From the NCBI GenBank assembly GCA_965116875.1, contig OZ220733.1, positions 3,776,001-3,840,000 on the forward strand: a DNA stretch of 64,000 nt, given 5' to 3'. Both the position numbers and the translations under genes were made by a program. Every line of letters starts with the position of its first letter. The first letter of the stretch is position 1. Shown one piece after another: positions 1 through 64,000 of this stretch. The DNA is from Candidatus Latescibacterota bacterium. GTDB taxonomy: Bacteria; Latescibacterota; UBA2968; GCA-2709665. Under the pieces are notes generated by a model. It ran no database searches and was not told the origin of the DNA. It saw only the letters and a list, made by a program, of their open reading frames with translations.

Positions 1-1
1 T

Positions 2-109
2 TTTATCAGCCACAATCCCGACCGGGTGGCCGACGCCGTCTGCCGGATCTATTGCGGGCTGGAAGTGCCTGACTACGGGGAGCCGGATAATGGCGCGGCG
101 CAAGATTGA
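2..109 (+). CDS. 3' end of an upstream CDS (partial), possibly YvcK/CofD-related
   Basis: Open frame from the window start: FISHNPDRVADAVCRIYCG...QD*, TGA at 107-109 overlapping the next start. HNPDRVA resembles the RHDPxKLA C-terminal motif of the YvcK family. Confidence 0.35.
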   Translation, partial: FISHNPDRVADAVCRIYCGLEVPDYGEPDNGAAQD

Positions 110-782
110 TGCCGTCATCTTCGACCTGGACGACACGCTGTTCGATTGCACGGGGCAGCTGACCGAACCGGCGCGCCGCAGGGCGGCTGAAACGCTTGGC
201 GCGGCCATTCCCGATTCAGACGTGACGGCCCTGCAACGCCTTCAGGCGGAACTCGCCGACCGTTTGAGTTCCGCCGATACCATCCGGGAAATCGCCCATC
301 GCCACAAATTGCCGGATGAAGAGGTGGAAAGCGCGCTTTCTGCGTACAATCGGGACCAGGTGGAAGACATTGCGCCCTTTCCGGATGCGCTTGCAACGCT
401 GGACGAACTGTCGGCCAGGCATTATCGGCTGTGCCTCGTGACTACCGGCCGACCGGAAAGGCAGCGCCGGAAGGTAGACCTCCTGGGCCTTCGCGGCCAT
501 TTCACCGAGGAATCAGGCACGCTCATCCTCCACGACGATCGGGAGGTCCCCGCAAAAGACGAGGCGCTTCATCGGGCGGCCCGGCGCCTCAGCCCTTCAC
601 CCTGCCGGATCCTTTCGGTGGGGGACAAGCTGAACTCGGAAATCGCCGCGTCGAAGCGCCTGGGCATGCGCACGGCGCGCCTGTGTTTCGGCAGACAGAA
701 AAACCAGCGTCCCCGAACCGCCGAGGAACGTCCTGATCACGTACTGAACCGCCTGTCCGACCTGCTGGACCTGCTGCCATGA
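90..782 (+). CDS. HAD-superfamily hydrolase
   Basis: Motif I FDLDDTL, motif II LVTT, motif IV VGDKLNSEI...G. Confidence 0.9.
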   Translation: MARRKIDAVIFDLDDTLFDCTGQLTEPARRRAAETLGAAIPDSDVTALQRLQAELADRLSSADTIREIAHRHKLPDEEVESALSAYNRDQVEDIAPFPDALATLDELSARHYRLCLVTTGRPERQRRKVDLLGLRGHFTEESGTLILHDDREVPAKDEALHRAARRLSPSPCRILSVGDKLNSEIAASKRLGMRTARLCFGRQKNQRPRTAEERPDHVLNRLSDLLDLLP

Positions 783-795
783 AAAGAACGCGGGG

Positions 796-1581
796 TTACG
801 CGGATTCCGGTTCGAAATCCACGGCTATCCGGTCGCCCCGTTTCAACCCCAGGTTCCGCGCGGCATTCCCTCCGTTTATCGCAATCTCCAGCGTATTATC
901 GCTTCCGAACAGGGCCAGTGACCTGCCCTCCGGAACGTCGGCGTACGTGCGGCAGATCCGGTCGAACACGAGCTCTCCTGCACGTACGCGAACACCTTCG
1001 TACTCCATGCGGCGTTTTTCGATATTGCTGATCGCATTCCCGAAACGGTCCACGTGGACGATCCAGCCGATAACGGCGTTGTCCCGTTCCTGAACCGACC
1101 AGAGATTGAGTCGGACGGGATCGGCGATCCGGGGCCCTAGTTCGGCCGACGGTACGCCGTTGCACAGATGGGCTGCGACCGGGCCGAAGATATCCCGGCC
1201 GTGAAAGGTGGGGCTCACCTCAGACCTGAAATGCGCCGCATTGCGAATCTCTACGGCGTTCCAGGTCGATTCCCGCTGGAGCACTGCGCTGAACAATCCG
1301 TTGTCCGGCCCGACAAACCGGTACTCCGGCGTTTCCACCAGGATTGCGCGGCGGGCGCTTCCCACGCCCGGGTCCACAACCGCGAGATGGACCGAACCCG
1401 CCGGAAAACAGCGGTATGCGCGGGACAGGATAAATGCGCCGGACGCCACGTCCTGCGGCGGGACCTGATGGGAGACGTCCACCAGCGAGACGTCCGGGGC
1501 GATCGAGAGGATCGCACCCTTCATCGCGGCCACGTACGCGTCGTGAAGCCCGAAGTCCGTTGTCAGTGTGATCAGGGCCAA
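796..1581 (-). CDS. SAM hydroxide adenosyltransferase (DUF62, SAM-dependent halogenase superfamily)
   Basis: ITLTTDFG, VVDPGVGSARR, PTFHGRDIF and VDRFGN motifs. His in TFHGRD indicates the hydrolase type. Start re-called at TTG 1581 with GGAGGT RBS, because the longer ORF runs through a repeat. Confidence 0.88.
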   Translation of the reverse strand: MALITLTTDFGLHDAYVAAMKGAILSIAPDVSLVDVSHQVPPQDVASGAFILSRAYRCFPAGSVHLAVVDPGVGSARRAILVETPEYRFVGPDNGLFSAVLQRESTWNAVEIRNAAHFRSEVSPTFHGRDIFGPVAAHLCNGVPSAELGPRIADPVRLNLWSVQERDNAVIGWIVHVDRFGNAISNIEKRRMEYEGVRVRAGELVFDRICRTYADVPEGRSLALFGSDNTLEIAINGGNAARNLGLKRGDRIAVDFEPESA

Positions 1582-1660
1582 AACCCACCTCCACACCTGA
1601 ACCTCCGGCCCAATTCCTGGTGAGACGGAAAAAGGGAGAAGGGAGGGGAAAAAATAAATA

Positions 1661-1866
1661 GGCGGGGAGACGGGAGAGGGGAGACGGAAGAAGGAATCTT
1701 TGCCAATTCGTTTCTCCTCAATGCCTCCAGCATGAATTGAAACCAAACGAGGCGGGTCATCTCTAACCTCTACCGTCTACCGTCTTCCCGAATTTTATCT
1801 ACCGTCTACCCGCATTCGGGTTTTTTGCGGTCAATCTGACTGTTGTCTTTTTTCGAATTGCGGATG
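1661..1866. repeat. Repeat family A (heptamer-armed MITE-like element), copy 1, with extended tail
   Basis: GGGAGAC/GGAAGA heptamer arm, core in reverse orientation, CTCTACC/GTCTACC arm, then a tail cccgcattcggg...tgactgttgtc...cgaattg matching 33801-33860. Confidence 0.7.
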
Positions 1867-2119
1867 GGTACCGACGTCCACAATATAACGCATGTCACGC
1901 CGTCTCAGGAAACAGGTTTCAATCCCGTCCTGCCAGCCGACCTGGATCTTATTACGGGGGTCATATGATAGTTTACATCCACGTATACTGACGTACGGGG
2001 GATAGACGTCGATCATTCGCCACTTTTGGTAACAAACGCTATTCTCAGGTCACATGTGCACGCTACCTCGCCGTCTCATTGTGTCGATGATTTGACGCTC
2101 CCCGTTATCATACAGCGTC

Positions 2120-2809
2120 TCAGAACAGGTCCGCTTCCTTCATGCTCAGGAACCGCTCGGCCCCCAGGATGATGTGGTCCAGGACTTCGATTCCCATGAT
2201 TTCGCCGGCCTGCACCATCCGCCGGGTCAATTCAATGTCCTCCCGGCTGGGTGTCACGTCGCCGGAAGGGTGGTTGTGCGCGAGGATGACGCTGGCCGCA
2301 CTGGTGCCTACAGCCGGAAAAAACACCTCGCGAGGATGAACCAGCGACGCGTTCAGCGATCCCACCGATACCTCTTCCCTGCAGATGACCTGATTCCGGG
2401 CATTCAGAAAGACCGCCACGAAGTGTTCCTTTCGCCGGTCCTTGAATTCCGACAACAGGCCAACCACGTCGGCCGGTTTCGTGATGGAGGGTTCAATGCC
2501 CATCCCCTGGTTCAACGCCCGCCTTGACAGTTCGAACCCGGAGACAAGGCCCGCGGCCTTCGCGCGACCGATGCCCTTGATCGCCGTCAGTTCCGCGAGA
2601 CCCATCGCCAAGAGCGCCTGCGGCGAATGCTGTTTCAGAATCTCACCGGCAACCTCCAGCACATTCTTGCCTTCATACCCCGTCCGCAGCAGAACCGCCA
2701 GCAATTCGTCGTTTCTCAGCGCTTCGGCGCCGAGCCGTCCCAGTTTCTCGCGAGGAAGGTCCACGTCCGCTACGCCGTCGATTCCCCGGCCTCGTGTCAG
2801 TATTTCCAT
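2120..2809 (-). CDS. radC: RadC/JAB-domain family protein
   Basis: PREKL...ELLAVLLRTG, HhH GIGRAKA, VHPREVF, HNHPSGD.TPS..D, DHIILG. Start re-called at ATG 2809. Confidence 0.93.
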   Translation of the reverse strand: MEILTRGRGIDGVADVDLPREKLGRLGAEALRNDELLAVLLRTGYEGKNVLEVAGEILKQHSPQALLAMGLAELTAIKGIGRAKAAGLVSGFELSRRALNQGMGIEPSITKPADVVGLLSEFKDRRKEHFVAVFLNARNQVICREEVSVGSLNASLVHPREVFFPAVGTSAASVILAHNHPSGDVTPSREDIELTRRMVQAGEIMGIEVLDHIILGAERFLSMKEADLF

Positions 2810-3296
2810 ATTGTCGTATTCCCGGTTGAAGTGAACCGATGAAAAGCTGTCAGCGTTGGCACCGCCCATCCAGCACCACCGGTGTAAGACGTTAGACGGT
2901 AGACGGAAGATGACCACCCCGGGTATGCGGGACACCGATATGGCATCGAGAAATGTACTCGCGACTTACCGGATCTTGTCGGGCCGAATCTTGAATCGCC
3001 CGTCTGTCCGCGTGGAGACGACCACTTTCTGTAACTCGCGGCCCAATAGAGACACCGACCGTAACGCGAACTGTCCGTTCGCGTGCTGTGAAAGGTAAGC
3101 AAACGCCGTTCCTATAGAACAACAGATGGCAGTTACCAGATAAAACGCTGCGCCCCGCGGCATCGCCGATCCAATCTGCCGGCGCGTCCCATACAATCTG
3201 TTCAAAGCTGTCAATTCGAAGGGAAAGATCCGTCCTAACCAGCGTTGGACGCGAGAATCGGATGTTCTGAAAAATATCCGGAATACGCCGACCCAT

Positions 3297-4460
3297 TTGG
3301 TTATATTTCAAACCACGCATTCCTGGACTGAAATCGAACGACCTGGGGGTCAGACAGTGGATACCGCACAGTCGGTGGGCCTGTTCGAAAAGAACTGGTT
3401 CCTGCGGCACGAAGAGAAACTGGTACTAACGGTCGTGGAGCAGCAGTTCATCGAGGCATCGATGGGGCCGGCGCCGAAGCGCTGGGACGGAGACCCCGAT
3501 ATCGAGCGGATGACTGAAATCCTCTCCGTCGAGTCAGGGGTGCTCGAGCGCATCGGCGCCCGGTTGTTACAGGTGCTGATCGGTATGAGGGGGTGCGGTT
3601 CTGCGGTTACGTTCCTCCTGGAACGAGGCGTGCCGCTCGAGATTGACGGTTCGTCCTACAATGTGCTGCACGAGGCGGCGTGGGGAGGGATGGTCGATAC
3701 GCTGCGGGCGGTCTTCGAATCGGGCGCGGCGGACGCGACGTGCGTATCGGTAAAGAAACCGCACGTGGGGTGGCCCGATAACCTCTCCCTCATGTACTGG
3801 GCGGCCTCCGGGGGGTATCCGGATTGCGCACGCCTCTTCATTCAGTACGGCGCCGGCGTTCACCACGAACTTCCGATCAAGGGAAACGGCGAGCGGGGAA
3901 CGACCTCGCTTCAGGAGGCCGCCGCGTCGAGTCCCGGTGGGAAGGATGGATCGTGGCAGGAAGGCGGGCTGGCGGTTGCGCGGATTCTCATCGAAGACGG
4001 GGCTCACTACGACGTGTACACCGCGTGCGCGCTCGACGACGCCGCGCGTCTGAAGGAACTCATCGACCGGAACGCCGAGGTCGTAAACGCTGCCGAGGAC
4101 TATGGCATGACGCCGCTGCATTGGGCCGTGCGTGCCGGGTCGAAGGCGTGTACGGAGATATTGCTGGCCTGCGGCGTCCACGTCGACGCGTTGAACAAGG
4201 CGCGACGCACGCCGATGCAGCTTGCAGCCGAAGGCGATAGGGCGGAGACGATACGGCTGCTCGCGAAGCACGGTGCCGATCTCAACACGCAGGATAGGAA
4301 AGGCCGCACCCCGCTCCATCGCGCGATGTACGAGGGTCGGGTCGCCGCAGCCGAGGCACTGCTCGAAGCCGGCGCCGATCCGACGGTTCTCAACAAGAAC
4401 GGGAAGACCGCGTTTGAGATTGCCAGGAAGGACGCGAAGAGATACAGAAAGCGGGCCTGA
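3297..4460 (+). CDS. Ankyrin repeat protein
   Basis: Multiple ankyrin repeats (GMTPLHWA, RTPMQLAA, GRTPLHRA, GKTAFEIA). True start uncertain (GTG 3357 possible). Confidence 0.88.
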   Translation: MVIFQTTHSWTEIERPGGQTVDTAQSVGLFEKNWFLRHEEKLVLTVVEQQFIEASMGPAPKRWDGDPDIERMTEILSVESGVLERIGARLLQVLIGMRGCGSAVTFLLERGVPLEIDGSSYNVLHEAAWGGMVDTLRAVFESGAADATCVSVKKPHVGWPDNLSLMYWAASGGYPDCARLFIQYGAGVHHELPIKGNGERGTTSLQEAAASSPGGKDGSWQEGGLAVARILIEDGAHYDVYTACALDDAARLKELIDRNAEVVNAAEDYGMTPLHWAVRAGSKACTEILLACGVHVDALNKARRTPMQLAAEGDRAETIRLLAKHGADLNTQDRKGRTPLHRAMYEGRVAAAEALLEAGADPTVLNKNGKTAFEIARKDAKRYRKRA

Positions 4461-4678
4461 GTCTGACCAATCCAGAATAGGGGACTCCCCTGAGTTGCCA
4501 TCGAAAGCGGGACCCGACAGATGAATTGAGGATATCAAGACTTCAATCTGATGTTGCCGATTGGGATTTTATTCGAAGAATGCTAAATAGGTCGGATTCA
4601 AGATGGGGATCTTTGGAGCCTCTGAATAGGTTCGCCTTTTGCAGTGGTTTATTCAGAATTCGAACCCGGGCACGCCCA

Positions 4679-6112
4679 ATGAGAAATCAGAAACTGAAGC
4701 GACCGTACAAATTCACCCTTAACTTTCTCCTTCTTCAAGGGTGCGTTTTTGTATTTGTCGTTCTTGTCACGTGTGCTCTGGCCATCGGTCAATTCTTGGA
4801 AGTCATCGCACAGCACCCTTGGTTCAGCGTGGTTGTCATTTCCGTGTGGGTGGCCGCGGTATCAGCAGGGTTATTCGTACTTATATTCAATCTGTGCCCT
4901 GTAAAGAAAATACTGGCGTCCGAGTCGAATGCTTACCGAACGGTCCTGGAAGAATTCACTCGTTCCCTCTCCTTAATTACGGATTTCGATGGCTTGCTTG
5001 ACAACCAGATCCGCAAGATTGGGATTCTAACCGATTCCGAACGTCTGTGCATTCTCGTTGCGAGTGAAAGTGGTGAAGATTATACACTCAGGACGAGCCG
5101 CGGATACTTGAAGGCCGACGTAGATGGCATAGCGCTACAGCACCGTGGAGACCTCGTGAGGTGGCTACATACAAACGAGACGCATTTGATTCCTTCGGAG
5201 AATCGTGGGCTCATCGCAAATTTACCTCCTGCGGAACGTGAACTCCTGAACCGGCTAAACGTCACGGGAATCCTCCCATTGGTCACTTTGAACCGGCTAG
5301 TGGGAGTCGTCTTCATCTCTAAGGATAACACCTTGACGCCCGATCAGATCGAAACGGTGCGCTGGTTCACCCCTCAAGTTGCACTTGCCATTGCAAATGC
5401 TATTCTTTACGAACAACAGCGGCTCAGGATGAGTAGCCTGTACCGAACCGAACGCCTCGCGATCACCGGTCAGCTTGCGGCTGGCGCCGCCCACGAAATT
5501 CGCAATCCGCTAGCATCCATACGTAGTACGATACAGTATTTGAGGGGTCGCCTATCTAGTGATTCCGAATCCGCGGATATGATGGGTATGCTAGTTAATG
5601 AGGCGGACCGGATCGAAACCATTGTAAAGGGGATGTTGTCGTTCGCCAGACCGGAGGAACCCAAACTGGAAGTCACCAATCTGACCGAGGTCGCGACACA
5701 GGTCGTCAGCCTCCTCGAACCAACGGCCCACAAGGCTAAGGTGAAAATGGAGACCCACTTCCCACATCAAACCGCCGAGATCTTGGCGGATAAGAATCAA
5801 TTGGGCCAGGTGTTTCTAAACATCCTCCTAAACGCTGTACAAGCCATGCCCGAGGGTGGCTTGCTGTCCATCCGTGTGGCTGCACGGGGTTCCGCAGGTA
5901 TCGATGGATGGCAAGTGGAAGTTGTCGATACTGGCAGCGGTATTCCCGACGAGCAACTTGAGAGTATTTTCGACCCCTTTTACACTACAAAAAAGAAAGG
6001 CACCGGTCTCGGGCTTTCGATCTCACATTCAATCATACGTAGCCACGGTGGAAGAATAGACGTCGAAAGCGCGGTCGGCAAAGGCACCCGTGTAATAGTC
6101 AGATTCTCTTAA
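4679..6112 (+). CDS. Membrane sensor histidine kinase (2 TM, GAF-like, HisKA, HATPase_c)
   Basis: H-box AHEIRNPL, N-box QVFLNILLNA, G1 DTGSGI, F-box FDPFYTTK, G2 GTGLGL. Start re-called at ATG 4679. Confidence 0.92.
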   Translation: MRNQKLKRPYKFTLNFLLLQGCVFVFVVLVTCALAIGQFLEVIAQHPWFSVVVISVWVAAVSAGLFVLIFNLCPVKKILASESNAYRTVLEEFTRSLSLITDFDGLLDNQIRKIGILTDSERLCILVASESGEDYTLRTSRGYLKADVDGIALQHRGDLVRWLHTNETHLIPSENRGLIANLPPAERELLNRLNVTGILPLVTLNRLVGVVFISKDNTLTPDQIETVRWFTPQVALAIANAILYEQQRLRMSSLYRTERLAITGQLAAGAAHEIRNPLASIRSTIQYLRGRLSSDSESADMMGMLVNEADRIETIVKGMLSFARPEEPKLEVTNLTEVATQVVSLLEPTAHKAKVKMETHFPHQTAEILADKNQLGQVFLNILLNAVQAMPEGGLLSIRVAARGSAGIDGWQVEVVDTGSGIPDEQLESIFDPFYTTKKKGTGLGLSISHSIIRSHGGRIDVESAVGKGTRVIVRFS

Positions 6113-6503
6113 GACTTAACCGTGATACTACAAGACCGGATTGCCTGGTTGGTCGGGTTAGATCGCTACGTTACCGGGAAGAATTGCCATACCGTCGAAC
6201 CACGGAACGTGACCAGTCTCCATGCTTCGCTCATTTCCGTTGATTTCAAAAATCGTGGATCTGCGAGATTTATTCGAGGTTGAACTTCCGGGCAAATTGC
6301 AGCGAACATCCACGAGTCTTGTCAGACCAAGATTAGCCGGTACGAGTATTGCGTAGATAAAATGAGTGTGGCGAACCACGAGAACGTGTGGATCATTCAA
6401 TTTTGCCGGCACCGAGCCAGCTGGATATGCCAGAATTCGCTACAATTCGCTTTGTGTTTCTGCGTGCCAAGAGTGAGAAAAACTGTACAGACGGGGGCGA
6501 ATT

Positions 6504-7880
6504 ATGCAACGAGTGTTAGTCGTGGACGACGAAGCCACAATGCGCAGCATACTATTCCGCATACTCACAGAACGAGGTTACGAAGTAGTCGCAGCTCACT
6601 CCGGCGAAAAGGGCCTTGAATTCGCTCAAGAATTCTTGCCCGATGTCGTTGTCATGGACCAGAATCTGCCGGGGATATCCGGCCAGAACGCTACACAGAA
6701 GATAATCGAAATTGTACCAGGCGTAAAAGTCATAATGGTCACGGCGTTTGGTGAAATTGAAAAGGCAGTAGACGCCATGCGGCGAGGTGCTTATGACTAT
6801 CTTACCAAACCCTTCGATAACGATGAGTTTCTGCTTCGAGTCCAGCGTGCCTGCGAGGCCCGGCGTTTGGCCCTTGAAGTGCTGACCCTTCGCGAAGCTC
6901 TCGGTGAACGCCATTCGTTTGATCGAATACTTGGAAATAGTGAATCGTTGCGCGCTGCATTACATCTGGCCAGACGAGCGGCTCAAACCGAAATCTCGGT
7001 TTTAATTGAAGGTGAAAGTGGTTCCGGGAAAGAGCCGTTAGCCCGCGCAATTCACCATGCGAGCTCGCGTTGTAATGGTCCATTTCTACCCGTCAACTGT
7101 GCTGCTGTTCCCACGGACATCGCCGAAAGCCAGTTCTTTGGTCACGAAAAGGGTGCCTTTACTGATGCCAAAAACACCCACATCGGATTGTTTGAACAGG
7201 CCAACAACGGTACCCTCTTCCTTGACGAAGTGGCAGAAATGCCGCTGCGACTCCAGGCCAAACTACTGCGAGCTCTGGAGGATGGCCAAATCACCCGTTT
7301 AGGTGCCAGGTCGGCGGTTCGGATAAACTCGCGTGTAATCGCGGCCACCAATCGAGTCGTCGACGATGCTATCAGGGACGGGCTTCTGCGGCAGGACCTA
7401 TACCACCGCCTTGCCGTCGTAATCATCCACGTTCCACCTCTACGAGAACGCAAAGAGGACATCTCGCTGCTAGCCCGTCATTTTTTGGGCAATTTCAATG
7501 ATGAATCGACAACGAGCCCTTTCGAATTTTCTGACGACGCGCTGGCTGCCCTGGAAGCTTACACCTGGCCTGGCAATATCCGGGAACTTCGCAACGTCGT
7601 CCAGGGTGCCGCCATAATGGCCGAAGGAGATATAATCCGTTGTTGTGACCTACCGCGCAAAGTACGGACCGCTACAGACGGGGGCCCGACGGCCACAGAA
7701 TTAAACCCATCGATCTCAGTTGATGAACCCACCCTGGCCGCCGCCACGGCAACGCTGGAACGCAAACTCATCGCCCAAGCATTGGCCACGAACAATGGCA
7801 ACAGAACCCGATCGGCAAAACGCCTCGGCATAAACCGCAAGACTCTCCTTTCAAAGATTGTGCAATACGGCCTCGAATAG
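6504..7880 (+). CDS. Sigma54-dependent response regulator (NtrC/AtoC family)
   Basis: Receiver VLVVDDE...MDQNLP...KP; Walker A GESGSGKE; GAFTDA; Walker B LFLDEV; WPGNIREL; Fis-type HTH. Confidence 0.95.
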   Translation: MQRVLVVDDEATMRSILFRILTERGYEVVAAHSGEKGLEFAQEFLPDVVVMDQNLPGISGQNATQKIIEIVPGVKVIMVTAFGEIEKAVDAMRRGAYDYLTKPFDNDEFLLRVQRACEARRLALEVLTLREALGERHSFDRILGNSESLRAALHLARRAAQTEISVLIEGESGSGKEPLARAIHHASSRCNGPFLPVNCAAVPTDIAESQFFGHEKGAFTDAKNTHIGLFEQANNGTLFLDEVAEMPLRLQAKLLRALEDGQITRLGARSAVRINSRVIAATNRVVDDAIRDGLLRQDLYHRLAVVIIHVPPLRERKEDISLLARHFLGNFNDESTTSPFEFSDDALAALEAYTWPGNIRELRNVVQGAAIMAEGDIIRCCDLPRKVRTATDGGPTATELNPSISVDEPTLAAATATLERKLIAQALATNNGNRTRSAKRLGINRKTLLSKIVQYGLE

Positions 7881-7986
7881 GCACGACTGCGGCGCCGCTC
7901 CCCGCCTCTGAGTATTTACACCTCACTTACTGGCATTACGCGTCTGGCTTTCTCCATTCATCAACTCGCGAAATCTCCAATTTCAG

Positions 7987-8012
7987 CGTTGAGAAATCCC
8001 TTTTTCTCAACG
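7987..8012. promoter_or_regulatory. 10-bp-arm palindrome upstream of the sigma54 promoter, candidate activator binding site
   Basis: CGTTGAGAAA-tccctt-TTTCTCAACG perfect inverted repeat. Related TTTCTCCA/ATCTCCAA motifs lie at 7949-7980. Confidence 0.45.
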
Positions 8013-8046
8013 AATTGTTCGAACATAAATTCTGATGCAATTCGTG

Positions 8047-8062
8047 TGGCATGGTACTTGCT
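8047..8062 (+). promoter_or_regulatory. Sigma54 (-24/-12) promoter
   Basis: TGGCATGGTACTTGCT, with GG (8048) and GC (8060) exactly 12 nt apart. It lies directly downstream of the sigma54 activator gene and upstream of the ABC cluster. Confidence 0.85.
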
Positions 8063-8452
8063 TCACGCATGTATTCGCTTTCTTAGAATGCCTAGGAAAG
8101 ATACCTTTCGAAAACTATAGAAGTTCCCCGGGTGCCTATAACAGGGCCGTAGGGCGCTCGGAAGATCAGCCGGATGTTAAGCGTGAGTCGCGTGTATGTC
8201 GATCTACGTTGGTGTTCTCTGAGTGCAGTGGACGGGATGAAAATTGCATGATTATGAGAACGATCAGATTGCTGCTTGAGACGACACAAAAGGTCCCTGG
8301 CCTTCGCTATGGCTGCGTTTAGCTTGTGGTACTAAGGCTCCGGATCGACCGGGGGTCTCAAAGAGTCTGAGAGTTCCGGGTATATTTGATAGCCTCCTTG
8401 ATGTGATCCGCGCAAAGCTCACAGAAACGAAGGCTCCGAATTCGGAGGATGA

Positions 8453-9877
8453 ATGATGGTTTTTCATCTTATTCGTAAAGAATTCTTGGAACAGATGCTT
8501 AGTTTTCGATTCATCGTTCTCTCCGCGATGGGGGCATTGGCTATTTGGGTATGCCTCTACAGTGGTTATAACCATTATCGAGAAAGGGTAGATGACTACC
8601 GAATGGCTCAAGCAGCGACTAAGGAACGTATCGAAGAAATCGATGATGCTGAGAATTGGTCCGAATTTGTGTATGTTGGCCACTTGGAACACAAACCACC
8701 TGTACCGACTAGTATCTTTGTGCGTGGACTAGAACCTTTTCTAGGACGATCCATTACCAACGCAACAACAATTCGGAGGCTGAACCGAAGTCCAGCAGAA
8801 ATAACCCCGTTGTTTGGTGTTTTCTCGCCTTTGGATCTTGGACTCATTGTACAAATTGTCCTGAGCTTATTTGCATTATTGTTTACATATGATGCTGTGT
8901 GCGGAGAGAAAGAAGCAGGCTCCTTACGTCTGGTTGCTTCATTTCCGATATCCAAACATCACATATTACTATCGAAATACTTCGGCGCATTGTTTCCACT
9001 GCTTATAGCTTTTGGAATGCCTCTTCTGTTGGGCGTTGCTGTTTTGCTTCTAATGCCTGATGTTCGGTTCACAGAACTTGAGTTGAGTCGTATTGGCCTC
9101 ATATTTATCGCTTGTGGGATCTATGTGTCAGTGTTCACTTGTGTCGGTCTTCTATCCTCCTGTTTGACCCAGAAGGCATCAACATCTTTTGTGCTCTTGC
9201 TAGGATTCTGGGTAACTACCGTGGTAGTGATGCCACGTATCAGTTTAATCATAGCTGATAGCTTTCGAACTGCCCCTTCAGTCTACGAATTGGAAGCAGA
9301 AAAAGAAGCCGTATCAAAGTCAAATGGAGAAAGATGGCGTGAGGTTAGAGCTAGGTGGATAAAGGAGAATCCACAGTGGATGGAAACGCCAGAAGGTAGA
9401 GAAGCTCAACGCCTCTTTTGGAGAAAAACGAGGCAGAAGGTATGGTGGGAACCCAATTTGTCACAGCATGCCCGACTGGATGAGAGTTTTCGTAATCGTT
9501 ATGACGCTCGCCTGAACCTTGCTGTTATCATTGCACGCCTTTCTCCGCCTTTTGCATTCAATAATGCAACCGTAGAACTGGCGGGGACTGGTTTGAGCCG
9601 ACAACGTCGATTCTTGACAACATTCCACCGCTACTATCGACAGTGGTATCAGTGGTTTATTGATTCGGTAGACGATGCCCAGTTGAGACGTATCAATTCG
9701 GTAAAATATGGCGAATATAGATGGGATATATCGGATCTTCCCCGGCTTGTATACAAGGAAATTTGGCCTCAAGAAGATGTACAAACGGCTCTAATTGATA
9801 TCGGTGTCATGTTCCTATGGGGACTAATATTCTTTCTAGGCGCTTATGTGGCGCTGTTAAATTATGACTTTAGATAA
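8453..9877 (+). CDS. ABC-2 type exporter permease with large extracytoplasmic domain (type A copy 1)
   Basis: IRKEFLE, YDAVCGEKEAGSLRL...FPISK..ILLSKY motif, about 6 TM segments, ends YDFR. Confidence 0.88.
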   Translation: MMVFHLIRKEFLEQMLSFRFIVLSAMGALAIWVCLYSGYNHYRERVDDYRMAQAATKERIEEIDDAENWSEFVYVGHLEHKPPVPTSIFVRGLEPFLGRSITNATTIRRLNRSPAEITPLFGVFSPLDLGLIVQIVLSLFALLFTYDAVCGEKEAGSLRLVASFPISKHHILLSKYFGALFPLLIAFGMPLLLGVAVLLLMPDVRFTELELSRIGLIFIACGIYVSVFTCVGLLSSCLTQKASTSFVLLLGFWVTTVVVMPRISLIIADSFRTAPSVYELEAEKEAVSKSNGERWREVRARWIKENPQWMETPEGREAQRLFWRKTRQKVWWEPNLSQHARLDESFRNRYDARLNLAVIIARLSPPFAFNNATVELAGTGLSRQRRFLTTFHRYYRQWYQWFIDSVDDAQLRRINSVKYGEYRWDISDLPRLVYKEIWPQEDVQTALIDIGVMFLWGLIFFLGAYVALLNYDFR

Positions 9878-10056
9878 GAGACGGCCGCCTACACCCCTAG
9901 ACTCTAAACAAGCGGGTTTTTTGAGATTATTATGTACAAAAATACCGGAAAGACTTAACTTGGTTGGAGTTAGCAGTACCAGACGAGAAATCGCTTCCGG
10001 TGAAAAGAGTATCGATAAAGGAAAGCCGCAGGAACAGAGTCAGCCTTGATTCGTCA

Positions 10057-10360
10057 ATGCGCCGTGAAAAGGTGCGGATCATCAGTGGGTGAGACACTCA
10101 CCCGACAAGTGTCGCTGCAGTCGGAAGCAATCGGAGCGGGACGTAGGCAACGGCATCTCCGAAGCCTCCGGTGTAGAGGGTCGCAAGGTGACTCGGCGAG
10201 TATGCAGGCCGTAACGTGAGTGAACGCTGAGCAGGCCTCGAAAAAGGTAATGCGGGAGCCGACCCGTCTGACGATCCGGGAAAGCCGCCGTCGTTGCGGA
10301 AGAGCGCAACGCGTACACCCAACAATCGCGCCGGGTAATGGCGACGTCAAGTATACAAGT
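10057..10360 (+). mobile_element. Truncated group II intron (5' domain I region only; no RT ORF, no domain V/VI)
   Basis: Starts ATGCGCCGTG (GUGCG-like). Contains TCAGTGGGTGAG..CACCCG, GGAAGCAA, GAAGCCTCCGG and GCAGGCCGTAACGTGAGTGAACGCTGAGCAGGCCTCGAAAAAG..GCCGACCCG, recognised as a bacterial group II intron 5' region. It is a GC-rich patch in AT-rich surroundings. Confidence 0.75.
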
Positions 10361-10411
10361 TGATGTCGGTTTTCCAGGAGTGCATCTTCTGGCATTGATT
10401 AAGGTTAGCTT

Positions 10412-11812
10412 ATGTTTGGTCGGCTTGTAAAAAAGGAACTATCGCACTATCTCTTCGACTTCCGGTTTATTGTAGTGTTCGCACTTTGTACTCTACTTTC
10501 TGTCTTGAGTGCTTATGTAGGTACCCAGAATTACATTCGGCAGCTTCAACAATACAATGTAGTATCTGAAAAAAGCCGACGGACCATCCAAATTTCGCTT
10601 GAGAAAAACAGGCTCCAAGACTTAGAGTGGACAGGATATCGCTGGAATAAGAGACCCGAATCGCTCAGTCCAGTTGTCTATGGTCTATCTGGGACATTGG
10701 GGCAGGAAGTACGCATCCAATATCGTAGACATCTACAGTTTGAAGCTAGCCTCTTTGCGACCGATCCCATTCATGCGCTTTTGGGTATACTCGATTTGGC
10801 ATTCATTGTGAAAATCGTCCTTAGTCTTTGCATGCTCCTATTAACTTATGATGCAATTTGTGGAGAAAAGGAAACAGGTACTCTAAGGCTCTATGCTTCG
10901 TTTCCGGTGTCTCGATCTAAACTGGCTTTAGCCAAACTTATCGGTTCATCGATTGCTGTTCTAACGCCATTTGTCTTCTCTTTTTTATCAGCCTCTCTTG
11001 TTCTAATCTTGTCCTCGAGACTTAATCTACAAGGACAAGACTGGATTCGAATAGCGATTCTAGCGGTGCTGTCATCGCTCTATTTGGCTGTCTTCGCCGG
11101 ATTTGGGATTTGGGCATCCGCACTGACCCACAAGCGGATAACTTCATTTTTTGGGCTCCTAGGATTGTGGACGGTCTGGATCTTTATTATACCAAATATG
11201 GCAGTAGATATTGCGAATCACTTGATCCCGGTCGAAAGTGTATATGAATTGGAAAGAAAATATAGCGCACTAAGAGAAGAGATTAGAGAGAGTAGGCAAC
11301 GGGAGGTTGATGACTACAGGCGTCTCGCCCCAACAAGAAACCTCGATGCGTTATCGCCGGAAGAACAGCAAAAAGCCCAAATCGGTCTCAGAAGAATTGA
11401 TACCAAGTGGGATATGCTGTTTTACAGAAGGTTGAACAATATTAGATTGGAATGGCAAAATCAAATGAGCAGGCAGCAACAATTGACATTTATGCTCTCG
11501 GCGATTTCCCCCTTCAGCGCTGTCAGTATTGCATCAATGGATGTGGCTCGTACAAGCTTTGTCCAACAGGAAAAACTTGAGGATGCGCTCAATACTTATC
11601 TTATCTATATGGCTCAGTTTATACAAAAAAAGAAATCTCAAGCAGCGAACCAGAGGATCCTAACTGATTTCTCCCTATTCACCTATCAGGATGATGACAG
11701 ATTAGGGGAATGTCTGTACCGGAATACGTTCCACATTGTGAACCTATGGCTTCTATTGATCCTCGGATTTACTGGGGCATATGTCACGATTTTGCGATAT
11801 GACGTAAGATGA
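10412..11812 (+). CDS. ABC-2 type exporter permease (type B copy 1)
   Basis: VKKEL, YDAICGEKETGTLRL motif, ends YDVR. Paralog of 13514-14926. Confidence 0.88.
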   Translation: MFGRLVKKELSHYLFDFRFIVVFALCTLLSVLSAYVGTQNYIRQLQQYNVVSEKSRRTIQISLEKNRLQDLEWTGYRWNKRPESLSPVVYGLSGTLGQEVRIQYRRHLQFEASLFATDPIHALLGILDLAFIVKIVLSLCMLLLTYDAICGEKETGTLRLYASFPVSRSKLALAKLIGSSIAVLTPFVFSFLSASLVLILSSRLNLQGQDWIRIAILAVLSSLYLAVFAGFGIWASALTHKRITSFFGLLGLWTVWIFIIPNMAVDIANHLIPVESVYELERKYSALREEIRESRQREVDDYRRLAPTRNLDALSPEEQQKAQIGLRRIDTKWDMLFYRRLNNIRLEWQNQMSRQQQLTFMLSAISPFSAVSIASMDVARTSFVQQEKLEDALNTYLIYMAQFIQKKKSQAANQRILTDFSLFTYQDDDRLGECLYRNTFHIVNLWLLLILGFTGAYVTILRYDVR

Positions 11813-11963
11813 CCATTCTCTAAAGAGGCTTATCACGTTCGGTTCTATTGAGCTTCACATAAGTCAGTTTATAAGTCGAACCCGATTCCTCGATACGTAC
11901 TTTTGGACGGCTCGGAACATACGGAAGGCCATATCCCCGAGTAACAACCAATTGGAGTGATAT

Positions 11964-13400
11964 ATGCTCGGTTGCGTTATACGGAAAGAGATTCTGGACC
12001 ACATATTGAGCCTTCGGTATCTGATACTTTCAGTGATCGCGGCGCTGGTGGTTTTGCTTAGCCTCTATAGCGGCTACACGTACTATCAATCTAGCCTGGA
12101 GAACTACCGCTTGGCAGAAACGGCGACCGATAATCGCATCCGACAATTGCTGGATTGTGATGATTGGCTGGAGTTAGACGCTATGGGATTTAAGATTCAC
12201 AAGCCGCCAACTCCTATGAGTATCTTTGTTCGTGGATTGGAACCGGCACTCGGGCGAACGGTACTAATTTCCGGTGGCGGAAAACAACTGCCTGCCCGTA
12301 GCCCCGAGTCGGTTGAGCCTTCCCTCGCGGTGTTTCCTCTCCTGGACTTAGGGTTGATTGTCCAGATTGTCCTGAGCCTTTTTATTTTGTTGTTGACCTA
12401 CGATTTGGTGTGTGGAGAAAAGGAAAATGGCACACTGCGATTGATCGCCGCCTTTCCAATTTCGAAAGCGAAACTACTTCTGGGCAAGTTTTTGGGGATC
12501 TATATTCCCACGCTCGTCTCCATTTTTCTACCCTTGCTACTTGGCTTGGCTGCTGTCCTGATGGCCCCCGAAGCAGAGTTCACAGAATTGGAACTAATCC
12601 ATCTGGTGCTCATATTATTGACTATTGGTACCTACCTCTTCACCTTCACAAGCGCCGGAATCTTTGCTTCATGTCTCGCCGGGCGCTCAGCTACGGCATT
12701 TGTCGTCCTTCTCAGCTTCTGGGTCGTCACCGTTGTTGTGCTGCCTCGTTTGAGTCTCATCGTCGCCGACAGCGTCAGTCCAGCACCGTCCTTTTACAAT
12801 CTTATTACAGAAAAGGCAGCTGTTGCAATGGCCGACCTGGAGGCGCGTTACGAACGCCACCGGAACTGGCAGGATGACTATCAGCGGGTCAACGGCGTTG
12901 AGTGGCATAACACTCCCGAGGGTCGGGAGGCATACCAACTATTTTTCGCGCGGACCCGGCGTGAAGCCCGTACGCATACCTTCAAACAGTGGGAACGGCT
13001 GGACGAAGCCTTTCAGAACCGATACAACGCTCGGCTGGACCTGGCAATGTACTTGGCACGACTTTCACCAACATTTGCCTTCAACAACGCAGTAGTCCGG
13101 CTTGCTGGCGTTGGTTGGGAGCCCCAGCACAGGTTCAAGGTGGCAGGCGAGCGGTTTTGGAAGAAATACCGCGCGTGGTTCGCCCGGACGAAGACCCGCG
13201 ACCGACTTAGACTCGCTCATCCAGAAAAATACGGTGAATATCAATGGGACGTCTCGGACATGCCCCGGTTTTTCTTTCAAGAACGATGGCACAGTGAAGA
13301 CGTGCGGTTCGCTCTATTGGACGTTGGCATTTTAGCCATTTGGGGTATCCTGTTCTTCGCCGGTGCATTCTTCACCATCCTGCGTTATGATGTGAGGTAA
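11964..13400 (+). CDS. ABC-2 type exporter permease (type A copy 2)
   Basis: Shares HKPP, SIFVRGLEP, TPEGREA and KYGEY.WD.SD.PR with 8453-9877. Ends YDVR. Confidence 0.88.
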   Translation: MLGCVIRKEILDHILSLRYLILSVIAALVVLLSLYSGYTYYQSSLENYRLAETATDNRIRQLLDCDDWLELDAMGFKIHKPPTPMSIFVRGLEPALGRTVLISGGGKQLPARSPESVEPSLAVFPLLDLGLIVQIVLSLFILLLTYDLVCGEKENGTLRLIAAFPISKAKLLLGKFLGIYIPTLVSIFLPLLLGLAAVLMAPEAEFTELELIHLVLILLTIGTYLFTFTSAGIFASCLAGRSATAFVVLLSFWVVTVVVLPRLSLIVADSVSPAPSFYNLITEKAAVAMADLEARYERHRNWQDDYQRVNGVEWHNTPEGREAYQLFFARTRREARTHTFKQWERLDEAFQNRYNARLDLAMYLARLSPTFAFNNAVVRLAGVGWEPQHRFKVAGERFWKKYRAWFARTKTRDRLRLAHPEKYGEYQWDVSDMPRFFFQERWHSEDVRFALLDVGILAIWGILFFAGAFFTILRYDVR

Positions 13401-13513
13401 GATGTTGGAATGGTAACTGGACCATTCCGCCCATCTTAAGTATTCCAATAACATGGGATTCCGTAGGAGGTCCAGACGCTGTTGAATGACTGTCAAGTTT
13501 TGGGGAGTCTCCT

Positions 13514-14926
13514 ATGTTCGGTCACCTTGTCCAGAAGGAACTTCGTCACTACATGCTCGATTTCCGTTTCGTTGCAATATTCGTCCTTTGCGCGTTGCTG
13601 TCGAGCCTTAGTGTCTATGTGGGTGGCGAGAAACATCGTCAGCAACTTCGGGAATATATGACAGTCTCTCAAAGTAACCAGGACAGGCTTAGGACCACTC
13701 TGGAGAAAGGATACATTTCCAATTTATGGTGGTTTGGTTACAATTGGAACCGAAGACCCGAAATGCTCAGCCCGCTGGTATATGGCCTCTCCGGAAAACT
13801 AGGGCAGGAAGTCAACCTTCACGCCCAAAGGCCCGTCGAGTTTGAGGGTAGTTCTTTTGAGACTGATCCAGTTCATGCTCTCTTTGGTGTTCTCGACTTG
13901 GACTTTATTGTAAAGATTGTCCTTAGTTTGTGTGTTCTGTTACTAACCTACGATTCAATCTGCGGCGAGAAAGAAGCAGGAACATTGAGACTTTACGCCT
14001 CATTCTCCGTATCTCGGTCCAAGCTAGCTATTGCCAAGCTCGTTGGATCAACTCTGGCGATCGTCGTTCCCCTCTTATTTGCCTTCTTGCTGGCCTCGGC
14101 TGTGTTAGCCCTTTCTCCAAGTGTTAGCTTACAAGTCCAGGATTGGATGAGAATAGTCGCCTTGACGGGCGTTTTCGTCCTCTATTTGATGGTATTCATT
14201 GCGTTCGGGCTTTGGATGTCTGCTTCGACCCATCGTCGAATGACGGCCTTTTTGAGCCTTTTGTGTTTGTGGACCGTCTGGATCTTTGTAGTTCCGGATA
14301 TAGCGGTACGCTTTGCCCGTTACCTGTCTCCGGTAGAAAGCATCTACAACATGGAAAAACGGATTGACACAATTCGCTGGGAAATGCGGGAACGTAAAGT
14401 GGAAGAGATACGGGCTTATCAGGAACGCGTACGTGTCGAAAACAGGGATGCTAATACACTTGCGCAGCAGGCAGAGGCTGAAAGTGTTCACCGTGCAGCG
14501 TTCAAGTCGATTCGAAAAAAGTGGAACCTGCAATACTATCGAAGTATGTCGGACCTGCAAGCAGTCAGGCTCCGCCAGATGCAAAAGCAGCGGGATCTTC
14601 TCGCTGTACTTTCGTCCCTCTCTCCACTAGGCGCGATCAGTTTTACTTCCATGGACATTGCCCGCACTGGACCTATTCAGCAAGCGCGGATCTTAGAGGT
14701 GATGAGCCCACACCTGGTCTATCTCGATTCATTTATTCAAGAAAATTGGATACTACCTTCTGAAATGCGTGATCTGACTGACTTTTCCCAATTCACCTAT
14801 CGGGACACAGACACACTTGGGGATTGCATCTCACGGAATGCATTCCATATTCTGAACTTGGTGCTCCTTGTACTGGTGGGTTTTGCGGGCGCGTATATGG
14901 CTCTGGTTAGATACGATGTTAGATAA
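13514..14926 (+). CDS. ABC-2 type exporter permease (type B copy 2)
   Basis: Shares WN.RPE.LSP.VYGLSG.LGQEV and TDP.HAL with 10412-11812. Ends YDVR. Confidence 0.88.
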   Translation: MFGHLVQKELRHYMLDFRFVAIFVLCALLSSLSVYVGGEKHRQQLREYMTVSQSNQDRLRTTLEKGYISNLWWFGYNWNRRPEMLSPLVYGLSGKLGQEVNLHAQRPVEFEGSSFETDPVHALFGVLDLDFIVKIVLSLCVLLLTYDSICGEKEAGTLRLYASFSVSRSKLAIAKLVGSTLAIVVPLLFAFLLASAVLALSPSVSLQVQDWMRIVALTGVFVLYLMVFIAFGLWMSASTHRRMTAFLSLLCLWTVWIFVVPDIAVRFARYLSPVESIYNMEKRIDTIRWEMRERKVEEIRAYQERVRVENRDANTLAQQAEAESVHRAAFKSIRKKWNLQYYRSMSDLQAVRLRQMQKQRDLLAVLSSLSPLGAISFTSMDIARTGPIQQARILEVMSPHLVYLDSFIQENWILPSEMRDLTDFSQFTYRDTDTLGDCISRNAFHILNLVLLVLVGFAGAYMALVRYDVR

Positions 14927-15002
14927 GTGGTTCGAACAGAAACATCGGTAGTTGTTCCCCTGTGCATCAATATAGAGTGAGACAACTCCTCCTCCGAGGC
15001 CA

Positions 15003-16670
15003 ATGTCATATATTGGGCAGAGTGGAGAGGACGGGATGAGGCCAAGAACCGATGTATTAGATTATAGCGGAGAGCAGTCTCCGGTTCTGCAGGTCCCGTG
15101 CGGGATCTCAGGGAAGGCGATGGCTTATCCGAAGGTGCCGGAGGTCTCGGAATGCCGTCGGATCACCTTGCCGTTGCTCGTCTCGATGCTTTCGATCCTA
15201 TTCATTCACCTTCCCGGTTACGGTCAGTATTTTACTGAACGTAACGACGAGACGTATCTGATCCTCGCCCTGAAAAAGCAAAAAGCCCGTTTCGACGCAG
15301 CAAGGGTCGAATACGCAGCGGCATTGGAACTTAAACAAAGAAGCCTGATCGCGCTGAACGAATTTGAACGAATCAAGACAAACTACATAAATGAAGAGAT
15401 CAGCTACCAGCAGGCGATGCTACGCGTGATCTTCGATCAGCCCCATATCCTCATCGAAAAAGCGATCAAATATCAGGCCGAAGACGGCAAAAAGCGCGTG
15501 CGGCTCACCCTTAAAAACACGACGGGCGGCGTGGCCGACTATGAAAAACTGGTGCAGACCGATGACAGCGTATTCGATCCCTCGCTTCAGCCTGACAAGA
15601 TCAATAACGTGTTTATTTCTCTGCACGAAAGCGCGGAAGCCGGCGGCGTCGGCCCAATCATCAGTCAGCCTTACGAAGACAAGATTGAAACCCTTGGGTT
15701 TGGGGATTCAGCGCACGTCGATTTCCTCTTGCTCAAAGACGTCGAGGAAGTGATCGTGAGCATGACGTATGCGGGCGCCACGGACCGAAAACATATCTAC
15801 CTGCAAAAGGATACAAGCGCCAACCGCGTGCTTGTCTCCTCGCCGAACTTCTCCCAGGAGTCCTATCTGGGCGAAAGTGCCACCTACTCGCTGCAACTTG
15901 AGCGCTTCTCCAACGAAAACGACGTATTCCGTCTGGCTGTGGTCAACCTGCCCCGTCAAATCACGTACAACTTCCTCGACCCCACCTCAGTACCGATCCA
16001 ACGACTATCTCAAGTCAACTTCACGCAGGGTGTCACCAGCAAACAACTTGCACTTACAGCCTACCTTCCAGAACGGTCGGACGTACAGGTGGGAATCGAC
16101 AAGACCATCACGTTCTATGCGTTGGTCTTGCCCCAGGAAGTCTGGCAAGACGTGCAGCCCTTGGACAATAAGACCTTCAGCGAAAAGGAAGTTGACGGTC
16201 TCGACGCAGGTAAGGTAAAACTGGAACTCATTCCGCGCGGCGTCGGCCGGATCGAAGTTCGGGCACTGAATCTATACCATGAGATCGAAACGGATGGGGA
16301 TGTCACCATGGAAATCACTGTCCTCAATGATGGCAGCAGGCGGCTGGACAACATTCGCATCCGTACCAATATGCCGCCCAAGTGGCAGTCAGATATCCAC
16401 CCAGATGTTATCTCCGAGTTGATGCCGGCCGAAGAACTCACCGTCAAACTGCAATTCCTGCCGCCCGAAAACGTCGAAGTCGGCGACTATGAGATTCAGA
16501 TCCAGACACAGGCGCTGGCGGACAACCGTCCAGTGCAAACGCAGGACAAAACCGTGCGCATTCACGTCAACGCCCTTACCAACCTCTGGTTGAGCGCGTT
16601 CATCGTTCTTTGCGTAATCGGCGTGCTCGTCGGCATTATATGGTATTCAATCAAACTTACCAGACGTTAG
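15003..16670 (+). CDS. Exported NEW3 (NPCBM_assoc)/Ig-like domain protein with N-terminal coiled-coil hairpin and C-terminal TM anchor
   Basis: Hydrophobic signal-like segment (LPLLVSMLSILFIHLPGYG), helical hairpin, Ig-like C-terminal domain (VLNDG...PPKW...L.P.E..TV...PP...VGDY), then a TM helix and KLTRR. Start probably downstream (15120 or later). Confidence 0.75.
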   Translation: MSYIGQSGEDGMRPRTDVLDYSGEQSPVLQVPCGISGKAMAYPKVPEVSECRRITLPLLVSMLSILFIHLPGYGQYFTERNDETYLILALKKQKARFDAARVEYAAALELKQRSLIALNEFERIKTNYINEEISYQQAMLRVIFDQPHILIEKAIKYQAEDGKKRVRLTLKNTTGGVADYEKLVQTDDSVFDPSLQPDKINNVFISLHESAEAGGVGPIISQPYEDKIETLGFGDSAHVDFLLLKDVEEVIVSMTYAGATDRKHIYLQKDTSANRVLVSSPNFSQESYLGESATYSLQLERFSNENDVFRLAVVNLPRQITYNFLDPTSVPIQRLSQVNFTQGVTSKQLALTAYLPERSDVQVGIDKTITFYALVLPQEVWQDVQPLDNKTFSEKEVDGLDAGKVKLELIPRGVGRIEVRALNLYHEIETDGDVTMEITVLNDGSRRLDNIRIRTNMPPKWQSDIHPDVISELMPAEELTVKLQFLPPENVEVGDYEIQIQTQALADNRPVQTQDKTVRIHVNALTNLWLSAFIVLCVIGVLVGIIWYSIKLTRR

Positions 16671-16779
16671 CGCTAGTCCCCTTGCCTTCTGTCTCGCCGA
16701 ACGGGCGGCAATTCTGCTGATTGGCGGGTTTTATTGCCCTTCCCACTTCGGGGGAGCGGACGGGCGTGTCCAAGATAAA

Positions 16780-17550
16780 ATGGAGGTTTCAATGATCGAA
16801 GCCATCGATCTGACGAAGCGGTACGAAGACGGGATACTCGCATTGGACCACCTTAACCTAAAGGTCGCACCGGGGGAGATATTCTGCTTGCTCGGCGCCA
16901 ACGGCGCGGGCAAATCCACCGCGATTAACCTGATGTTGAACTTTATAGAGCCGACCGAAGGCACGGCCAAAATCAACGACATCGATGTCACCCGCGAACC
17001 GCTGGAAGCCAAGAAGTATGTGGCCTACCTGTCGGAAAACGTCAGTTTGTATAGCAACTTTACTGCCCGGCAGAACCTGGAGTTCTTCGCCGGCTTGGCC
17101 GGGAAACAGACTGACCTTGAAGGCTACTATAAGATCCTGCGGAGAGTGGGTTTGCCGGAAAACTCATTCGAGAAACGGATTAAAGAATTCTCAAAGGGGA
17201 TGCGCCAAAAGGTAGGTATAGCCATTGTCATCATTCGGGACGCGCGCGCAGTCATAATGGACGAGCCTACCTCTGGTCTTGATCCGCAAGCCGGCGCCGA
17301 ATTCTTGCATCTACTGGAAGAACTGAGAGGCGAAGGCAGGGCAGTTTTCATGTCGACCCACGACATCTTTCGGGCTCGCACACTTGCGGACAGGGTAGGC
17401 ATCATGAAATCGGGGCGCTTGATAAGCGAACGCACCCGCGGTGAACTGGAATACGAAGACCTGGAGGAACTCTATCTCGATTACATGTACGGCACAAACA
17501 AGGGAAGGGACCAGATTGAAAAGCCGCTCGTCAGAGAGCAGCCGCAATGA
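16780..17550 (+). CDS. ABC transporter ATP-binding protein
   Basis: GANGAGKST, FSKGMRQK, MDEPTSGLD, STHD. Confidence 0.95.
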   Translation: MEVSMIEAIDLTKRYEDGILALDHLNLKVAPGEIFCLLGANGAGKSTAINLMLNFIEPTEGTAKINDIDVTREPLEAKKYVAYLSENVSLYSNFTARQNLEFFAGLAGKQTDLEGYYKILRRVGLPENSFEKRIKEFSKGMRQKVGIAIVIIRDARAVIMDEPTSGLDPQAGAEFLHLLEELRGEGRAVFMSTHDIFRARTLADRVGIMKSGRLISERTRGELEYEDLEELYLDYMYGTNKGRDQIEKPLVREQPQ

Positions 17551-17752
17551 CAACAGGTCTACTGAACTGCACTTGACCAATCGCATCGCAATTCTATCCC
17601 CTCCAACCAAGGATAGATTCAAGACACCCCACTAAACCCGGGTAACTCCAATATGGACCACTTTGTTCCATTGGAAAGAGTCAATTCCCCGAGTCGGTTA
17701 GAGAGTTCCCATCATGTGCCAATATTATTGTCTGATTTCCATCGAATACTTC

Positions 17753-17781
17753 TTGACAATTTCCATTAAAGTAGATAGTTT
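17753..17781 (+). promoter_or_regulatory. Sigma70-type promoter
   Basis: TTGACA (17753-17758), 17 nt, TAGTTT (17776-17781), in an AT-rich intergenic region. Confidence 0.6.
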
Positions 17782-17900
17782 AGGCATTCTAATGCGGATA
17801 GATTATTCTCTAAATTGACCGCCTTCTGCTCTTCGTGACCGAGCCGACATGAAGTCAGTCGGTTAAGAACTCGAAACGCAAGTCGTTGAGGAATTCACCC

Positions 17901-18008
17901 ATGTGTTCGATTTCTGTTAATTTGACGATAGCAAACTTGGTACTTTATCGTGTACCCATTGCCGCTAAGCACGGCGAAACTCGAAAGGCGCGATGCGGTT
18001 TGGTATAA
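17901..18008 (+). CDS. Candidate 35-aa small ORF/leader peptide MCSISVNLTIANLVLYRVPIAAKHGETRKARCGLV
   Basis: GAGGA RBS 8 nt before the ATG. Lies between the promoter and an intrinsic terminator. Below the ORF-track size cut-off. Confidence 0.35.
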   Translation: MCSISVNLTIANLVLYRVPIAAKHGETRKARCGLV

Positions 18009-18031
18009 ATTCAGAAACAGTACGAATTCCC

Positions 18032-18068
18032 GCCGCCATCGATGCCGATTCGATGGCGGCTTTTATTT
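18032..18068 (+). terminator. Intrinsic terminator in the leader of the second ABC operon (possible attenuator)
   Basis: GCCGCCATCGA-tgccgat-TCGATGGCGGC followed by TTTTATTT. Confidence 0.8.
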
Positions 18069-18217
18069 GTTGTCTGCCACGGGGATTGACGAAACGACAT
18101 TCACCTTGATTCGACACGCTACGTGCTAATCAGAGCGCAACGTAGAGGGAGACGAGCGACGGAACCACGCATCCGTCGCGGGGAAACTCCACAATAACGA
18201 AGTATCTGAGGTCTTGC

Positions 18218-19222
18218 ATGCCAATCATCGTTGTTGACAATCTGACAAAGGAATACCGGAGGATGAAGCGAACGGCTGGCCTGGCGGGTTCCATCCGAAG
18301 CCTGTTTTCGCGCGAGTATGAGACAATACTCGCTGTCAATGATGTCTCTTTCCACGTTGAAGTAGGCGAGGTTGTCGGCTATATCGGCGCAAACGGCGCG
18401 GGTAAGTCTACGACGATTAAAATGCTTGTGGGAATCCTTGTCCCGACGTCCGGCCTTGTCACGGTGCGCGGTCTGGTGCCGCACGAAAACAGAGTTGAGA
18501 ATGCAAAAAAAATGGGGGTTGTTTTTGGGCAGAGAACACAGTTATGGTGGGATATTCCCGTATCCGAGTCATTGAACCTGATGCGTCACATGTTTAAAAT
18601 CCCCGAAAAGCGTTTCAACGAAAACATCGCTCTCTTTGGGAATATCCTCGATCTGAGGGAATTTATCGACACGCCTGTCCGCCAACTCAGTCTCGGACAA
18701 CGAATGAGAGCGGATATCTGTGCGGCATTATTGCACGATCCCGACATTTTATATCTGGATGAGCCTACAATCGGATTGGACGTCGTTGCGAAGGAACGCA
18801 TCAGGGAGTTCATTAAGAGCGTGAATCGTGAAAGAGGCACAACCGTTATCCTGACCACGCATGACATGTCGGATATTGAAAAGCTCTGCTCAAGAGTCAT
18901 GGTGATCGATAAGGGCAGCGTTGTCTACGATGGCCAGTTACAGCAGCTCAAGGAGAAATATGGGACCGAAGAGACGCTGACGATTGAAACCGATGGCGGT
19001 TCAATAGATGATAAGGATCTACGCGAATTGGGCATCCAGGACGTCAACCGCCAGGGTAACAGGTACATATTCCGATATGACAAACGAAAGGTGACTTCCT
19101 CTTCTTTGATTCAATTTGTCCTGGATCACTGTCAAATACGTGATTTTGACGTCCAACAAGCTGAAATCGAGGAAGTGATTCGCCGGTTGTACTTGAGTAT
19201 GGCTGACCGCAGACACGGTTAA
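18218..19222 (+). CDS. ABC exporter ATP-binding protein (COG4586-like)
   Basis: GANGAGKSTTIKML, VVFGQRTQLWWD, LSLGQRMR, LDEPTIGLD, TTHDM. Confidence 0.93.
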   Translation: MPIIVVDNLTKEYRRMKRTAGLAGSIRSLFSREYETILAVNDVSFHVEVGEVVGYIGANGAGKSTTIKMLVGILVPTSGLVTVRGLVPHENRVENAKKMGVVFGQRTQLWWDIPVSESLNLMRHMFKIPEKRFNENIALFGNILDLREFIDTPVRQLSLGQRMRADICAALLHDPDILYLDEPTIGLDVVAKERIREFIKSVNRERGTTVILTTHDMSDIEKLCSRVMVIDKGSVVYDGQLQQLKEKYGTEETLTIETDGGSIDDKDLRELGIQDVNRQGNRYIFRYDKRKVTSSSLIQFVLDHCQIRDFDVQQAEIEEVIRRLYLSMADRRHG

Positions 19223-19310
19223 TCTGCCTGATTGAACAGGGAGCGTACACGAGTCCGCCCCGTCTTATGGATGGGTTCGCATTGACTCAGGCGTCAGAAT
19301 CGATTCCAAA

Positions 19311-20114
19311 ATGCGAGTATACTTCGAGTTTATAAAAAATGGAGCGCAGACCGAACTGGCATACAGAATGAGCGTTTTTCTTCGGATCGCCAGTCAACTG
19401 TTCATTCTTGTCGTGAGAGTCGCAATGTGGAACGCATTGCTGAAGGCAGCAGGTGGTGGGGTTGCCACGGACATGGGGTACGTGAATCTTGAAGATATGA
19501 TGACTTACAATGTGATGAGTTCGGTAGCGACAATATTGATATCGACAACCGTCCTCAATGAAGTCGACGAGAAAATCAAGTCAGGCCAGGTCAGTATTGA
19601 CCTGATCAGACCCTTCAACTTTAAAGGATCCCTGTTTTGCTCGACAATCGGCACAAACTCCGTGAAGGCGTTGATAGAAGCGTTACCTCTCTTTATTGTT
19701 TCATTTCTGCTCTATGACATAAGCGTACCATCGTTGAAATATCTGCTCTTATCCCTGTTTTGTCTTGTCAACGCCCTGGTTTTGCTCTTCATGCTCAATT
19801 ATGTGCTCGGATTACTGGGATTCTGGTATCTCTCGGTGTGGCAGTTCAGGATGATTGTCGGGATGCTAATCATGATTCTGGGCGGGCAACAGATACCGCT
19901 CTGGTTTTTTCCTGACTATCTTGTCGATGTCTCTGCATACCTTCCCTTCAGGCTGGTTTACTTTGCTCCTTTATCGATATTTCTTGAAAAGATATCGTTG
20001 ATAGATTCGCTAAGTTTGATTCTTCAGCAATTTCTGTGGATCGGATTTCTTATCCTCATAGAAAAAACGGTCTGGTCCAGAGGAATTAGAAAGCTCGTTA
20101 TTCAGGGAGGCTAG
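19311..20114 (+). CDS. ABC-2 family permease (ABC2_membrane_6, COG4587-like), copy 1
   Basis: AYR, IKSGQVSIDLIRP, PLWFFP, LPF, C-terminal IQGG. Confidence 0.88.
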   Translation: MRVYFEFIKNGAQTELAYRMSVFLRIASQLFILVVRVAMWNALLKAAGGGVATDMGYVNLEDMMTYNVMSSVATILISTTVLNEVDEKIKSGQVSIDLIRPFNFKGSLFCSTIGTNSVKALIEALPLFIVSFLLYDISVPSLKYLLLSLFCLVNALVLLFMLNYVLGLLGFWYLSVWQFRMIVGMLIMILGGQQIPLWFFPDYLVDVSAYLPFRLVYFAPLSIFLEKISLIDSLSLILQQFLWIGFLILIEKTVWSRGIRKLVIQGG

Positions 20115-20116
20115 AA

Positions 20117-20941
20117 GTGGGCAACCTTCCGTTGTATCGTGGGTTTATTACCGCCCATATGAAGGCCCAGATGGAGTATCGATTCGGGTTTTTCGTAGAA
20201 CATTTCGTCTTAATGTTGTACTATTGCATTTCATATTTGGGCCTCTGGATTGTCCTTGAGAAATTTCAGACGATCGCTGGCTGGACATTCTATGAAGTAT
20301 TGCTTCTTTTCAGCCTCAACCTCTTTGCGTACTCCCTGAGCAGTTTCTTCTTCGGGTTTGGATCCATGCGCAATATGGACAGCCTTGTCCAACAAGGAAC
20401 GTTTGATAGCGTGTTGATTTTTCCCCTGAATCCGTTGGTACACCTCGCATTGAAACACTTCTCAAATAACTATGTCGCTCATTCGGTCCTCTGCATCGTA
20501 ATCTTCGTCGTGTGTTTCGAAGAATTGGATATCAAACTTGGACTCCTGGATGTCCTGCTTTTTTGTGTAGTCTTGATAGGTGGCGCGTTGATTCAGGCTG
20601 CGGCGATGATATCGACAGGAACGATCAGCTTCTGGTTTGTCAGGTCGACGTCCGCGGTAGACGGGGCAATGCAACACACGGCGAAATTTGTGGACTATCC
20701 GATTATAATCTATCAACGGTGGGTTCAGGTCGTTTTGACTTTCGTACTTCCGTTTGCGTTTATCAGTTTCTACCCTGCAGAGACGTTTCTCGGTCGAAAC
20801 AACACCTCTGTTCTACATGGTATTTTGATTTTCGACCCGCTGTTTCAATTCGGAACGCCATTGGTCGGGGCAGTCCTGTTTTTTCTCGCGTACGTGTTCT
20901 GGAAGTGGGGAATCAACCACTATCAGAGTACCGGTACTTGA
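20117..20941 (+). CDS. ABC-2 family permease (ABC2_membrane_6, COG3694-like), copy 1
   Basis: EYR, GWTFYE, G.FD..L..P.NP, YP..IY, ends YQSTGT. Confidence 0.88.
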   Translation: MGNLPLYRGFITAHMKAQMEYRFGFFVEHFVLMLYYCISYLGLWIVLEKFQTIAGWTFYEVLLLFSLNLFAYSLSSFFFGFGSMRNMDSLVQQGTFDSVLIFPLNPLVHLALKHFSNNYVAHSVLCIVIFVVCFEELDIKLGLLDVLLFCVVLIGGALIQAAAMISTGTISFWFVRSTSAVDGAMQHTAKFVDYPIIIYQRWVQVVLTFVLPFAFISFYPAETFLGRNNTSVLHGILIFDPLFQFGTPLVGAVLFFLAYVFWKWGINHYQSTGT

Positions 20942-20967
20942 ACTTGTCGATCAGGTAGTCACATAAA

Positions 20968-22026
20968 ATGGCGAAAGTCCCTTCCATACTCAGGTTTGCA
21001 GTCCGTGCAATGGTGGTACTGTTCCTGGTGTCGACCGTTCTGTGGCTCGTGAAGATCGACCAGGTTGCAGTCGGCGAGGGGCTCGTTAGTGCTGAACGCG
21101 AATCCTGGATTGGTTCCCGCGTTGAAGCTCGCGTAGAGTCCGTCCTGATCAAAGAAGGCGAAATGGTAGCTCTCGGCGACACATTGGTTAAACTGGATGG
21201 TTCAATTGCCAGGCTTCAATTGGACGAAGCCAAACATTCGTACAGAACGGCTATTGCCGAACGGGAGGTCAGTCGCGCTGAGATTGAGATCCTGGAAACT
21301 CCCCTGTCCGGGAATATTATCGCCGTACTTCAATCTGAATTGCGATCTTCAAGAGAACAACTGGATCACGCCGAGGGTCAACTTCGCAGAGAACGCGAAC
21401 TGATGATGCGTGGCGGGCTTACGTCTGCAGAGGAGCTGGCGGATGCCGTCTTGGACTCCAAGTTAACGGCCCTTCGGGTTCAGAAAATCGCATCCAAAAT
21501 AGCTGCCGAACAGGAGGAACCGGTCGCTGCACGTATACGGAAGGCTCGTTTCGACCTGCAAGCCAATCAGGCTCTCGTCCGCAAAGCCGAGGTTGAAATC
21601 TTAAAGAAAAGCAGGAACTTAGCCGACCACGCTCTCGTTGCTCCTGATTCTGGACGGATTCATCTGGTATTGGTCAGGAGGGGCGATATGGTCGCTGTGG
21701 GAGACTCTCTTCTATTGCTTGTGCCGAATGGACGTAAGTATGCGAAATGTATGGTGCCGGCAAAATTCGGGCCCTGGTTGGAGGTGGGACAGAGAGTGAT
21801 GATTTCGCCTGTCTGGGAACGGTCGTACGAGCTATCCGGACAGGTCAATTCCGTACGTCGCCATGTCGAAAAAGACCACCTCTCGGTGCTGGTTGACGTG
21901 AGTTTTGACTCGCCCCCTCCGCTGACGCTGGGCGACAAAATCAGAGTTGAAATAACACTTAGACGGAGTGGTTTGTTAAAGCTTCTATTATTCCCTTTCG
22001 AGTGGGAACAGGCCACAACATGGTAA
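20968..22026 (+). CDS. HlyD-family membrane fusion protein, copy 1
   Basis: N-terminal TM, lipoyl-like V.EG..V..GD.L..LD, long coiled-coil hairpin, AP..G.I...V..GD.V..G. Confidence 0.85.
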   Translation: MAKVPSILRFAVRAMVVLFLVSTVLWLVKIDQVAVGEGLVSAERESWIGSRVEARVESVLIKEGEMVALGDTLVKLDGSIARLQLDEAKHSYRTAIAEREVSRAEIEILETPLSGNIIAVLQSELRSSREQLDHAEGQLRRERELMMRGGLTSAEELADAVLDSKLTALRVQKIASKIAAEQEEPVAARIRKARFDLQANQALVRKAEVEILKKSRNLADHALVAPDSGRIHLVLVRRGDMVAVGDSLLLLVPNGRKYAKCMVPAKFGPWLEVGQRVMISPVWERSYELSGQVNSVRRHVEKDHLSVLVDVSFDSPPPLTLGDKIRVEITLRRSGLLKLLLFPFEWEQATTW

Positions 22027-22124
22027 GAATGTGAGAACTCGTAACGCGTGCGCGTGTCGAGTTTTGCAACGCAAGAGATGTGCCTGGCCGGGTACACCTG
22101 AACCGTCTCACGGGCGGCCATGAA

Positions 22125-22925
22125 ATGAAAGTCTATATTGAATTCCTGAAGAACGCCTTCCAGTCCAACCTGGCCTACAAGATGAACGTCTTCTTGAGCC
22201 TGGTCAGTTCTATCGTCGTTCTTCTGGTACAGATCTATTTCTGGCGCGCGCTGTTTCAGGATATCGGTCAGACACAGACGAACATGGGGGTCATCAGCTT
22301 TCGGGACATGGTCTCGTACACGCTTGTCAGCACCGGAATTTCCATTGCGATCAGCACGACGACTGTCTTCAAGGTCAACGACAAGATCAGATCGGGAGAA
22401 ATCGCCATGGACCTCATCAAGCCGGTGAGTCTGAAAGGTATGTTGTTTTTCGATGCGCTTGGAAACAACGGCTTCAGGGTGGTTTTCCAGTTGACGCCGT
22501 TTCTGATTGTTGGCATCCTGATGTTCGGCATTCGCATACCCTCCGTGCCGTATCTTGTCCTGTTCGTGATATCGGCGATCAACGGCATGATGATTTATTT
22601 TTCGATCAGCTATTTGATCGGACTGATCGGATTCTGGTTCCTTGCCGTGACGTCACTGAGTATGCTGTTCAACGTTCTGATCAACGTCTTCTCGGGTGAG
22701 ATGGTACCGCTCTGGTTCTTCCCCGATTTTCTTTACGAACTTTCCGCTTTCCTCCCGTTCCGACTCATCTATTTCGCACCGCTGGCGATATTTCTGGAGA
22801 AAACAGTCCTGGCCGACGCGATCGGCTTTATCCTGCAGCAATTCCTCTGGATCGGAATTCTGGCGGGAATCGAAAAAATATTGTGGATGAGAGCAGTGAG
22901 AAAGCTGGTCATACAGGGCGGTTGA
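22125..22925 (+). CDS. ABC-2 family permease (COG4587-like), copy 2
   Basis: Paralog of 19311-20114 (MKVYIEFLKN vs MRVYFEFIKN; both end IQGG). Start re-called at ATG 22125. Confidence 0.88.
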   Translation: MKVYIEFLKNAFQSNLAYKMNVFLSLVSSIVVLLVQIYFWRALFQDIGQTQTNMGVISFRDMVSYTLVSTGISIAISTTTVFKVNDKIRSGEIAMDLIKPVSLKGMLFFDALGNNGFRVVFQLTPFLIVGILMFGIRIPSVPYLVLFVISAINGMMIYFSISYLIGLIGFWFLAVTSLSMLFNVLINVFSGEMVPLWFFPDFLYELSAFLPFRLIYFAPLAIFLEKTVLADAIGFILQQFLWIGILAGIEKILWMRAVRKLVIQGG

Positions 22926-22926
22926 G

Positions 22927-23748
22927 ATGGGCAACTTAAGATTGTACGGACGATTCCTGGTCGTCTATCTGAAGACCCTGATCGAATACAGATTTAACTT
23001 TTTTACTTCACAGATCATCACGATCGTTGTGTATCTGATCAGCTTCCTGGGCGTTTGGATTGTTCTGAATAAGTTCAAAATCATACACGGATGGAATTTC
23101 TATGAGATCATGCTGCTGTACAATCTCAATCTCTTTTCGTACGGCGCAAGCAGTCTGTTTTTCCGTGGACCCATGCGCCGTCTGGAGTATATGGTTCAGG
23201 ACGGTTCATTCGACAGTATTCTGATCTATCCGATGAACCCTTTCGCGAACTTGATTTGTCGCGATTTCAGTCACAGTTTCATGGCCCATATGGTCCTGGG
23301 CGTCGTATTCTTTTATATCTGTTTTGAAAACCTGAGCATTGTGTGGACGTGGATGAACGTGGTCTGGTTCGGGCTGGTGCTGATTGGCGCCACGTTGATC
23401 CAGGCGGCGATCATGGTACTGACGGGAACGATGAGCTTCTGGTTTGTGAGGTCGGCGGCAGTTGTCGATACGGCGATTTACGGTTTGAGGAGGTTTGTCA
23501 ACTATCCTCTCGGCATGTACGACAAATGGGTGCAGGTACTCTTGACTTTCGTCATCCCCTACGGCTTTGTCGCCTATTTCCCTGCGGAGGATTTCCTGAA
23601 CAAATCGGACGCTCCATTGTTCCACGGGATCACTCTGTTCGATCCGTTATTCCAGTACGGGACGCCTCTGGTCGGCATCGTGAGCTTTTTCCTGGCATAC
23701 AGACTCTGGTGTGTCGGCATCAACAGATACGAGAGTACAGGATCGTAG
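22927..23748 (+). CDS. ABC-2 family permease (COG3694-like), copy 2
   Basis: Paralog of 20117-20941 (HGI..FDPLFQ.GTPLVG; ends YESTGS). Confidence 0.88.
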   Translation: MGNLRLYGRFLVVYLKTLIEYRFNFFTSQIITIVVYLISFLGVWIVLNKFKIIHGWNFYEIMLLYNLNLFSYGASSLFFRGPMRRLEYMVQDGSFDSILIYPMNPFANLICRDFSHSFMAHMVLGVVFFYICFENLSIVWTWMNVVWFGLVLIGATLIQAAIMVLTGTMSFWFVRSAAVVDTAIYGLRRFVNYPLGMYDKWVQVLLTFVIPYGFVAYFPAEDFLNKSDAPLFHGITLFDPLFQYGTPLVGIVSFFLAYRLWCVGINRYESTGS

Positions 23749-23769
23749 TCTCCTGCGGGTTTTGATACC

Positions 23770-24825
23770 ATGCTGCGTACTTCCAAATACATCCTGCGCT
23801 TCCTTGCGGTCATTCTGGCCGTCGTCGCAGTTCTGTGGTTTGTGGAAATCGACCAGGTGGCAAAGGGCACAGGAAGAATCGTACCCGAGAGAGAAATCTG
23901 GATAAGTGGGCTCGTCGAAGCGCAGATCGCAAGGGTCTACGTGGAAGAGGGTCAACTGGTGGCGGCGGGAGATTCGCTGATTGCGTTCAAGAGAGACATC
24001 GCCGAATCCCGGCTCACGGTTGCAAGACGAGCCTATGAGCGTTCCGTGGCCGAGCGGGAGGCCGCGAGGGCTGCGCTCCAGGCCGTGGAGGCGTCGCCTC
24101 CCGAACAGGAACTGAAAGGACTCAGCAGTGAATTGGAAACCATGAAGGAGAAAGCTCGTTTGGCGAACTGGCAGTTGAAGATGGCACAGAGATTATTCGA
24201 TCACGGCGGGCTTGTCAGTGCTGACGATCTGGAGAAAGCCAGGTCGGATTCGATCCTCGCCACGATGCATATCGAGAAATCGATGTCAGCGTTGGAGTTG
24301 TTGAAGTCAGGGGCGATAACTCCCCTTCGCAAGAAGGCGTTCTTTACGTTCAAGGCAAGGGATGCGGAAGTTGCCGAAGCGGAAGCGGCGTACACCATGT
24401 TTCGCCGGGAAATGGGACACTATACGCTGCGGGCGCCCGCGCCGGGACGGATCCTGATGGTCCTGCGCAAGGCGGGCGCGGTTCCCGCCGTGGGCGATAC
24501 GCTGATGTTGATCGGATCGGAGGATCCTGTGATGGCCGAGTGCCACGTTCCCGCAGAGTTCGCTCCGTGGATCAGGCGGGGACAGGATGTCGATCTCTGG
24601 CCGCAGTGGGAAAGTTCATATGAATTTTCGGGCCAGGTTCATTCCGTGCGACGCTATGTGCAGCGAAAGGGATATCCCTCGGTACGCGTACTTGTGAAAA
24701 TCGATTCGGCGCCACCTCTGATTCCCGGCAACCGACTCGTGGCCGAGGTAAAGCTGCGCCGCGCCAGTGTTCTTGAGTTGATTCTGTTTCCATTTGACTG
24801 GTCAATCGCCGGCGATTCAGAATAG
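23770..24825 (+). CDS. HlyD-family membrane fusion protein, copy 2
   Basis: Paralog of 20968-22026 (IDQVA, VPA.F.PW, WE.SYE.SGQV.SVRR, LFPF.W). Confidence 0.85.
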   Translation: MLRTSKYILRFLAVILAVVAVLWFVEIDQVAKGTGRIVPEREIWISGLVEAQIARVYVEEGQLVAAGDSLIAFKRDIAESRLTVARRAYERSVAEREAARAALQAVEASPPEQELKGLSSELETMKEKARLANWQLKMAQRLFDHGGLVSADDLEKARSDSILATMHIEKSMSALELLKSGAITPLRKKAFFTFKARDAEVAEAEAAYTMFRREMGHYTLRAPAPGRILMVLRKAGAVPAVGDTLMLIGSEDPVMAECHVPAEFAPWIRRGQDVDLWPQWESSYEFSGQVHSVRRYVQRKGYPSVRVLVKIDSAPPLIPGNRLVAEVKLRRASVLELILFPFDWSIAGDSE

Positions 24826-24879
24826 GCGGTTCGACGTGATGTACCGTGCCTGGTAGGCGACCGCGACGCCCTTTCCAGG

Positions 24880-26118
24880 CTAGTCGCCGAAAACCCCGTC
24901 CGCCCCGGACAGGAGATTCTCGACCCGTTCGCCCGCCTTCATCACACCCCGAACCCGCCTCAGACATGCCACATTCTCGATGGGGTTTCCGTCCACGGCA
25001 ATCACGTCGGCCAGATAACCCGGCGCGAGGCGACCCAGCTGATCCGCAACTCCCAGCAGCTCCGCCGTATTCGTCGTCACCGCCCTGATCGCGTCGGTGG
25101 CTGAAACCCCGAGGTCCGCAAGCGCTCGGGCCTCCCGCCACAACGTCGCGTGGGTGCTGTCCGTCCCCAGGCATACCTTCACGCCGGCGCGAACGGCTTC
25201 GGGCAGGTGACGCGCCGTGCGTACCCTGGCGCGCTCGACCCGACGCCGCCACCAGTCCATTCGCCAGGTTTCGAAGGACTCGAATCCAACCTCCGGGTCG
25301 AAGAACAGTTGAAGGTTGGGATCGCTCAGGTACGCGCCGGACTTCACAAACAGGTCGACGTCTTCGGCCTCGAGCAGATTCGCGTGTTCGATGCTGTCGA
25401 TCCCGGCCTCCATCGCCCACCGCATCGCCGGGCCGCCGATGGCGTGCGCGGCAACGGGAATGCCCAGGTCGTGCGAGACGCCGATCGCCTCCTCGATTTC
25501 CGCCCGTGAATAAGCCGCGATATCCGTGAGGTCTCCGCGGAGGTAGTCCTCGAAGGTATCGCCGTCTCTCACGTTGGTAATGAACAGTTTGGTCCAATCC
25601 GCGCCGCACGAGGCGTTCTCGCGTATCCGGGCCCTCAGTTCCTTTGCGCCATCCGCCGGAAATGACAGAAATGGCGCTGTCCCATGGCCCGGACGCAGCG
25701 CCTTTACACATACCTTGAGTCGGGGACCCACCGCCTCCTTTCGTTCGATCGCCTCCTGGAACGGCTTTTCGACGTCCTCACGGTCTCCAAGCGTCCGCAT
25801 CGTGGTGACGCCCGTAGCCAGGTCGCTCCGGAGGTTCATCGCCCCCCGAAGGACGGCGGTCGCGGTATCCAGTTCGAAATGGTCGTTTAGCGGTACGCGG
25901 AACCTGTTGTTGGCCGTAATGTGGGTATGGGCGTCGATCAGGGCGGGCATCACCGTCCAGGAAGACCAGTCCAGCGTCTCCCAAGCTGGATCCACGTCCA
26001 GGGTCGCCGGCGCGCCCGCGCCGAGAATGCGCTCGCCATCGATGATTGCGATCCCGCCGGGCATGGGCGCCTCTCCGGGATCCGTGATGAGCAGCTTCGA
26101 TTTGATCAGGAGCGGCAT
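24880..26118 (-). CDS. Metal-dependent amidohydrolase (Xaa-Pro dipeptidase/HutI-like)
   Basis: PALIDAHTH, GVTTMR, AAHA, IEH, GTD, G.LAPG..AD motifs. Confidence 0.88.
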   Translation of the reverse strand: MPLLIKSKLLITDPGEAPMPGGIAIIDGERILGAGAPATLDVDPAWETLDWSSWTVMPALIDAHTHITANNRFRVPLNDHFELDTATAVLRGAMNLRSDLATGVTTMRTLGDREDVEKPFQEAIERKEAVGPRLKVCVKALRPGHGTAPFLSFPADGAKELRARIRENASCGADWTKLFITNVRDGDTFEDYLRGDLTDIAAYSRAEIEEAIGVSHDLGIPVAAHAIGGPAMRWAMEAGIDSIEHANLLEAEDVDLFVKSGAYLSDPNLQLFFDPEVGFESFETWRMDWWRRRVERARVRTARHLPEAVRAGVKVCLGTDSTHATLWREARALADLGVSATDAIRAVTTNTAELLGVADQLGRLAPGYLADVIAVDGNPIENVACLRRVRGVMKAGERVENLLSGADGVFGD

Positions 26119-26157
26119 GGGCGGGCCGTAACCTCTACCGGGAGTCGACGAACGGCG

Positions 26158-27096
26158 TCAGACGCGGACCAGTTTGCGGAAACTGCGCATTTCTCTGGGC
26201 GGATCCAGCTGCGAGCCGAACGCGCTCCAGGACACCTCTCCCACGTAGATGTCCCCTCGCGAGTCCACGGCCACACCGTGCGGCGCCGTGAACTGGCCGG
26301 GACCCTCGCCGGCCAGGGGGTCGCCCAGCCGGGCGAGGCGTTCGCCGTTCAGGTCGTGAATGCTCACGCACGAGCCTATGTCGGGATAGGTTGCGTTGAC
26401 CTCGAGTTGCGTGGGCAGTTGTCCGACGTAAACGAGGTCGCCGTCGATATGAAGACCGCAGGGACGGTGAAGATTGTTCCACTGTGTGAGATAATTGCCC
26501 TCGGGGTCGAACACCTGCACACGGTGGTTCTCCCGGTCGGCAATGTAGACCGAACCACGGCTGTCCGTACAGACGCTGTGCACCAGGTTGAACTGTCCCG
26601 GATCCGTTCCGTAATTTCCCCACGACGACAGATGTTCGCCCGTCGGTGAAAACCTGTGCACGCGCGCGTTGCCGTAACCGTCAGATACGTAAAGGTCTCC
26701 CGTCGCCGGATCGAAAGCCACCTTGGTGGGCTGGTTGAACGGCAACCCGCTCTGCGCCGGGGCGCCCTCGCCGGGGGTGCCGATGACCATCAGAACCTCG
26801 CCTTCCAGCGTGCACTTGCGGATACAGTGTCCCTGGTCATCCACGCAATACAGCATGCCGTCGGGCCCCAGCGTCAGGCCGTGGGGACGCACGAACAGGC
26901 CCTCGCCCCATGATTCCAGGAAGTGCCCGTCCCGGTCGAACACGATCACCGGATGTTCTCCCCGGTTGAACACGTAAACCCGGTCGTCGGAGTCTACGGC
27001 CACGTCCACCACCTCCTTGAACCGCCAGCCGCCGGGCAGACGCGCCCAATCGGTTCGTTCCTCATACTGGTATTCACCGCTGCCGAGAATCGTCAT
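26158..27096 (-). CDS. NHL-repeat protein, peptidyl-alpha-hydroxyglycine alpha-amidating lyase family
   Basis: DVAVDSDDRVYVFNRG, SDGYGNARV, YIADRENHRVQVF, PHGVAVDSRGD. Start re-called at ATG 27096. Confidence 0.87.
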   Translation of the reverse strand: MTILGSGEYQYEERTDWARLPGGWRFKEVVDVAVDSDDRVYVFNRGEHPVIVFDRDGHFLESWGEGLFVRPHGLTLGPDGMLYCVDDQGHCIRKCTLEGEVLMVIGTPGEGAPAQSGLPFNQPTKVAFDPATGDLYVSDGYGNARVHRFSPTGEHLSSWGNYGTDPGQFNLVHSVCTDSRGSVYIADRENHRVQVFDPEGNYLTQWNNLHRPCGLHIDGDLVYVGQLPTQLEVNATYPDIGSCVSIHDLNGERLARLGDPLAGEGPGQFTAPHGVAVDSRGDIYVGEVSWSAFGSQLDPPREMRSFRKLVRV

Positions 27097-27299
27097 TGGG
27101 CAACCCTTTCGTCTCTGTCGATGTTTGGTCCGCACCGCGGGCTCTCGCCGGACGGCGTCGCGGAATCCGTGTTGTTTCCACGATTTGAGCCAACAATCGA
27201 ACGGTGTGCAGTATACGCCTCCGTACTCCGGACTGTCAACCGGAACCGGTGTCGCCGGTGGCGGGTCTGTTGTGGATTCGAATGGGTGCGCCATCCTCC

Positions 27300-27385
27300 T
27301 ACCAGCCCGTTGAAAAAGCCCATCCGGGCTGCCTGCCAGGACTTCACTGGCAGGCCTGCAGAGCGACTTTATCAACGGACTGCTA
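27300..27385. mobile_element. MITE with IS5/IS1182-like termini (family E copy 1)
   Basis: TA-CCAGCCCGTTGAAAAAG ... CTTTATCAACGGACTGC-TA imperfect TIRs. Same ends as 30205-30370, in opposite orientation. Confidence 0.65.
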
Positions 27386-27494
27386 CGGCGCATAAATCAC
27401 TTGATTGCGAAAAAGCGCGGCGCTATCTTCTGCCACGCGAAGTCTCGCCTGGCTCCGAAAGGCGCCATCCGACGAACAACAGGAAACCGACTTC

Positions 27495-27767
27495 ATGAAC
27501 ATCGCACCCGTACAGGTCGCCTACCGTGGTTTTCAGTGCAATCTCTCCGACGACCGCATCCTGAACTGCATCCAGCGTGCGCTGCACACGGGAAGGGTGA
27601 AGCGTCCACCGTTCACGCGCTGGCCGGGGGGAGAACCGATCTCCGTCCACATCGGCGAGTCCCACCTGACGAACTGGAGGCGGCAGTACCAGGAAGGCGC
27701 GAAAGTGAACATCCCTGAAAAACTGACAGAAGAGTTGAACGACATCCTCGGTATAGTCTCTTCGTGA
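27495..27767 (+). CDS. Hypothetical 90-aa protein
   Basis: AGGA upstream of ATG 27495, genome-like GC3 codon usage, fills an intergenic gap. No recognised motif. Confidence 0.6.
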   Translation: MNIAPVQVAYRGFQCNLSDDRILNCIQRALHTGRVKRPPFTRWPGGEPISVHIGESHLTNWRRQYQEGAKVNIPEKLTEELNDILGIVSS

Positions 27768-27819
27768 GGGGAAACGCGAACGCAAAGTGAATAGTTTCCG
27801 GCGTTGTTTTTTATATGGT

Positions 27820-27947
27820 GGAGAGACGGAAGACGGGAGAGGGTAGAGATTACCTGCCTTGTGCGGATTCTTTCAGTGCCGGAGGCAAGAAGGGAAAACA
27901 TACCGGGCAATGGGTTTCTTCTACCGTCTTCCGTCTCACGGCTTCCC
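27820..27947. repeat. Repeat family A copy 2
   Basis: GAGACGGAAGACGGGAGAGGGTAGAGATTACCTGCCTTGTGCGGATTC...GGCAAG..GGAAAACAT.CCGGGCAA...TTCTTCTACCGTCTTCCGTCTC. Near-identical to 44007-44137. Confidence 0.85.
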
Positions 27948-27982
27948 GATTTTCTGCCTCCGATTCGAAAAAGGAGACCGCA

Positions 27983-28792
27983 ATGGACGACGAAGAGAGA
28001 TACTTCTTCGACCTCAATGGCTATCTCGTGGTTGAGAACGCCCTCTCCTCCGAGGAAGTTGCCGCGTGCAACGAAGCCATCGACCGGAATGCGAACCGCA
28101 TCCGAGAACGTCAGGAAGAACAGTCGCTGTCGGGGAAATCCAGAACGCTCAGGGGTCAACAGGGCCGCGGCGATCTGGGCGGCATGCTCACGTGGCCCAC
28201 GCCCTGGTGCCAGCCCTTCCGGGACCTCCTGGCCCATCCGAATATCGTACCGTACCTGAACGAACTGCTGCGCGAGGGATTCCGCCTGGACCACGTGTAC
28301 GGCATCATCATGAGGAAGGGTACGGAAGGACACGTGCTGCACGGCGGCGGTACCACGGACGACCTGACCCATTTCTACCAGTTCCACAATGGAAGGATGC
28401 GCTGCGGACTTACCGTTGTCGCCTGGATGTTCACGGACTGCGGACCTGGAGACGGCGGTTTTGCTTGTATACCGGGTAGCCACAAGTCGAACTACCCCAC
28501 GCCGCGGGACGTGGCGCTGCTGGACAGAGACATCGGCGTGGTGCGGCAGGTGGAGGCGAAGGCCGGCTCAGCCGTTATCTTCACAGAAGCCCTCACGCAC
28601 GGCACGATGCCCTGGAAGGCCGACCACCAGCGGCGTTCCATTCTGTACAAGTACGCGCCGGGGCCCCTGACTTATTCGAGAGTCCACGTGCCGGAGGGTG
28701 TGGCGGAAGTACTGGATGAGTTCACGCCCCGGCAGCGGGCCGTGCTCGAACCGCCGTACCGCCCCGCGCGCCCGACCGTATCCACCGCCTGA
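27983..28792 (+). CDS. Phytanoyl-CoA dioxygenase (PhyH) family protein
   Basis: FFDLNGYLVV...LS.EEV, GG...IPGSHK, AGS.VIF.E.L.HG...W. AGGAG RBS before ATG 27983. Confidence 0.88.
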   Translation: MDDEERYFFDLNGYLVVENALSSEEVAACNEAIDRNANRIRERQEEQSLSGKSRTLRGQQGRGDLGGMLTWPTPWCQPFRDLLAHPNIVPYLNELLREGFRLDHVYGIIMRKGTEGHVLHGGGTTDDLTHFYQFHNGRMRCGLTVVAWMFTDCGPGDGGFACIPGSHKSNYPTPRDVALLDRDIGVVRQVEAKAGSAVIFTEALTHGTMPWKADHQRRSILYKYAPGPLTYSRVHVPEGVAEVLDEFTPRQRAVLEPPYRPARPTVSTA

Positions 28793-28924
28793 GCGCAGGC
28801 ATCCCATCCATGATCGACCACGGCGCGGGACCGCGATTCGAGTGAACCCGAAACGGGTACATGCAAACGGCCCCCGTCGTGTTTCGACGGGGGCCGCGAA
28901 CCGTTCCGAACTCGCTTCTGGCGT

Positions 28925-30073
28925 CTACAGATAGTTCACGCCGTACCACAGCGCCGGAATCGGGAACACCTCCGCAAGAATCTCGCCGGCACGACCTCCG
29001 GACTTCAACAGGGCCTCCTCCGCGCCTTCCAGCGTGCCGAAGATCAACTGAACCGCCGCCCCCTGATCGGGCGCCACGACCTGATCGCCACCGTAGGTGA
29101 AGGTCATCTCGTCTCCATCCTCCCTGAAGACCAGGCTCCGCGCCTCCGACTCTCCGATTACCTCGGCGAAATAGGGTCGCATCCGCTCCATGAACTGGAC
29201 GAAATTGATCAGGGTGACCGTTCCCGATGAATTGGCCGGCGCCCCGGTGATTCCCCTGGACTGAAGGCACTCGTGGAAAAGCCGGTCGCAGCCCATCACG
29301 TGGAGACCGATCGCCTGGAGGTCCAGCGTCCGGATCAGCTTGCCAAGGGCGCCGGTCAGACACCGCCGGTCTCCCGCCGCCTCCTGTACCGGTATCCGGT
29401 CGTCCCCCTCTCGCGGTTCCTGCACGATCATGTAACCCCGCATCATCCCCGCTTCGCAAACCTTGAACACCAGCGCGGGCCGATTCATCACGAACCCGTT
29501 GAACGCGTGGGAGTAGTCGGAAGGGGGCCGCATCCACCGCACGGGCTCCTCACGGTAAACTGAAGCCATCGCGGGCACGTCGTCCCGGGAGGCCGCCACC
29601 AGTTCCACGCCGTCGTCGTCGAAATCGCCGGCCCGTTCCGCGGATATGGAAAAATTCCAGTCGCGGCCAACGTACCGGCAGCCGAACCTGTGATACATCT
29701 TGCGATAGCCGGATACCAGCATGAAGTCCACCCCGTCCTCCCGGCACACGCGCATTGTGTCCTCGAACAGGGCCGTCGCGTACCCGTTGCCGCGGTGTTC
29801 TTCGTACGTGGCCACCCCGCCCAGGGACGACGTGCGCACCGTGCATCCGAAGATGGACACGTTCCGCCGGAGTGCGCCGATGTGAGACACGACGCGACCG
29901 TCCGCCACCACCACCCGCATTTCTCCGGCGTGCGCCGGGGTGTAGAAGTGCGGGTATTCATCCGCCAGACCGGGCCGGAATACGGTGTGGACCAGGTCGC
30001 ACAGGCTACCGAATTCATCGGGATGCAGGCTGCGCATACCATCGCGCCAGGAAGGTTCGGGTTCTCTGGACAT
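28925..30073 (-). CDS. GNAT N-acetyltransferase (Eis-like)
   Basis: GGVATYEEHRGNGYA acetyl-CoA motif, Y.RFG, tandem GNAT length. Confidence 0.8.
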   Translation of the reverse strand: MSREPEPSWRDGMRSLHPDEFGSLCDLVHTVFRPGLADEYPHFYTPAHAGEMRVVVADGRVVSHIGALRRNVSIFGCTVRTSSLGGVATYEEHRGNGYATALFEDTMRVCREDGVDFMLVSGYRKMYHRFGCRYVGRDWNFSISAERAGDFDDDGVELVAASRDDVPAMASVYREEPVRWMRPPSDYSHAFNGFVMNRPALVFKVCEAGMMRGYMIVQEPREGDDRIPVQEAAGDRRCLTGALGKLIRTLDLQAIGLHVMGCDRLFHECLQSRGITGAPANSSGTVTLINFVQFMERMRPYFAEVIGESEARSLVFREDGDEMTFTYGGDQVVAPDQGAAVQLIFGTLEGAEEALLKSGGRAGEILAEVFPIPALWYGVNYL

Positions 30074-30204
30074 TCTGGCCTCCCTCTACCGCGGGACCGG
30101 CGGTCCCAAACGGTCAATTTTTCTGTCAATTTCGGTTCAATAAACGAACGCACCGGGCTCAAGGAGAAACAGACGCGAACTCCGCCCGTCTTCGACCCGG
30201 CGTT

Positions 30205-30370
30205 TATCAGTCCGTTGATAAAGTCGCTCCGCAGGCGAGGTCGAGCCATTGTGGCCGAAGACAAGGCGCGCAACCGAGTCCCATCCTGCGATTCGGCGAG
30301 GGCGCGCAACGCAGTATTTCGACCGCAAGGGCCGGCCGCAGCCCGGATGGACTTTTTCAACGGGCTGCTA
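30205..30370. mobile_element. MITE with IS5/IS1182-like termini (family E copy 2); overlaps the cysK stop codon
   Basis: TA-TCAGTCCGTTGATAAAGTCG ... GGACTTTTTCAACGGGCTGC-TA. Confidence 0.65.
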
Positions 30371-31315
30371 TGCTTCATCGTGATCCATAAACCCCGGTAC
30401 GCTGAAATATCGTTCCGCCGAATCGCAGATCACCGTGGCCACGCGCCGGCCTTCGCCCAACTCCTCCGCCACCCGGAGCGCGGCCCAGACGTTGGCGCCG
30501 GCCGAGATGCCGCTCAGGATGCCTTCCTCGGACGCGAGACGTCTGGCGGTTTCGAACGCGTCGGCCTCGGTGGCGCAGATCAAGCGGTCGTAGACTTCGC
30601 GGTTCAACACCTCGGGGACGAATCCCGCGCCGATGCCCTGGATGTCGTGAAGCCCAGGGGCGCCGCCGGACAGCACGTTCGAGCGTTGGGGCTCCACCGC
30701 CACCACGAGCAGACCCGGAAACTCCGCCTTCAGGATCTCGCCCACGCCGGTGATGGTGCCGCCGGTGCCCACGCCGGCCACGAATGCGTCCAGCCGCCCC
30801 TCAACCGCGTCCAGGATTTCACGCGCGGTTGTGCGCCGGTGCACCTCGGGATTGGCGGGATTGGCGAACTGCTGCGGCACGAACGTTTCGCCGGGGGCTT
30901 CCCGAACGATGCGCATCGCCTCGTCCACGGCGCCCTGCATGTCCTCGGCTCCCGGCGTCAGCACGACCTCGGCCCCGAAGCTCTGCAAGAGGTCCCGCCT
31001 CTCGCGGCTCATGGAATCCGGCATGGTCAGGACCAGGCGATATCCCTTCGCCGCGGCCACCAGCGCCAGGCCGATGCCCGTATTCCCGCTGGTGGGCTCC
31101 ACAATGGTCATGCCGGGCTTCAGGCTGCCGTCCCGCTCTGCCGCATCGATCATGGCGAATGCGATCCGGTCCTTCACCGAGGCCACGGGGTTGGAGGCCT
31201 CGATTTTAACGGCCACTTCCGCCATACCCGGTTCCACCATCCGGTTCAGCCGGACCATCGGCGTGTCGCCGATCAGTTCCAGGATATCGTCCGCCACCGC
31301 GTTGGCCAACGGCAT
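30368..31315 (-). CDS. cysK: Cysteine synthase A
   Basis: IGDTPMVRL, NP..SVKDRIA (PLP Lys), EPTSGNTGIGLA, GVGTGGT, IQGIGAGF. Confidence 0.95.
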   Translation of the reverse strand: MPLANAVADDILELIGDTPMVRLNRMVEPGMAEVAVKIEASNPVASVKDRIAFAMIDAAERDGSLKPGMTIVEPTSGNTGIGLALVAAAKGYRLVLTMPDSMSRERRDLLQSFGAEVVLTPGAEDMQGAVDEAMRIVREAPGETFVPQQFANPANPEVHRRTTAREILDAVEGRLDAFVAGVGTGGTITGVGEILKAEFPGLLVVAVEPQRSNVLSGGAPGLHDIQGIGAGFVPEVLNREVYDRLICATEADAFETARRLASEEGILSGISAGANVWAALRVAEELGEGRRVATVICDSAERYFSVPGFMDHDEA

Positions 31316-31393
31316 GTCGGTCCTCTCAAATGCTTCAACCTGCTCCGGTCAGCCCACTTGACCCGGCAGTCTCAACCGGTGCAGTTCCATCGA

Positions 31394-31837
31394 TCAGGCA
31401 TCGAGGCCTGCCACGGCCTCGATCGCCATTTTCCCCAGCCGCTGGATGTCTTCGGCGATCGTCTCGTCCTCCAGGTCAGCGGGACCGCACCATCTGTATC
31501 CCTCGGCCTCGGAGGCCGCCACCTTGAGGCTGCCGCCCGTCACCCGCGCGAAATAGATCAGGTCTATATGCTGGTGATCGTCTGAAATCTGTTCCAGGAG
31601 AATGCACTCGGGGCGGCTCAGCACGTCCACCGTGCCCATGCGGTAGCGGGGGGACAGCAGGGCCACCTCCAGACCGCACTCTTCCCGGACCTCGCGGACG
31701 GCCGCGTCGCACGGCAGTTCGTCCTGATCGATATGCCCGCCCGGCGGAAGCCACAGCCTGAGCCGCTTGTGAAACAGCAACAACGTCCGGCCGTCCTGAA
31801 CGACGAACGTGGTTGCGGTGAAATCCCGAGTCGTCAT
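31394..31837 (-). CDS. NUDIX hydrolase
   Basis: Nudix box GGHIDQDELPCDAAVREVREECG. Start re-called at ATG 31837. Confidence 0.9.
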   Translation of the reverse strand: MTTRDFTATTFVVQDGRTLLLFHKRLRLWLPPGGHIDQDELPCDAAVREVREECGLEVALLSPRYRMGTVDVLSRPECILLEQISDDHQHIDLIYFARVTGGSLKVAASEAEGYRWCGPADLEDETIAEDIQRLGKMAIEAVAGLDA

Positions 31838-32177
31838 CCCTCTCAATATACTCTGCGGGCAGGTATGGAGCAAAGGCAAAACCGACCAGGATTATGCAGG
31901 ATTAGAACAAGATTAAACAGGATTACGGCAACTACGGGGACGGGGAGACCGACCGAAATCCTGTTCACGATATGAGTCATCGTGGGCGATGACCGCACCG
32001 TGTGACACTCGTCACGGCTGGCGAAGCAGTACATCCGGTGAGGGGAGTTCAATGGCAATTCATGCGAAGCCTCAGTTTTGATCGTTGTCCTGTGGATCCA
32101 TGTTCCACAGCATCTATTCTCGACCACTGCTGTCCACGACAGAAACCGACCTGTGACCGGCGCGGTTGGCGTTCCCG

Positions 32178-32326
32178 GGAGCGAGGGCATCCTGCCCTCG
32201 CTGGCTGATTCGCGAGGCTCTGGCCCCGACGCCTTCAGTATGATTTCGGATGCAAGGGGAACAGAGGGCCCATAATGTGGGTATTGATGGGTCACACGAA
32301 GTTCGAGGGCAGGATGCCCTCGCTCC
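32178..32326. repeat. REP doublet (REPIN-like), 23-bp perfect inverted arms
   Basis: GGAGCGAGGGCATCCTGCCCTCG (32178-32200) and its exact reverse complement (32304-32326). Confidence 0.75.
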
Positions 32327-32817
32327 GGAAATGGGTGGATCATGCCACGAAGTAGGCCGGATCGTCTTCGGTCGCAGGGCGCTCGTGTCAGGTGTGGCGA
32401 CAAAAGGGTTTTACCAGGTTCTGTGGCGATGCGTAAGGAGAAGATTCCAGGTCGGATATGTAACAATCCTGAAACAACGATTTTGGACAGGTGGGATTCT
32501 CAATAGACTTTCGTTACGAAACGCGACCTGCATGGATGGACAGGGCGAACAGGATAGGACTCAAACCGGCCGGCCAGCACATCGATCATTCCTGCCAATG
32601 CGGTTCCTGATTCTGCCTTCGCGAGGTTGTTGCCGGACACTGCCTCTGTATTCTTGGAATGTGCTACGGATTCTCGCCATGCACCACGTCCTATATCGTA
32701 CTTTGCTCTGTCTGAATGGTTGTACTGCTCTTATGCTCTTGTGCCTTTATCCTGTTCATCCATGTAGGGTAATGTTTCGTCTTGGGGGGGCGGGCAGGGG
32801 GTAGCGTCAATCCCGTA

Positions 32818-33198
32818 CTACCAGATCGTCTGTGGATAGAACGCCTGGATGACTGAATCGGATGTGACGATCGGGCAGGCGTTCAGGCTGGCGGTTGCGA
32901 CGATGGTGCGATGGGCAGGATCACGATGGTCCCAATCGAGTTCGAGGTTCCTGATCCATGTCCGGACGCATACAGGCAGGATTTCGACGCGGTCGACCTG
33001 CTCCAGTCTGCGAGTGAATTCACGAATGGGCAATGGAATAACCAGTTGATTTTTCTTCACTTTAATGCCGATTTCCCATATGGAGACGGCGCTCAGTGCA
33101 ATCCTGTCGGCGTCGGCGATGGCCTGAGCCGCTGCCGTCGTGAGCCGATCGCGATCCAGCGTCCAGAAAACAAGCGCCGAAGTATCCAGCAGAACCAT
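32818..33198 (-). CDS. vapC: VapC/PIN-domain toxin (conserved Asp replaced by His)
   Basis: LLDTSAL, S..SIWEI, HRDPAHR (family norm HRDPADR), TSD. Start at 33198 overlaps the antitoxin stop. Confidence 0.85.
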   Translation of the reverse strand: MVLLDTSALVFWTLDRDRLTTAAAQAIADADRIALSAVSIWEIGIKVKKNQLVIPLPIREFTRRLEQVDRVEILPVCVRTWIRNLELDWDHRDPAHRTIVATASLNACPIVTSDSVIQAFYPQTIW

Positions 33199-33428
33199 TA
33201 CAGGTCCGTCCATTCATCGGCGGTTGGCAGATTGATGTCTTCGTGATAGATCACGCCGCCCTGAATCGCGCCGAAAACCTCTTCGACCGTCTTTTTTTTC
33301 GAAATGGGCTGAATGCGCAACACCGGACGGCTGCGGTCCGTGACAATCAGCTCGTCGCCGGAACTCTCGAGTTCACGAAAGATACGGAGCATATTGGCTT
33401 TCAATTTGCTCTTTGAGATGGATTGCAT
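33198..33428 (-). CDS. Phd/YefM-family antitoxin
   Basis: ISKSKLKA.ML..FRE.E..G..LIVTDR.RPV..I.P. Translationally coupled to vapC. Confidence 0.85.
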   Translation of the reverse strand: MQSISKSKLKANMLRIFRELESSGDELIVTDRSRPVLRIQPISKKKTVEEVFGAIQGGVIYHEDINLPTADEWTDL

Positions 33429-33675
33429 GCGTTCTCCTCGATTGATATAAATGACCAGGGCCATAACTATAGTCATTATACGCTAAAATAAAAATCCTGT
33501 CAACAATTCAACAAACATGGATGGACAGGATTCTAATGTGAAAATGCTTGATTCGTGATTTTTCGGGGACGTTAATACGAACATTTGACAGTTAGTGAAG
33601 GCGATTAGACGACGGATTATCCGGATACACCAGGTCAGTGGACGTGTTCGGGGCTTCTTCCCCCGGCCCCTCGAA

Positions 33676-33860
33676 GCGGTGAGACGGGAGACGGGAGAGG
33701 GGAGAGATTACCTGCCTTGTGAGGATTCCGTTCGTTCCGAAGGCAAGGAGGGAAAACATCCCGGGCGAGGATTTCTTCTACCGTCTCGCCTCTACCGTCT
33801 CCCCGCATTCAGGCTCTTTGTGGCCAACTTGACTGTAGTCTTCATTCGAATTGAGGTTAA
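33676..33860. repeat. Repeat family A copy 3 with extended tail ending CGAATTGAGGTTAA
   Basis: Core matches 27820-27947. Tail is the reverse complement of 50190-50245. Confidence 0.85.
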
Positions 33861-33940
33861 GCTCTATGATTTTTCGGGATTCAGGCAAATGGAGGGAAGA
33901 CCGGGAAGGAGGCGTTTGAGATCTGAACGACGGATTGATC

Positions 33941-34168
33941 TCAGCCCGGATCCAGCCTATCCTGAGTGTCCACGTTGCCCTTCTCTTCGCGAAGCCGGAT
34001 CTTGATTTCGTCAACCGAAGCCGTATCGAGGAACGACGCCAGTTCCTTCTTCAGATTTTCCCGGGATTCGGCTGCGGTTTTACCCTGGCTCGCGATATCC
34101 AGCTCGGGGCAGAGCGCGACGTACCCATCGCCCACGCGCTCGATAACTGCCGTCAACGGCCTGCTCAT
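33941..34168 (-). CDS. hicB: HicB-family antitoxin, C-terminus replaced by repeat B; no hicA
   Basis: LTAVIER..DGYVALCPELDIASQG.T..E.R.NL. After RLREE the frame reads into repeat B (GNVDTQDR). Confidence 0.75.
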   Translation of the reverse strand: MSRPLTAVIERVGDGYVALCPELDIASQGKTAAESRENLKKELASFLDTASVDEIKIRLREEKGNVDTQDRLDPG

Positions 34169-34482
34169 TACCAACTCACGCAATTCCGATTCGAAAAACA
34201 GAAACGGATTCAACAGCACGATGGGGAAACATTCCGGTTCACCAAGAGTTCAAGCGATTTCTGCGTTATCTCTGTATTTTATATGATTATTCCTGCGGTG
34301 GGTTCCCGGTTTTATCCTGTGTATCCTGTGTATCCATTTTTCATGGATCTTTGCGCCGATGTCTATCTGCGTGAACAACCACAGCGCATCAAGATTGTGA
34401 CTGGCCAGCCGGCGATGTACGTGTTACATTGACTACGCGCGAAGAGACGTCAATATTGGTCTATCGTCACAGGGAACTGAAA

Positions 34483-34773
34483 ATGCACATGAAGAGCCCG
34501 CCGCATCCTGGATTCTCGGTGCGTTACGATTGCCTGGAACCGCTTGGTCTGAGTGTGGCTGAAGCGGCAAGGAAACTCGGTGTCGCACGCACACACCTGT
34601 CCGATGTGGTCAGCGGTCAGGCTGGCATCTCACCCGAGATGGCGATTCGCCTGGGCAAGGCATTCGGCGGCGGCGCGCAAACGTGGTACCGGATGCAAGC
34701 CGCGTACGATCTTGCGCAGGCCATGCAAAAGGCCGACGAAATACGCGTCGAGCGCCTCGCAGCGCACGAGTGA
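34483..34773 (+). CDS. higA: HigA-family antitoxin (orphan)
   Basis: [26 protein letters not shown]....[15 protein letters not shown]....W..MQ..YDL. No intact higB upstream. Confidence 0.88.
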
Positions 34774-34921
34774 TGTCTGATTGTACAGACGAATTTTAGT
34801 CGCCCACACGGATATCCCACCGATCCCGACCACCCCACCATTCTGCCTTCCTCAATTTGAGTTAGATCCGCACGCGGTTATACCGGCTCGCCGGATTTGT
34901 AGTTTTCCGCCTTTATCCTGC

Positions 34922-35536
34922 CTATCCTGTGTATCCATGTTCCCTGCTGTTTGGTTTTTCCCAAGCCTTCGTAAACGTCTCCGGTTCGACGCCGAGCGCA
35001 TCGGCCACGCGGTTGATGTAGTTGAAAAAGCCGATGATCTGGACCGCGTCGTGGATGGCGCGGTCGTCGAAGCCGTGCTCGCGCAGCCCGTCGACGTCCG
35101 CGGCCGTTGAAGTTTGCGGATCCACGCTGAGTCTCTCGGCAAAGGCGCACAGCGCGCGGTCCGCGGCCGGCAGGTCGGCCCGGCGCCAGTCCGCGGCCAA
35201 CTGATGCACCAGCCGGTCGGCCTCTTCGCCGTCCTCGACGTCGAACTCTTCGGCGACCTCGGCACGGAGGTCGTGGGCGTGGGAGCGTATTCAGTACACG
35301 CAATGGTTCGCGGCCGAGACCACCACGGCAAGCATCTCCCGCCGCGCGCGGCTGAGCGGTGAGGGGCCGTGCATCAGCGTGCCGTAGAAGTCCAGCGAAG
35401 CCTTCATCGCCGGCGGATTGGGGCTCATGACGGCGACGATGCCCCAGATCCGCCCCGCCCGTTTCATCGCGGCGTCATAAAGCTTCTTCAACAGGCCGGT
35501 GGCCCTGTCCGGAGGAATAACATCGATATACGGCAT
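34922..35536 (-). CDS. AhpD/carboxymuconolactone-decarboxylase-like peroxidase-related enzyme, probable selenoprotein (CxxU, in-frame TGA at 35291-35293)
   Basis: ORFs 35291-35536 and 34922-35209 are in one frame: ...VSAANHCVY-TGA-IRSHAHDLR...AVQIIGFFNYINRVADALGVE. The TGA falls at the second Cys of the family N.C.YC..H motif. Confidence 0.85.
35254..35290 (-). promoter_or_regulatory. Candidate bacterial SECIS hairpin
   Basis: On the mRNA strand: CGACCUC-CGUGCC-GAGGUCG, 7-bp stem. The apical loop starts after a 24-nt spacer from the UGA, with G at loop position 2 followed by U. Confidence 0.7.
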
Positions 35537-35864
35537 CAGGAGGCCCCCTTCAACACGATCAAATCAAAAGCAACTTACATGGATGGACAGGATGAAAACC
35601 AGAAGAAACTACGAAAAAAGCGAAAGTCACGAAAACCGCAAAGACAGGTCAAGCCAGGACCGCTCAACATGGCGGGGCAGGATATACAGGATTAGAACCG
35701 CGAAAATCGGTAAAACCAGACTAACCTGTGCATTGATATTTCCTGCCTTTTTATTATTGGTAGCAATCTTTAGTTTACCTCGTCCCTTGTAACGGTTCAG
35801 CTTGTTGAAGCGTTACTTGAGCCTACCGAAACGTGATCACTGAGCATGCCTGCATTGAGCTCGG

Positions 35865-35969
35865 TCCCTGAGCCTGTCGAAGGGTGTCGAAATGTCGAAG
35901 TGCCCGTGTTTCGGTGCCCGTTCGACTCGCTTGCACAGCCCTTCGCCGACCCTTCGACAGGCTCAGGGA
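35865..35969. repeat. REP-like doublet (CCCTTCGACAGGCTCAGGG family), 21-bp perfect inverted arms; third copy at about 36375-36395
   Basis: TCCCTGAGCCTGTCGAAGGGT (35865-35885) and ACCCTTCGACAGGCTCAGGGA (35949-35969). Confidence 0.8.
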
Positions 35970-36011
35970 GCGGCTCCGGGCAAGGCATAGGACCACAGTA
36001 TTGTATACGCG

Positions 36012-36320
36012 CTACAATGTCTCGTCGCACCCCACGTCCTGTGTCGCGCTGCCCTGAACTCCTTGCTTGTTCCACTTTTGCGGCTTTCCGCCTTTATCCT
36101 GCCTATCCTGTGCATCCATGTTACCCTGTTTCAATTCTTCGTGCAGGCGCTGTTTGATCTCCGTATCTGATGCCGTCTCCAGGAACAGCTCCAACGCCTC
36201 CTTCAGATTGTCCCTTGCTTCCGACACGGTTGTTCCCTGACTGGCGACGTCCAGCTCAGGGCAGAGGGCGACGTAGCCGTCGTCTTCGCGTTCTATAATT
36301 GCTGTCAACTGTCTTGTCAT
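36012..36320 (-). CDS. hicB: HicB-family antitoxin, second copy, C-terminus fused to repeat B; no hicA
   Basis: MTRQLTAIIEREDDGYVALCPELDVASQGTTVSEARDNLKEALELFLE. After RLHEE the frame reads into repeat B (GNMDAQDRQDKGG). Confidence 0.78.
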   Translation of the reverse strand: MTRQLTAIIEREDDGYVALCPELDVASQGTTVSEARDNLKEALELFLETASDTEIKQRLHEELKQGNMDAQDRQDKGGKPQKWNKQGVQGSATQDVGCDETL

Positions 36321-36584
36321 TGCAGGCTCACTCGTTTCGGCGCCGGTTCCGCTACCTTGGACAGCCCTTCGCCGACCCTTCGACAGGCTCAGGGAACGGC
36401 TCCGGGCAGGGCAAACGAGCTCAGGTTTGGAGGCGACGGCTTGGTTCAACTGAGACAGTGTCTCATCAATCTCCACGGCCCGTGTCCTGACTTTCCTGCT
36501 TGTCCCGCTCTTATGCCTTTCCACCTTTATCCTGCCTATCCTGTGTATCCATGTTCCCCTGCATCCATTCTCGATGGTCCTTCG

Positions 36585-37082
36585 CTACCACCCGCCCACC
36601 TGAGTCCGGTCCACGATATCCCGTGTCAGGATCTCGAACGCCGCGCCGAGGCCTTCATGACGAGCTTCTTCGCGTTGACCGGCGGCGCTGTAGATGCCGT
36701 ATCCCTTCAGGCGCTTCTCCTCCCACAGCAGCTTCTTGTTTTTCACGTCGTAGCAACCGACGTCCAGGAAGACAGAGATCTGGAACTGGTCCTCCTGGCC
36801 GCGGTAGGTGAACGGGTCGTCCCGCACCTCCACGATGGTACCCCGTAGCACAATGTCCGCGCGGTCTTCGTCCGTGACGCGCAGCGCAGCGTCCTGGAGG
36901 AACGCCTGGATCAGGCTGTCGGTGAGCGCCTGCTGGATTTCCGGCTCCAGACTCTCGTTTTCCATCAGTGGAATGGCCACCGAGCGAAATCCCGAGCCCC
37001 CGGTCGCGGAGGTCGAGTAGTACGCGCATCCGCCCAGCCAGAACAGGAACAGCGCCGCGCAGGAGAGAAGGGAACGCTTCAA
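36585..37082 (-). CDS. lptE: LptE-family lipoprotein
   Basis: Lipobox LGGC, SVAIP..EN.S.EP.I...LT..L...F. Length about 165 aa. Confidence 0.72.
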   Translation of the reverse strand: MKRSLLSCAALFLFWLGGCAYYSTSATGGSGFRSVAIPLMENESLEPEIQQALTDSLIQAFLQDAALRVTDEDRADIVLRGTIVEVRDDPFTYRGQEDQFQISVFLDVGCYDVKNKKLLWEEKRLKGYGIYSAAGQREEARHEGLGAAFEILTRDIVDRTQVGGW

Positions 37083-37582
37083 TCCGATTCCTCCTTCGAA
37101 TCCGATGCCGCCTCGTCCTTCGGCGCCTCCGCTTCAGCGGCCCCGGCAGCGTCACCACCGCTCTGCTCCGTGGATCCATCCTGCTCCGGCGCCTCTGCTT
37201 CCGTGCTCCCGTCGGCATCTTCGCTGCTCTCCTCCGCGGATGCTTCGGCTTCAGCCGCCGGCGCCTCGGCCTCATCGGCGGGCGCTTCCGTCTCGTCGGG
37301 TCCCTTGTTCGCTTCGTCGATGTAGTTCATTCTCAACTCGTACAGCGCGTGCTCCAGGAACTTTGTTTCGTTGTCGCTGAGATTGCCCTTCGTCTTCGCC
37401 TGCAGCATGCCCAGGATGTCAATGGTGTTCTTCGCCTGGGCGAGGTCCCGTTCCACCTTGTTGGTGGCGGGGTTCATCACCTTGCCCAGATGCTGCCAAG
37501 CCGCTCCCTGAAACATCAGTACGATCTGCGTAAACAGAAACTCGTTCATCTGCTCCTGGGAAATGGGTTCGCTTTCGGCCAT
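37079..37582 (-). CDS. DUF1844 domain protein with acidic Ala/Glu-rich tail
   Basis: HLGK..NP.T....DL..AK.TID.L.ML..KTKGNL...E...L...L.ELR..Y. Confidence 0.82.
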   Translation of the reverse strand: MAESEPISQEQMNEFLFTQIVLMFQGAAWQHLGKVMNPATNKVERDLAQAKNTIDILGMLQAKTKGNLSDNETKFLEHALYELRMNYIDEANKGPDETEAPADEAEAPAAEAEASAEESSEDADGSTEAEAPEQDGSTEQSGGDAAGAAEAEAPKDEAASDSKEESD

Positions 37583-37655
37583 GAAGATATCCTCCTTGAA
37601 ATGAATGGCTCAATCACTTTTAGGCAATATGCGTATCGAAGCGTTAATCAGGATG

Positions 37656-37871
37656 TGGGTAGACGGAAGAGGTAAGAGGGGAGAGGATTTCCTGCCTTGT
37701 GAGGTTTCAACTCAGGCCGTAGGCAAGCTGAGGGAACCTATCGGGCAATGACGTCATCTACCCTCTTCCGTCTCCCCTCTCACCGCTCTTAGGATTTCCT
37801 CTACCGTCTCACCTCTAACGTCTCCCCGCTCTCAGGGCTTCATCTTCCGTCTCCCGTCTACCCTCTACCCG
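37656..37871. repeat. Repeat family A copy 4 (compound); supplies the TAG stop of the DsbA gene
   Basis: GGGTAGACGGAAGA...TTCCTGCCTTGTGAGG...GGCAAG...GGGCAATG... followed by several CTCTACC/GTCTCCC heptamer runs. Confidence 0.75.
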
Positions 37872-38491
37872 CCCATGGCTTTCTCCATCCGCGCCATCGC
37901 GGTTTCGGCGTTCGCCCAGCCGCGGACGACGTCTGTCTGCGCATCGCCGTGTTTTACGACCACGCTCGGAAACTCCCGGACGCCCATCGACCGGCGCAGG
38001 TTGAAGCCCTCCTGCAATTCCGCCTCGATCTCCGGCGACCTGATATCCCGTTCGAACCGTTCCACGTTCAGAGACGGTGAAAGCGATCCGGCCACAGCGG
38101 TCAACGTTTCGATATCCGAGGGGTTCCGCGCCTCACGGTAATACGCCCGCTGGATGGCGTCGAACATTTCGGGCACGGCGTCTCCACGCTGCGCCCTGGC
38201 CGCCAGCACCGCGCGGCAGGCGGGATAGGTGGAACGGCGCGGCTTGCATTTGCGCCAGAAATCCCAGTTGAATTCCGCCCCTGTCGTCGCCGTGACCTCC
38301 CGCCAGTTCCGCTGCACGTACGCGCGCGTCTCTTCGGGCATCGGATCGCCCGAGTCCTTTGCCAGCCCGCCCATCACGTATGCCACCGGAACGGACCCGG
38401 GAAGGGACGATACGATCGCGTGCAGCACCGGCCGGAAGCCCCAGCACCACGAACACATCGGGTCCGCCACGTAGTAGAGTGTGGGATCCAC
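37865..38491 (-). CDS. DsbA-family (DSBA/FrnE-like) thioredoxin-fold protein
   Basis: YYVADPMCSWCWGF, RSTYPACRAV, GV..FP. Confidence 0.88.
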   Translation of the reverse strand: MDPTLYYVADPMCSWCWGFRPVLHAIVSSLPGSVPVAYVMGGLAKDSGDPMPEETRAYVQRNWREVTATTGAEFNWDFWRKCKPRRSTYPACRAVLAARAQRGDAVPEMFDAIQRAYYREARNPSDIETLTAVAGSLSPSLNVERFERDIRSPEIEAELQEGFNLRRSMGVREFPSVVVKHGDAQTDVVRGWANAETAMARMEKAMGG

Positions 38492-39017
38492 TTTTTGTCC
38501 CCTCTAAAAAGTCCATTTCGGTGAAAGGACCGTCGGGTCGAAGTGCGTGAACTCAGACGGTCCGGAACGCGAAGCCGGATTCCGCGCCCGTGAGATGGAT
38601 ACAATATTAAAGACGCGAGCGAAAAAAGGCAAGCGCATCGACCCTGTCTGCGGCCAGGCAATTCCGCTTCGATGCGCTGTTCCCGCGGCTCGGTAAAATC
38701 CACTTGCGCAGGCGTATCGGTTGTGCGTACCTTCATCACCCTTAACCTCAATCCGAAAAAACAGCAACGCGGCGACGCGATAAAACCCTCCGAAAACGGG
38801 GCGCTATCGACGTAAAGAAGGACGTTTTCTCCCTTCACGTCCAGTGACCTGATGTATCCTGGTAATCCGCAGTTTAATCGCCTTTATCAACTTGCATATA
38901 TTTGACTTAACGTCCACGAAACCATACGAATCACGGTCAATTTTGCCAACATCGATTCTTGCGGAAAATCGTTAACGGGACCGCGAAAACGGGAAACACA
39001 CAAAAAGGAGGTGGCCA

Positions 39018-39482
39018 GTGAACGTGGAAGTCACCATTAACGGCGAGCGCCACAGCCACGACGTGGAGCCCAGGCTGCTGCTTGTGCACTATCTGCGCGA
39101 CGTCGTCGGCCTGACCGGCACCCACGTGGGCTGTGAAACCAGCCTCTGCGGCGCCTGTACCGTGATGCTCGACGGGCAGGCGGTCAAATCCTGTACCCTG
39201 CTCGCGGTACAGGCGAACGGCGCCGAGATCACCACCATCGAAGGCCTTGCCGAGAACGGCGAACTTCATCCTGTGCAGGAAGGCTTCTGGGAGTGCCATG
39301 GCCTGCAGTGCGGCTTCTGCACGCCCGGGATGATTATCGCCGCCCACCAGTTGCTGGAGCGCAACTCGCGGCCCACCGAGGCGCAGATCCGGCGCGGCAT
39401 CGAGGGCAACCTGTGTCGATGCACCGGGTACCAGCACATTGTCGACGCCGTCCAGTACGCAGCCAGAAAAATGAGGTCTTGA
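39018..39482 (+). CDS. coxS: Molybdenum hydroxylase 2Fe-2S subunit (CoxS-like)
   Basis: GC....CGACTV...[28 protein letters not shown]. Confidence 0.92.
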
Positions 39483-39495
39483 AAGGAGATCTTCC

Positions 39496-41826
39496 ATGCC
39501 TGTCAGCAAATCAGTAGGCGCCAGAGTCAAGCGCAGGGAAGATCCCCGACTCATCCAGGGCCTTGCGCAGTACGTAGACGACATCCAGCTGCCCGGTACG
39601 CTGCACGTAGCCGTTCTCAGAAGCCCGTACGGACACGCGCACATCCGGGACATCGACACCTCCGCCGCGGCAGACCACCCGGGCGTGGTTGCCGTGGTGA
39701 CCGGCGACGATCTCAAAGGCAATATCGGCGCCATACCGTGCGCCACCACGGATCCCGAGGGCTTTCCGGGTATCCAGGTTCCCGAGCATCCGGTCCTGGC
39801 CCACGGTAAAGTGCGGTTCGTCGGGGAACCGGTTGCGGCCGTGGTGGCCGACAGTCCGTACACCGCGCGTGACGCGGCCGACCTCATCGAGGTGGATTAC
39901 GATCCGCTCGACGCCGTCAATTCCGCAGCGGCCGCGCTGAAGGACGGCGCGCCCGTTCTTCACGAGGAATTCGGCAACAACCAGGCATTTACGTGGGCCA
40001 TCGCCGGCGGCGACATCGACGACGCATTCGCACAGGCCGACCGCGTGGTCAAACAGCGTTTCGACCATCAGCGCCTGGTGCCGAACCCGCTGGAGACCCG
40101 CGGCGTGGTCGCGCATTTTCAACCCGGAGACGGCAAACTCACGGTCTGGTCCTCCACCCAGATCCCGCATCTGCTCAAGACCCAGCTCTCGGTGATTCTC
40201 AGCCGGCCCGAACAGCTCGTACAGGTCATCGCGCCCGAGGTGGGCGGCGGTTTCGGCTGCAAATTGAACGTGTACGCGGAGGAAGCCCTGGTCGGGCATC
40301 TCGCGATCCAGCTCAAGAGGCCGGTCAAGTGGATCGAGAGCCGGCGCGAGAATTTCCTGCACACGATCCACGGACGCGACCAGGTGGGCGACGTGGAAAT
40401 CCCGGTCAAGAACGACGGGACCATCCTGGGCCTCAAATACACCGTTGAGGCCGACGTGGGGGCCTACTACCAGTTGCTCACGCCGGCCATCCCCACGCTC
40501 ACGGGGCTGATGCTCTGCGGCTGCTACAAATTCCAGAATGTATCGATGGAGCTCACTGCCGCCTTTACCAACAAGATGGCCACCGATGCCTATCGCGGCG
40601 CGGGAAGGCCGGAAGCCACGTACCTCATCGAGCGTATGCTGGACTGCGTGGCTTACGATCTGGATATGGACCCGCTCGAGGTCCGGCGCAGGAACTTCAT
40701 CGGTAAGGATGAGTTTCCCTTCGAAACCGGAACGGCCGTTGCCTACGACAGCGGTGACTACGAAATTGCGCTGACCAAGGCGCTGCGGAAGATCGATTAC
40801 GAAGGCTTCCGCAAGGAACAGACGGAAGCACGCGAACAGGGCCGGTACCTCGGCATTGGCTTCTCCACGTACGTGGAGATCTGCGGGATGGGTCCCTCGG
40901 CCGCCATGCCGGCGGGCGGTTGGGAGAGCGGCACCGTACGCGTGGACCCCACCGGCAAAGTCACGGTTCTCACCGGCGTCTCGCCCCACGGCCAGGGCCA
41001 GGAGACGACGTTTGCGCAGCTCATCGCCGACGGTCTCGGGGTGGACATCGACGACGTGCGGATCATCCACGGCGATACGGAAGCCGTGCAGTACGGCATC
41101 GGTACGTTCGGCTCGCGCGCAACCGCGGTTGGCGGTACGGCCATGGTGATGGCCATGGAAAAGGTCAAGGAAAAAGCCATCAACATCGCCGCGCACCTTC
41201 TGGAGAGCAATCCGGATGACATCGTGGTCGAAGACGGCAAATACGGCGTCACGGGGTCGCCCGACCAGGGCGTGACCCTGGCGGACATCTCCATGGCGGC
41301 CCACGGGGGCGTAAATCTGCCGCCGGACACCGAGCCGGGCATGGCTGCCACGCATTTCTTCGAACCGTCCAACTTCACCTACCCGTTCGGCACGCATATC
41401 GCCATCGTGGAGGTGGACGCGGACACCGGCGAAGTGGACATCCTCCGGTATATCGCCGTCGACGACTGCGGCCGGATCATCAACCCGATGATCGTCGAGG
41501 GCCAGATCCACGGAGGTATCGCCCAGGGTCTGGGCCAGGCGCTGTATGAAGAAGCCATCTACGACGAGAGCGGACAGATGATCACCGGCTCGTTCATGGA
41601 CTATGCCCTGCCCAAGGCGCATAACTTCCCGCGCTTCGAACTCGACAACACGGTCACGCCGTCGCCGGTGAACCCCATGGGCGTCAAGGGCGTGGGCGAG
41701 GCGGGAACCATCGGCTCCACACCGTCCATCGTCAACGCGGTGGTGGACGCGCTCAGGCCGTTCGGCGTGCGGCACATCGACATGCCGCTGCGTCCCGAAA
41801 AACTCTGGAAGCTCATGCAGGGGTAG
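39496..41826 (+). CDS. coxL: Molybdopterin-binding subunit, form II CoxL-like
   Basis: VGGGFG, active-site loop AYRGAGRPEA (form II), HGQGQET, GQIHGG.AQG, KGVGEAG. Confidence 0.88.
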   Translation: MPVSKSVGARVKRREDPRLIQGLAQYVDDIQLPGTLHVAVLRSPYGHAHIRDIDTSAAADHPGVVAVVTGDDLKGNIGAIPCATTDPEGFPGIQVPEHPVLAHGKVRFVGEPVAAVVADSPYTARDAADLIEVDYDPLDAVNSAAAALKDGAPVLHEEFGNNQAFTWAIAGGDIDDAFAQADRVVKQRFDHQRLVPNPLETRGVVAHFQPGDGKLTVWSSTQIPHLLKTQLSVILSRPEQLVQVIAPEVGGGFGCKLNVYAEEALVGHLAIQLKRPVKWIESRRENFLHTIHGRDQVGDVEIPVKNDGTILGLKYTVEADVGAYYQLLTPAIPTLTGLMLCGCYKFQNVSMELTAAFTNKMATDAYRGAGRPEATYLIERMLDCVAYDLDMDPLEVRRRNFIGKDEFPFETGTAVAYDSGDYEIALTKALRKIDYEGFRKEQTEAREQGRYLGIGFSTYVEICGMGPSAAMPAGGWESGTVRVDPTGKVTVLTGVSPHGQGQETTFAQLIADGLGVDIDDVRIIHGDTEAVQYGIGTFGSRATAVGGTAMVMAMEKVKEKAINIAAHLLESNPDDIVVEDGKYGVTGSPDQGVTLADISMAAHGGVNLPPDTEPGMAATHFFEPSNFTYPFGTHIAIVEVDADTGEVDILRYIAVDDCGRIINPMIVEGQIHGGIAQGLGQALYEEAIYDESGQMITGSFMDYALPKAHNFPRFELDNTVTPSPVNPMGVKGVGEAGTIGSTPSIVNAVVDALRPFGVRHIDMPLRPEKLWKLMQG

Positions 41827-41926
41827 GCTGTCTGCCCGGACCGTTAGGGGGCGCGGTAACCGGATGAATAGCGGTTGAACGCGCTCGCGCGGAAGTCCAA
41901 TATATCCGATACGTGGAGAGATACCA

Positions 41927-42793
41927 ATGATTCCCAGCCCATTCGACTATCATGCGCCAAAGACCCTGAGAAAGGCGCTCAGCCTGCTTCAGGAGCATGG
42001 CGGCGACGCAAAGATCCTGGCAGGCGGCCACAGCCTCATCCCGCTGATGAAGCTGCGGTTCGCTTCGCCGGCGACCCTCATCGATCTGGGGGGCATTACG
42101 GGTCTGCGGAAGGTCGTCGCCGGAAACGAAACGATCTCGATCGGCGCCCTGGCGACGCACTACGCGGTGGAGAGCCACAGGCTGCTGAAGTCCAGGTGCG
42201 GCCTGCTGCCGGAAACGGCGGCGGCCATCGGAGACGCCCAGGTGCGCAATCGCGGCACGGTGGGCGGCAGCCTGGTCCACGCGGACCCGGCCGCGGACTG
42301 GCCCGCGACGATGCTGGCGCTGAACGCCCAGCTCGAAATCTCCGGCCCGGGGGGCGAGCGGAGCGTCGCCGTCGGCGATTTCTTCGAAGATCTGCTCACC
42401 GTCGCTATCGGCGAAGACGAAATCCTCACGCGGGTCCGGATCGCCACGCCTCCGGACAACTCCGGAGGCGCGTACGTCAAGATGCACCAGTCCGCATCGG
42501 GATTCGCCATCTGCGGCGTTGCGGCGCAGGTCACGCTGGACAACGGCAGTTGCGCGTCGGTCGGCATCGGCGTCACGGGCGTATCGCCGGTGGCCTACAG
42601 GGCCTCGGCCGCTGAAGCCTCGCTGCAGGGAGGCCCGCTGAACGCCGAAACGATTGCCTCGGCGGCCGACAAGGCGGCCGACGGCGTGGAAGACTTCCAG
42701 GAAGACCACCACGCCTCGGGCGACTACCGCGCCCATCTGGCCAGGGTCTTCACGCGGCAGGCGCTCACGAGTGCCGCAGAGCGCGCAGCCTGA
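41927..42793 (+). CDS. coxM: FAD-binding subunit (CoxM-like)
   Basis: AGGHSLIP.MKLR, IGD.QVRNRGT.GGS..HADP..D. Confidence 0.92.
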   Translation: MIPSPFDYHAPKTLRKALSLLQEHGGDAKILAGGHSLIPLMKLRFASPATLIDLGGITGLRKVVAGNETISIGALATHYAVESHRLLKSRCGLLPETAAAIGDAQVRNRGTVGGSLVHADPAADWPATMLALNAQLEISGPGGERSVAVGDFFEDLLTVAIGEDEILTRVRIATPPDNSGGAYVKMHQSASGFAICGVAAQVTLDNGSCASVGIGVTGVSPVAYRASAAEASLQGGPLNAETIASAADKAADGVEDFQEDHHASGDYRAHLARVFTRQALTSAAERAA

Positions 42794-42918
42794 CCGCCGC
42801 CTCACATCGATTTGAACGATAAACGCGTGCGCCCGGTTTACGCCGCCGGGCGCACGCACTCGCGTACCAGTTCACGGAAACCGCTGGGAATTTCAAGACA
42901 ACTTCCAGGGAGGCGTTC

Positions 42919-43428
42919 TTGAAGATCAAGGGCACGCACACCATCAACGCGCCGCGACAGCGCGTCTTCGAAATGCTCACCGACCCCGAGGCCCTCGCCA
43001 AATGCATACCCGGCGCACGGAAGCTGGCGCTTGTGGGCGAGAACACGTACGAACTGGAAATCAACGCCGGCGTGGGACCCATCAGAGGCAGTTACAGCGG
43101 TACGGTCCGCCTGGAAGACCTGAACCCGCCCGAATGCTATCGCATGGTCGTGGACGCAAAGGGCAAGACAGGATTCGTCCGCGGAGAGGGAAGTATCAAC
43201 CTCGCCGCCGAGGGGGACGGCACTCAGGTGACGTACAGCGGCGACGTGCAGTTGGGCGGGCCCGTTGCGGCGGTCGGCCAGCGGCTGCACGTGAGCGTCT
43301 CGAAGATGATGACCCGTCAGCTCTTCGGCGCCATCGAGGCCGAGGCCAGCGCCGCTCCCGGCGAGACCGTCAAGCACGGCATCCTGAGGGACTATCTCCG
43401 CGGAAAGAAGCCGGGGGCCGGGCAGTAA
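42919..43428 (+). CDS. coxG: CoxG (SRPBCC) accessory protein
   Basis: L.DP..LA.CIPG, GG..A.VGQR. Follows coxSLM. Confidence 0.85.
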   Translation: MKIKGTHTINAPRQRVFEMLTDPEALAKCIPGARKLALVGENTYELEINAGVGPIRGSYSGTVRLEDLNPPECYRMVVDAKGKTGFVRGEGSINLAAEGDGTQVTYSGDVQLGGPVAAVGQRLHVSVSKMMTRQLFGAIEAEASAAPGETVKHGILRDYLRGKKPGAGQ

Positions 43429-43499
43429 CGATCCTTGACCGGCACGGCTGAGATGATCCATGATCAATCGAATTCCACAACCCAAACCCGGAACCCCGT

Positions 43500-43865
43500 A
43501 TGCCCCATATCGACTGGATCGACGTCCCCGTCAATGAACTCGCGCCCGGCGTGCGCATCCGCGCGCCCTATGGCGAGAATCTCATGATCTCCTTGCTGGA
43601 AATGGATGAGGGCGCGGTTGTGCCGCTGCACCATCATCCGCACGAGCAGGGGGGCATCATGCTGGAGGGACGGGTCGAACTGACCATCGGCGACGTCACC
43701 CGGACGGTTGAGAAGGACGCCGCCTATCTCATCCCGCCCAACGTGCCCCATCGCGCGGTTGCGGTGGACGGCCCCGCCGTCGTGCTGGACATCTTCAGCC
43801 CCGTCCGGGAAGACTACGTGGAACTGGGCAACCGCTACATCCCGCCGGAAGACAGAGCACGATAG
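43500..43865 (+). CDS. Cupin domain protein
   Basis: HHHPHEQ...G, IPPNVPH, D.FSP.REDY. Confidence 0.9.
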   Translation: MPHIDWIDVPVNELAPGVRIRAPYGENLMISLLEMDEGAVVPLHHHPHEQGGIMLEGRVELTIGDVTRTVEKDAAYLIPPNVPHRAVAVDGPAVVLDIFSPVREDYVELGNRYIPPEDRAR

Positions 43866-43899
43866 GTCAACCACAGCGTCGATGAAATTTGATCGAAAG

Positions 43900-43938
43900 A
43901 CAACAGCGGATCGGGATTCAATCCCGTCCCGCTGTTTT
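43900..43938 (+). terminator. Probable terminator after the cox/cupin operon
   Basis: AACAGCGGATCGGGATT-C-AATCCCGTCCCGCTGTTTT imperfect hairpin with T-run. Confidence 0.55.
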
Positions 43939-44006
43939 GTGCTATTGTAGAGACACTAAAAATCCACATCTCCCCAAATTCCCTGCCTACGGCGGGTTCC
44001 TTACAA

Positions 44007-44137
44007 GCGGGGAGACGGAAGACGGGAGAGGGTAGAGATTACCTGCCTTGTGCGGATTCTTTAAGTGCCGAAGGCAAGGAGGGAAAACATTCCGGGCAAG
44101 GATTTCTTCTACCGGCTTCCCTCTACCCTCTTGCCGC
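44007..44137. repeat. Repeat family A copy 5
   Basis: Near-identical to 27820-27947. Confidence 0.85.
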
Positions 44138-44366
44138 CTTTGGAATAGTCGCCGCTGGGCGCGGGGCCTGCTCTATGCATGGCGCGAATACCCTCACAGG
44201 ACGCACCGGATATGCTGGCCTGCGAACGCCGGAGGATATCGTAATTTCGAGCGGGACGGAACAACGCGCCCTGCTCTGGAAGTGCTCTGGAGTGGCATCG
44301 CGTTAAACAATCGAATGCCCGACCGAGGGCGAGCGAAATGACATTGTGATATCACAACCGCCATGT

Positions 44367-44391
44367 GGGCAACCACAAGGGTTGCCCCTAC
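44367..44391 (-). repeat. GTAG-family REP
   Basis: GTAGGGGCAACCCTTGTGGTTGCCC on the minus strand. Sister copy at 48094-48118. Confidence 0.7.
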
Positions 44392-44702
44392 AAATCCAGA
44401 TTCCGCGCAAACGGTTGTGGTGTGGGGGGTCTTTCCGTGTTAATCCGTACAGCACCGGGGTTTTGGTACAGCAGAGGGACGTGAAGGCCACCCGAATTCC
44501 CGTTTCTCCACTGAGTTGGTTCACGGAAAAACCGGCCCCCTGCCGAAGGGCGCGCTTCTTTTTGGTCCTTTTTCTTCCGCGCATAAGAAAAAGGACGTAA
44601 AATAAGGAAAACAAAGGATTTATAAAAAAACTGGTATGCAAATGACATACCTGTAGTTTGCCTTTCTATTCGAAATCATGCCTACGGCGTCTTCTTTGAA
44701 AC

Positions 44703-44861
44703 CGGGTAGACTCAAGACGGGAGTGGGGAGAGATTACCTGCCTCGTGAGATTTCCTTTTGTGCCTGAGGCAACGAGGAATGAATTATAGGGCAATGATTC
44801 CGTCTACCGTCTCCCCACTCTTTTTCCTTCTTCCTTCTTCCTTCTACTTCCCCTCTACCCG
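44703..44861. repeat. Repeat family A copy 6 (diverged); supplies the TAG stop of the RND gene
   Basis: GGGTAGAC..AAGACGGGAG.GGGGAGAGATTACCTGCCTCGTG...GGCAA...TCTACCGTCTCCCC...CTCTACCCG. Confidence 0.75.
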
Positions 44862-47800
44862 ATTGATCGCGGCCGAAGAATATTACGCGCGAATCCCCTC
44901 AGGAAGACCCTCAGGTCATCCAGATACGTGTAGAACAGCGGCACGACGAAGAGGGTCAATATCGTTGACGATAACAGGCCGCCGATCATCGTGATACCGA
45001 GCGGGGCATAGGGCGTGCCAAGCATGGTCGCCGAGCCTGCGGCCATGGGGAACAGCCCGAAAACTGTCGTGAAGGTGGTCATCAGAATAGGCCGGAACCG
45101 GTTGAAACCGGCCTCCTCGATCGCCTCCGTCCGGCTCATGCCGGACACCCTCAGCCGGTTGATCATGTCCACAAGCACGATCGCGTTGTTCACCACCACG
45201 CCGATCAGCAGGATGATGCCCATCTGCGCCATCTTTCCCATCACGGTATTCGTCAGGAACAGACCCCAATACACACCCAGGAACGCGAAGGGAATCGACA
45301 GCAGCACCGCGAACGGCAATACGAACGACTCGAACAGCACGCCCATCAGCAGGAATACGCAGGTGATCGCCATCGTGATCGCAAACGACATCGTGTCGTC
45401 GGCCTCCTGGAACCTGGAATAGGTCTCTCCCTTGTTCCAGGAGTATCCGCGAGGCATGGCGAATCCTTCCATCGCCCGGTCGATCTGAGCCCACAGTCCC
45501 TTCAGGTCCTCCTGGGTTGTGTACGCCCGCACCCGCATCCGCATCTTTCCGTCCTCCCTCCGGATGGTGCCGCTGCCTTCCGCTATCTTGAACGTGGCAA
45601 ATGCCGACAGGGGTACCTGGGCGCCGGTTTTTGAGCGAAACGGAAAGCTCTTGAGTTGGGCCAGCGTCTGGCGGTCGTCTTCGTCCATGAAGAGCCTGAC
45701 CGAGAACCTCCGGTCTTCCTCGTAGTACGGCGCCAGGTTGACGCCGCGAAGCTGATAGGAAATGCTGCGCCCTATGGCCTGGGCGGAAATCCCGTACGAA
45801 TGCGCCTGTTCCTTGTTGATGAGTACCTGCACCTCTTTTTCCGCGAACTCCAGATCACTATCCACGCTGACGACGTCCGGAATCGCCTCCATGCGTTGCC
45901 GCACGGCCTCCGACAGCCGCCCCAGCAGATCAATGTCCTCTCCGTACAGATAGACCGAGACACCCGGCTCACTGCGCCAACGCGTCTGAACCATCACCCG
46001 TACGCCGACGAATTGCGGAATGTGTTTCTTGGCGTCCTCGATCACCTCCGCTCGCGTCATCCAACCCTTGACGGGAAAACCCGCCTTCTTTCGAACGCTC
46101 TTGTAAAACTGGTACCACCAGTCCCGGTTCGGTTCTTCCTCCAGATACACCCGGATAAACCCGCGTTGACGCCAGTACCCCAGCCGCACCGTTTCGATCC
46201 GATACGTCTCCCGTTTGCTGTCCAGGAATGCCTCGATCTGGGTTGCCACGCGTTCCATCTCCGCACGCTTGAAAAAGGGCGGGGCGGTGAATCGAATGAA
46301 AAATTCGTTGTTTACCCGGGCGCGACCGGTGGTCTTCTTGACGTTCGAAGCCGGATAGAAAACCGAAACGAACAGGATGATGAAGATCAGGGAAGCATCC
46401 CGCCGGTGTTTCAGAATCCACCGCAGGCCTCCGTGGTATCTGCGCCGCATCCACCGGACCGACCCCGGATCCTTCCTGGCGGCGTGCCTTCCGAGTACCT
46501 TCGCCGCGAGCGGGATGAAGATGAGCGCCACGAACAAAGAGCCCAGCAGCGACACGACCACCGGAATGCCGACCCTGGTGAGTTCAAAGGTCAGTCCGAT
46601 GTCACCCGTCATAAACATCAACGGCATGAAGACCACCACCGTGGTCAGCGTTGCCATCGATATGGCCATGCCCACTTCGCTGGCGCCGGTAATGGACGCC
46701 TCGTGCGCATCCATCCCCTTTGCGCGCATGCGATAGATGTTTTCCACGATCACGATCGCGTTATCCACCACCATTCCCATCCCCACCATCAGGCCCATCA
46801 TGGTCAGCAGATTCAACGACCAGTCCAGAAAATAGAGCACGGAAATCGTCATCATGATGCACAGTGGAATCGACAGGGTAATCAGGGCCGTCATCCGGAC
46901 GGCGCGGAGGAAATACAGAAGGATCAGTGAGGCGAACAACGCGCCCCAGATCGCGGTCGTTCGAATATTGTCGATCGAATCGCGCACCGCCCGGCCCTGA
47001 TCCCACATGACGTTGAACTGTGCTCCGGTTTCCTCGCTGATCCGTTCCAGTTCCTCCTTCACCCGGACCGATACGTCCACCACGTTGGCGCTCGATTCCT
47101 TGTACACGTCCAGCCCAACCGCTTCCTTTCCGTTGATTCGCCAGGATCCCAGTCGCGGCGGCATTCCGAACAGTACGCCCCCGACGTCGGACACGCTGAC
47201 CGGTCCCATCCCGTTCGACCGCTGGATCGGAATCCGGCGGATCTCGTCCATGTCCGTATACCGAGCCAGGGAGCGGATGAAGTACTTCTTGCCGCCCTCG
47301 TGTACATAACCGCCCGCCAGCGCGAAGTTCTCGCCCTGAAGGGCCTGTACCACGTCGGCGGGCCGGACGCCGAGCGAACGCATGCGCTCCTGCAGCACAA
47401 CAACCGTGATCTCCTTCCTGAATCTTCCCCAGAAGGAAATCTTCGCCACCCCGTCGATCCGCTCCAGACGCCGTTGAACCCTGTCTTCAATGAAGGACTG
47501 GATATCCTCAAGTCCCTCCGGCGGGGCCACCCCCATCCAGATAATTTCCTGGTCGGTCTCCTCGTTATATTTCCAAACCCCCGTCCGATCGCGTTTCTCG
47601 GCGGGCAATTCCAGTTTCAGCCGGTCCAGACGGTCCATGACCTGGTTGTAGGCCAGAGACATGTCCGTCTCCGGACGAAACCTCAAACCGGCATCCGCCC
47701 AGTTCTTGCCTGCCCAGGTACGCATGGACCGGAGGTTCTTCACCGTACCGAGATACGTTTCGAACAGCCGGCAGATTTCCTGGTCGTTCTCCCTGGGCGA

Positions 47801-47980
47801 CGTATCCCTGCTATCGACCCACACCCACAGCCGCTTCCAGTCCCATCCGGAAGGGAAGGCCTGCAGGCGTATCTTCATATAGGATACGCAGCCGATCACC
47901 AGCAGCGCCACAAGGCACATGGCCACCGTCACCGGCCTGGATATGGAAAACCTCGGCAGAAGCGCCTGTCGATCCTTCAC
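44855..47980 (-). CDS. RND efflux permease (AcrB/SwrC-like)
   Basis: 1041 aa. RPV, VDNAIVIVENI, TLTT.VVF.P, VVNNAIVLVD, RFRPILMT, GGL.SST.LTL..VP. Confidence 0.93.
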   Translation of the reverse strand: MKDRQALLPRFSISRPVTVAMCLVALLVIGCVSYMKIRLQAFPSGWDWKRLWVWVDSRDTSPRENDQEICRLFETYLGTVKNLRSMRTWAGKNWADAGLRFRPETDMSLAYNQVMDRLDRLKLELPAEKRDRTGVWKYNEETDQEIIWMGVAPPEGLEDIQSFIEDRVQRRLERIDGVAKISFWGRFRKEITVVVLQERMRSLGVRPADVVQALQGENFALAGGYVHEGGKKYFIRSLARYTDMDEIRRIPIQRSNGMGPVSVSDVGGVLFGMPPRLGSWRINGKEAVGLDVYKESSANVVDVSVRVKEELERISEETGAQFNVMWDQGRAVRDSIDNIRTTAIWGALFASLILLYFLRAVRMTALITLSIPLCIMMTISVLYFLDWSLNLLTMMGLMVGMGMVVDNAIVIVENIYRMRAKGMDAHEASITGASEVGMAISMATLTTVVVFMPLMFMTGDIGLTFELTRVGIPVVVSLLGSLFVALIFIPLAAKVLGRHAARKDPGSVRWMRRRYHGGLRWILKHRRDASLIFIILFVSVFYPASNVKKTTGRARVNNEFFIRFTAPPFFKRAEMERVATQIEAFLDSKRETYRIETVRLGYWRQRGFIRVYLEEEPNRDWWYQFYKSVRKKAGFPVKGWMTRAEVIEDAKKHIPQFVGVRVMVQTRWRSEPGVSVYLYGEDIDLLGRLSEAVRQRMEAIPDVVSVDSDLEFAEKEVQVLINKEQAHSYGISAQAIGRSISYQLRGVNLAPYYEEDRRFSVRLFMDEDDRQTLAQLKSFPFRSKTGAQVPLSAFATFKIAEGSGTIRREDGKMRMRVRAYTTQEDLKGLWAQIDRAMEGFAMPRGYSWNKGETYSRFQEADDTMSFAITMAITCVFLLMGVLFESFVLPFAVLLSIPFAFLGVYWGLFLTNTVMGKMAQMGIILLIGVVVNNAIVLVDMINRLRVSGMSRTEAIEEAGFNRFRPILMTTFTTVFGLFPMAAGSATMLGTPYAPLGITMIGGLLSSTILTLFVVPLFYTYLDDLRVFLRGFARNILRPRSIG

Positions 47981-48093
47981 GCGAAACTCCCGCGGGAATC
48001 AGAATAGAAAAACCGGTTTATCAAGAGCGGTAAAGGTAAAAGATACACATCCGGCGGCCCGGAAAGCAAATATTCGATTCGAACTGAGTGGAA

Positions 48094-48118
48094 GGGCGAC
48101 CACGAGGGTCGCCCCTAC
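48094..48118 (-). repeat. GTAG-family REP
   Basis: GTAGGGGCGACCCTCGTGGTCGCCC on the minus strand. Confidence 0.7.
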
Positions 48119-48150
48119 CACCCGCAATCTGACGTTTCCCCCCTTTCTCC

Positions 48151-48179
48151 TTGACATGAATCGTGCAACATCCTACATT
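48151..48179 (+). promoter_or_regulatory. Sigma70 promoter of the T-box/pheST unit
   Basis: TTGACA, 17 nt, TACATT, immediately before stem I of the T-box leader. Confidence 0.8.
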
Positions 48180-48185
48180 CTCACC

Positions 48186-48489
48186 CAAAGCGATGACGGA
48201 GGAAAGTAGGCCGTCCCCAACCGGAAAGGGAGGGGGCGCCCCGGACTGAAAGCGCCCTCGCGGCATGAACGGCCGAAGTTCCCTCTCGAGCTGCAACGCT
48301 GAATGCGATTCCTGGCCTGATGGACGTTCAGGGCAATTGCTACTAGGCGAAGCCGGTGACTCCCGCCGACAATGGAGAGGGGCGGTTCTTGCCGCCTGAA
48401 GAGCGGCGCCTGCACGGCGCAAATAGGGTGGTACCGCGGAAGACGTCACGTCCTTTCGTCCCTATGGGGATGAAAGGTTTTTCTTTTTT
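48186..48489 (+). ncRNA. T-box riboswitch, Phe specifier (UUC), transcriptional type
   Basis: GCGATGA..GGAAAGTAG stem I start, AGGGAG AG-box, GACTGAAAG GNUG-box, specifier GAAG-TTC-C (48279-48281), T-box AGGGTGGTACCGCG (48425-48438), terminator CCTTTCGTCCC-TATG-GGGATGAAAGG followed by a T-run. Confidence 0.92.
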
Positions 48490-48562
48490 GTCCATTGCGG
48501 ACCGAACACGTCGCCATAGGGTGTCTCGACAATCCCAGGTTCCGAATCCGGGGAGCATTGCC

Positions 48563-50149
48563 GTGAATCAGCCGATCGACCTGTCTTCCCTTCACGCGCT
48601 CGAAATCAGGACGCTGCGTGCCTTCGAGCCGCGTGAGGACCACGAAATCACCGACGCCGGCCTCCCTCGGGCCGCGGGCATCGGACCCGGCCAGGTCCGG
48701 CGCGCGCTGGAGTGGCTGCGTTCCAAGGGTCTTATCGAAGTCGTTTCGGAAGCGACGGTCACCACCGTCAGCCTCACCGAGCCGGGGGCCGTTCAGGCCC
48801 GCATCGGCGCGACGCCCGAAGTCGCGCTGCTGGTTCGTGCCGGCGAGGAGCCCGCGCCGACGCTCAGGCAATTGCAGGAAGACACCCGTTTTGACAGGGG
48901 CGAATGGGGCAGCGCCTTCGGCGGGCTGAAGGCGGAGGGTACAATCCGTCAGGAAGGCGCGGTCATCCGCATCGCCAATCCCGAAAGGGCCGCGTTCTTC
49001 GTGGAGAGGCTGATGCCCGGGCTCTTCGGACGCCTTCAGGAGGCTGGCGACGAGGCCGGGTTGAGTCTCGGCGACTTCACGGAAGAGATCCAGTCATATA
49101 TCCGGGAGCGAACGAGCAAACGCGGGAAGGGGCGGGCAGCCGTCCGCGTGGACGAACGCCTGGAGCGTGCGTACAGACTCACGTCGCCGGGCGTCCGGAC
49201 GCTGGCCGGCATTCTGGAGGCCAATCTGACGGGCGAAGAGGTCTCCCGCCTGACGCCGGAAATGATCCGGTCCGGAGGCTGGAAGAACGTGTCGTTCCGC
49301 CGGTACGACATCAGCATCAAGCCCCCGCGTATCCTCATCGGCCGTCTGCATCCCTACCGCACCTATCTGGACGGCGTGAGGCGCAAGCTGCTCTCGCTTG
49401 GATTCGAAGAAATGAAGGGGCCGCTGGTGGAAACCGAGTTCTGGAACATGGATGCCCTGTTCATGCCGCAGTTCCACGCGGCCCGTAATATCCATGACGC
49501 CTACTACGTAAAGGACCCCGTCCGTTCCAAAGCGGCTGAAGAACCCTTCTTCTCAAAAGTGGCCGAAGCCCACGCCAACGGCGGCGACACGGGTTCCCGC
49601 GGCTGGCGGTACGAATTCAGCCCCGCGCGCGCGCGCCGTCTCATCCTGCGCAGCCAGGGTACCGCGCTGTCAGCCCGCACGCTTGCATCGGGCCCGGACA
49701 TCCCCGGGAAATACTTCGCCGTTGCGCGCTGTTTCCGGTACGACGACGTCGACGCCACACACGCGGCGGATTTTTTCCAGGTGGAGGGCATCGTACTGGG
49801 CGAGCGCATCAATTTCCGGAGTCTGCTCGGCCTGCTCAAGCTCTTCGCGCTGGAAATCGCACAGGCGCAGGAGTGCCGTTTTGTGCCGGACTATTTCCCG
49901 TTTACGGAGCCGTCGGTCGAACTTCAGGCCAGGCACCCCTCGCTGGGCTGGATCGAATTCGGCGGCGCCGGCCTCTTCCGGCCCGAACTCACGCGTCCCC
50001 TGGGCGTCGATGTTCCCGTCATCGCGTGGGGTCTGGGCATCGACCGCATGGCAATGGTGGCCCTGGGAATCGACGACATCCGCGACCTTTTCAGCACCGA
50101 CCTGGCCCGGATACGGAACGAGAGAGAGAACAGACCGACGGTCAAATGA
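48563..50149 (+). CDS. pheS: Phenylalanyl-tRNA synthetase alpha subunit, archaeal/eukaryotic (long) type
   Basis: About 528 aa with a long N-terminal extension. GRLHP, FWNMDALFMPQFH.AR..HD, FRYD.VDATH...F.QVEG, YFPFTEPS, AWGLGIDR. Confidence 0.93.
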   Translation: MNQPIDLSSLHALEIRTLRAFEPREDHEITDAGLPRAAGIGPGQVRRALEWLRSKGLIEVVSEATVTTVSLTEPGAVQARIGATPEVALLVRAGEEPAPTLRQLQEDTRFDRGEWGSAFGGLKAEGTIRQEGAVIRIANPERAAFFVERLMPGLFGRLQEAGDEAGLSLGDFTEEIQSYIRERTSKRGKGRAAVRVDERLERAYRLTSPGVRTLAGILEANLTGEEVSRLTPEMIRSGGWKNVSFRRYDISIKPPRILIGRLHPYRTYLDGVRRKLLSLGFEEMKGPLVETEFWNMDALFMPQFHAARNIHDAYYVKDPVRSKAAEEPFFSKVAEAHANGGDTGSRGWRYEFSPARARRLILRSQGTALSARTLASGPDIPGKYFAVARCFRYDDVDATHAADFFQVEGIVLGERINFRSLLGLLKLFALEIAQAQECRFVPDYFPFTEPSVELQARHPSLGWIEFGGAGLFRPELTRPLGVDVPVIAWGLGIDRMAMVALGIDDIRDLFSTDLARIRNERENRPTVK

Positions 50150-50189
50150 CCGCTCAGCCGACCCGACACCAGCGCGGTATGATGAACGA

Positions 50190-50364
50190 TTAACCTCAAT
50201 CCGAAAAAGACAACAGTTTAATTGGCTACAAAGAGCCTGAATGCGGGTAGAGGGTAGAGGGAAGACGGTAGAAGAAGCCCTCGCCCGATAATCTATACCT
50301 TCTTGCCTTCGGCAGGAGAAGAAACTCCACAGGGCGGGAAATCTCTCCCGTCTCCCGTCTCCCC
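50190..50364. repeat. Repeat family A copy 7 (reverse orientation, with TTAACCTCAATCCG tail) inserted between pheS and pheT
   Basis: Reverse complement of 33676-33860. Confidence 0.8.
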
Positions 50365-50407
50365 CAGAGCGGGGTGGATTGGCGGGGTGATGGATGAAGG
50401 AGCATGC

Positions 50408-52093
50408 ATGCCCACCATTACCGTCATCAGACAGGATCTCGAACGACTCGCGGGCAGGAAGTACGATCTGCCCGAACTCGAACGCGCCCTGGAGGCCGTC
50501 AAGGCCGAAGTCAAAGTCGAGGATGACACCCGGCTGAGGATTCAGCTGAAGGATACCAACCGACCGGACCTGTGGTCGTCCGAGGGGGTTGCCAGGCTGC
50601 TCAGGGGGCATCGGAACGGCAGGCACGAATCCTATCCCTTTTTCGGGGAATCCGCGACGGATCTGGAACTGCGCGTCGATCCCTACCTGAAGGGCATCCG
50701 GCCCTGGATCGCCGCCTTCGCATGCAAAGGGATACCGGTGGACGGTGCGGCCCTCGAGCAACTCATCGAGGCCCAGGAAAAACTGGCGGAAGGATACGGG
50801 CGCGGGCGAAGCGCCGTGGCAATCGGCATCTACGACGCTTCCAACATCGTGTTTCCCGTCAACTTCGCCGCCGCGGACCCGGATGCCGCCCGCTTTGTCC
50901 CGCTGGGCATGGAAGAGGAGATGACGCTTCGGGATATCCTGAGTGAACACCCGACGGGCCGGACGTACGCGCATCTGCTCGAAGGCTTCAACCGGTTTCC
51001 CCTCATCACCGACAGCAGGGGCGACGTCCTCTCCATGCCTCCCGTGATCAACAGCCGAAACCCGGGCGCCGTGGAGGCCGGCGACACGTTTCTCTTCTGC
51101 GAGGCCACCGGCACCGAGCTCGACGCCGTACTCCTTTCCGTATCCATTATGGCCGCCAACATGGCGGACCGCGGCGGGCGCATCCTGCCCGTCAACGTAG
51201 TCTATCCATACGACACGCCGCGAGGGCGGGAGATCCGGTGTCCTGTGGATATGACGGAACCGGTGGAAGTCGATTTGGACGACCTGCGGCGCGTCATCGG
51301 CGGCGGAATCGACAACGAAGAAATCGAAGCCGCCCTGGCCGCCATGGGGTACCGTGACGTCGCGCTGGACCCAACCTGCGTCCGGGCGAGGCCGGCGCCG
51401 TACCGGGACGATATCCTGCATCCCGTGGACCTCATCGAGGACGTGATCGTGGCCGTGGGCTTCGACAGCTTCGAACCCGAGTTGCCGCGCGATTTCACCG
51501 TGGGCAAGTCCGCGCCCGAGGAAGACCTCGCGGACCGCATCCGCGGCCTGATGGTCGGCTGCGGGTTCCAGGAGCTCTTCCTGCCCATTCTTTCGTCGCG
51601 CGTTGACCTGACGGAACGAATGCGCGACACGGAAGCCGAGATCGTCGAGATTTCCAACCCCATGTCGGAGAACTACAGCGCGGTCCGGAACGCCCTGATG
51701 CCCGGGCTGCTCCGCGTGGAAGGGGCGAGCCGAAAAGCCCTGTATCCCCATCACGTCTTCGAGGTGGGCGAGGTCTCCGTCGTCGCACAGGACGACCTGT
51801 ACGGCACTCGCACCGAAATCCGACTCGCCGCGCTGGAGGCGCACGCCGAGGCCAATCTCTCGGGGATTCAGAGCCACCTCGAAGCCATCGCCTACTACCT
51901 CGGCTTCGACTACCGCCTCACGCCGTCGGCGCATCCCGCCTTCCTCCCGGGGCGGGCAGGGGAGATCCACGTGGACGGAGAAAGCTACGGCATCATCGGC
52001 GAGATCCATCCCGAAGTTCTGGAGAACTGGAGCGTCTCGGTGCCCGTGAGCGCGTTCGAAATCAACATCGATATCGCCCGCGTTCAACCGTGA
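50408..52093 (+). CDS. pheT: Phenylalanyl-tRNA synthetase beta subunit, archaeal (short) type
   Basis: About 561 aa, starts MPTI. NRPDLWSSEG.AR, QEKL...YGR.R..VAIGIYD, VLSMPPVINS, YRDDILHPVDLIEDV. No B2 OB-fold or C-terminal anticodon-binding domain. Confidence 0.93.
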   Translation: MPTITVIRQDLERLAGRKYDLPELERALEAVKAEVKVEDDTRLRIQLKDTNRPDLWSSEGVARLLRGHRNGRHESYPFFGESATDLELRVDPYLKGIRPWIAAFACKGIPVDGAALEQLIEAQEKLAEGYGRGRSAVAIGIYDASNIVFPVNFAAADPDAARFVPLGMEEEMTLRDILSEHPTGRTYAHLLEGFNRFPLITDSRGDVLSMPPVINSRNPGAVEAGDTFLFCEATGTELDAVLLSVSIMAANMADRGGRILPVNVVYPYDTPRGREIRCPVDMTEPVEVDLDDLRRVIGGGIDNEEIEAALAAMGYRDVALDPTCVRARPAPYRDDILHPVDLIEDVIVAVGFDSFEPELPRDFTVGKSAPEEDLADRIRGLMVGCGFQELFLPILSSRVDLTERMRDTEAEIVEISNPMSENYSAVRNALMPGLLRVEGASRKALYPHHVFEVGEVSVVAQDDLYGTRTEIRLAALEAHAEANLSGIQSHLEAIAYYLGFDYRLTPSAHPAFLPGRAGEIHVDGESYGIIGEIHPEVLENWSVSVPVSAFEINIDIARVQP

Positions 52094-52131
52094 ACGCCGA
52101 AAAAGCCGTCGGGCCATGGTCAAAACACAGA

Positions 52132-52169
52132 AACGGGTTACGCCAGATTGGCGTAACCCGTTGTTTTTC
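52132..52169. terminator. Bidirectional intrinsic terminator between pheT and tRNA-Leu
   Basis: AACGGGTTACGCCA-gat-TGGCGTAACCCGTT, with A-rich left and T-rich right flanks. Confidence 0.8.
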
Positions 52170-52257
52170 TGGTGCCGAAGGGGGGATTCGAACCCCCACG
52201 AGCACAAGGCTCACTGCGCCCTGAACGCAGCGCGTCTACCAGTTCCACCACTTCGGC
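52170..52257 (-). tRNA. tRNA-Leu(CAG)
   Basis: GCCGAAG acceptor, D-loop GGAACTGGTAGAC, anticodon arm CTGCG-TTCAGGG-CGCAG, long variable arm, GGTTCGAATCC, encoded CCA. Confidence 0.97.
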
Positions 52258-52327
52258 ACATGAGCCCGTGGCCCGGGGCCGGAGCCCGCAGACCGGAAGG
52301 GAAATATATAATATCGCCTTGAGGTTG

Positions 52328-52762
52328 TCAAGATCCCTCGCCCGCGAACAGGCGCCGGAACCCTTCGGGCATCCGCTTCGGTTTCCGCGTGGCGTAGTCG
52401 AGGAAGGCGATCCCGGTCTTGGCGCGGACGACTTCGGCGCCGGTTTCCCTGTCGGTAATGCGGTAGAAGACGTCGCAGCCGATGCGGCCGATGTCGCCCA
52501 CGGCGACTTCGAAAGTCAGCGTCTGGCCGTAGAAGGCTTCGGACTTGTACTGGATGACCGCGTCCACCATGATGAGGCCCACCCCGTCCACGTCCAATTC
52601 GCTGTAGCCGTGGCTCTCAAGGAACCGTACCCGCGCCTCGTGGACGAGCGAGAGCACGGCGTTGTTGTCCATATGCCCGCCGTAGTTGATGTCGGAGACG
52701 CGAAGGCGGATATCGGTGGCGTATATAAACGTCTCGGGCAACCCGAGTTTGACGCGGGACAT
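52328..52762 (-). CDS. Acyl-CoA thioesterase (hotdog fold, 4HBT/FadM-like)
   Basis: RVSDINYGGHMDN.......EAR, I.YK.E.F.G. Confidence 0.88.
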   Translation of the reverse strand: MSRVKLGLPETFIYATDIRLRVSDINYGGHMDNNAVLSLVHEARVRFLESHGYSELDVDGVGLIMVDAVIQYKSEAFYGQTLTFEVAVGDIGRIGCDVFYRITDRETGAEVVRAKTGIAFLDYATRKPKRMPEGFRRLFAGEGS

Positions 52763-52821
52763 GGCGGGAGTGGCGGTTCCTATCTATTTTTGAGTGTCCG
52801 AATACTGCCCCTTTTTGCGCC

Positions 52822-55800
52822 TCAGGGCAACGTCAGGCGCCAGACGTCGTTCACCACCGGCCAGGTATTGCCCGCGACAACCCAGAGGCTGTTCCGGAAC
52901 ACGTAGCACGTGGACTCGTGACGCGGCGAAAAACGGGTGTCGGGCTTGAACTCGTGCCAGTCCCGGCCGTTTTCGGTGTACCAGACGTCCCCGAGGTTGA
53001 CGTAGTTTACGTTGTCGTACCCTCCGATGATCCAGAGCCTGCCCGCGTAGACTTTCGGAATGAACCACATCCGCGGCGACCACGGGGCGTGTTCGAGCAC
53101 CCGCGTCCAGTGGACGCCGTCCTCCGAACACCAGACGTCGTTGAGGGTGGTGTAGTGGGGGTAGCCCTTTTCGGGCGGATCGTTGGGCAGGTCCTTGCGG
53201 CCGCCCATGACCCACAGCCGGTCGTTGTACGCCGCCACGGCGGTCGCGGACCGGTCTCCGTACGGCGCGTCGGTTGTGACGCGTGACCACGCGATGCCGT
53301 CATCGGTGTGCCAGACGTCGCTGCCGCTGCCGAGTTGCCACATCCGGTCCCGAAAAACCAGAAGTTCACCGTAACCGCGCGGGCCGAAGGGGGTTTCTTC
53401 CAGCACCCGGGCCCACTCAACGCCGTCCGCGGAGTTCCACACGCTTCCCTTCACCGCCCAGATGCGGTCCCTGTAGACCGTCATTTCGCTGTATCCGTCG
53501 TAAGGCGTGGCTTCGCTGACCAGACGCCAGCTGATGCCGTCGGTTGAGTTCCAGAGGTCCCGGGTGAGGATGCTGTTGTGGTAGTACGCGTTGCTGATCC
53601 AGAGCTTGTCCTGAAACACCACGTCTTCGGACGTGTCGCGCGGCGTGAACGGCGCGTTGCGGACCAGGTTGATCCAGTCCCCGGTCCTGGTTGCGTTGAC
53701 GCCGGTCGTGTTGATGCGCAGGCTGGTCACGGTGGGGATTTCGACCTTCGCAGTGCCCGTCCAGGACCGCCCGGGGAAGAACAGGAGCCGTCCGCCGTCC
53801 GCGGTGATTTCATACCCCGGGTCGTCCTCCAGCTCCAGCAGGGCGCCGCCTTCTTCCGGGTGTTGCAGGCCCTTGATCTTATGGCCGTACGTGAATCCGT
53901 CGCCATCGGTGACAACGGCGGTGAGGCCCATGAGGTCCACGCCCGTTGGCAGACCGGTATCGATGAGGAGCCCGTTCACGTCGTCTCCCGCGGCCATTCT
54001 CCTGGTTCCCAGGACGGCGCCGCTGCGCGTTCCCCGGCCGCCGAGCCTGCGCCCGCCCTTCTCGAGCAGCGTGCCCCCGATCAGGATCATCTCTTCGACC
54101 TCGCCGTTTCGTTCCCGGACGAAGCCGACCCGACCGCGAAAGCGGAGGTCTCCGGCCCTGAGCGTCCGGCCTTCGTCCGTCGCGGACAGAATATAGTCCG
54201 TAACCTCGCCGGAGACGACCCTGAGCCCGATATCCGTATCCGCGGCGCCGTCCACGTCGAGGGGTTCCGCGCCGGTGATGGCCGGACGGTCGCCGACGGG
54301 TTCCAGGATCGTGCTGAAAACGGTGGAAAGGTTCTCACCTTCGCGACGGTGGACCAGCATCGGCATGGTGATCTCGTCCAGCCGGACGTCGTCCTCATCG
54401 GCATTCCGGATGGACGGCGCCTGCGCGGTGAAGAGTTCTCCTCCGGGGCGGGTCAGGCTGTGCACCCGGACGGACCCGTCCGGCTCCGCCGTGCTGGAGA
54501 ACTTCGCCGTCCACGGACGGGTGACATCGGCGCGGCGAACGTCCCGGAAAAACGCGTATCCCAGGTTGTGTCCCTCGGCGTCGCCCTTGACGCTCTCTCC
54601 CGTGGGCAGGGTGGCGGTCACGCCCTCCGGGAGAAGCGTGTTCCCATGCGGCGCGGCTGGCAGGTCGATCTCGACCGCGCCGTCGTGGTCGGCGTCGCCC
54701 GCGAGGATGTATTCGTGGCGGCGTCCGCCGGCCACCCTGAACAGGTCGACCACGTAGGTCTGATCGGGCGAGAGCCCGACCTGGATCAGCAGCCGGCGGT
54801 AACTCGACGTCACGCCGGGATAGGCGCGGTCGCCCGAGGCTTCGATCGCCTGAAACGTGTCGCCGTGCGGCGCGAACAGTAGGAGGTTGCCGTCAGACGG
54901 CGCGTTTTCGGAGCCGTAAGCCTGGTCATTGCCGTCCACGGCAACCGTGTTGTGCGACAGCGTGGAGATGGTCCAGCACCGGTGGCGCGTGTGGGTATAG
55001 CCGATATCGCTCAGCCGTTCCTGGCCGCGCGCGTAGAGGGTGAGGCTCAGGAGGTCTGCGTGCTGATGGCCGTATCCCCCTGAGAAATGGAGATAGGTCT
55101 GGGTCTGGTTCTCACCCCTCCCCATATCCAGGCGGGCGTGGCCCATGCCGGGCAGAAGCAGCGGGCCGGATGTCTCAGGGGGCGTCTGCCGCCCCTTCGC
55201 CCACGTGTCGTGGGTGGGCACCACGCGGCCGTTGGGATAGCAGAGGAGTTCGGGGATGCCCGCGGCCTTTGTGAGGATGGGAAAGCGGGCGTTCAGGTCC
55301 AGATTGTCGTAGCGTTCGCCGTCGACGGGGTGGACGTATCCTTCGGGATCGCTGTAACCGTTCAGCCTTTCCATCACCTGCCGCAGCCCGCCGATCGTCT
55401 GGTTGTGATAGGAAATCGCGCCTTCGCGCCATACGCCGTCCACGAAGAAGTTGGCGGCGATGAGTTTCTCGATCCGGTCGACCGCGTCGTGGATATAATC
55501 CGGTTCCTCCAGGACCCTTCCGGCCGCAACCATGCCGCGAAGCAGCGTGGGGTCCATATTGCCAAGCGCGGGCGGGAAGCCCCGGATGAAGGCCACGCTG
55601 GCGTGGAAGAACCCGTCTTCGATGCGCCGGACCATCGTGCTGTCGAGTTCGCCGCTGTCCCGGATGAGGTCGTAGGTGTAGATCAGATTCTCGGGAATGT
55701 CCATGTACGCCCACCAGTCCCACTTGGAGGCGCGGTAGTCCTGGACCGGGTAGGGAAACCCCTGGCTTCCGGGAAAGATGATCTTCTGCCGGAAGGGCAG

Positions 55801-56367
55801 GTCGTGGTGGACGCAGTACCCGGGATAGACCTCGGCGAACCGGTTCAGAATGAGGGCCGCCCGACGGGCGAAGGACGGGTCTCCCGTTGCAGAGTAGAGC
55901 GCCGCCAGGTCGTGGGCGGCGGCGGCGAAGTAGGCCCGCGCCCGGTACCATCCTTTGGCCTGAAAGAAATGCCTGTACCCGGTTTCGTCCTCCCAGTACG
56001 GATATTCCTGGGTCTCACCCACGGGGTTGACCACACCCAGGGTTTCCGTATCCGGGAATTTCTCATTGGGGTACCTGAGGCCGCAGTATTTGCAGAAAAC
56101 ACGGTCCGGGTCCTCAATGGTCCAGTCGATCTGACCCTCCTGCGCGCCGCCGTCGCAGTTGGGGCAATCCACGAAGTAGATGCCCGCGCGGTCGGGAATG
56201 ATGCGCAGCATTTCGCTCTCGGAAAGTGCGAGAACCGGTTCGAGGTTCCGGCGCAGGCGCGCCACGTCGGATTCGTCCAGGTCCGGCGGAAAGACGGGGC
56301 TTGCCTCCGCGGGATCCGGCAGGAGTGCGAGAATGATCAGGACGAGTGCCACGACGAGAATCAGCAT
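52822..56367 (-). CDS. Secreted heparinase II/III-family protein fused to a C-terminal Kelch-like beta-propeller
   Basis: Signal peptide; CPNC...CKYC; W.EG..SYH; GH.H.D.L.L.L.A.G...L.D.GY; ST..HNTV.VDG; C-terminal repeats (LW..GG...DVW.S.DG..W......PW.PR). Confidence 0.8.
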   Translation of the reverse strand: MLILVVALVLIILALLPDPAEASPVFPPDLDESDVARLRRNLEPVLALSESEMLRIIPDRAGIYFVDCPNCDGGAQEGQIDWTIEDPDRVFCKYCGLRYPNEKFPDTETLGVVNPVGETQEYPYWEDETGYRHFFQAKGWYRARAYFAAAAHDLAALYSATGDPSFARRAALILNRFAEVYPGYCVHHDLPFRQKIIFPGSQGFPYPVQDYRASKWDWWAYMDIPENLIYTYDLIRDSGELDSTMVRRIEDGFFHASVAFIRGFPPALGNMDPTLLRGMVAAGRVLEEPDYIHDAVDRIEKLIAANFFVDGVWREGAISYHNQTIGGLRQVMERLNGYSDPEGYVHPVDGERYDNLDLNARFPILTKAAGIPELLCYPNGRVVPTHDTWAKGRQTPPETSGPLLLPGMGHARLDMGRGENQTQTYLHFSGGYGHQHADLLSLTLYARGQERLSDIGYTHTRHRCWTISTLSHNTVAVDGNDQAYGSENAPSDGNLLLFAPHGDTFQAIEASGDRAYPGVTSSYRRLLIQVGLSPDQTYVVDLFRVAGGRRHEYILAGDADHDGAVEIDLPAAPHGNTLLPEGVTATLPTGESVKGDAEGHNLGYAFFRDVRRADVTRPWTAKFSSTAEPDGSVRVHSLTRPGGELFTAQAPSIRNADEDDVRLDEITMPMLVHRREGENLSTVFSTILEPVGDRPAITGAEPLDVDGAADTDIGLRVVSGEVTDYILSATDEGRTLRAGDLRFRGRVGFVRERNGEVEEMILIGGTLLEKGGRRLGGRGTRSGAVLGTRRMAAGDDVNGLLIDTGLPTGVDLMGLTAVVTDGDGFTYGHKIKGLQHPEEGGALLELEDDPGYEITADGGRLLFFPGRSWTGTAKVEIPTVTSLRINTTGVNATRTGDWINLVRNAPFTPRDTSEDVVFQDKLWISNAYYHNSILTRDLWNSTDGISWRLVSEATPYDGYSEMTVYRDRIWAVKGSVWNSADGVEWARVLEETPFGPRGYGELLVFRDRMWQLGSGSDVWHTDDGIAWSRVTTDAPYGDRSATAVAAYNDRLWVMGGRKDLPNDPPEKGYPHYTTLNDVWCSEDGVHWTRVLEHAPWSPRMWFIPKVYAGRLWIIGGYDNVNYVNLGDVWYTENGRDWHEFKPDTRFSPRHESTCYVFRNSLWVVAGNTWPVVNDVWRLTLP

Positions 56368-56400
56368 TACGGGACGTCCTTTCGAATGGAAACCTTCCGG

Positions 56401-57960
56401 TCAGTTCGCCGACGATGTGTTGCGGCGCAGCACCCGGCCCGGAAACGCGCCGGTGGGGACGCCGCCTTCCACCGCCGGCTCCCCGTTGACCAGTACCCAC
56501 GGGATTCCCACGGGACCCCCGGTGGGGTTCTCGAACGTGGCGGTCGCGTTGACGGTCCGGGGATCGAAGATCACGATGTCGGCGGCCTTCCCGGCGGCGA
56601 TCTCTCCGCGGTCTGCAAGGCCGAATCGACGGGCGGGAAATCCGCTCATTTTATGGATGGCTTCCGCGAGAGAGATCAGGCTTTTCTCACGGACGAATAC
56701 GCCCGGCACGCGCGCGAAACACCCGAAACCGCGGGGGTGGGGATGGCGCACGTTGTAGACGCCGTCGCTCGCGATCATCAGTCGCGGGTGGTTGACGGTG
56801 TTTCTGATCGTTTTGTCGTTGGTCTCGGGCGAATCCTGCCAGGGAAATATATAGGTGGATTGGCCTTCCTCCTCCAGGATGAGATCGTAGGCGAAGTCCT
56901 CCGGAGCGACGCCTGCCCCGGCAGCCAGGTCCGACAGGGTCGCGCCGATATAGCGCCCGGAGCGGGTGTGGCCGACCACCTGGTCGCACTTGCCCAGCCA
57001 GCCGCGGAGGTGGGGCAGGATGCGTTCCTTTACCGTGGGGTCCGCCAGGTGTTCGAGTACGTCCGACGGGGCGCCGACCTGGTCCGGGATGGGGAGCATG
57101 ATGGTCATGTGGGACATCCCGGCGGGATAGAGGTAAGACTCGAAGCTGAGGTCGACGTCCTCCCGGTCGGCGAGCTCGAGAAGGTCGGCGCCCTCCCGGT
57201 CGGCCCGTTCGTGGGAATGATGTACCGGGATGCCGGACTGCCGGAAGATCTCGAAGGTTTCCTTCCATGCCTCCGCCCTGCCGAGAAGATGGTTTCGGAT
57301 GTGCGCCGCGTAGATGCCCCCGTAGGACGCCGTTACTTTGCACAGTTCAACCAGTTCGCGAAGGTCCGAATTCGCGCTCGGCTGGTAGTCCAGGCCAAGA
57401 CAGAGGCAGCCCGCGCCCGCTTCCATCCACTGTCGCACCAGGTCGGCCATCTCGTCGATCTGTGCGTCCGTGGCCGGGCCGGCCGACCAGCCGCAGACGT
57501 TGAGCCGCACGGCGCAGTGGGGCACCTGAGGGTAGACGTTGCACGGGCTGTTTCCGGGAAAGAGGTCCAGGTAGTCTTCGATGGTTTCCCAGGTGAGATC
57601 GATGTCCGCGGAGCCGGCGATGAACCGGGTATATTCCCACATCTGGCCGCGAAGGTCCGGAGGCAACGGAGCCCATCCGAATCCGTCCGGCGCCAGAAGC
57701 TGGGTGGTGATGCCTTGAACGACGCCCGCAAACCGGTGGTTTCCGGTCAGGAGGGCGGGTTCACAATGCACGTGGACGTCGATAAAGCCCGGGCAGACCA
57801 CGTGGCCCCGGGCATCGATCTCCCGTTCAGCGCGGGCATCCGCCAGACGACCCACCGCGGCGATGCGGTCGCCCAGAACGGCGACGTCCGCAAAGAACGG
57901 CTCTTCGATGCCGGTCCCGTCAACCACGGTGCCGTTGCGGATGAGTAGATCGAAAGTCAT
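56401..57960 (-). CDS. N-acyl-D-amino-acid deacylase (D-aminoacylase family)
   Basis: LIRNGTVVDGTG, PGFIDVHVH, QGITT, GL.Y.P, ASDG, HPR.FG.F.R, DRG.I..G.AAD. Confidence 0.88.
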   Translation of the reverse strand: MTFDLLIRNGTVVDGTGIEEPFFADVAVLGDRIAAVGRLADARAEREIDARGHVVCPGFIDVHVHCEPALLTGNHRFAGVVQGITTQLLAPDGFGWAPLPPDLRGQMWEYTRFIAGSADIDLTWETIEDYLDLFPGNSPCNVYPQVPHCAVRLNVCGWSAGPATDAQIDEMADLVRQWMEAGAGCLCLGLDYQPSANSDLRELVELCKVTASYGGIYAAHIRNHLLGRAEAWKETFEIFRQSGIPVHHSHERADREGADLLELADREDVDLSFESYLYPAGMSHMTIMLPIPDQVGAPSDVLEHLADPTVKERILPHLRGWLGKCDQVVGHTRSGRYIGATLSDLAAGAGVAPEDFAYDLILEEEGQSTYIFPWQDSPETNDKTIRNTVNHPRLMIASDGVYNVRHPHPRGFGCFARVPGVFVREKSLISLAEAIHKMSGFPARRFGLADRGEIAAGKAADIVIFDPRTVNATATFENPTGGPVGIPWVLVNGEPAVEGGVPTGAFPGRVLRRNTSSAN

Positions 57961-58074
57961 GGGTTTCGCCTTCCGGGATTCACGGTTGCGGTTGGTTTGT
58001 CTCGTCGGATCCTCTGAGGCTGACGCCGGAAGATAAGTACGATTTGCCTCCGGCGCACCGGAATTGTGGCAGCG

Positions 58075-60042
58075 CTACCAGTCGTTCAGCTTGTGCCCGT
58101 CACCGTTGAACCAGACGAAGTCCGCGACCACGCCCAGACCCACGCCCGCAAGATAACCCATGAACATCCCAAGAAAAAGCGGCGCCAACCGCCGGTAGCT
58201 GTTGAGGCCGCCGAATCTCATGATCATGGCCTTGGCGAGCCATGCGATGAATATGGAGGTGACGCTGCTTCTGAGGACGTTGGAGGCGGAAATGGTGAAT
58301 CCGATGGGGTGAATCGGGAATCCCGGATAGCGGTATCTCAGGAAGACGAGGAGGCCGGTGAACGCGGCGCCGATGCCGAAGAACCCGACGCGGTCCCAGC
58401 TTGTGCCGGCGGTCCCTTCCTGGATGCGGGCGGCGGTATATCGCCAGATACCCACGGCGCCGTCGCCGGAACCGTTGAAGCTGACCACGCCGAAGTTATA
58501 GCTGCCCACGCCGTAGTAGCCGTGGTAGAGGATGAAGCCGATGACGGAAAGCGCGCCGGCCAGCGCCCCAAGGAGGACGCCGGGCGCCAGCAGGCGCCGG
58601 CGATCGGGCCGCATGGCCATGCCCAGCCTGGGGACGTGGGCGAGGGCGGTGACCGCCCAGGTCTTCGCGTCGCAGAAAAACGTGTAGGTCAGGCCGAGCG
58701 CAACCGCGCTGTGCGCGCCCATCCCCGCAATGCCGAACAGGTGCCACGTGAACGCCTGCGCCGTAATGGGTCCCCTCAGGTACACGAGGCCGCTTTCCAC
58801 GATGATGCGCGCCAGGCCCAGGTAGAGAACGAGGGTGGCGAACCAGAAGGCGAGCAGGGGCCCTGCGGCCATCCCCGCGCGGAACAGCCACACGAGCAGG
58901 TAGGCGCAGCCGGCCAGGAGCAGGTACACCGCCGCGCGGTAGGAAATGAGTTCCTTCGAGTCGTCGATATGGCCGGACCCTTCAGTGTGATTCCCATCCG
59001 CTGAACGCGCGAAGGCGCTCCTGAACACGGCGGCCAGGTGGCTTCGCGCAACCCAGAGGCCCCAACCCGTAAAGACGGTGAGACCGCCGAAGCTCTGCCA
59101 GCCGATGGCGGGGTCGAAGGAGCACCACATATCCGAACCGCCGATACTGAAGCCCAGGCGATTGAAGATGCCAACCTGCAGGATGGCCAGCAGGTGAAAA
59201 AGCCAGATGCTGAACAGGACGCTTGATTCCGTGAAGTACGCGAACGCGATCGTCATCGGATGAATCGAAAACGCAAAGTATGGGAAACCCTGGCCGATCC
59301 GGATAATCTTGCGGCTGAGGACGGTCATGGGCACGTCGAGTACGGGTATGGCCCTGACGAACCAGGTCGAGATGTTCCAGCAGAAGATGGCGACGATCAG
59401 CCAGAAACCGAACCGGAACAGGCGCGACCGTACCAGGGTGGACAGGCTGCGCTCGGAACCGGAAACTCCGGTGAGCTCAAGCACGGCGGTGGCGATCGGG
59501 AACGTGAGACGTTCGTTGTCCATCCACTGCTTCCGCAGAATCACGACCAGGCAGAAACTGACGGTTAGCACCGATCCAAGAAACCCGGCCCACCAGAAAA
59601 CCGGCGCCGCCCATGCGCCCCAGGGGAATTTCTGGCCCTTGAACAGACTCTCGTAGAAGCCGGTGGTGGCCGCCGGGTCCGCGACGACGGTCCACGACGG
59701 GATCCTGGTGAGCAGGTGGTCGGACCATTGGTTTTCGGGCGTGGCGAAGTAGGTGGGCGCCGTCACCACGCCGAGCAGATATCCCGAGAGCCATTCTCCC
59801 TGCATCGTTGCGGCGACCATCCCAATACAGCAGACGGCCAGCAATTCCGAGGCAGACAGGCCGCGGCCGCGTCGGTAAAGCGGCAGATTGAGGCCGAGCA
59901 GGCAGATGAAGGGAATCAGCAGGGCCACCGACAGGTGCGCGTAGTCGGCGCGCGAAGAATGCGCAATGAGGCTGGAGTAGGTGGGCCAGAGGTTGACCCA
60001 GACGGCCATGGCCAGGCCGATGAGGAGCGCGCGAAGCGTCAT
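58075..60042 (-). CDS. DUF6785/DUF6784-type polytopic membrane protein (putative peptide transporter)
   Basis: RKQW...ERL.FPI, P...P.HPIG, W..K..I.R.GG...YR...P.F.G motifs; many TM segments. Confidence 0.7.
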   Translation of the reverse strand: MTLRALLIGLAMAVWVNLWPTYSSLIAHSSRADYAHLSVALLIPFICLLGLNLPLYRRGRGLSASELLAVCCIGMVAATMQGEWLSGYLLGVVTAPTYFATPENQWSDHLLTRIPSWTVVADPAATTGFYESLFKGQKFPWGAWAAPVFWWAGFLGSVLTVSFCLVVILRKQWMDNERLTFPIATAVLELTGVSGSERSLSTLVRSRLFRFGFWLIVAIFCWNISTWFVRAIPVLDVPMTVLSRKIIRIGQGFPYFAFSIHPMTIAFAYFTESSVLFSIWLFHLLAILQVGIFNRLGFSIGGSDMWCSFDPAIGWQSFGGLTVFTGWGLWVARSHLAAVFRSAFARSADGNHTEGSGHIDDSKELISYRAAVYLLLAGCAYLLVWLFRAGMAAGPLLAFWFATLVLYLGLARIIVESGLVYLRGPITAQAFTWHLFGIAGMGAHSAVALGLTYTFFCDAKTWAVTALAHVPRLGMAMRPDRRRLLAPGVLLGALAGALSVIGFILYHGYYGVGSYNFGVVSFNGSGDGAVGIWRYTAARIQEGTAGTSWDRVGFFGIGAAFTGLLVFLRYRYPGFPIHPIGFTISASNVLRSSVTSIFIAWLAKAMIMRFGGLNSYRRLAPLFLGMFMGYLAGVGLGVVADFVWFNGDGHKLNDW

Positions 60043-60099
60043 GGTGTGCGCCGTCGGATGGGTTGAACGGATTGCGCCAGCGTCAATCCGGAGGCGGAA

Positions 60100-61152
60100 C
60101 TACAGACTTCCGGATACCGCGATCTTGATGGCGTCTCTGCCGTCCAGACGGTAACTGCCCGCGAGGGCGTTGAAGCCTTCGGGCACCCGGTCCAGCGGTA
60201 TGGTGTGGCTGACCATGTCGGCAAAGGGGAATTCGTTCTTTTCCAGGATGGGAAGGCCCCGCACGAAGTGATCGGCTGAACTCGCCCAGACGGCTTCGAA
60301 GCGCAGGTTCTTGCGCATGAACATCCGGTTCGGGTTGCATTCGAAAGTCCCGACGTCCACAAAATGGCCCATTTCGACGTAGGTGCCGTTCTGGCGCAGA
60401 TAGTCCAGACCCTCGGGCAGGGCCTGCAGGAAGCCGGCGCATTCAAAGACAATGTCCGCACCGGCCCCCCCGGGCGTGCTGTCTCTGACCGCTCGTTTTC
60501 GTTCCTCCGGGTCCGGAACCTCGGCGATGTCCACGGTCACGTCCGCGCCGATTTCGCGGGCGAGGTCCAGGCGCCCGGGCGGTCCACCGACCATGATCAA
60601 CCGTCCGGCGCCGCTGACTTTGGCGCAGATGAGGGTGACGAGGCCGATGGCGCCGGATCCCTGAACGACGACGGTGTCTCCAAACTGAATGCCGGCCCGC
60701 ATCACGCCGTGGACGCCGATCGTGAAGGGCTCCAGGAGGACGGCGACCTCGGGCGGCAGATCGGTCTTGAAGAAAACGGTCTCCGGGTTCCAGAGATAAA
60801 TGTATTCGCCAAAGCCGCCCCGGAGATAGGGTTGTTCTCCGGCCGGAATGAATCCGTATGCGCCCTGGGACGTTCCGGGCACGAGAGCGATCCGGTCTCC
60901 GGTTCTGACGGGACGTCCCAGATGGTCGTGGGTCACGCCTTCCCCCAGTGTGTCGACGATGCCGACGTTTTCGTGTCCCAGGATCATCTCGTCATTCAGT
61001 CTCTGATATTCCCAGTTATGCAGATCGGTGCCGCAGATGCCGGCCAGTTCCTGTCTCAAAAGGACGGTACCGGGCGCGGGTTCCGGGACGGGGTACTCAC
61101 GGATTTCAAAACGTTCGCCGACGACAACCGATGCACGGCCGGTTCTGGACAT
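60100..61152 (-). CDS. Zinc-binding alcohol dehydrogenase (MDR family)
   Basis: GICGTDLH, LGHE, GDR, EP, GSGAIG. The structural-Zn Cys cluster is absent. Confidence 0.88.
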   Translation of the reverse strand: MSRTGRASVVVGERFEIREYPVPEPAPGTVLLRQELAGICGTDLHNWEYQRLNDEMILGHENVGIVDTLGEGVTHDHLGRPVRTGDRIALVPGTSQGAYGFIPAGEQPYLRGGFGEYIYLWNPETVFFKTDLPPEVAVLLEPFTIGVHGVMRAGIQFGDTVVVQGSGAIGLVTLICAKVSGAGRLIMVGGPPGRLDLAREIGADVTVDIAEVPDPEERKRAVRDSTPGGAGADIVFECAGFLQALPEGLDYLRQNGTYVEMGHFVDVGTFECNPNRMFMRKNLRFEAVWASSADHFVRGLPILEKNEFPFADMVSHTIPLDRVPEGFNALAGSYRLDGRDAIKIAVSGSL

Positions 61153-61188
61153 GGAGATGTCCCTCCCTCCGACTTTCGGTCGGATGTG

Positions 61189-61989
61189 TCAGGATTGCGC
61201 GTAGAAACGGATTTTCGGGATGTCTTCGATAAAGCCGGATTCGTGGGCGTATCTGAAAAAGAGGTTCAGGCCCTCCAGTTCGGCCTCGCCAAAGTCGTAG
61301 CGGATCTTTTCGCCGAGGAAGTCGGCATAGAATGCGGCCGAACCCTGGCCTGACGACGCGCAGATCGCCGCAATATGGCGGATCTCGCCCACCCCCAGCG
61401 CCTTTGACCGGATGAGTTGCGCGGTCTGGTCGGGATCCAGCGCGCCGGGCGGGCCCGCCCAGCAGGCGTAGACGAAAGGAAGCCCGGTAAGCACGGTCCA
61501 CGCATTCCCCAGGTCGATTGCGCAACACGAGGCTGTATCCACGGCAAGCGCCGCGTCCCCGATGATGACGGCGGCATCGGCGAGGTCCAGCATGTGTCCG
61601 GCATCGGGAGGCAGGTGGAGGACGTCGGGCCTGCACCGGTATCTCTTCTCCAACAGTACGCGGCTGAGGACACTCGACGTCCGGGAGTTGACGTCGAGAG
61701 CGAGCGTCCGGATATCGGCGGGGTCTGTCCGGTGCAGGAGCAGTACGCTTCGAACCGGGCCCCGGGAGGAGATGCCAACCTCGGGCACGACGCAGTATGG
61801 AACGGGCCCGCGGGCGATTTCGATGGATGGGATGAGGGCCGCGTCGGCGTCGCCGCTGTGGAGGCGTTCGGCGCAGCGGGAGGGCACGTCGTAGGAAAGA
61901 TCGAAGCGGTGTTCGATCCGGCCGTTCTCCAGGGCGTGCACCAGCGGACGGGTGTTCAGAAACGAGACCACAGCGAGGCGGGTTGCCAT
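61189..61989 (-). CDS. mqnA: Chorismate dehydratase (futalosine pathway)
   Basis: FLNTRPL, PS..A..L..G..D.ALIP, SRTS..L, IGD.AL, DLG..W...TGLPFV.A.W. Start re-called at 61989. Confidence 0.92.
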   Translation of the reverse strand: MATRLAVVSFLNTRPLVHALENGRIEHRFDLSYDVPSRCAERLHSGDADAALIPSIEIARGPVPYCVVPEVGISSRGPVRSVLLLHRTDPADIRTLALDVNSRTSSVLSRVLLEKRYRCRPDVLHLPPDAGHMLDLADAAVIIGDAALAVDTASCCAIDLGNAWTVLTGLPFVYACWAGPPGALDPDQTAQLIRSKALGVGEIRHIAAICASSGQGSAAFYADFLGEKIRYDFGEAELEGLNLFFRYAHESGFIEDIPKIRFYAQS

Positions 61990-62000
61990 TCGCACGGCTT

Positions 62001-63101
62001 TCAGTTCACGATTTCGTACCGGGTGTCGCGTCTCGCCGGCCGGTAGCCGGCATCCCGGATGAGGCGTAACATCTCGGGAAGACTCATGTCGTCGGTGTGG
62101 CTGGTGCCCGCGGCGGAAACGACGTTTTCCTCCATCATGGTGCTGCCGAAGTCGTTGACGCCGTATTTGAGGCCGACCTGGGCGATCTTGGGACCCTGGG
62201 TCACCCACGAGGCCTGAAAACTCGGAATGTTGTCCAGGAACAGGCGGGAAACCGCAATGGTGCGCAGGTAGTCGTATCCAGTGGCCATCTTACCGTTCCA
62301 GCGGGCGTTGTCGGCGGCCAGATCGGTATCGTCCGGCTGGAAATTCCACGCAATGAATGCCGTGAGGCCGCCGGTGTCGTCCTGGAGGTCCCGGATGTGT
62401 TTCAGGTGTTCGAGGCGCTGCTCGACGGATTCCACGTGGCCGTACATCATGGTGGCGGTGGTGCGCATGCCCAGTTCGTGCGCGGCGCGATGCACCTCCA
62501 GCCACTCGTGGACGCGGTCCTTGCGGAAGCCGATGATATCGCGGACCTCATCCGACAGGATTTCGGCCCCGGCCCCCGGAATGGAGTCCAGGCCGGCGTC
62601 CCGGAGGCGCCGGATACAGTCCGGGATGGACAGACGCGAGATGTGCGCGATATAGATGATCTCGGTGGCGGAAAGGCAGTGCTGGTGGACCGACGGATAG
62701 CGGTCCCGTATGCTGGAGAAGAGATCTTCGTAATAGTCGATGCGAAGTTTGGGGTTCAGGCCGCCCTGCATGAGAATCTCGTTGGATTTGGGAATCCGCC
62801 CCCCGGCGTCCACAAGTTCGTCGATCTTCCGGAAAATCTCCTCACGGGGCAGGACGTACCCCTCGCCGGACCCGGGCGGGCGGTAGAACGCGCAGAAGTC
62901 GCATCGCACCCAGCAGACGTTCGTGTAGTTGATGTTGCGGCCGATGTTGTAGGTGACCACGTCTGCCGGCCATTTGCGCCTTCGCACGGTGTCGGCGAGC
63001 AGGCCCAGTTCGGCAATGTTGGGATGCGCCATCAGCCGCCGGGCGTCCTCCACCGTGATTCGTTCTTCCGCGTCGATCCTTTTGGCGATATCGTCGATCA
63101 T
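62001..63101 (-). CDS. mqnC: Cyclic dehypoxanthinyl futalosine synthase (radical SAM)
   Basis: RNINYTNVC...CDFCAFYR, LMQGGLNP, QASWVTQG, G.NDFGSTMMEENVV.AAG. Confidence 0.92.
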   Translation of the reverse strand: MIDDIAKRIDAEERITVEDARRLMAHPNIAELGLLADTVRRRKWPADVVTYNIGRNINYTNVCWVRCDFCAFYRPPGSGEGYVLPREEIFRKIDELVDAGGRIPKSNEILMQGGLNPKLRIDYYEDLFSSIRDRYPSVHQHCLSATEIIYIAHISRLSIPDCIRRLRDAGLDSIPGAGAEILSDEVRDIIGFRKDRVHEWLEVHRAAHELGMRTTATMMYGHVESVEQRLEHLKHIRDLQDDTGGLTAFIAWNFQPDDTDLAADNARWNGKMATGYDYLRTIAVSRLFLDNIPSFQASWVTQGPKIAQVGLKYGVNDFGSTMMEENVVSAAGTSHTDDMSLPEMLRLIRDAGYRPARRDTRYEIVN

Positions 63102-63147
63102 CGATCCATTCTCCGGGCCGAATGGTGCGTTTACACCTCGACAGGCT

Positions 63148-63999
63148 TCACGGAAGCACGGGCAATTCGCCGGGTACGGCTACAGGGTCCCCGTTTTCAA
63201 CGGCGTCCGGTTCCGTGTGGAGTTCGTTGTAGAGATTGTCGCGTTCCGCCGGAACCCGACCGGCTTCGATAATGCGTTCCACGAGGTGTTTCCGAGTAAG
63301 CACCTGGCGGGTCTCCTCGTACGTGCGCCTCGTGATCTCGTATTCCTGGATGGTGCCGTCGATGTCGTCCGCGCCGTACCACAGGGCGACCTGTGAGATC
63401 TCGATCGTATTCATGATCCAGAACGACTTGATATGCGGGAAGTTGTCCAGCATGAGGCGGGCGACGGCGATTTCGCGCAGGTCGGCTTCGCCGGTGGGCG
63501 CCGGCAGGTCTTCCAGTTCGGTGCGTTCGGGGTGGAAGGAAAGCGGGATGTAAGCCAGAAAACCGCGGGTTTCGTCCTGGAGTTCCCGCAGGCTGACGAG
63601 ATGCTGCACCCGTTCGTCAGGATTCTCGATGTGGCCGTAGAGCATCGTGGCGTTGGTGGGCAGACCGACTTCATGCGCGGTGCGGGCAACGCGCATCCAT
63701 TCGTCGGAGTCGGCCTTGGTCCAGAACATCTCCGCCTGAACACGATCGCTGAAGACTTCGGCGCCTCCGCCGGGAATTGACGAGACGCCCGCCGCCTTGA
63801 GTTCGAGCATGACTTCCCGGAGCGTTTTCTTTGCGGCTCTGGCGATCTGCACCCACTCGATCGCCGTAAATGCCTTGACAGCCACCTGGGGACGGACTTC
63901 CTTGACCGCGCGTACGATGTCGATATAGTAGGTATAGGGCAGTTTGGGGTTGATTCCCGCGACCATGTGGATTTCGGTGATGGGGATGTGCAGATATTG
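63148..63999 (-). CDS. mqnE: Aminofutalosine synthase (radical SAM), 5' end outside the window
   Basis: TEIHMVAG, PGGGAEVF, NATMLYGHIE, IPLSFHP, ARLMLDNFPHIK.FW, GADDIDGT, ERD..Y. Confidence 0.9.
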   Translation of the reverse strand, partial: QYLHIPITEIHMVAGINPKLPYTYYIDIVRAVKEVRPQVAVKAFTAIEWVQIARAAKKTLREVMLELKAAGVSSIPGGGAEVFSDRVQAEMFWTKADSDEWMRVARTAHEVGLPTNATMLYGHIENPDERVQHLVSLRELQDETRGFLAYIPLSFHPERTELEDLPAPTGEADLREIAVARLMLDNFPHIKSFWIMNTIEISQVALWYGADDIDGTIQEYEITRRTYEETRQVLTRKHLVERIIEAGRVPAERDNLYNELHTEPDAVENGDPVAVPGELPVLP

Positions 64000-64000
64000 T

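Follow-up and report, generated by a model that had tools for sequence, protein, structure and literature searches.

A tail-anchored hairpin and Ig-stalk protein as the probable inverted adaptor of a tripartite ABC exporter in Candidatus Latescibacterota

The locus lies on the + strand at positions 4679..17550 of the window, the 64,000-nt stretch of DNA that was analysed (Candidatus Latescibacterota bacterium, GCA_965116875.1, contig OZ220733.1, positions 3,776,001–3,840,000). It encodes, in order, a GAF-HisKA-HATPase kinase, a sigma54 response regulator, four ABC2_membrane_2/DUF3526-like permeases, a NEW3 protein and one ATPase (Table 1). All genes that an earlier note on this DNA had claimed here are found at the claimed places. 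The NEW3 family comprises 275 clusters (50% identity, E ≤ 1e-30) and matches 304 stretches in GTDB, 80 loci of which made up our neighbourhood survey. Its carriers include culturable Draconibacterium and Prosthecochloris species, and among the surveyed loci one bears the label Eubacteriales (L079) and one that of an archaeon (L020).

Table 1. Features of the locus, in window positions
Feature	Position	Strand	Basis
Histidine kinase, two-TM, GAF-like	4679..6112	+	Pfam GAF (weak, E 0.005), HisKA, HATPase_c
Sigma54-dependent response regulator, REC-AAA-HTH	6504..7880	+	Domain matches
10-bp inverted repeat, candidate activator site	7987..8012	+	Sequence; activator role putative
Sigma54 -24/-12 promoter TGGCATGGTACTTGC	8047..8061	+	Consensus scan
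Permease A, NosY-like type V ABC TMD, two periplasmic helical inserts	8453..9877	+	Pfam PF12679, DUF3526
Group II intron D1-D4 remnant between A and B	10083..10219	+	Rfam RF02003, 82.6 bits
Permease B	10412..11812	+	Pfam, identity
Permease A'	11964..13400	+	48% identical to A
Permease B'	13514..14926	+	51% identical to B
Hairpin-Ig-stalk (NEW3) protein, 516 aa, proposed inverted periplasmic adaptor	15120..16670	+	Domain and AF2 model
Predicted signal peptide, presumably cleaved	15120..15224	+	Homologue sequences
MFP-type alpha-hairpin, residues 44-104	15249..15431	+	AF2 model, MFP matches
RLS-equivalent tip A67-L71-A78	15318-15353	+	Alignment
Three Ig-like domains, last = NEW3 (PF10633)	15441..16574	+	Pfam, AF2 model
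C-terminal TM anchor, then basic cytoplasmic tail	16584..16652	+	Sequence, AF2 model
Single ABC ATPase, start probably 16792	16780..17550	+	Walker A/B, signature, D-loop, H-loop present

The window kinase is 35–42% identical over about 400 residues to kinases beside related loci, TolC-bearing ones included, and a related sigma54 regulator adjoins 19 of the 80 surveyed loci. The -24/-12 promoter that the earlier note placed ahead of the permeases is present. It is the sole site with one mismatch in the window, which holds 11 sites at two mismatches or fewer, and it is kept in the related loci L006 and L010, the L010 copy being a perfect consensus. The two arms of the 10-bp inverted repeat co-vary in the same two loci. 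Across the survey, 9 of the 19 loci that carry a sigma54 regulator have a -24/-12 site 5' of them, as do 5 of 24 others and none of the 18 loci with a PDZ gene, over a background of 4%. The permease/NEW3 operon has both the -24/-12 site and, linked to it, an enhancer-binding activator, and is predicted from these elements to be under sigma54 control. Scans for sigma70 promoters and terminators stayed at chance level overall.

The four permeases belong to two alternating paralog types, as had been proposed; identity between A-type and B-type members is 27–28%, against the within-type values in Table 1. The YD(V/F)R ending pointed out earlier is seen in all four (YDFR, YDVR, YDVR and YDVR), but YDVR is the most frequent ending across the permease family (89/162) and so is not special to this locus. 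Since the genes are ordered A then B, we infer A/B heterodimers. A family-wide split into A and B types was rejected; pairs arose by independent duplications in different lineages, and some loci have a single permease. The AF2 model of permease A (pLDDT 94.7) is closest to NosY, with Z 25.8 and rmsd 2.8 Å over 255 residues, followed by ABCG/ABCA-type folds, and the permease profile matches NosY at E 5e-18. As modelled, the membrane domain is a six-TM type V (NosY/ABC-2) fold with a coupling helix and long periplasmic helices; the coupling segment is retained in all four window permeases. Membership of the MacB/FtsX class (type VII) is ruled out by this fold, by a Z of only 7.7 to MacB and by the absence of FtsX or MacB_PCD matches in Pfam. 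The group II intron remnant, which the earlier note had overlooked and which L006 and L010 share, is no part of the export machine. Mobile elements break some relatives of the locus (L007, L009 and L010).

The motifs of the ATPase are intact, as is expected of the inner-membrane ABC transporter of a tripartite exporter. NosY-like permeases accompany NEW3 in 70 of the 80 loci, a result in favour of the linkage on which the earlier proposal was staked; a TolC gene is present in 20. The sharing of one ATPase by several permeases is likewise conserved, the cognate ATPase subfamily occurring in 61/80 loci and two cognate ATPases in none of the 80.

The true start of the NEW3 protein is probably ATG 15120, and the open reading frame that begins at 15003 too long, because homologues are about 500 aa long and open with a signal peptide that ends before a conserved Q. 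The residue at position -1 is A, G, S or C in 110 of 115 homologues. Median 19-residue hydropathy in homologues is 1.86 for the signal peptide versus 3.08 for the C-terminal TM helix. Neither the TM helix nor the lipobox that anchors MFPs at the N-terminus is found; the N-terminus carries a signal-peptidase-I-like site, at which the chain is presumably cleaved, and the C-terminal TM is strong. This agrees with the suggestion that the protein is held by its C-terminus rather than its N-terminus. The first Ig domain occurs two to three times in some homologues, and the hairpin is absent in 3 of 107 complete representatives. With the whole model, Foldseek returned generic multi-Ig matches only (TM score 0.17–0.28). 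One permease-NEW3 fusion (P0206) was seen as a single, N-terminally incomplete record; longer fused forms (969–2765 aa) were absent among 8000 candidates, which is weak evidence.

The N-terminal segment was expected to form an antiparallel hairpin, and it models as a helix-turn-helix like those of MFPs, with helices at residues 44-73 and 79-104 (mean pLDDT 90.3). It superposes on 4L8J with an rmsd of 1.6 Å over 66 residues and a Z of 10.4, although a Z near 10 between helices can reflect a common arrangement; MexA and EmrA also match. When the family profile was run against PDB sequences, 19 of 27 matches at E ≤ 1 were MFP hairpins, from about eight different proteins (best E 8e-6), and the sole non-MFP match on the hairpin region was ataxin-3 (E 0.97). 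The helical region of the permease profile, used as a control, gave 0 MFPs among 14 matches. Homologues P0045 and P0121 match the CzcB adaptor model TIGR00999 (E 1–2e-5); the window protein alone matched no MFP model. The particular likeness noted to the hairpins of two HlyD proteins encoded downstream is weak: the hairpin HMM meets them at E about 4, and in hhalign the second HlyD hairpin scores E 0.005 and the first gives no hairpin match. Against MFP hairpins as a whole the resemblance is strong, and on the models and profiles the N-terminal hairpin is homologous to them. MFP matches are confined to residues 40-106. The lipoyl and beta-barrel flanks of MFPs are absent; the hairpin follows directly on the signal peptide and leads into Ig-like sandwiches.

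RxxxLxxxxxxS is described as the TolC-binding motif in an excerpt of PMC3391258. Among 116 diverse family sequences the three tip positions are R in 61, L in 104 and S/T in 95. The window tip is degenerate (A-L-A), with L71 retained in its clade. The tip R is present in 0 of 20 TolC-linked hairpins versus 16 of 18 PDZ-linked ones.

A TolC gene lies directly 5' of NEW3 on the same strand in the 20 TolC-bearing loci, which include two TolC subfamilies, and within one 21-member clade in 17 of 17 loci that have upstream DNA. This linkage amounts to about two lineages, not 20 events. A canonical MFP was sought in these 20 loci and none was found among 68 + 12 other ORFs. Of 120 TolC homologues, 24 pair with a NEW3 homologue through equal longest-contig size, with 0.7 expected by chance; the pairing is circumstantial and two cases look spurious. 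A correlation of NEW3 and TolC distances (r 0.57, 0/2000 permutations, 39 pairs) was not counted as co-evolution because shared ancestry accounts for it. The remaining 60 loci have no adjoining TolC, and in 18 of the 80 a tandem-PDZ gene occupies its position; PDZ and TolC never occur together.

This distribution is what a machine confined to the periplasm could leave. The hairpins would there serve solely to assemble the protein into a funnel or cage, the NosY-like permeases would use ATP to move a partner in the periplasm, such as the PDZ protein, and no channel in the outer membrane would take part. NosDFY, the closest solved relative, sets a periplasmic partner in motion and is not known to transport. 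Hairpin-bearing adaptors are also known in Gram-positive bacteria without TolC, according to part of PMC4446572. Yet such a machine leaves unexplained the TolC genes of two subfamilies placed directly upstream of NEW3 with no MFP found, and the canonical tip R of PDZ-linked hairpins, which is expected if these dock on a housekeeping TolC. We regard it as unlikely.

In the window no TolC was found in the gene island or in the other ORFs scanned, nor next to any member of the 11-locus clade to which the window belongs. Together with the A-L-A tip, the breakage of relatives by mobile elements and the two HlyD genes 4–8 kb downstream, this could mean that the family is a TolC adaptor whose tip has decayed in the window lineage, the locus working without an exit duct or borrowing the HlyD proteins. 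The hairpin is intact, however, and its leucine is kept in the clade. The HlyD genes are part of an ABC2_membrane_6 system of their own, which follows an 11-bp terminator-like stem, and the HlyD proteins were rejected as a general partner because no more than 2 of the 80 loci have them. That system is also without a TolC gene, so TolC would be needed in trans anyway. This reading seems to us improbable. A conventional annotation would make the NEW3 protein a membrane-anchored carbohydrate-binding subunit of an ABC importer or sensor, given NEW3 in glycosidases (sialidase matches in the PDB profile search) and an archaeal NEW3 protein, encoded next to ABC genes, for which part of PMC10667668 suggests a role in sugar transport, but the permease fold is exporter-type, the NEW3 model has no solute-binding-protein fold, no sugar-enzyme family recurs beyond three of the surveyed loci, and the MFP hairpin and TolC neighbour would go unexplained, which makes this very improbable.

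The NEW3-protein cluster is probably a variant of the tripartite ABC exporter with a differently built adaptor. The earlier reading, a tripartite machine with a C-anchored Ig-stalk protein in the place of the MFP, is in part supported, and its adaptor idea largely so. At the family level we consider the adaptor role likely. The whole explanation, a sigma54-induced, ATP-driven trans-envelope exporter with an inverted adaptor, we hold with moderate confidence, and only slightly less firmly that the window locus itself works in this way, adaptor role included.

In the proposed mechanism, the signal peptide would be cleaved and the NEW3 protein would then stand on its C-terminal helix beside a permease dimer (A-B or A'-B'). 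By analogy with MacA it may oligomerise, probably as a hexamer. The permease towers would be ringed by the Ig stalks, and together the hairpins would make up a tube docking tip-to-tip with the TolC trimer, encoded elsewhere in the genome in the case of the window locus. ATP binding would shift the periplasmic towers in a MacB-like mechanotransmission and expel the cargo, most likely taken up from the periplasmic side. Cargo range would probably differ between the alternative permease pairs.

NosDFY offers the closest solved membrane domain to the window permeases, although NosY (276 aa) is without the two helical periplasmic inserts and works with NosD, TolC playing no part. In E. coli, YbhS and YbhR are of ABC-2 type and YbhG is a normal MFP. 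The YbhG-YbhFSR system resembles the window locus in its two different membrane subunits and adaptor (parts of PMC13739795 and PMC8277102), but has a fused double ATPase and neither multiple permease pairs nor an Ig stalk. MacAB-TolC, for which mechanotransmission is a plausible model according to an excerpt of PMC8277102, is a type VII pump that shares with the window system an ABC motor whose periplasmic head is large and an adaptor hairpin; its RLS-type tip has a counterpart in much of the NEW3 family, and its TolC exit duct one in the TolC genes of 20 relatives. It differs in its membrane domain, that of the window being NosY-like type V, and in its adaptor, since the window protein is C-anchored and Ig-like domains replace the lipoyl, beta-barrel and membrane-proximal domains. 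AcrA, MexA, EmrA, CzcB/ZneB and HlyD have the homologous alpha-hairpin, some 60 residues long, with the tip motif that recurs in much of the NEW3 family. As described in parts of reviews (PMC4446572, PMC13328181), canonical adaptors have lipoyl and barrel domains, are fixed in the membrane at the N-terminus through a TM helix or lipid, and have a chain that runs out and back through a central hairpin; the window protein, in contrast, is a linear Ig stalk with the hairpin as its N-terminal end. The stalk itself (residues ~95-493 of homologue P0045) resembles COG1470/NEW3 proteins at TM scores of 0.47–0.56, depending on the target, and one archaeal protein of this kind also has an ABC neighbourhood (part of PMC10667668). 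These structural matches leave the hairpin region uncovered.

A hairpin-Ig-stalk, C-anchored adaptor architecture was not found in the literature searched (main texts outside subscription journals), where DUF3526 had no mention and COG1470 no relevant one. In the reviews consulted (PMC4446572, PMC13328181 and PMC8277102), the only ABC transporters named in tripartite assemblies are those of type IV and type VII. The inverted-adaptor design thus looks undescribed. Our confidence is evenly balanced on a broader view: that these proteins are TolC adaptors of a second architectural class, spanning Bacteroidota, Ignavibacteriota, KSB1, Zixibacteria, Latescibacterota and Gemmatimonadota, in which the MFP docking hairpin is a portable module grafted atop a COG1470-type C-anchored Ig stalk of tunable height (one to three copies of the first Ig domain). 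A NosY-like ABC machine would thereby become a trans-envelope exporter, with at least three interchangeable permease pairs at the richest loci sharing a single motor and a single adaptor; its cargo may be peptides or proteins of the periplasm, delivered by the PDZ protein. A tail-anchored Ig-stalk adaptor, if true, would mean that the hairpin tip alone is a portable TolC-docking module. It would also give a function to an unannotated family of this breadth in GTDB, and account for TolC genes without an MFP neighbour in these phyla.

The NEW3 protein joins an adaptor-like α-hairpin to an Ig stalk. Its AlphaFold2 model, built from 118 sequences (mean pLDDT 90.3), places helices at 44–73 and 79–104, followed by three β-sandwich domains and a C-terminal helix. 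Translation probably starts at ATG 15120, since the homologues are about 500 aa long and begin with a signal peptide. In 110 of 115 homologues, A, G, S or C precedes the conserved Q, and the N-terminal segment is far less hydrophobic than the C-terminal helix; from these sequence features, the signal peptide would be cleaved. The exact architecture occurs in 98 of 149 representatives and the hairpin in 104 of the 107 that are complete at both termini (it is missing in P0177, P0178 and P0254), counts that are descriptive only, as the profiles were built from the same set. In six of these 104, the first Ig domain is present two or three times (P0127, P0130, P0135, P0153, P0202 and P0233), suggesting that stalk height is adjustable. 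COG1470-type proteins without the hairpin match the stalk region, and one 892-aa record is a permease fused to the full hairpin protein.

The hairpin is related to those of the periplasmic adaptor family (MFP). The NEW3 family profile (116 diverse members) gave 27 matches at E ≤ 1 among PDB sequences: 19 MFP hairpins from about eight different proteins, including MexA, MacA, AcrA, MexJ and ZneB, six NEW3-type Ig domains and two marginal ones. As a control, the helical part of the profile built for the permeases found generic coiled coils, with no MFP among 14 matches. When 48,161 chains were searched by structure, three of the 50 matches listed were restricted to the hairpin, and all are adaptors (4L8J, MexA and EmrA); for 4L8J the Z-score is 10.4, modest for helices, with an rmsd of 1.6 Å over 66 residues. 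Two NEW3 homologues match the CzcB adaptor model (E 1–2e-5), and precomputed PF25893, which we take to be the CzcB hairpin family, lies on 8 of 120; the window protein on its own matches no MFP model. At the positions of the TolC-binding RLS motif, the 116 members carry R in 61, L in 104 and S/T in 95, and the window tip reads A-L-A. No TolC-linked hairpin (0 of 20) has the tip R, which is present in 16 of the 18 linked to PDZ and in 22 of the remaining 42. One reading of this distribution, which is confounded by ancestry, is that R-bearing members use a housekeeping TolC and that the rest diverged together with a TolC of their own.

A NEW3 relative is encoded in 304 GTDB genome stretches. Of the best 80, scored with neighbour profiles built from these loci themselves, 70 carry permeases, 61 the cognate ATPase, 20 TolC, 19 a sigma54 regulator, 18 a tandem-PDZ protein and 2 HlyD. 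Restricting the count to the 39 loci whose flanks both reach 5 kb or more gives 37 with the permease, 38 with the ATPase, 8 with TolC and 10 with PDZ. Each of the 20 TolC genes precedes NEW3 in the same orientation, no more than about 0.5 kb away, with a short ORF intervening in one case; Pfam OEP identifies one per subfamily (E 6e-38 and 1e-28). TolC and PDZ occur together in none of the 80. In the TolC loci, no MFP match was found among 68 ORFs of 200–650 aa or 12 of the 15 longer ones (three near-copies omitted). In the other 60 loci, none of 70 scanned ORFs matched MFP or TolC at E ≤ 1e-6; these ORFs remained from 208 candidates after a hydrophobic-start filter (78 passed) and the removal of eight that were near-copies or belonged to the known downstream system. 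A second cognate ATPase is absent from every locus, and 17 of the 80 have four or more permeases. On a quick IQ-TREE tree (76 rows, five short loci left out), the loci with TolC split into two lineages, one of which has the window's clade (11 loci) as its sister group. That clade keeps the A-then-B permease order and has no adjacent TolC. Two of the 80 loci are labelled monoderm or archaeal (labels only). The restriction of TolC to two lineages, its absence beside the window's clade, the R-less tips of the TolC-linked hairpins and these two labels all weigh against the adaptor role. L007 and L009, with fragmented permeases upstream of NEW3, are identical copies from the same genome.

The gene list of the earlier note is confirmed, with all genes on the plus strand: one histidine kinase (GAF-like), one sigma54 activator, four permeases, the NEW3 protein and one ATPase. 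Its two permease types are borne out by identities of 48% (A/A') and 51% (B/B') against 27–28% across types, and the sigma54 promoter that it proposed is present. The -24/-12 site is kept in the two loci closest to the window. In the 61 of 80 loci with sufficient upstream DNA, similar sites lie upstream in 9 of 19 sigma54-regulator loci, 5 of 24 others and 0 of 18 PDZ-type loci (random windows, 4%). The permease A model (pLDDT 94.7) has a type V membrane domain nearest to NosY (Z 25.8; profile E 5e-18), in which TM1 reaches out into the periplasm and TM5 is followed by about 170 residues of helical insert. A and B diverge most in the periplasmic parts (15–17% identity vs 42% for TM2–5), which would fit different cargo or partner surfaces. 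The low GC of the unit's stretch (0.45–0.54 vs about 0.60–0.65) and the nearby radC suggest an acquired island. Among the best 80 of 304, the nearest loci are 89–93% identical and come from MAGs labelled Latescibacterota or Gemmatimonadota.

Locations of the features in the window and in related loci (L numbers)
Feature	Location	Strand	Remark
sigma54 -24/-12 promoter	8047-8061
Four permeases	8453-14926	+	A, B, A', B'
Group II intron D1-D4 remnant (RF02003)	10083-10219	+	within 9886-10244, between A and B; no long ORF; also in L006 and L010, at 83-84%
NEW3 gene	15120-16670 (probable start)	+
Weak terminator-like hairpin	16713-16728	+	between NEW3 gene and ATPase; such sites overall at chance frequency; could lower ATPase relative to adaptor
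ATPase	16780-17550	+
TTGACA box	17753	+
Terminator-like stem	18032-18060	+	11 bp, T run; about 160 nt upstream of second ATPase
Second exporter	18218-24825	+	one ATPase followed by two sets, each of two ABC2_membrane_6 permeases and an HlyD-type adaptor; no TolC gene
AcrB-family RND gene	44855-47980	-	no adjoining MFP/TolC gene detected among scanned ORFs
tRNA, long variable arm (RF00005)	52173-52257	-
PDZ-only gene	L047:9165-9980		signal peptide, one or two DegP-like PDZ domains; also in 17 other loci
Hydrolase/exporter insert	L013:8369-11782; L016:11493-15095		between NEW3 and ATPase/permease genes
Insertion, about 1.8 kb	L010:4430-6252		interrupts permease B

The second exporter likewise combines one motor with duplicated permease pairs, and among the 80 loci it occurs only in L006 and L010. 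The interval 17753–18060 ahead of it, which has no Rfam match, is a possible attenuator leader.

The unit resembles MacAB-TolC and YbhG-FSR as the same type of working assembly. The NEW3 protein is outside the MFP family by architecture, because lipoyl and barrel domains are absent and the anchor is at the opposite end. No description of the unit was found in the literature searched, which was mainly open-access and included PMC3391258, PMC4446572, PMC8277102, PMC10667668, PMC10849945 and PMC13328181.

The fold, homology and gene linkage are established computationally, and a ring-of-stalks exporter docking on TolC is the most likely assembly. In the mechanism that we infer, including oligomeric state, interfaces, A/B pairing, direction and cargo, an ATPase dimer would drive an A/B permease dimer. 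The tail-anchored stalks would form a ring, with the hairpins on top docking on TolC. The periplasmic helices would relay the ATP stroke in the manner reported for MacB (PMC8277102), and cargo would be expelled across the outer membrane. The PDZ-only gene sits immediately 5' of NEW3, in most cases accompanied by a divergent two-component system that is not of the sigma54 type; this DegP-like neighbour is a hint that one lineage may export peptides or proteins. The insert in L013 and L016 encodes two exosortase-associated-type hydrolases, a type IV ABC exporter and a small, presumably AcpS-like gene (by sequence pattern); its hydrolases and exporter hint at metabolite cargo in another lineage.
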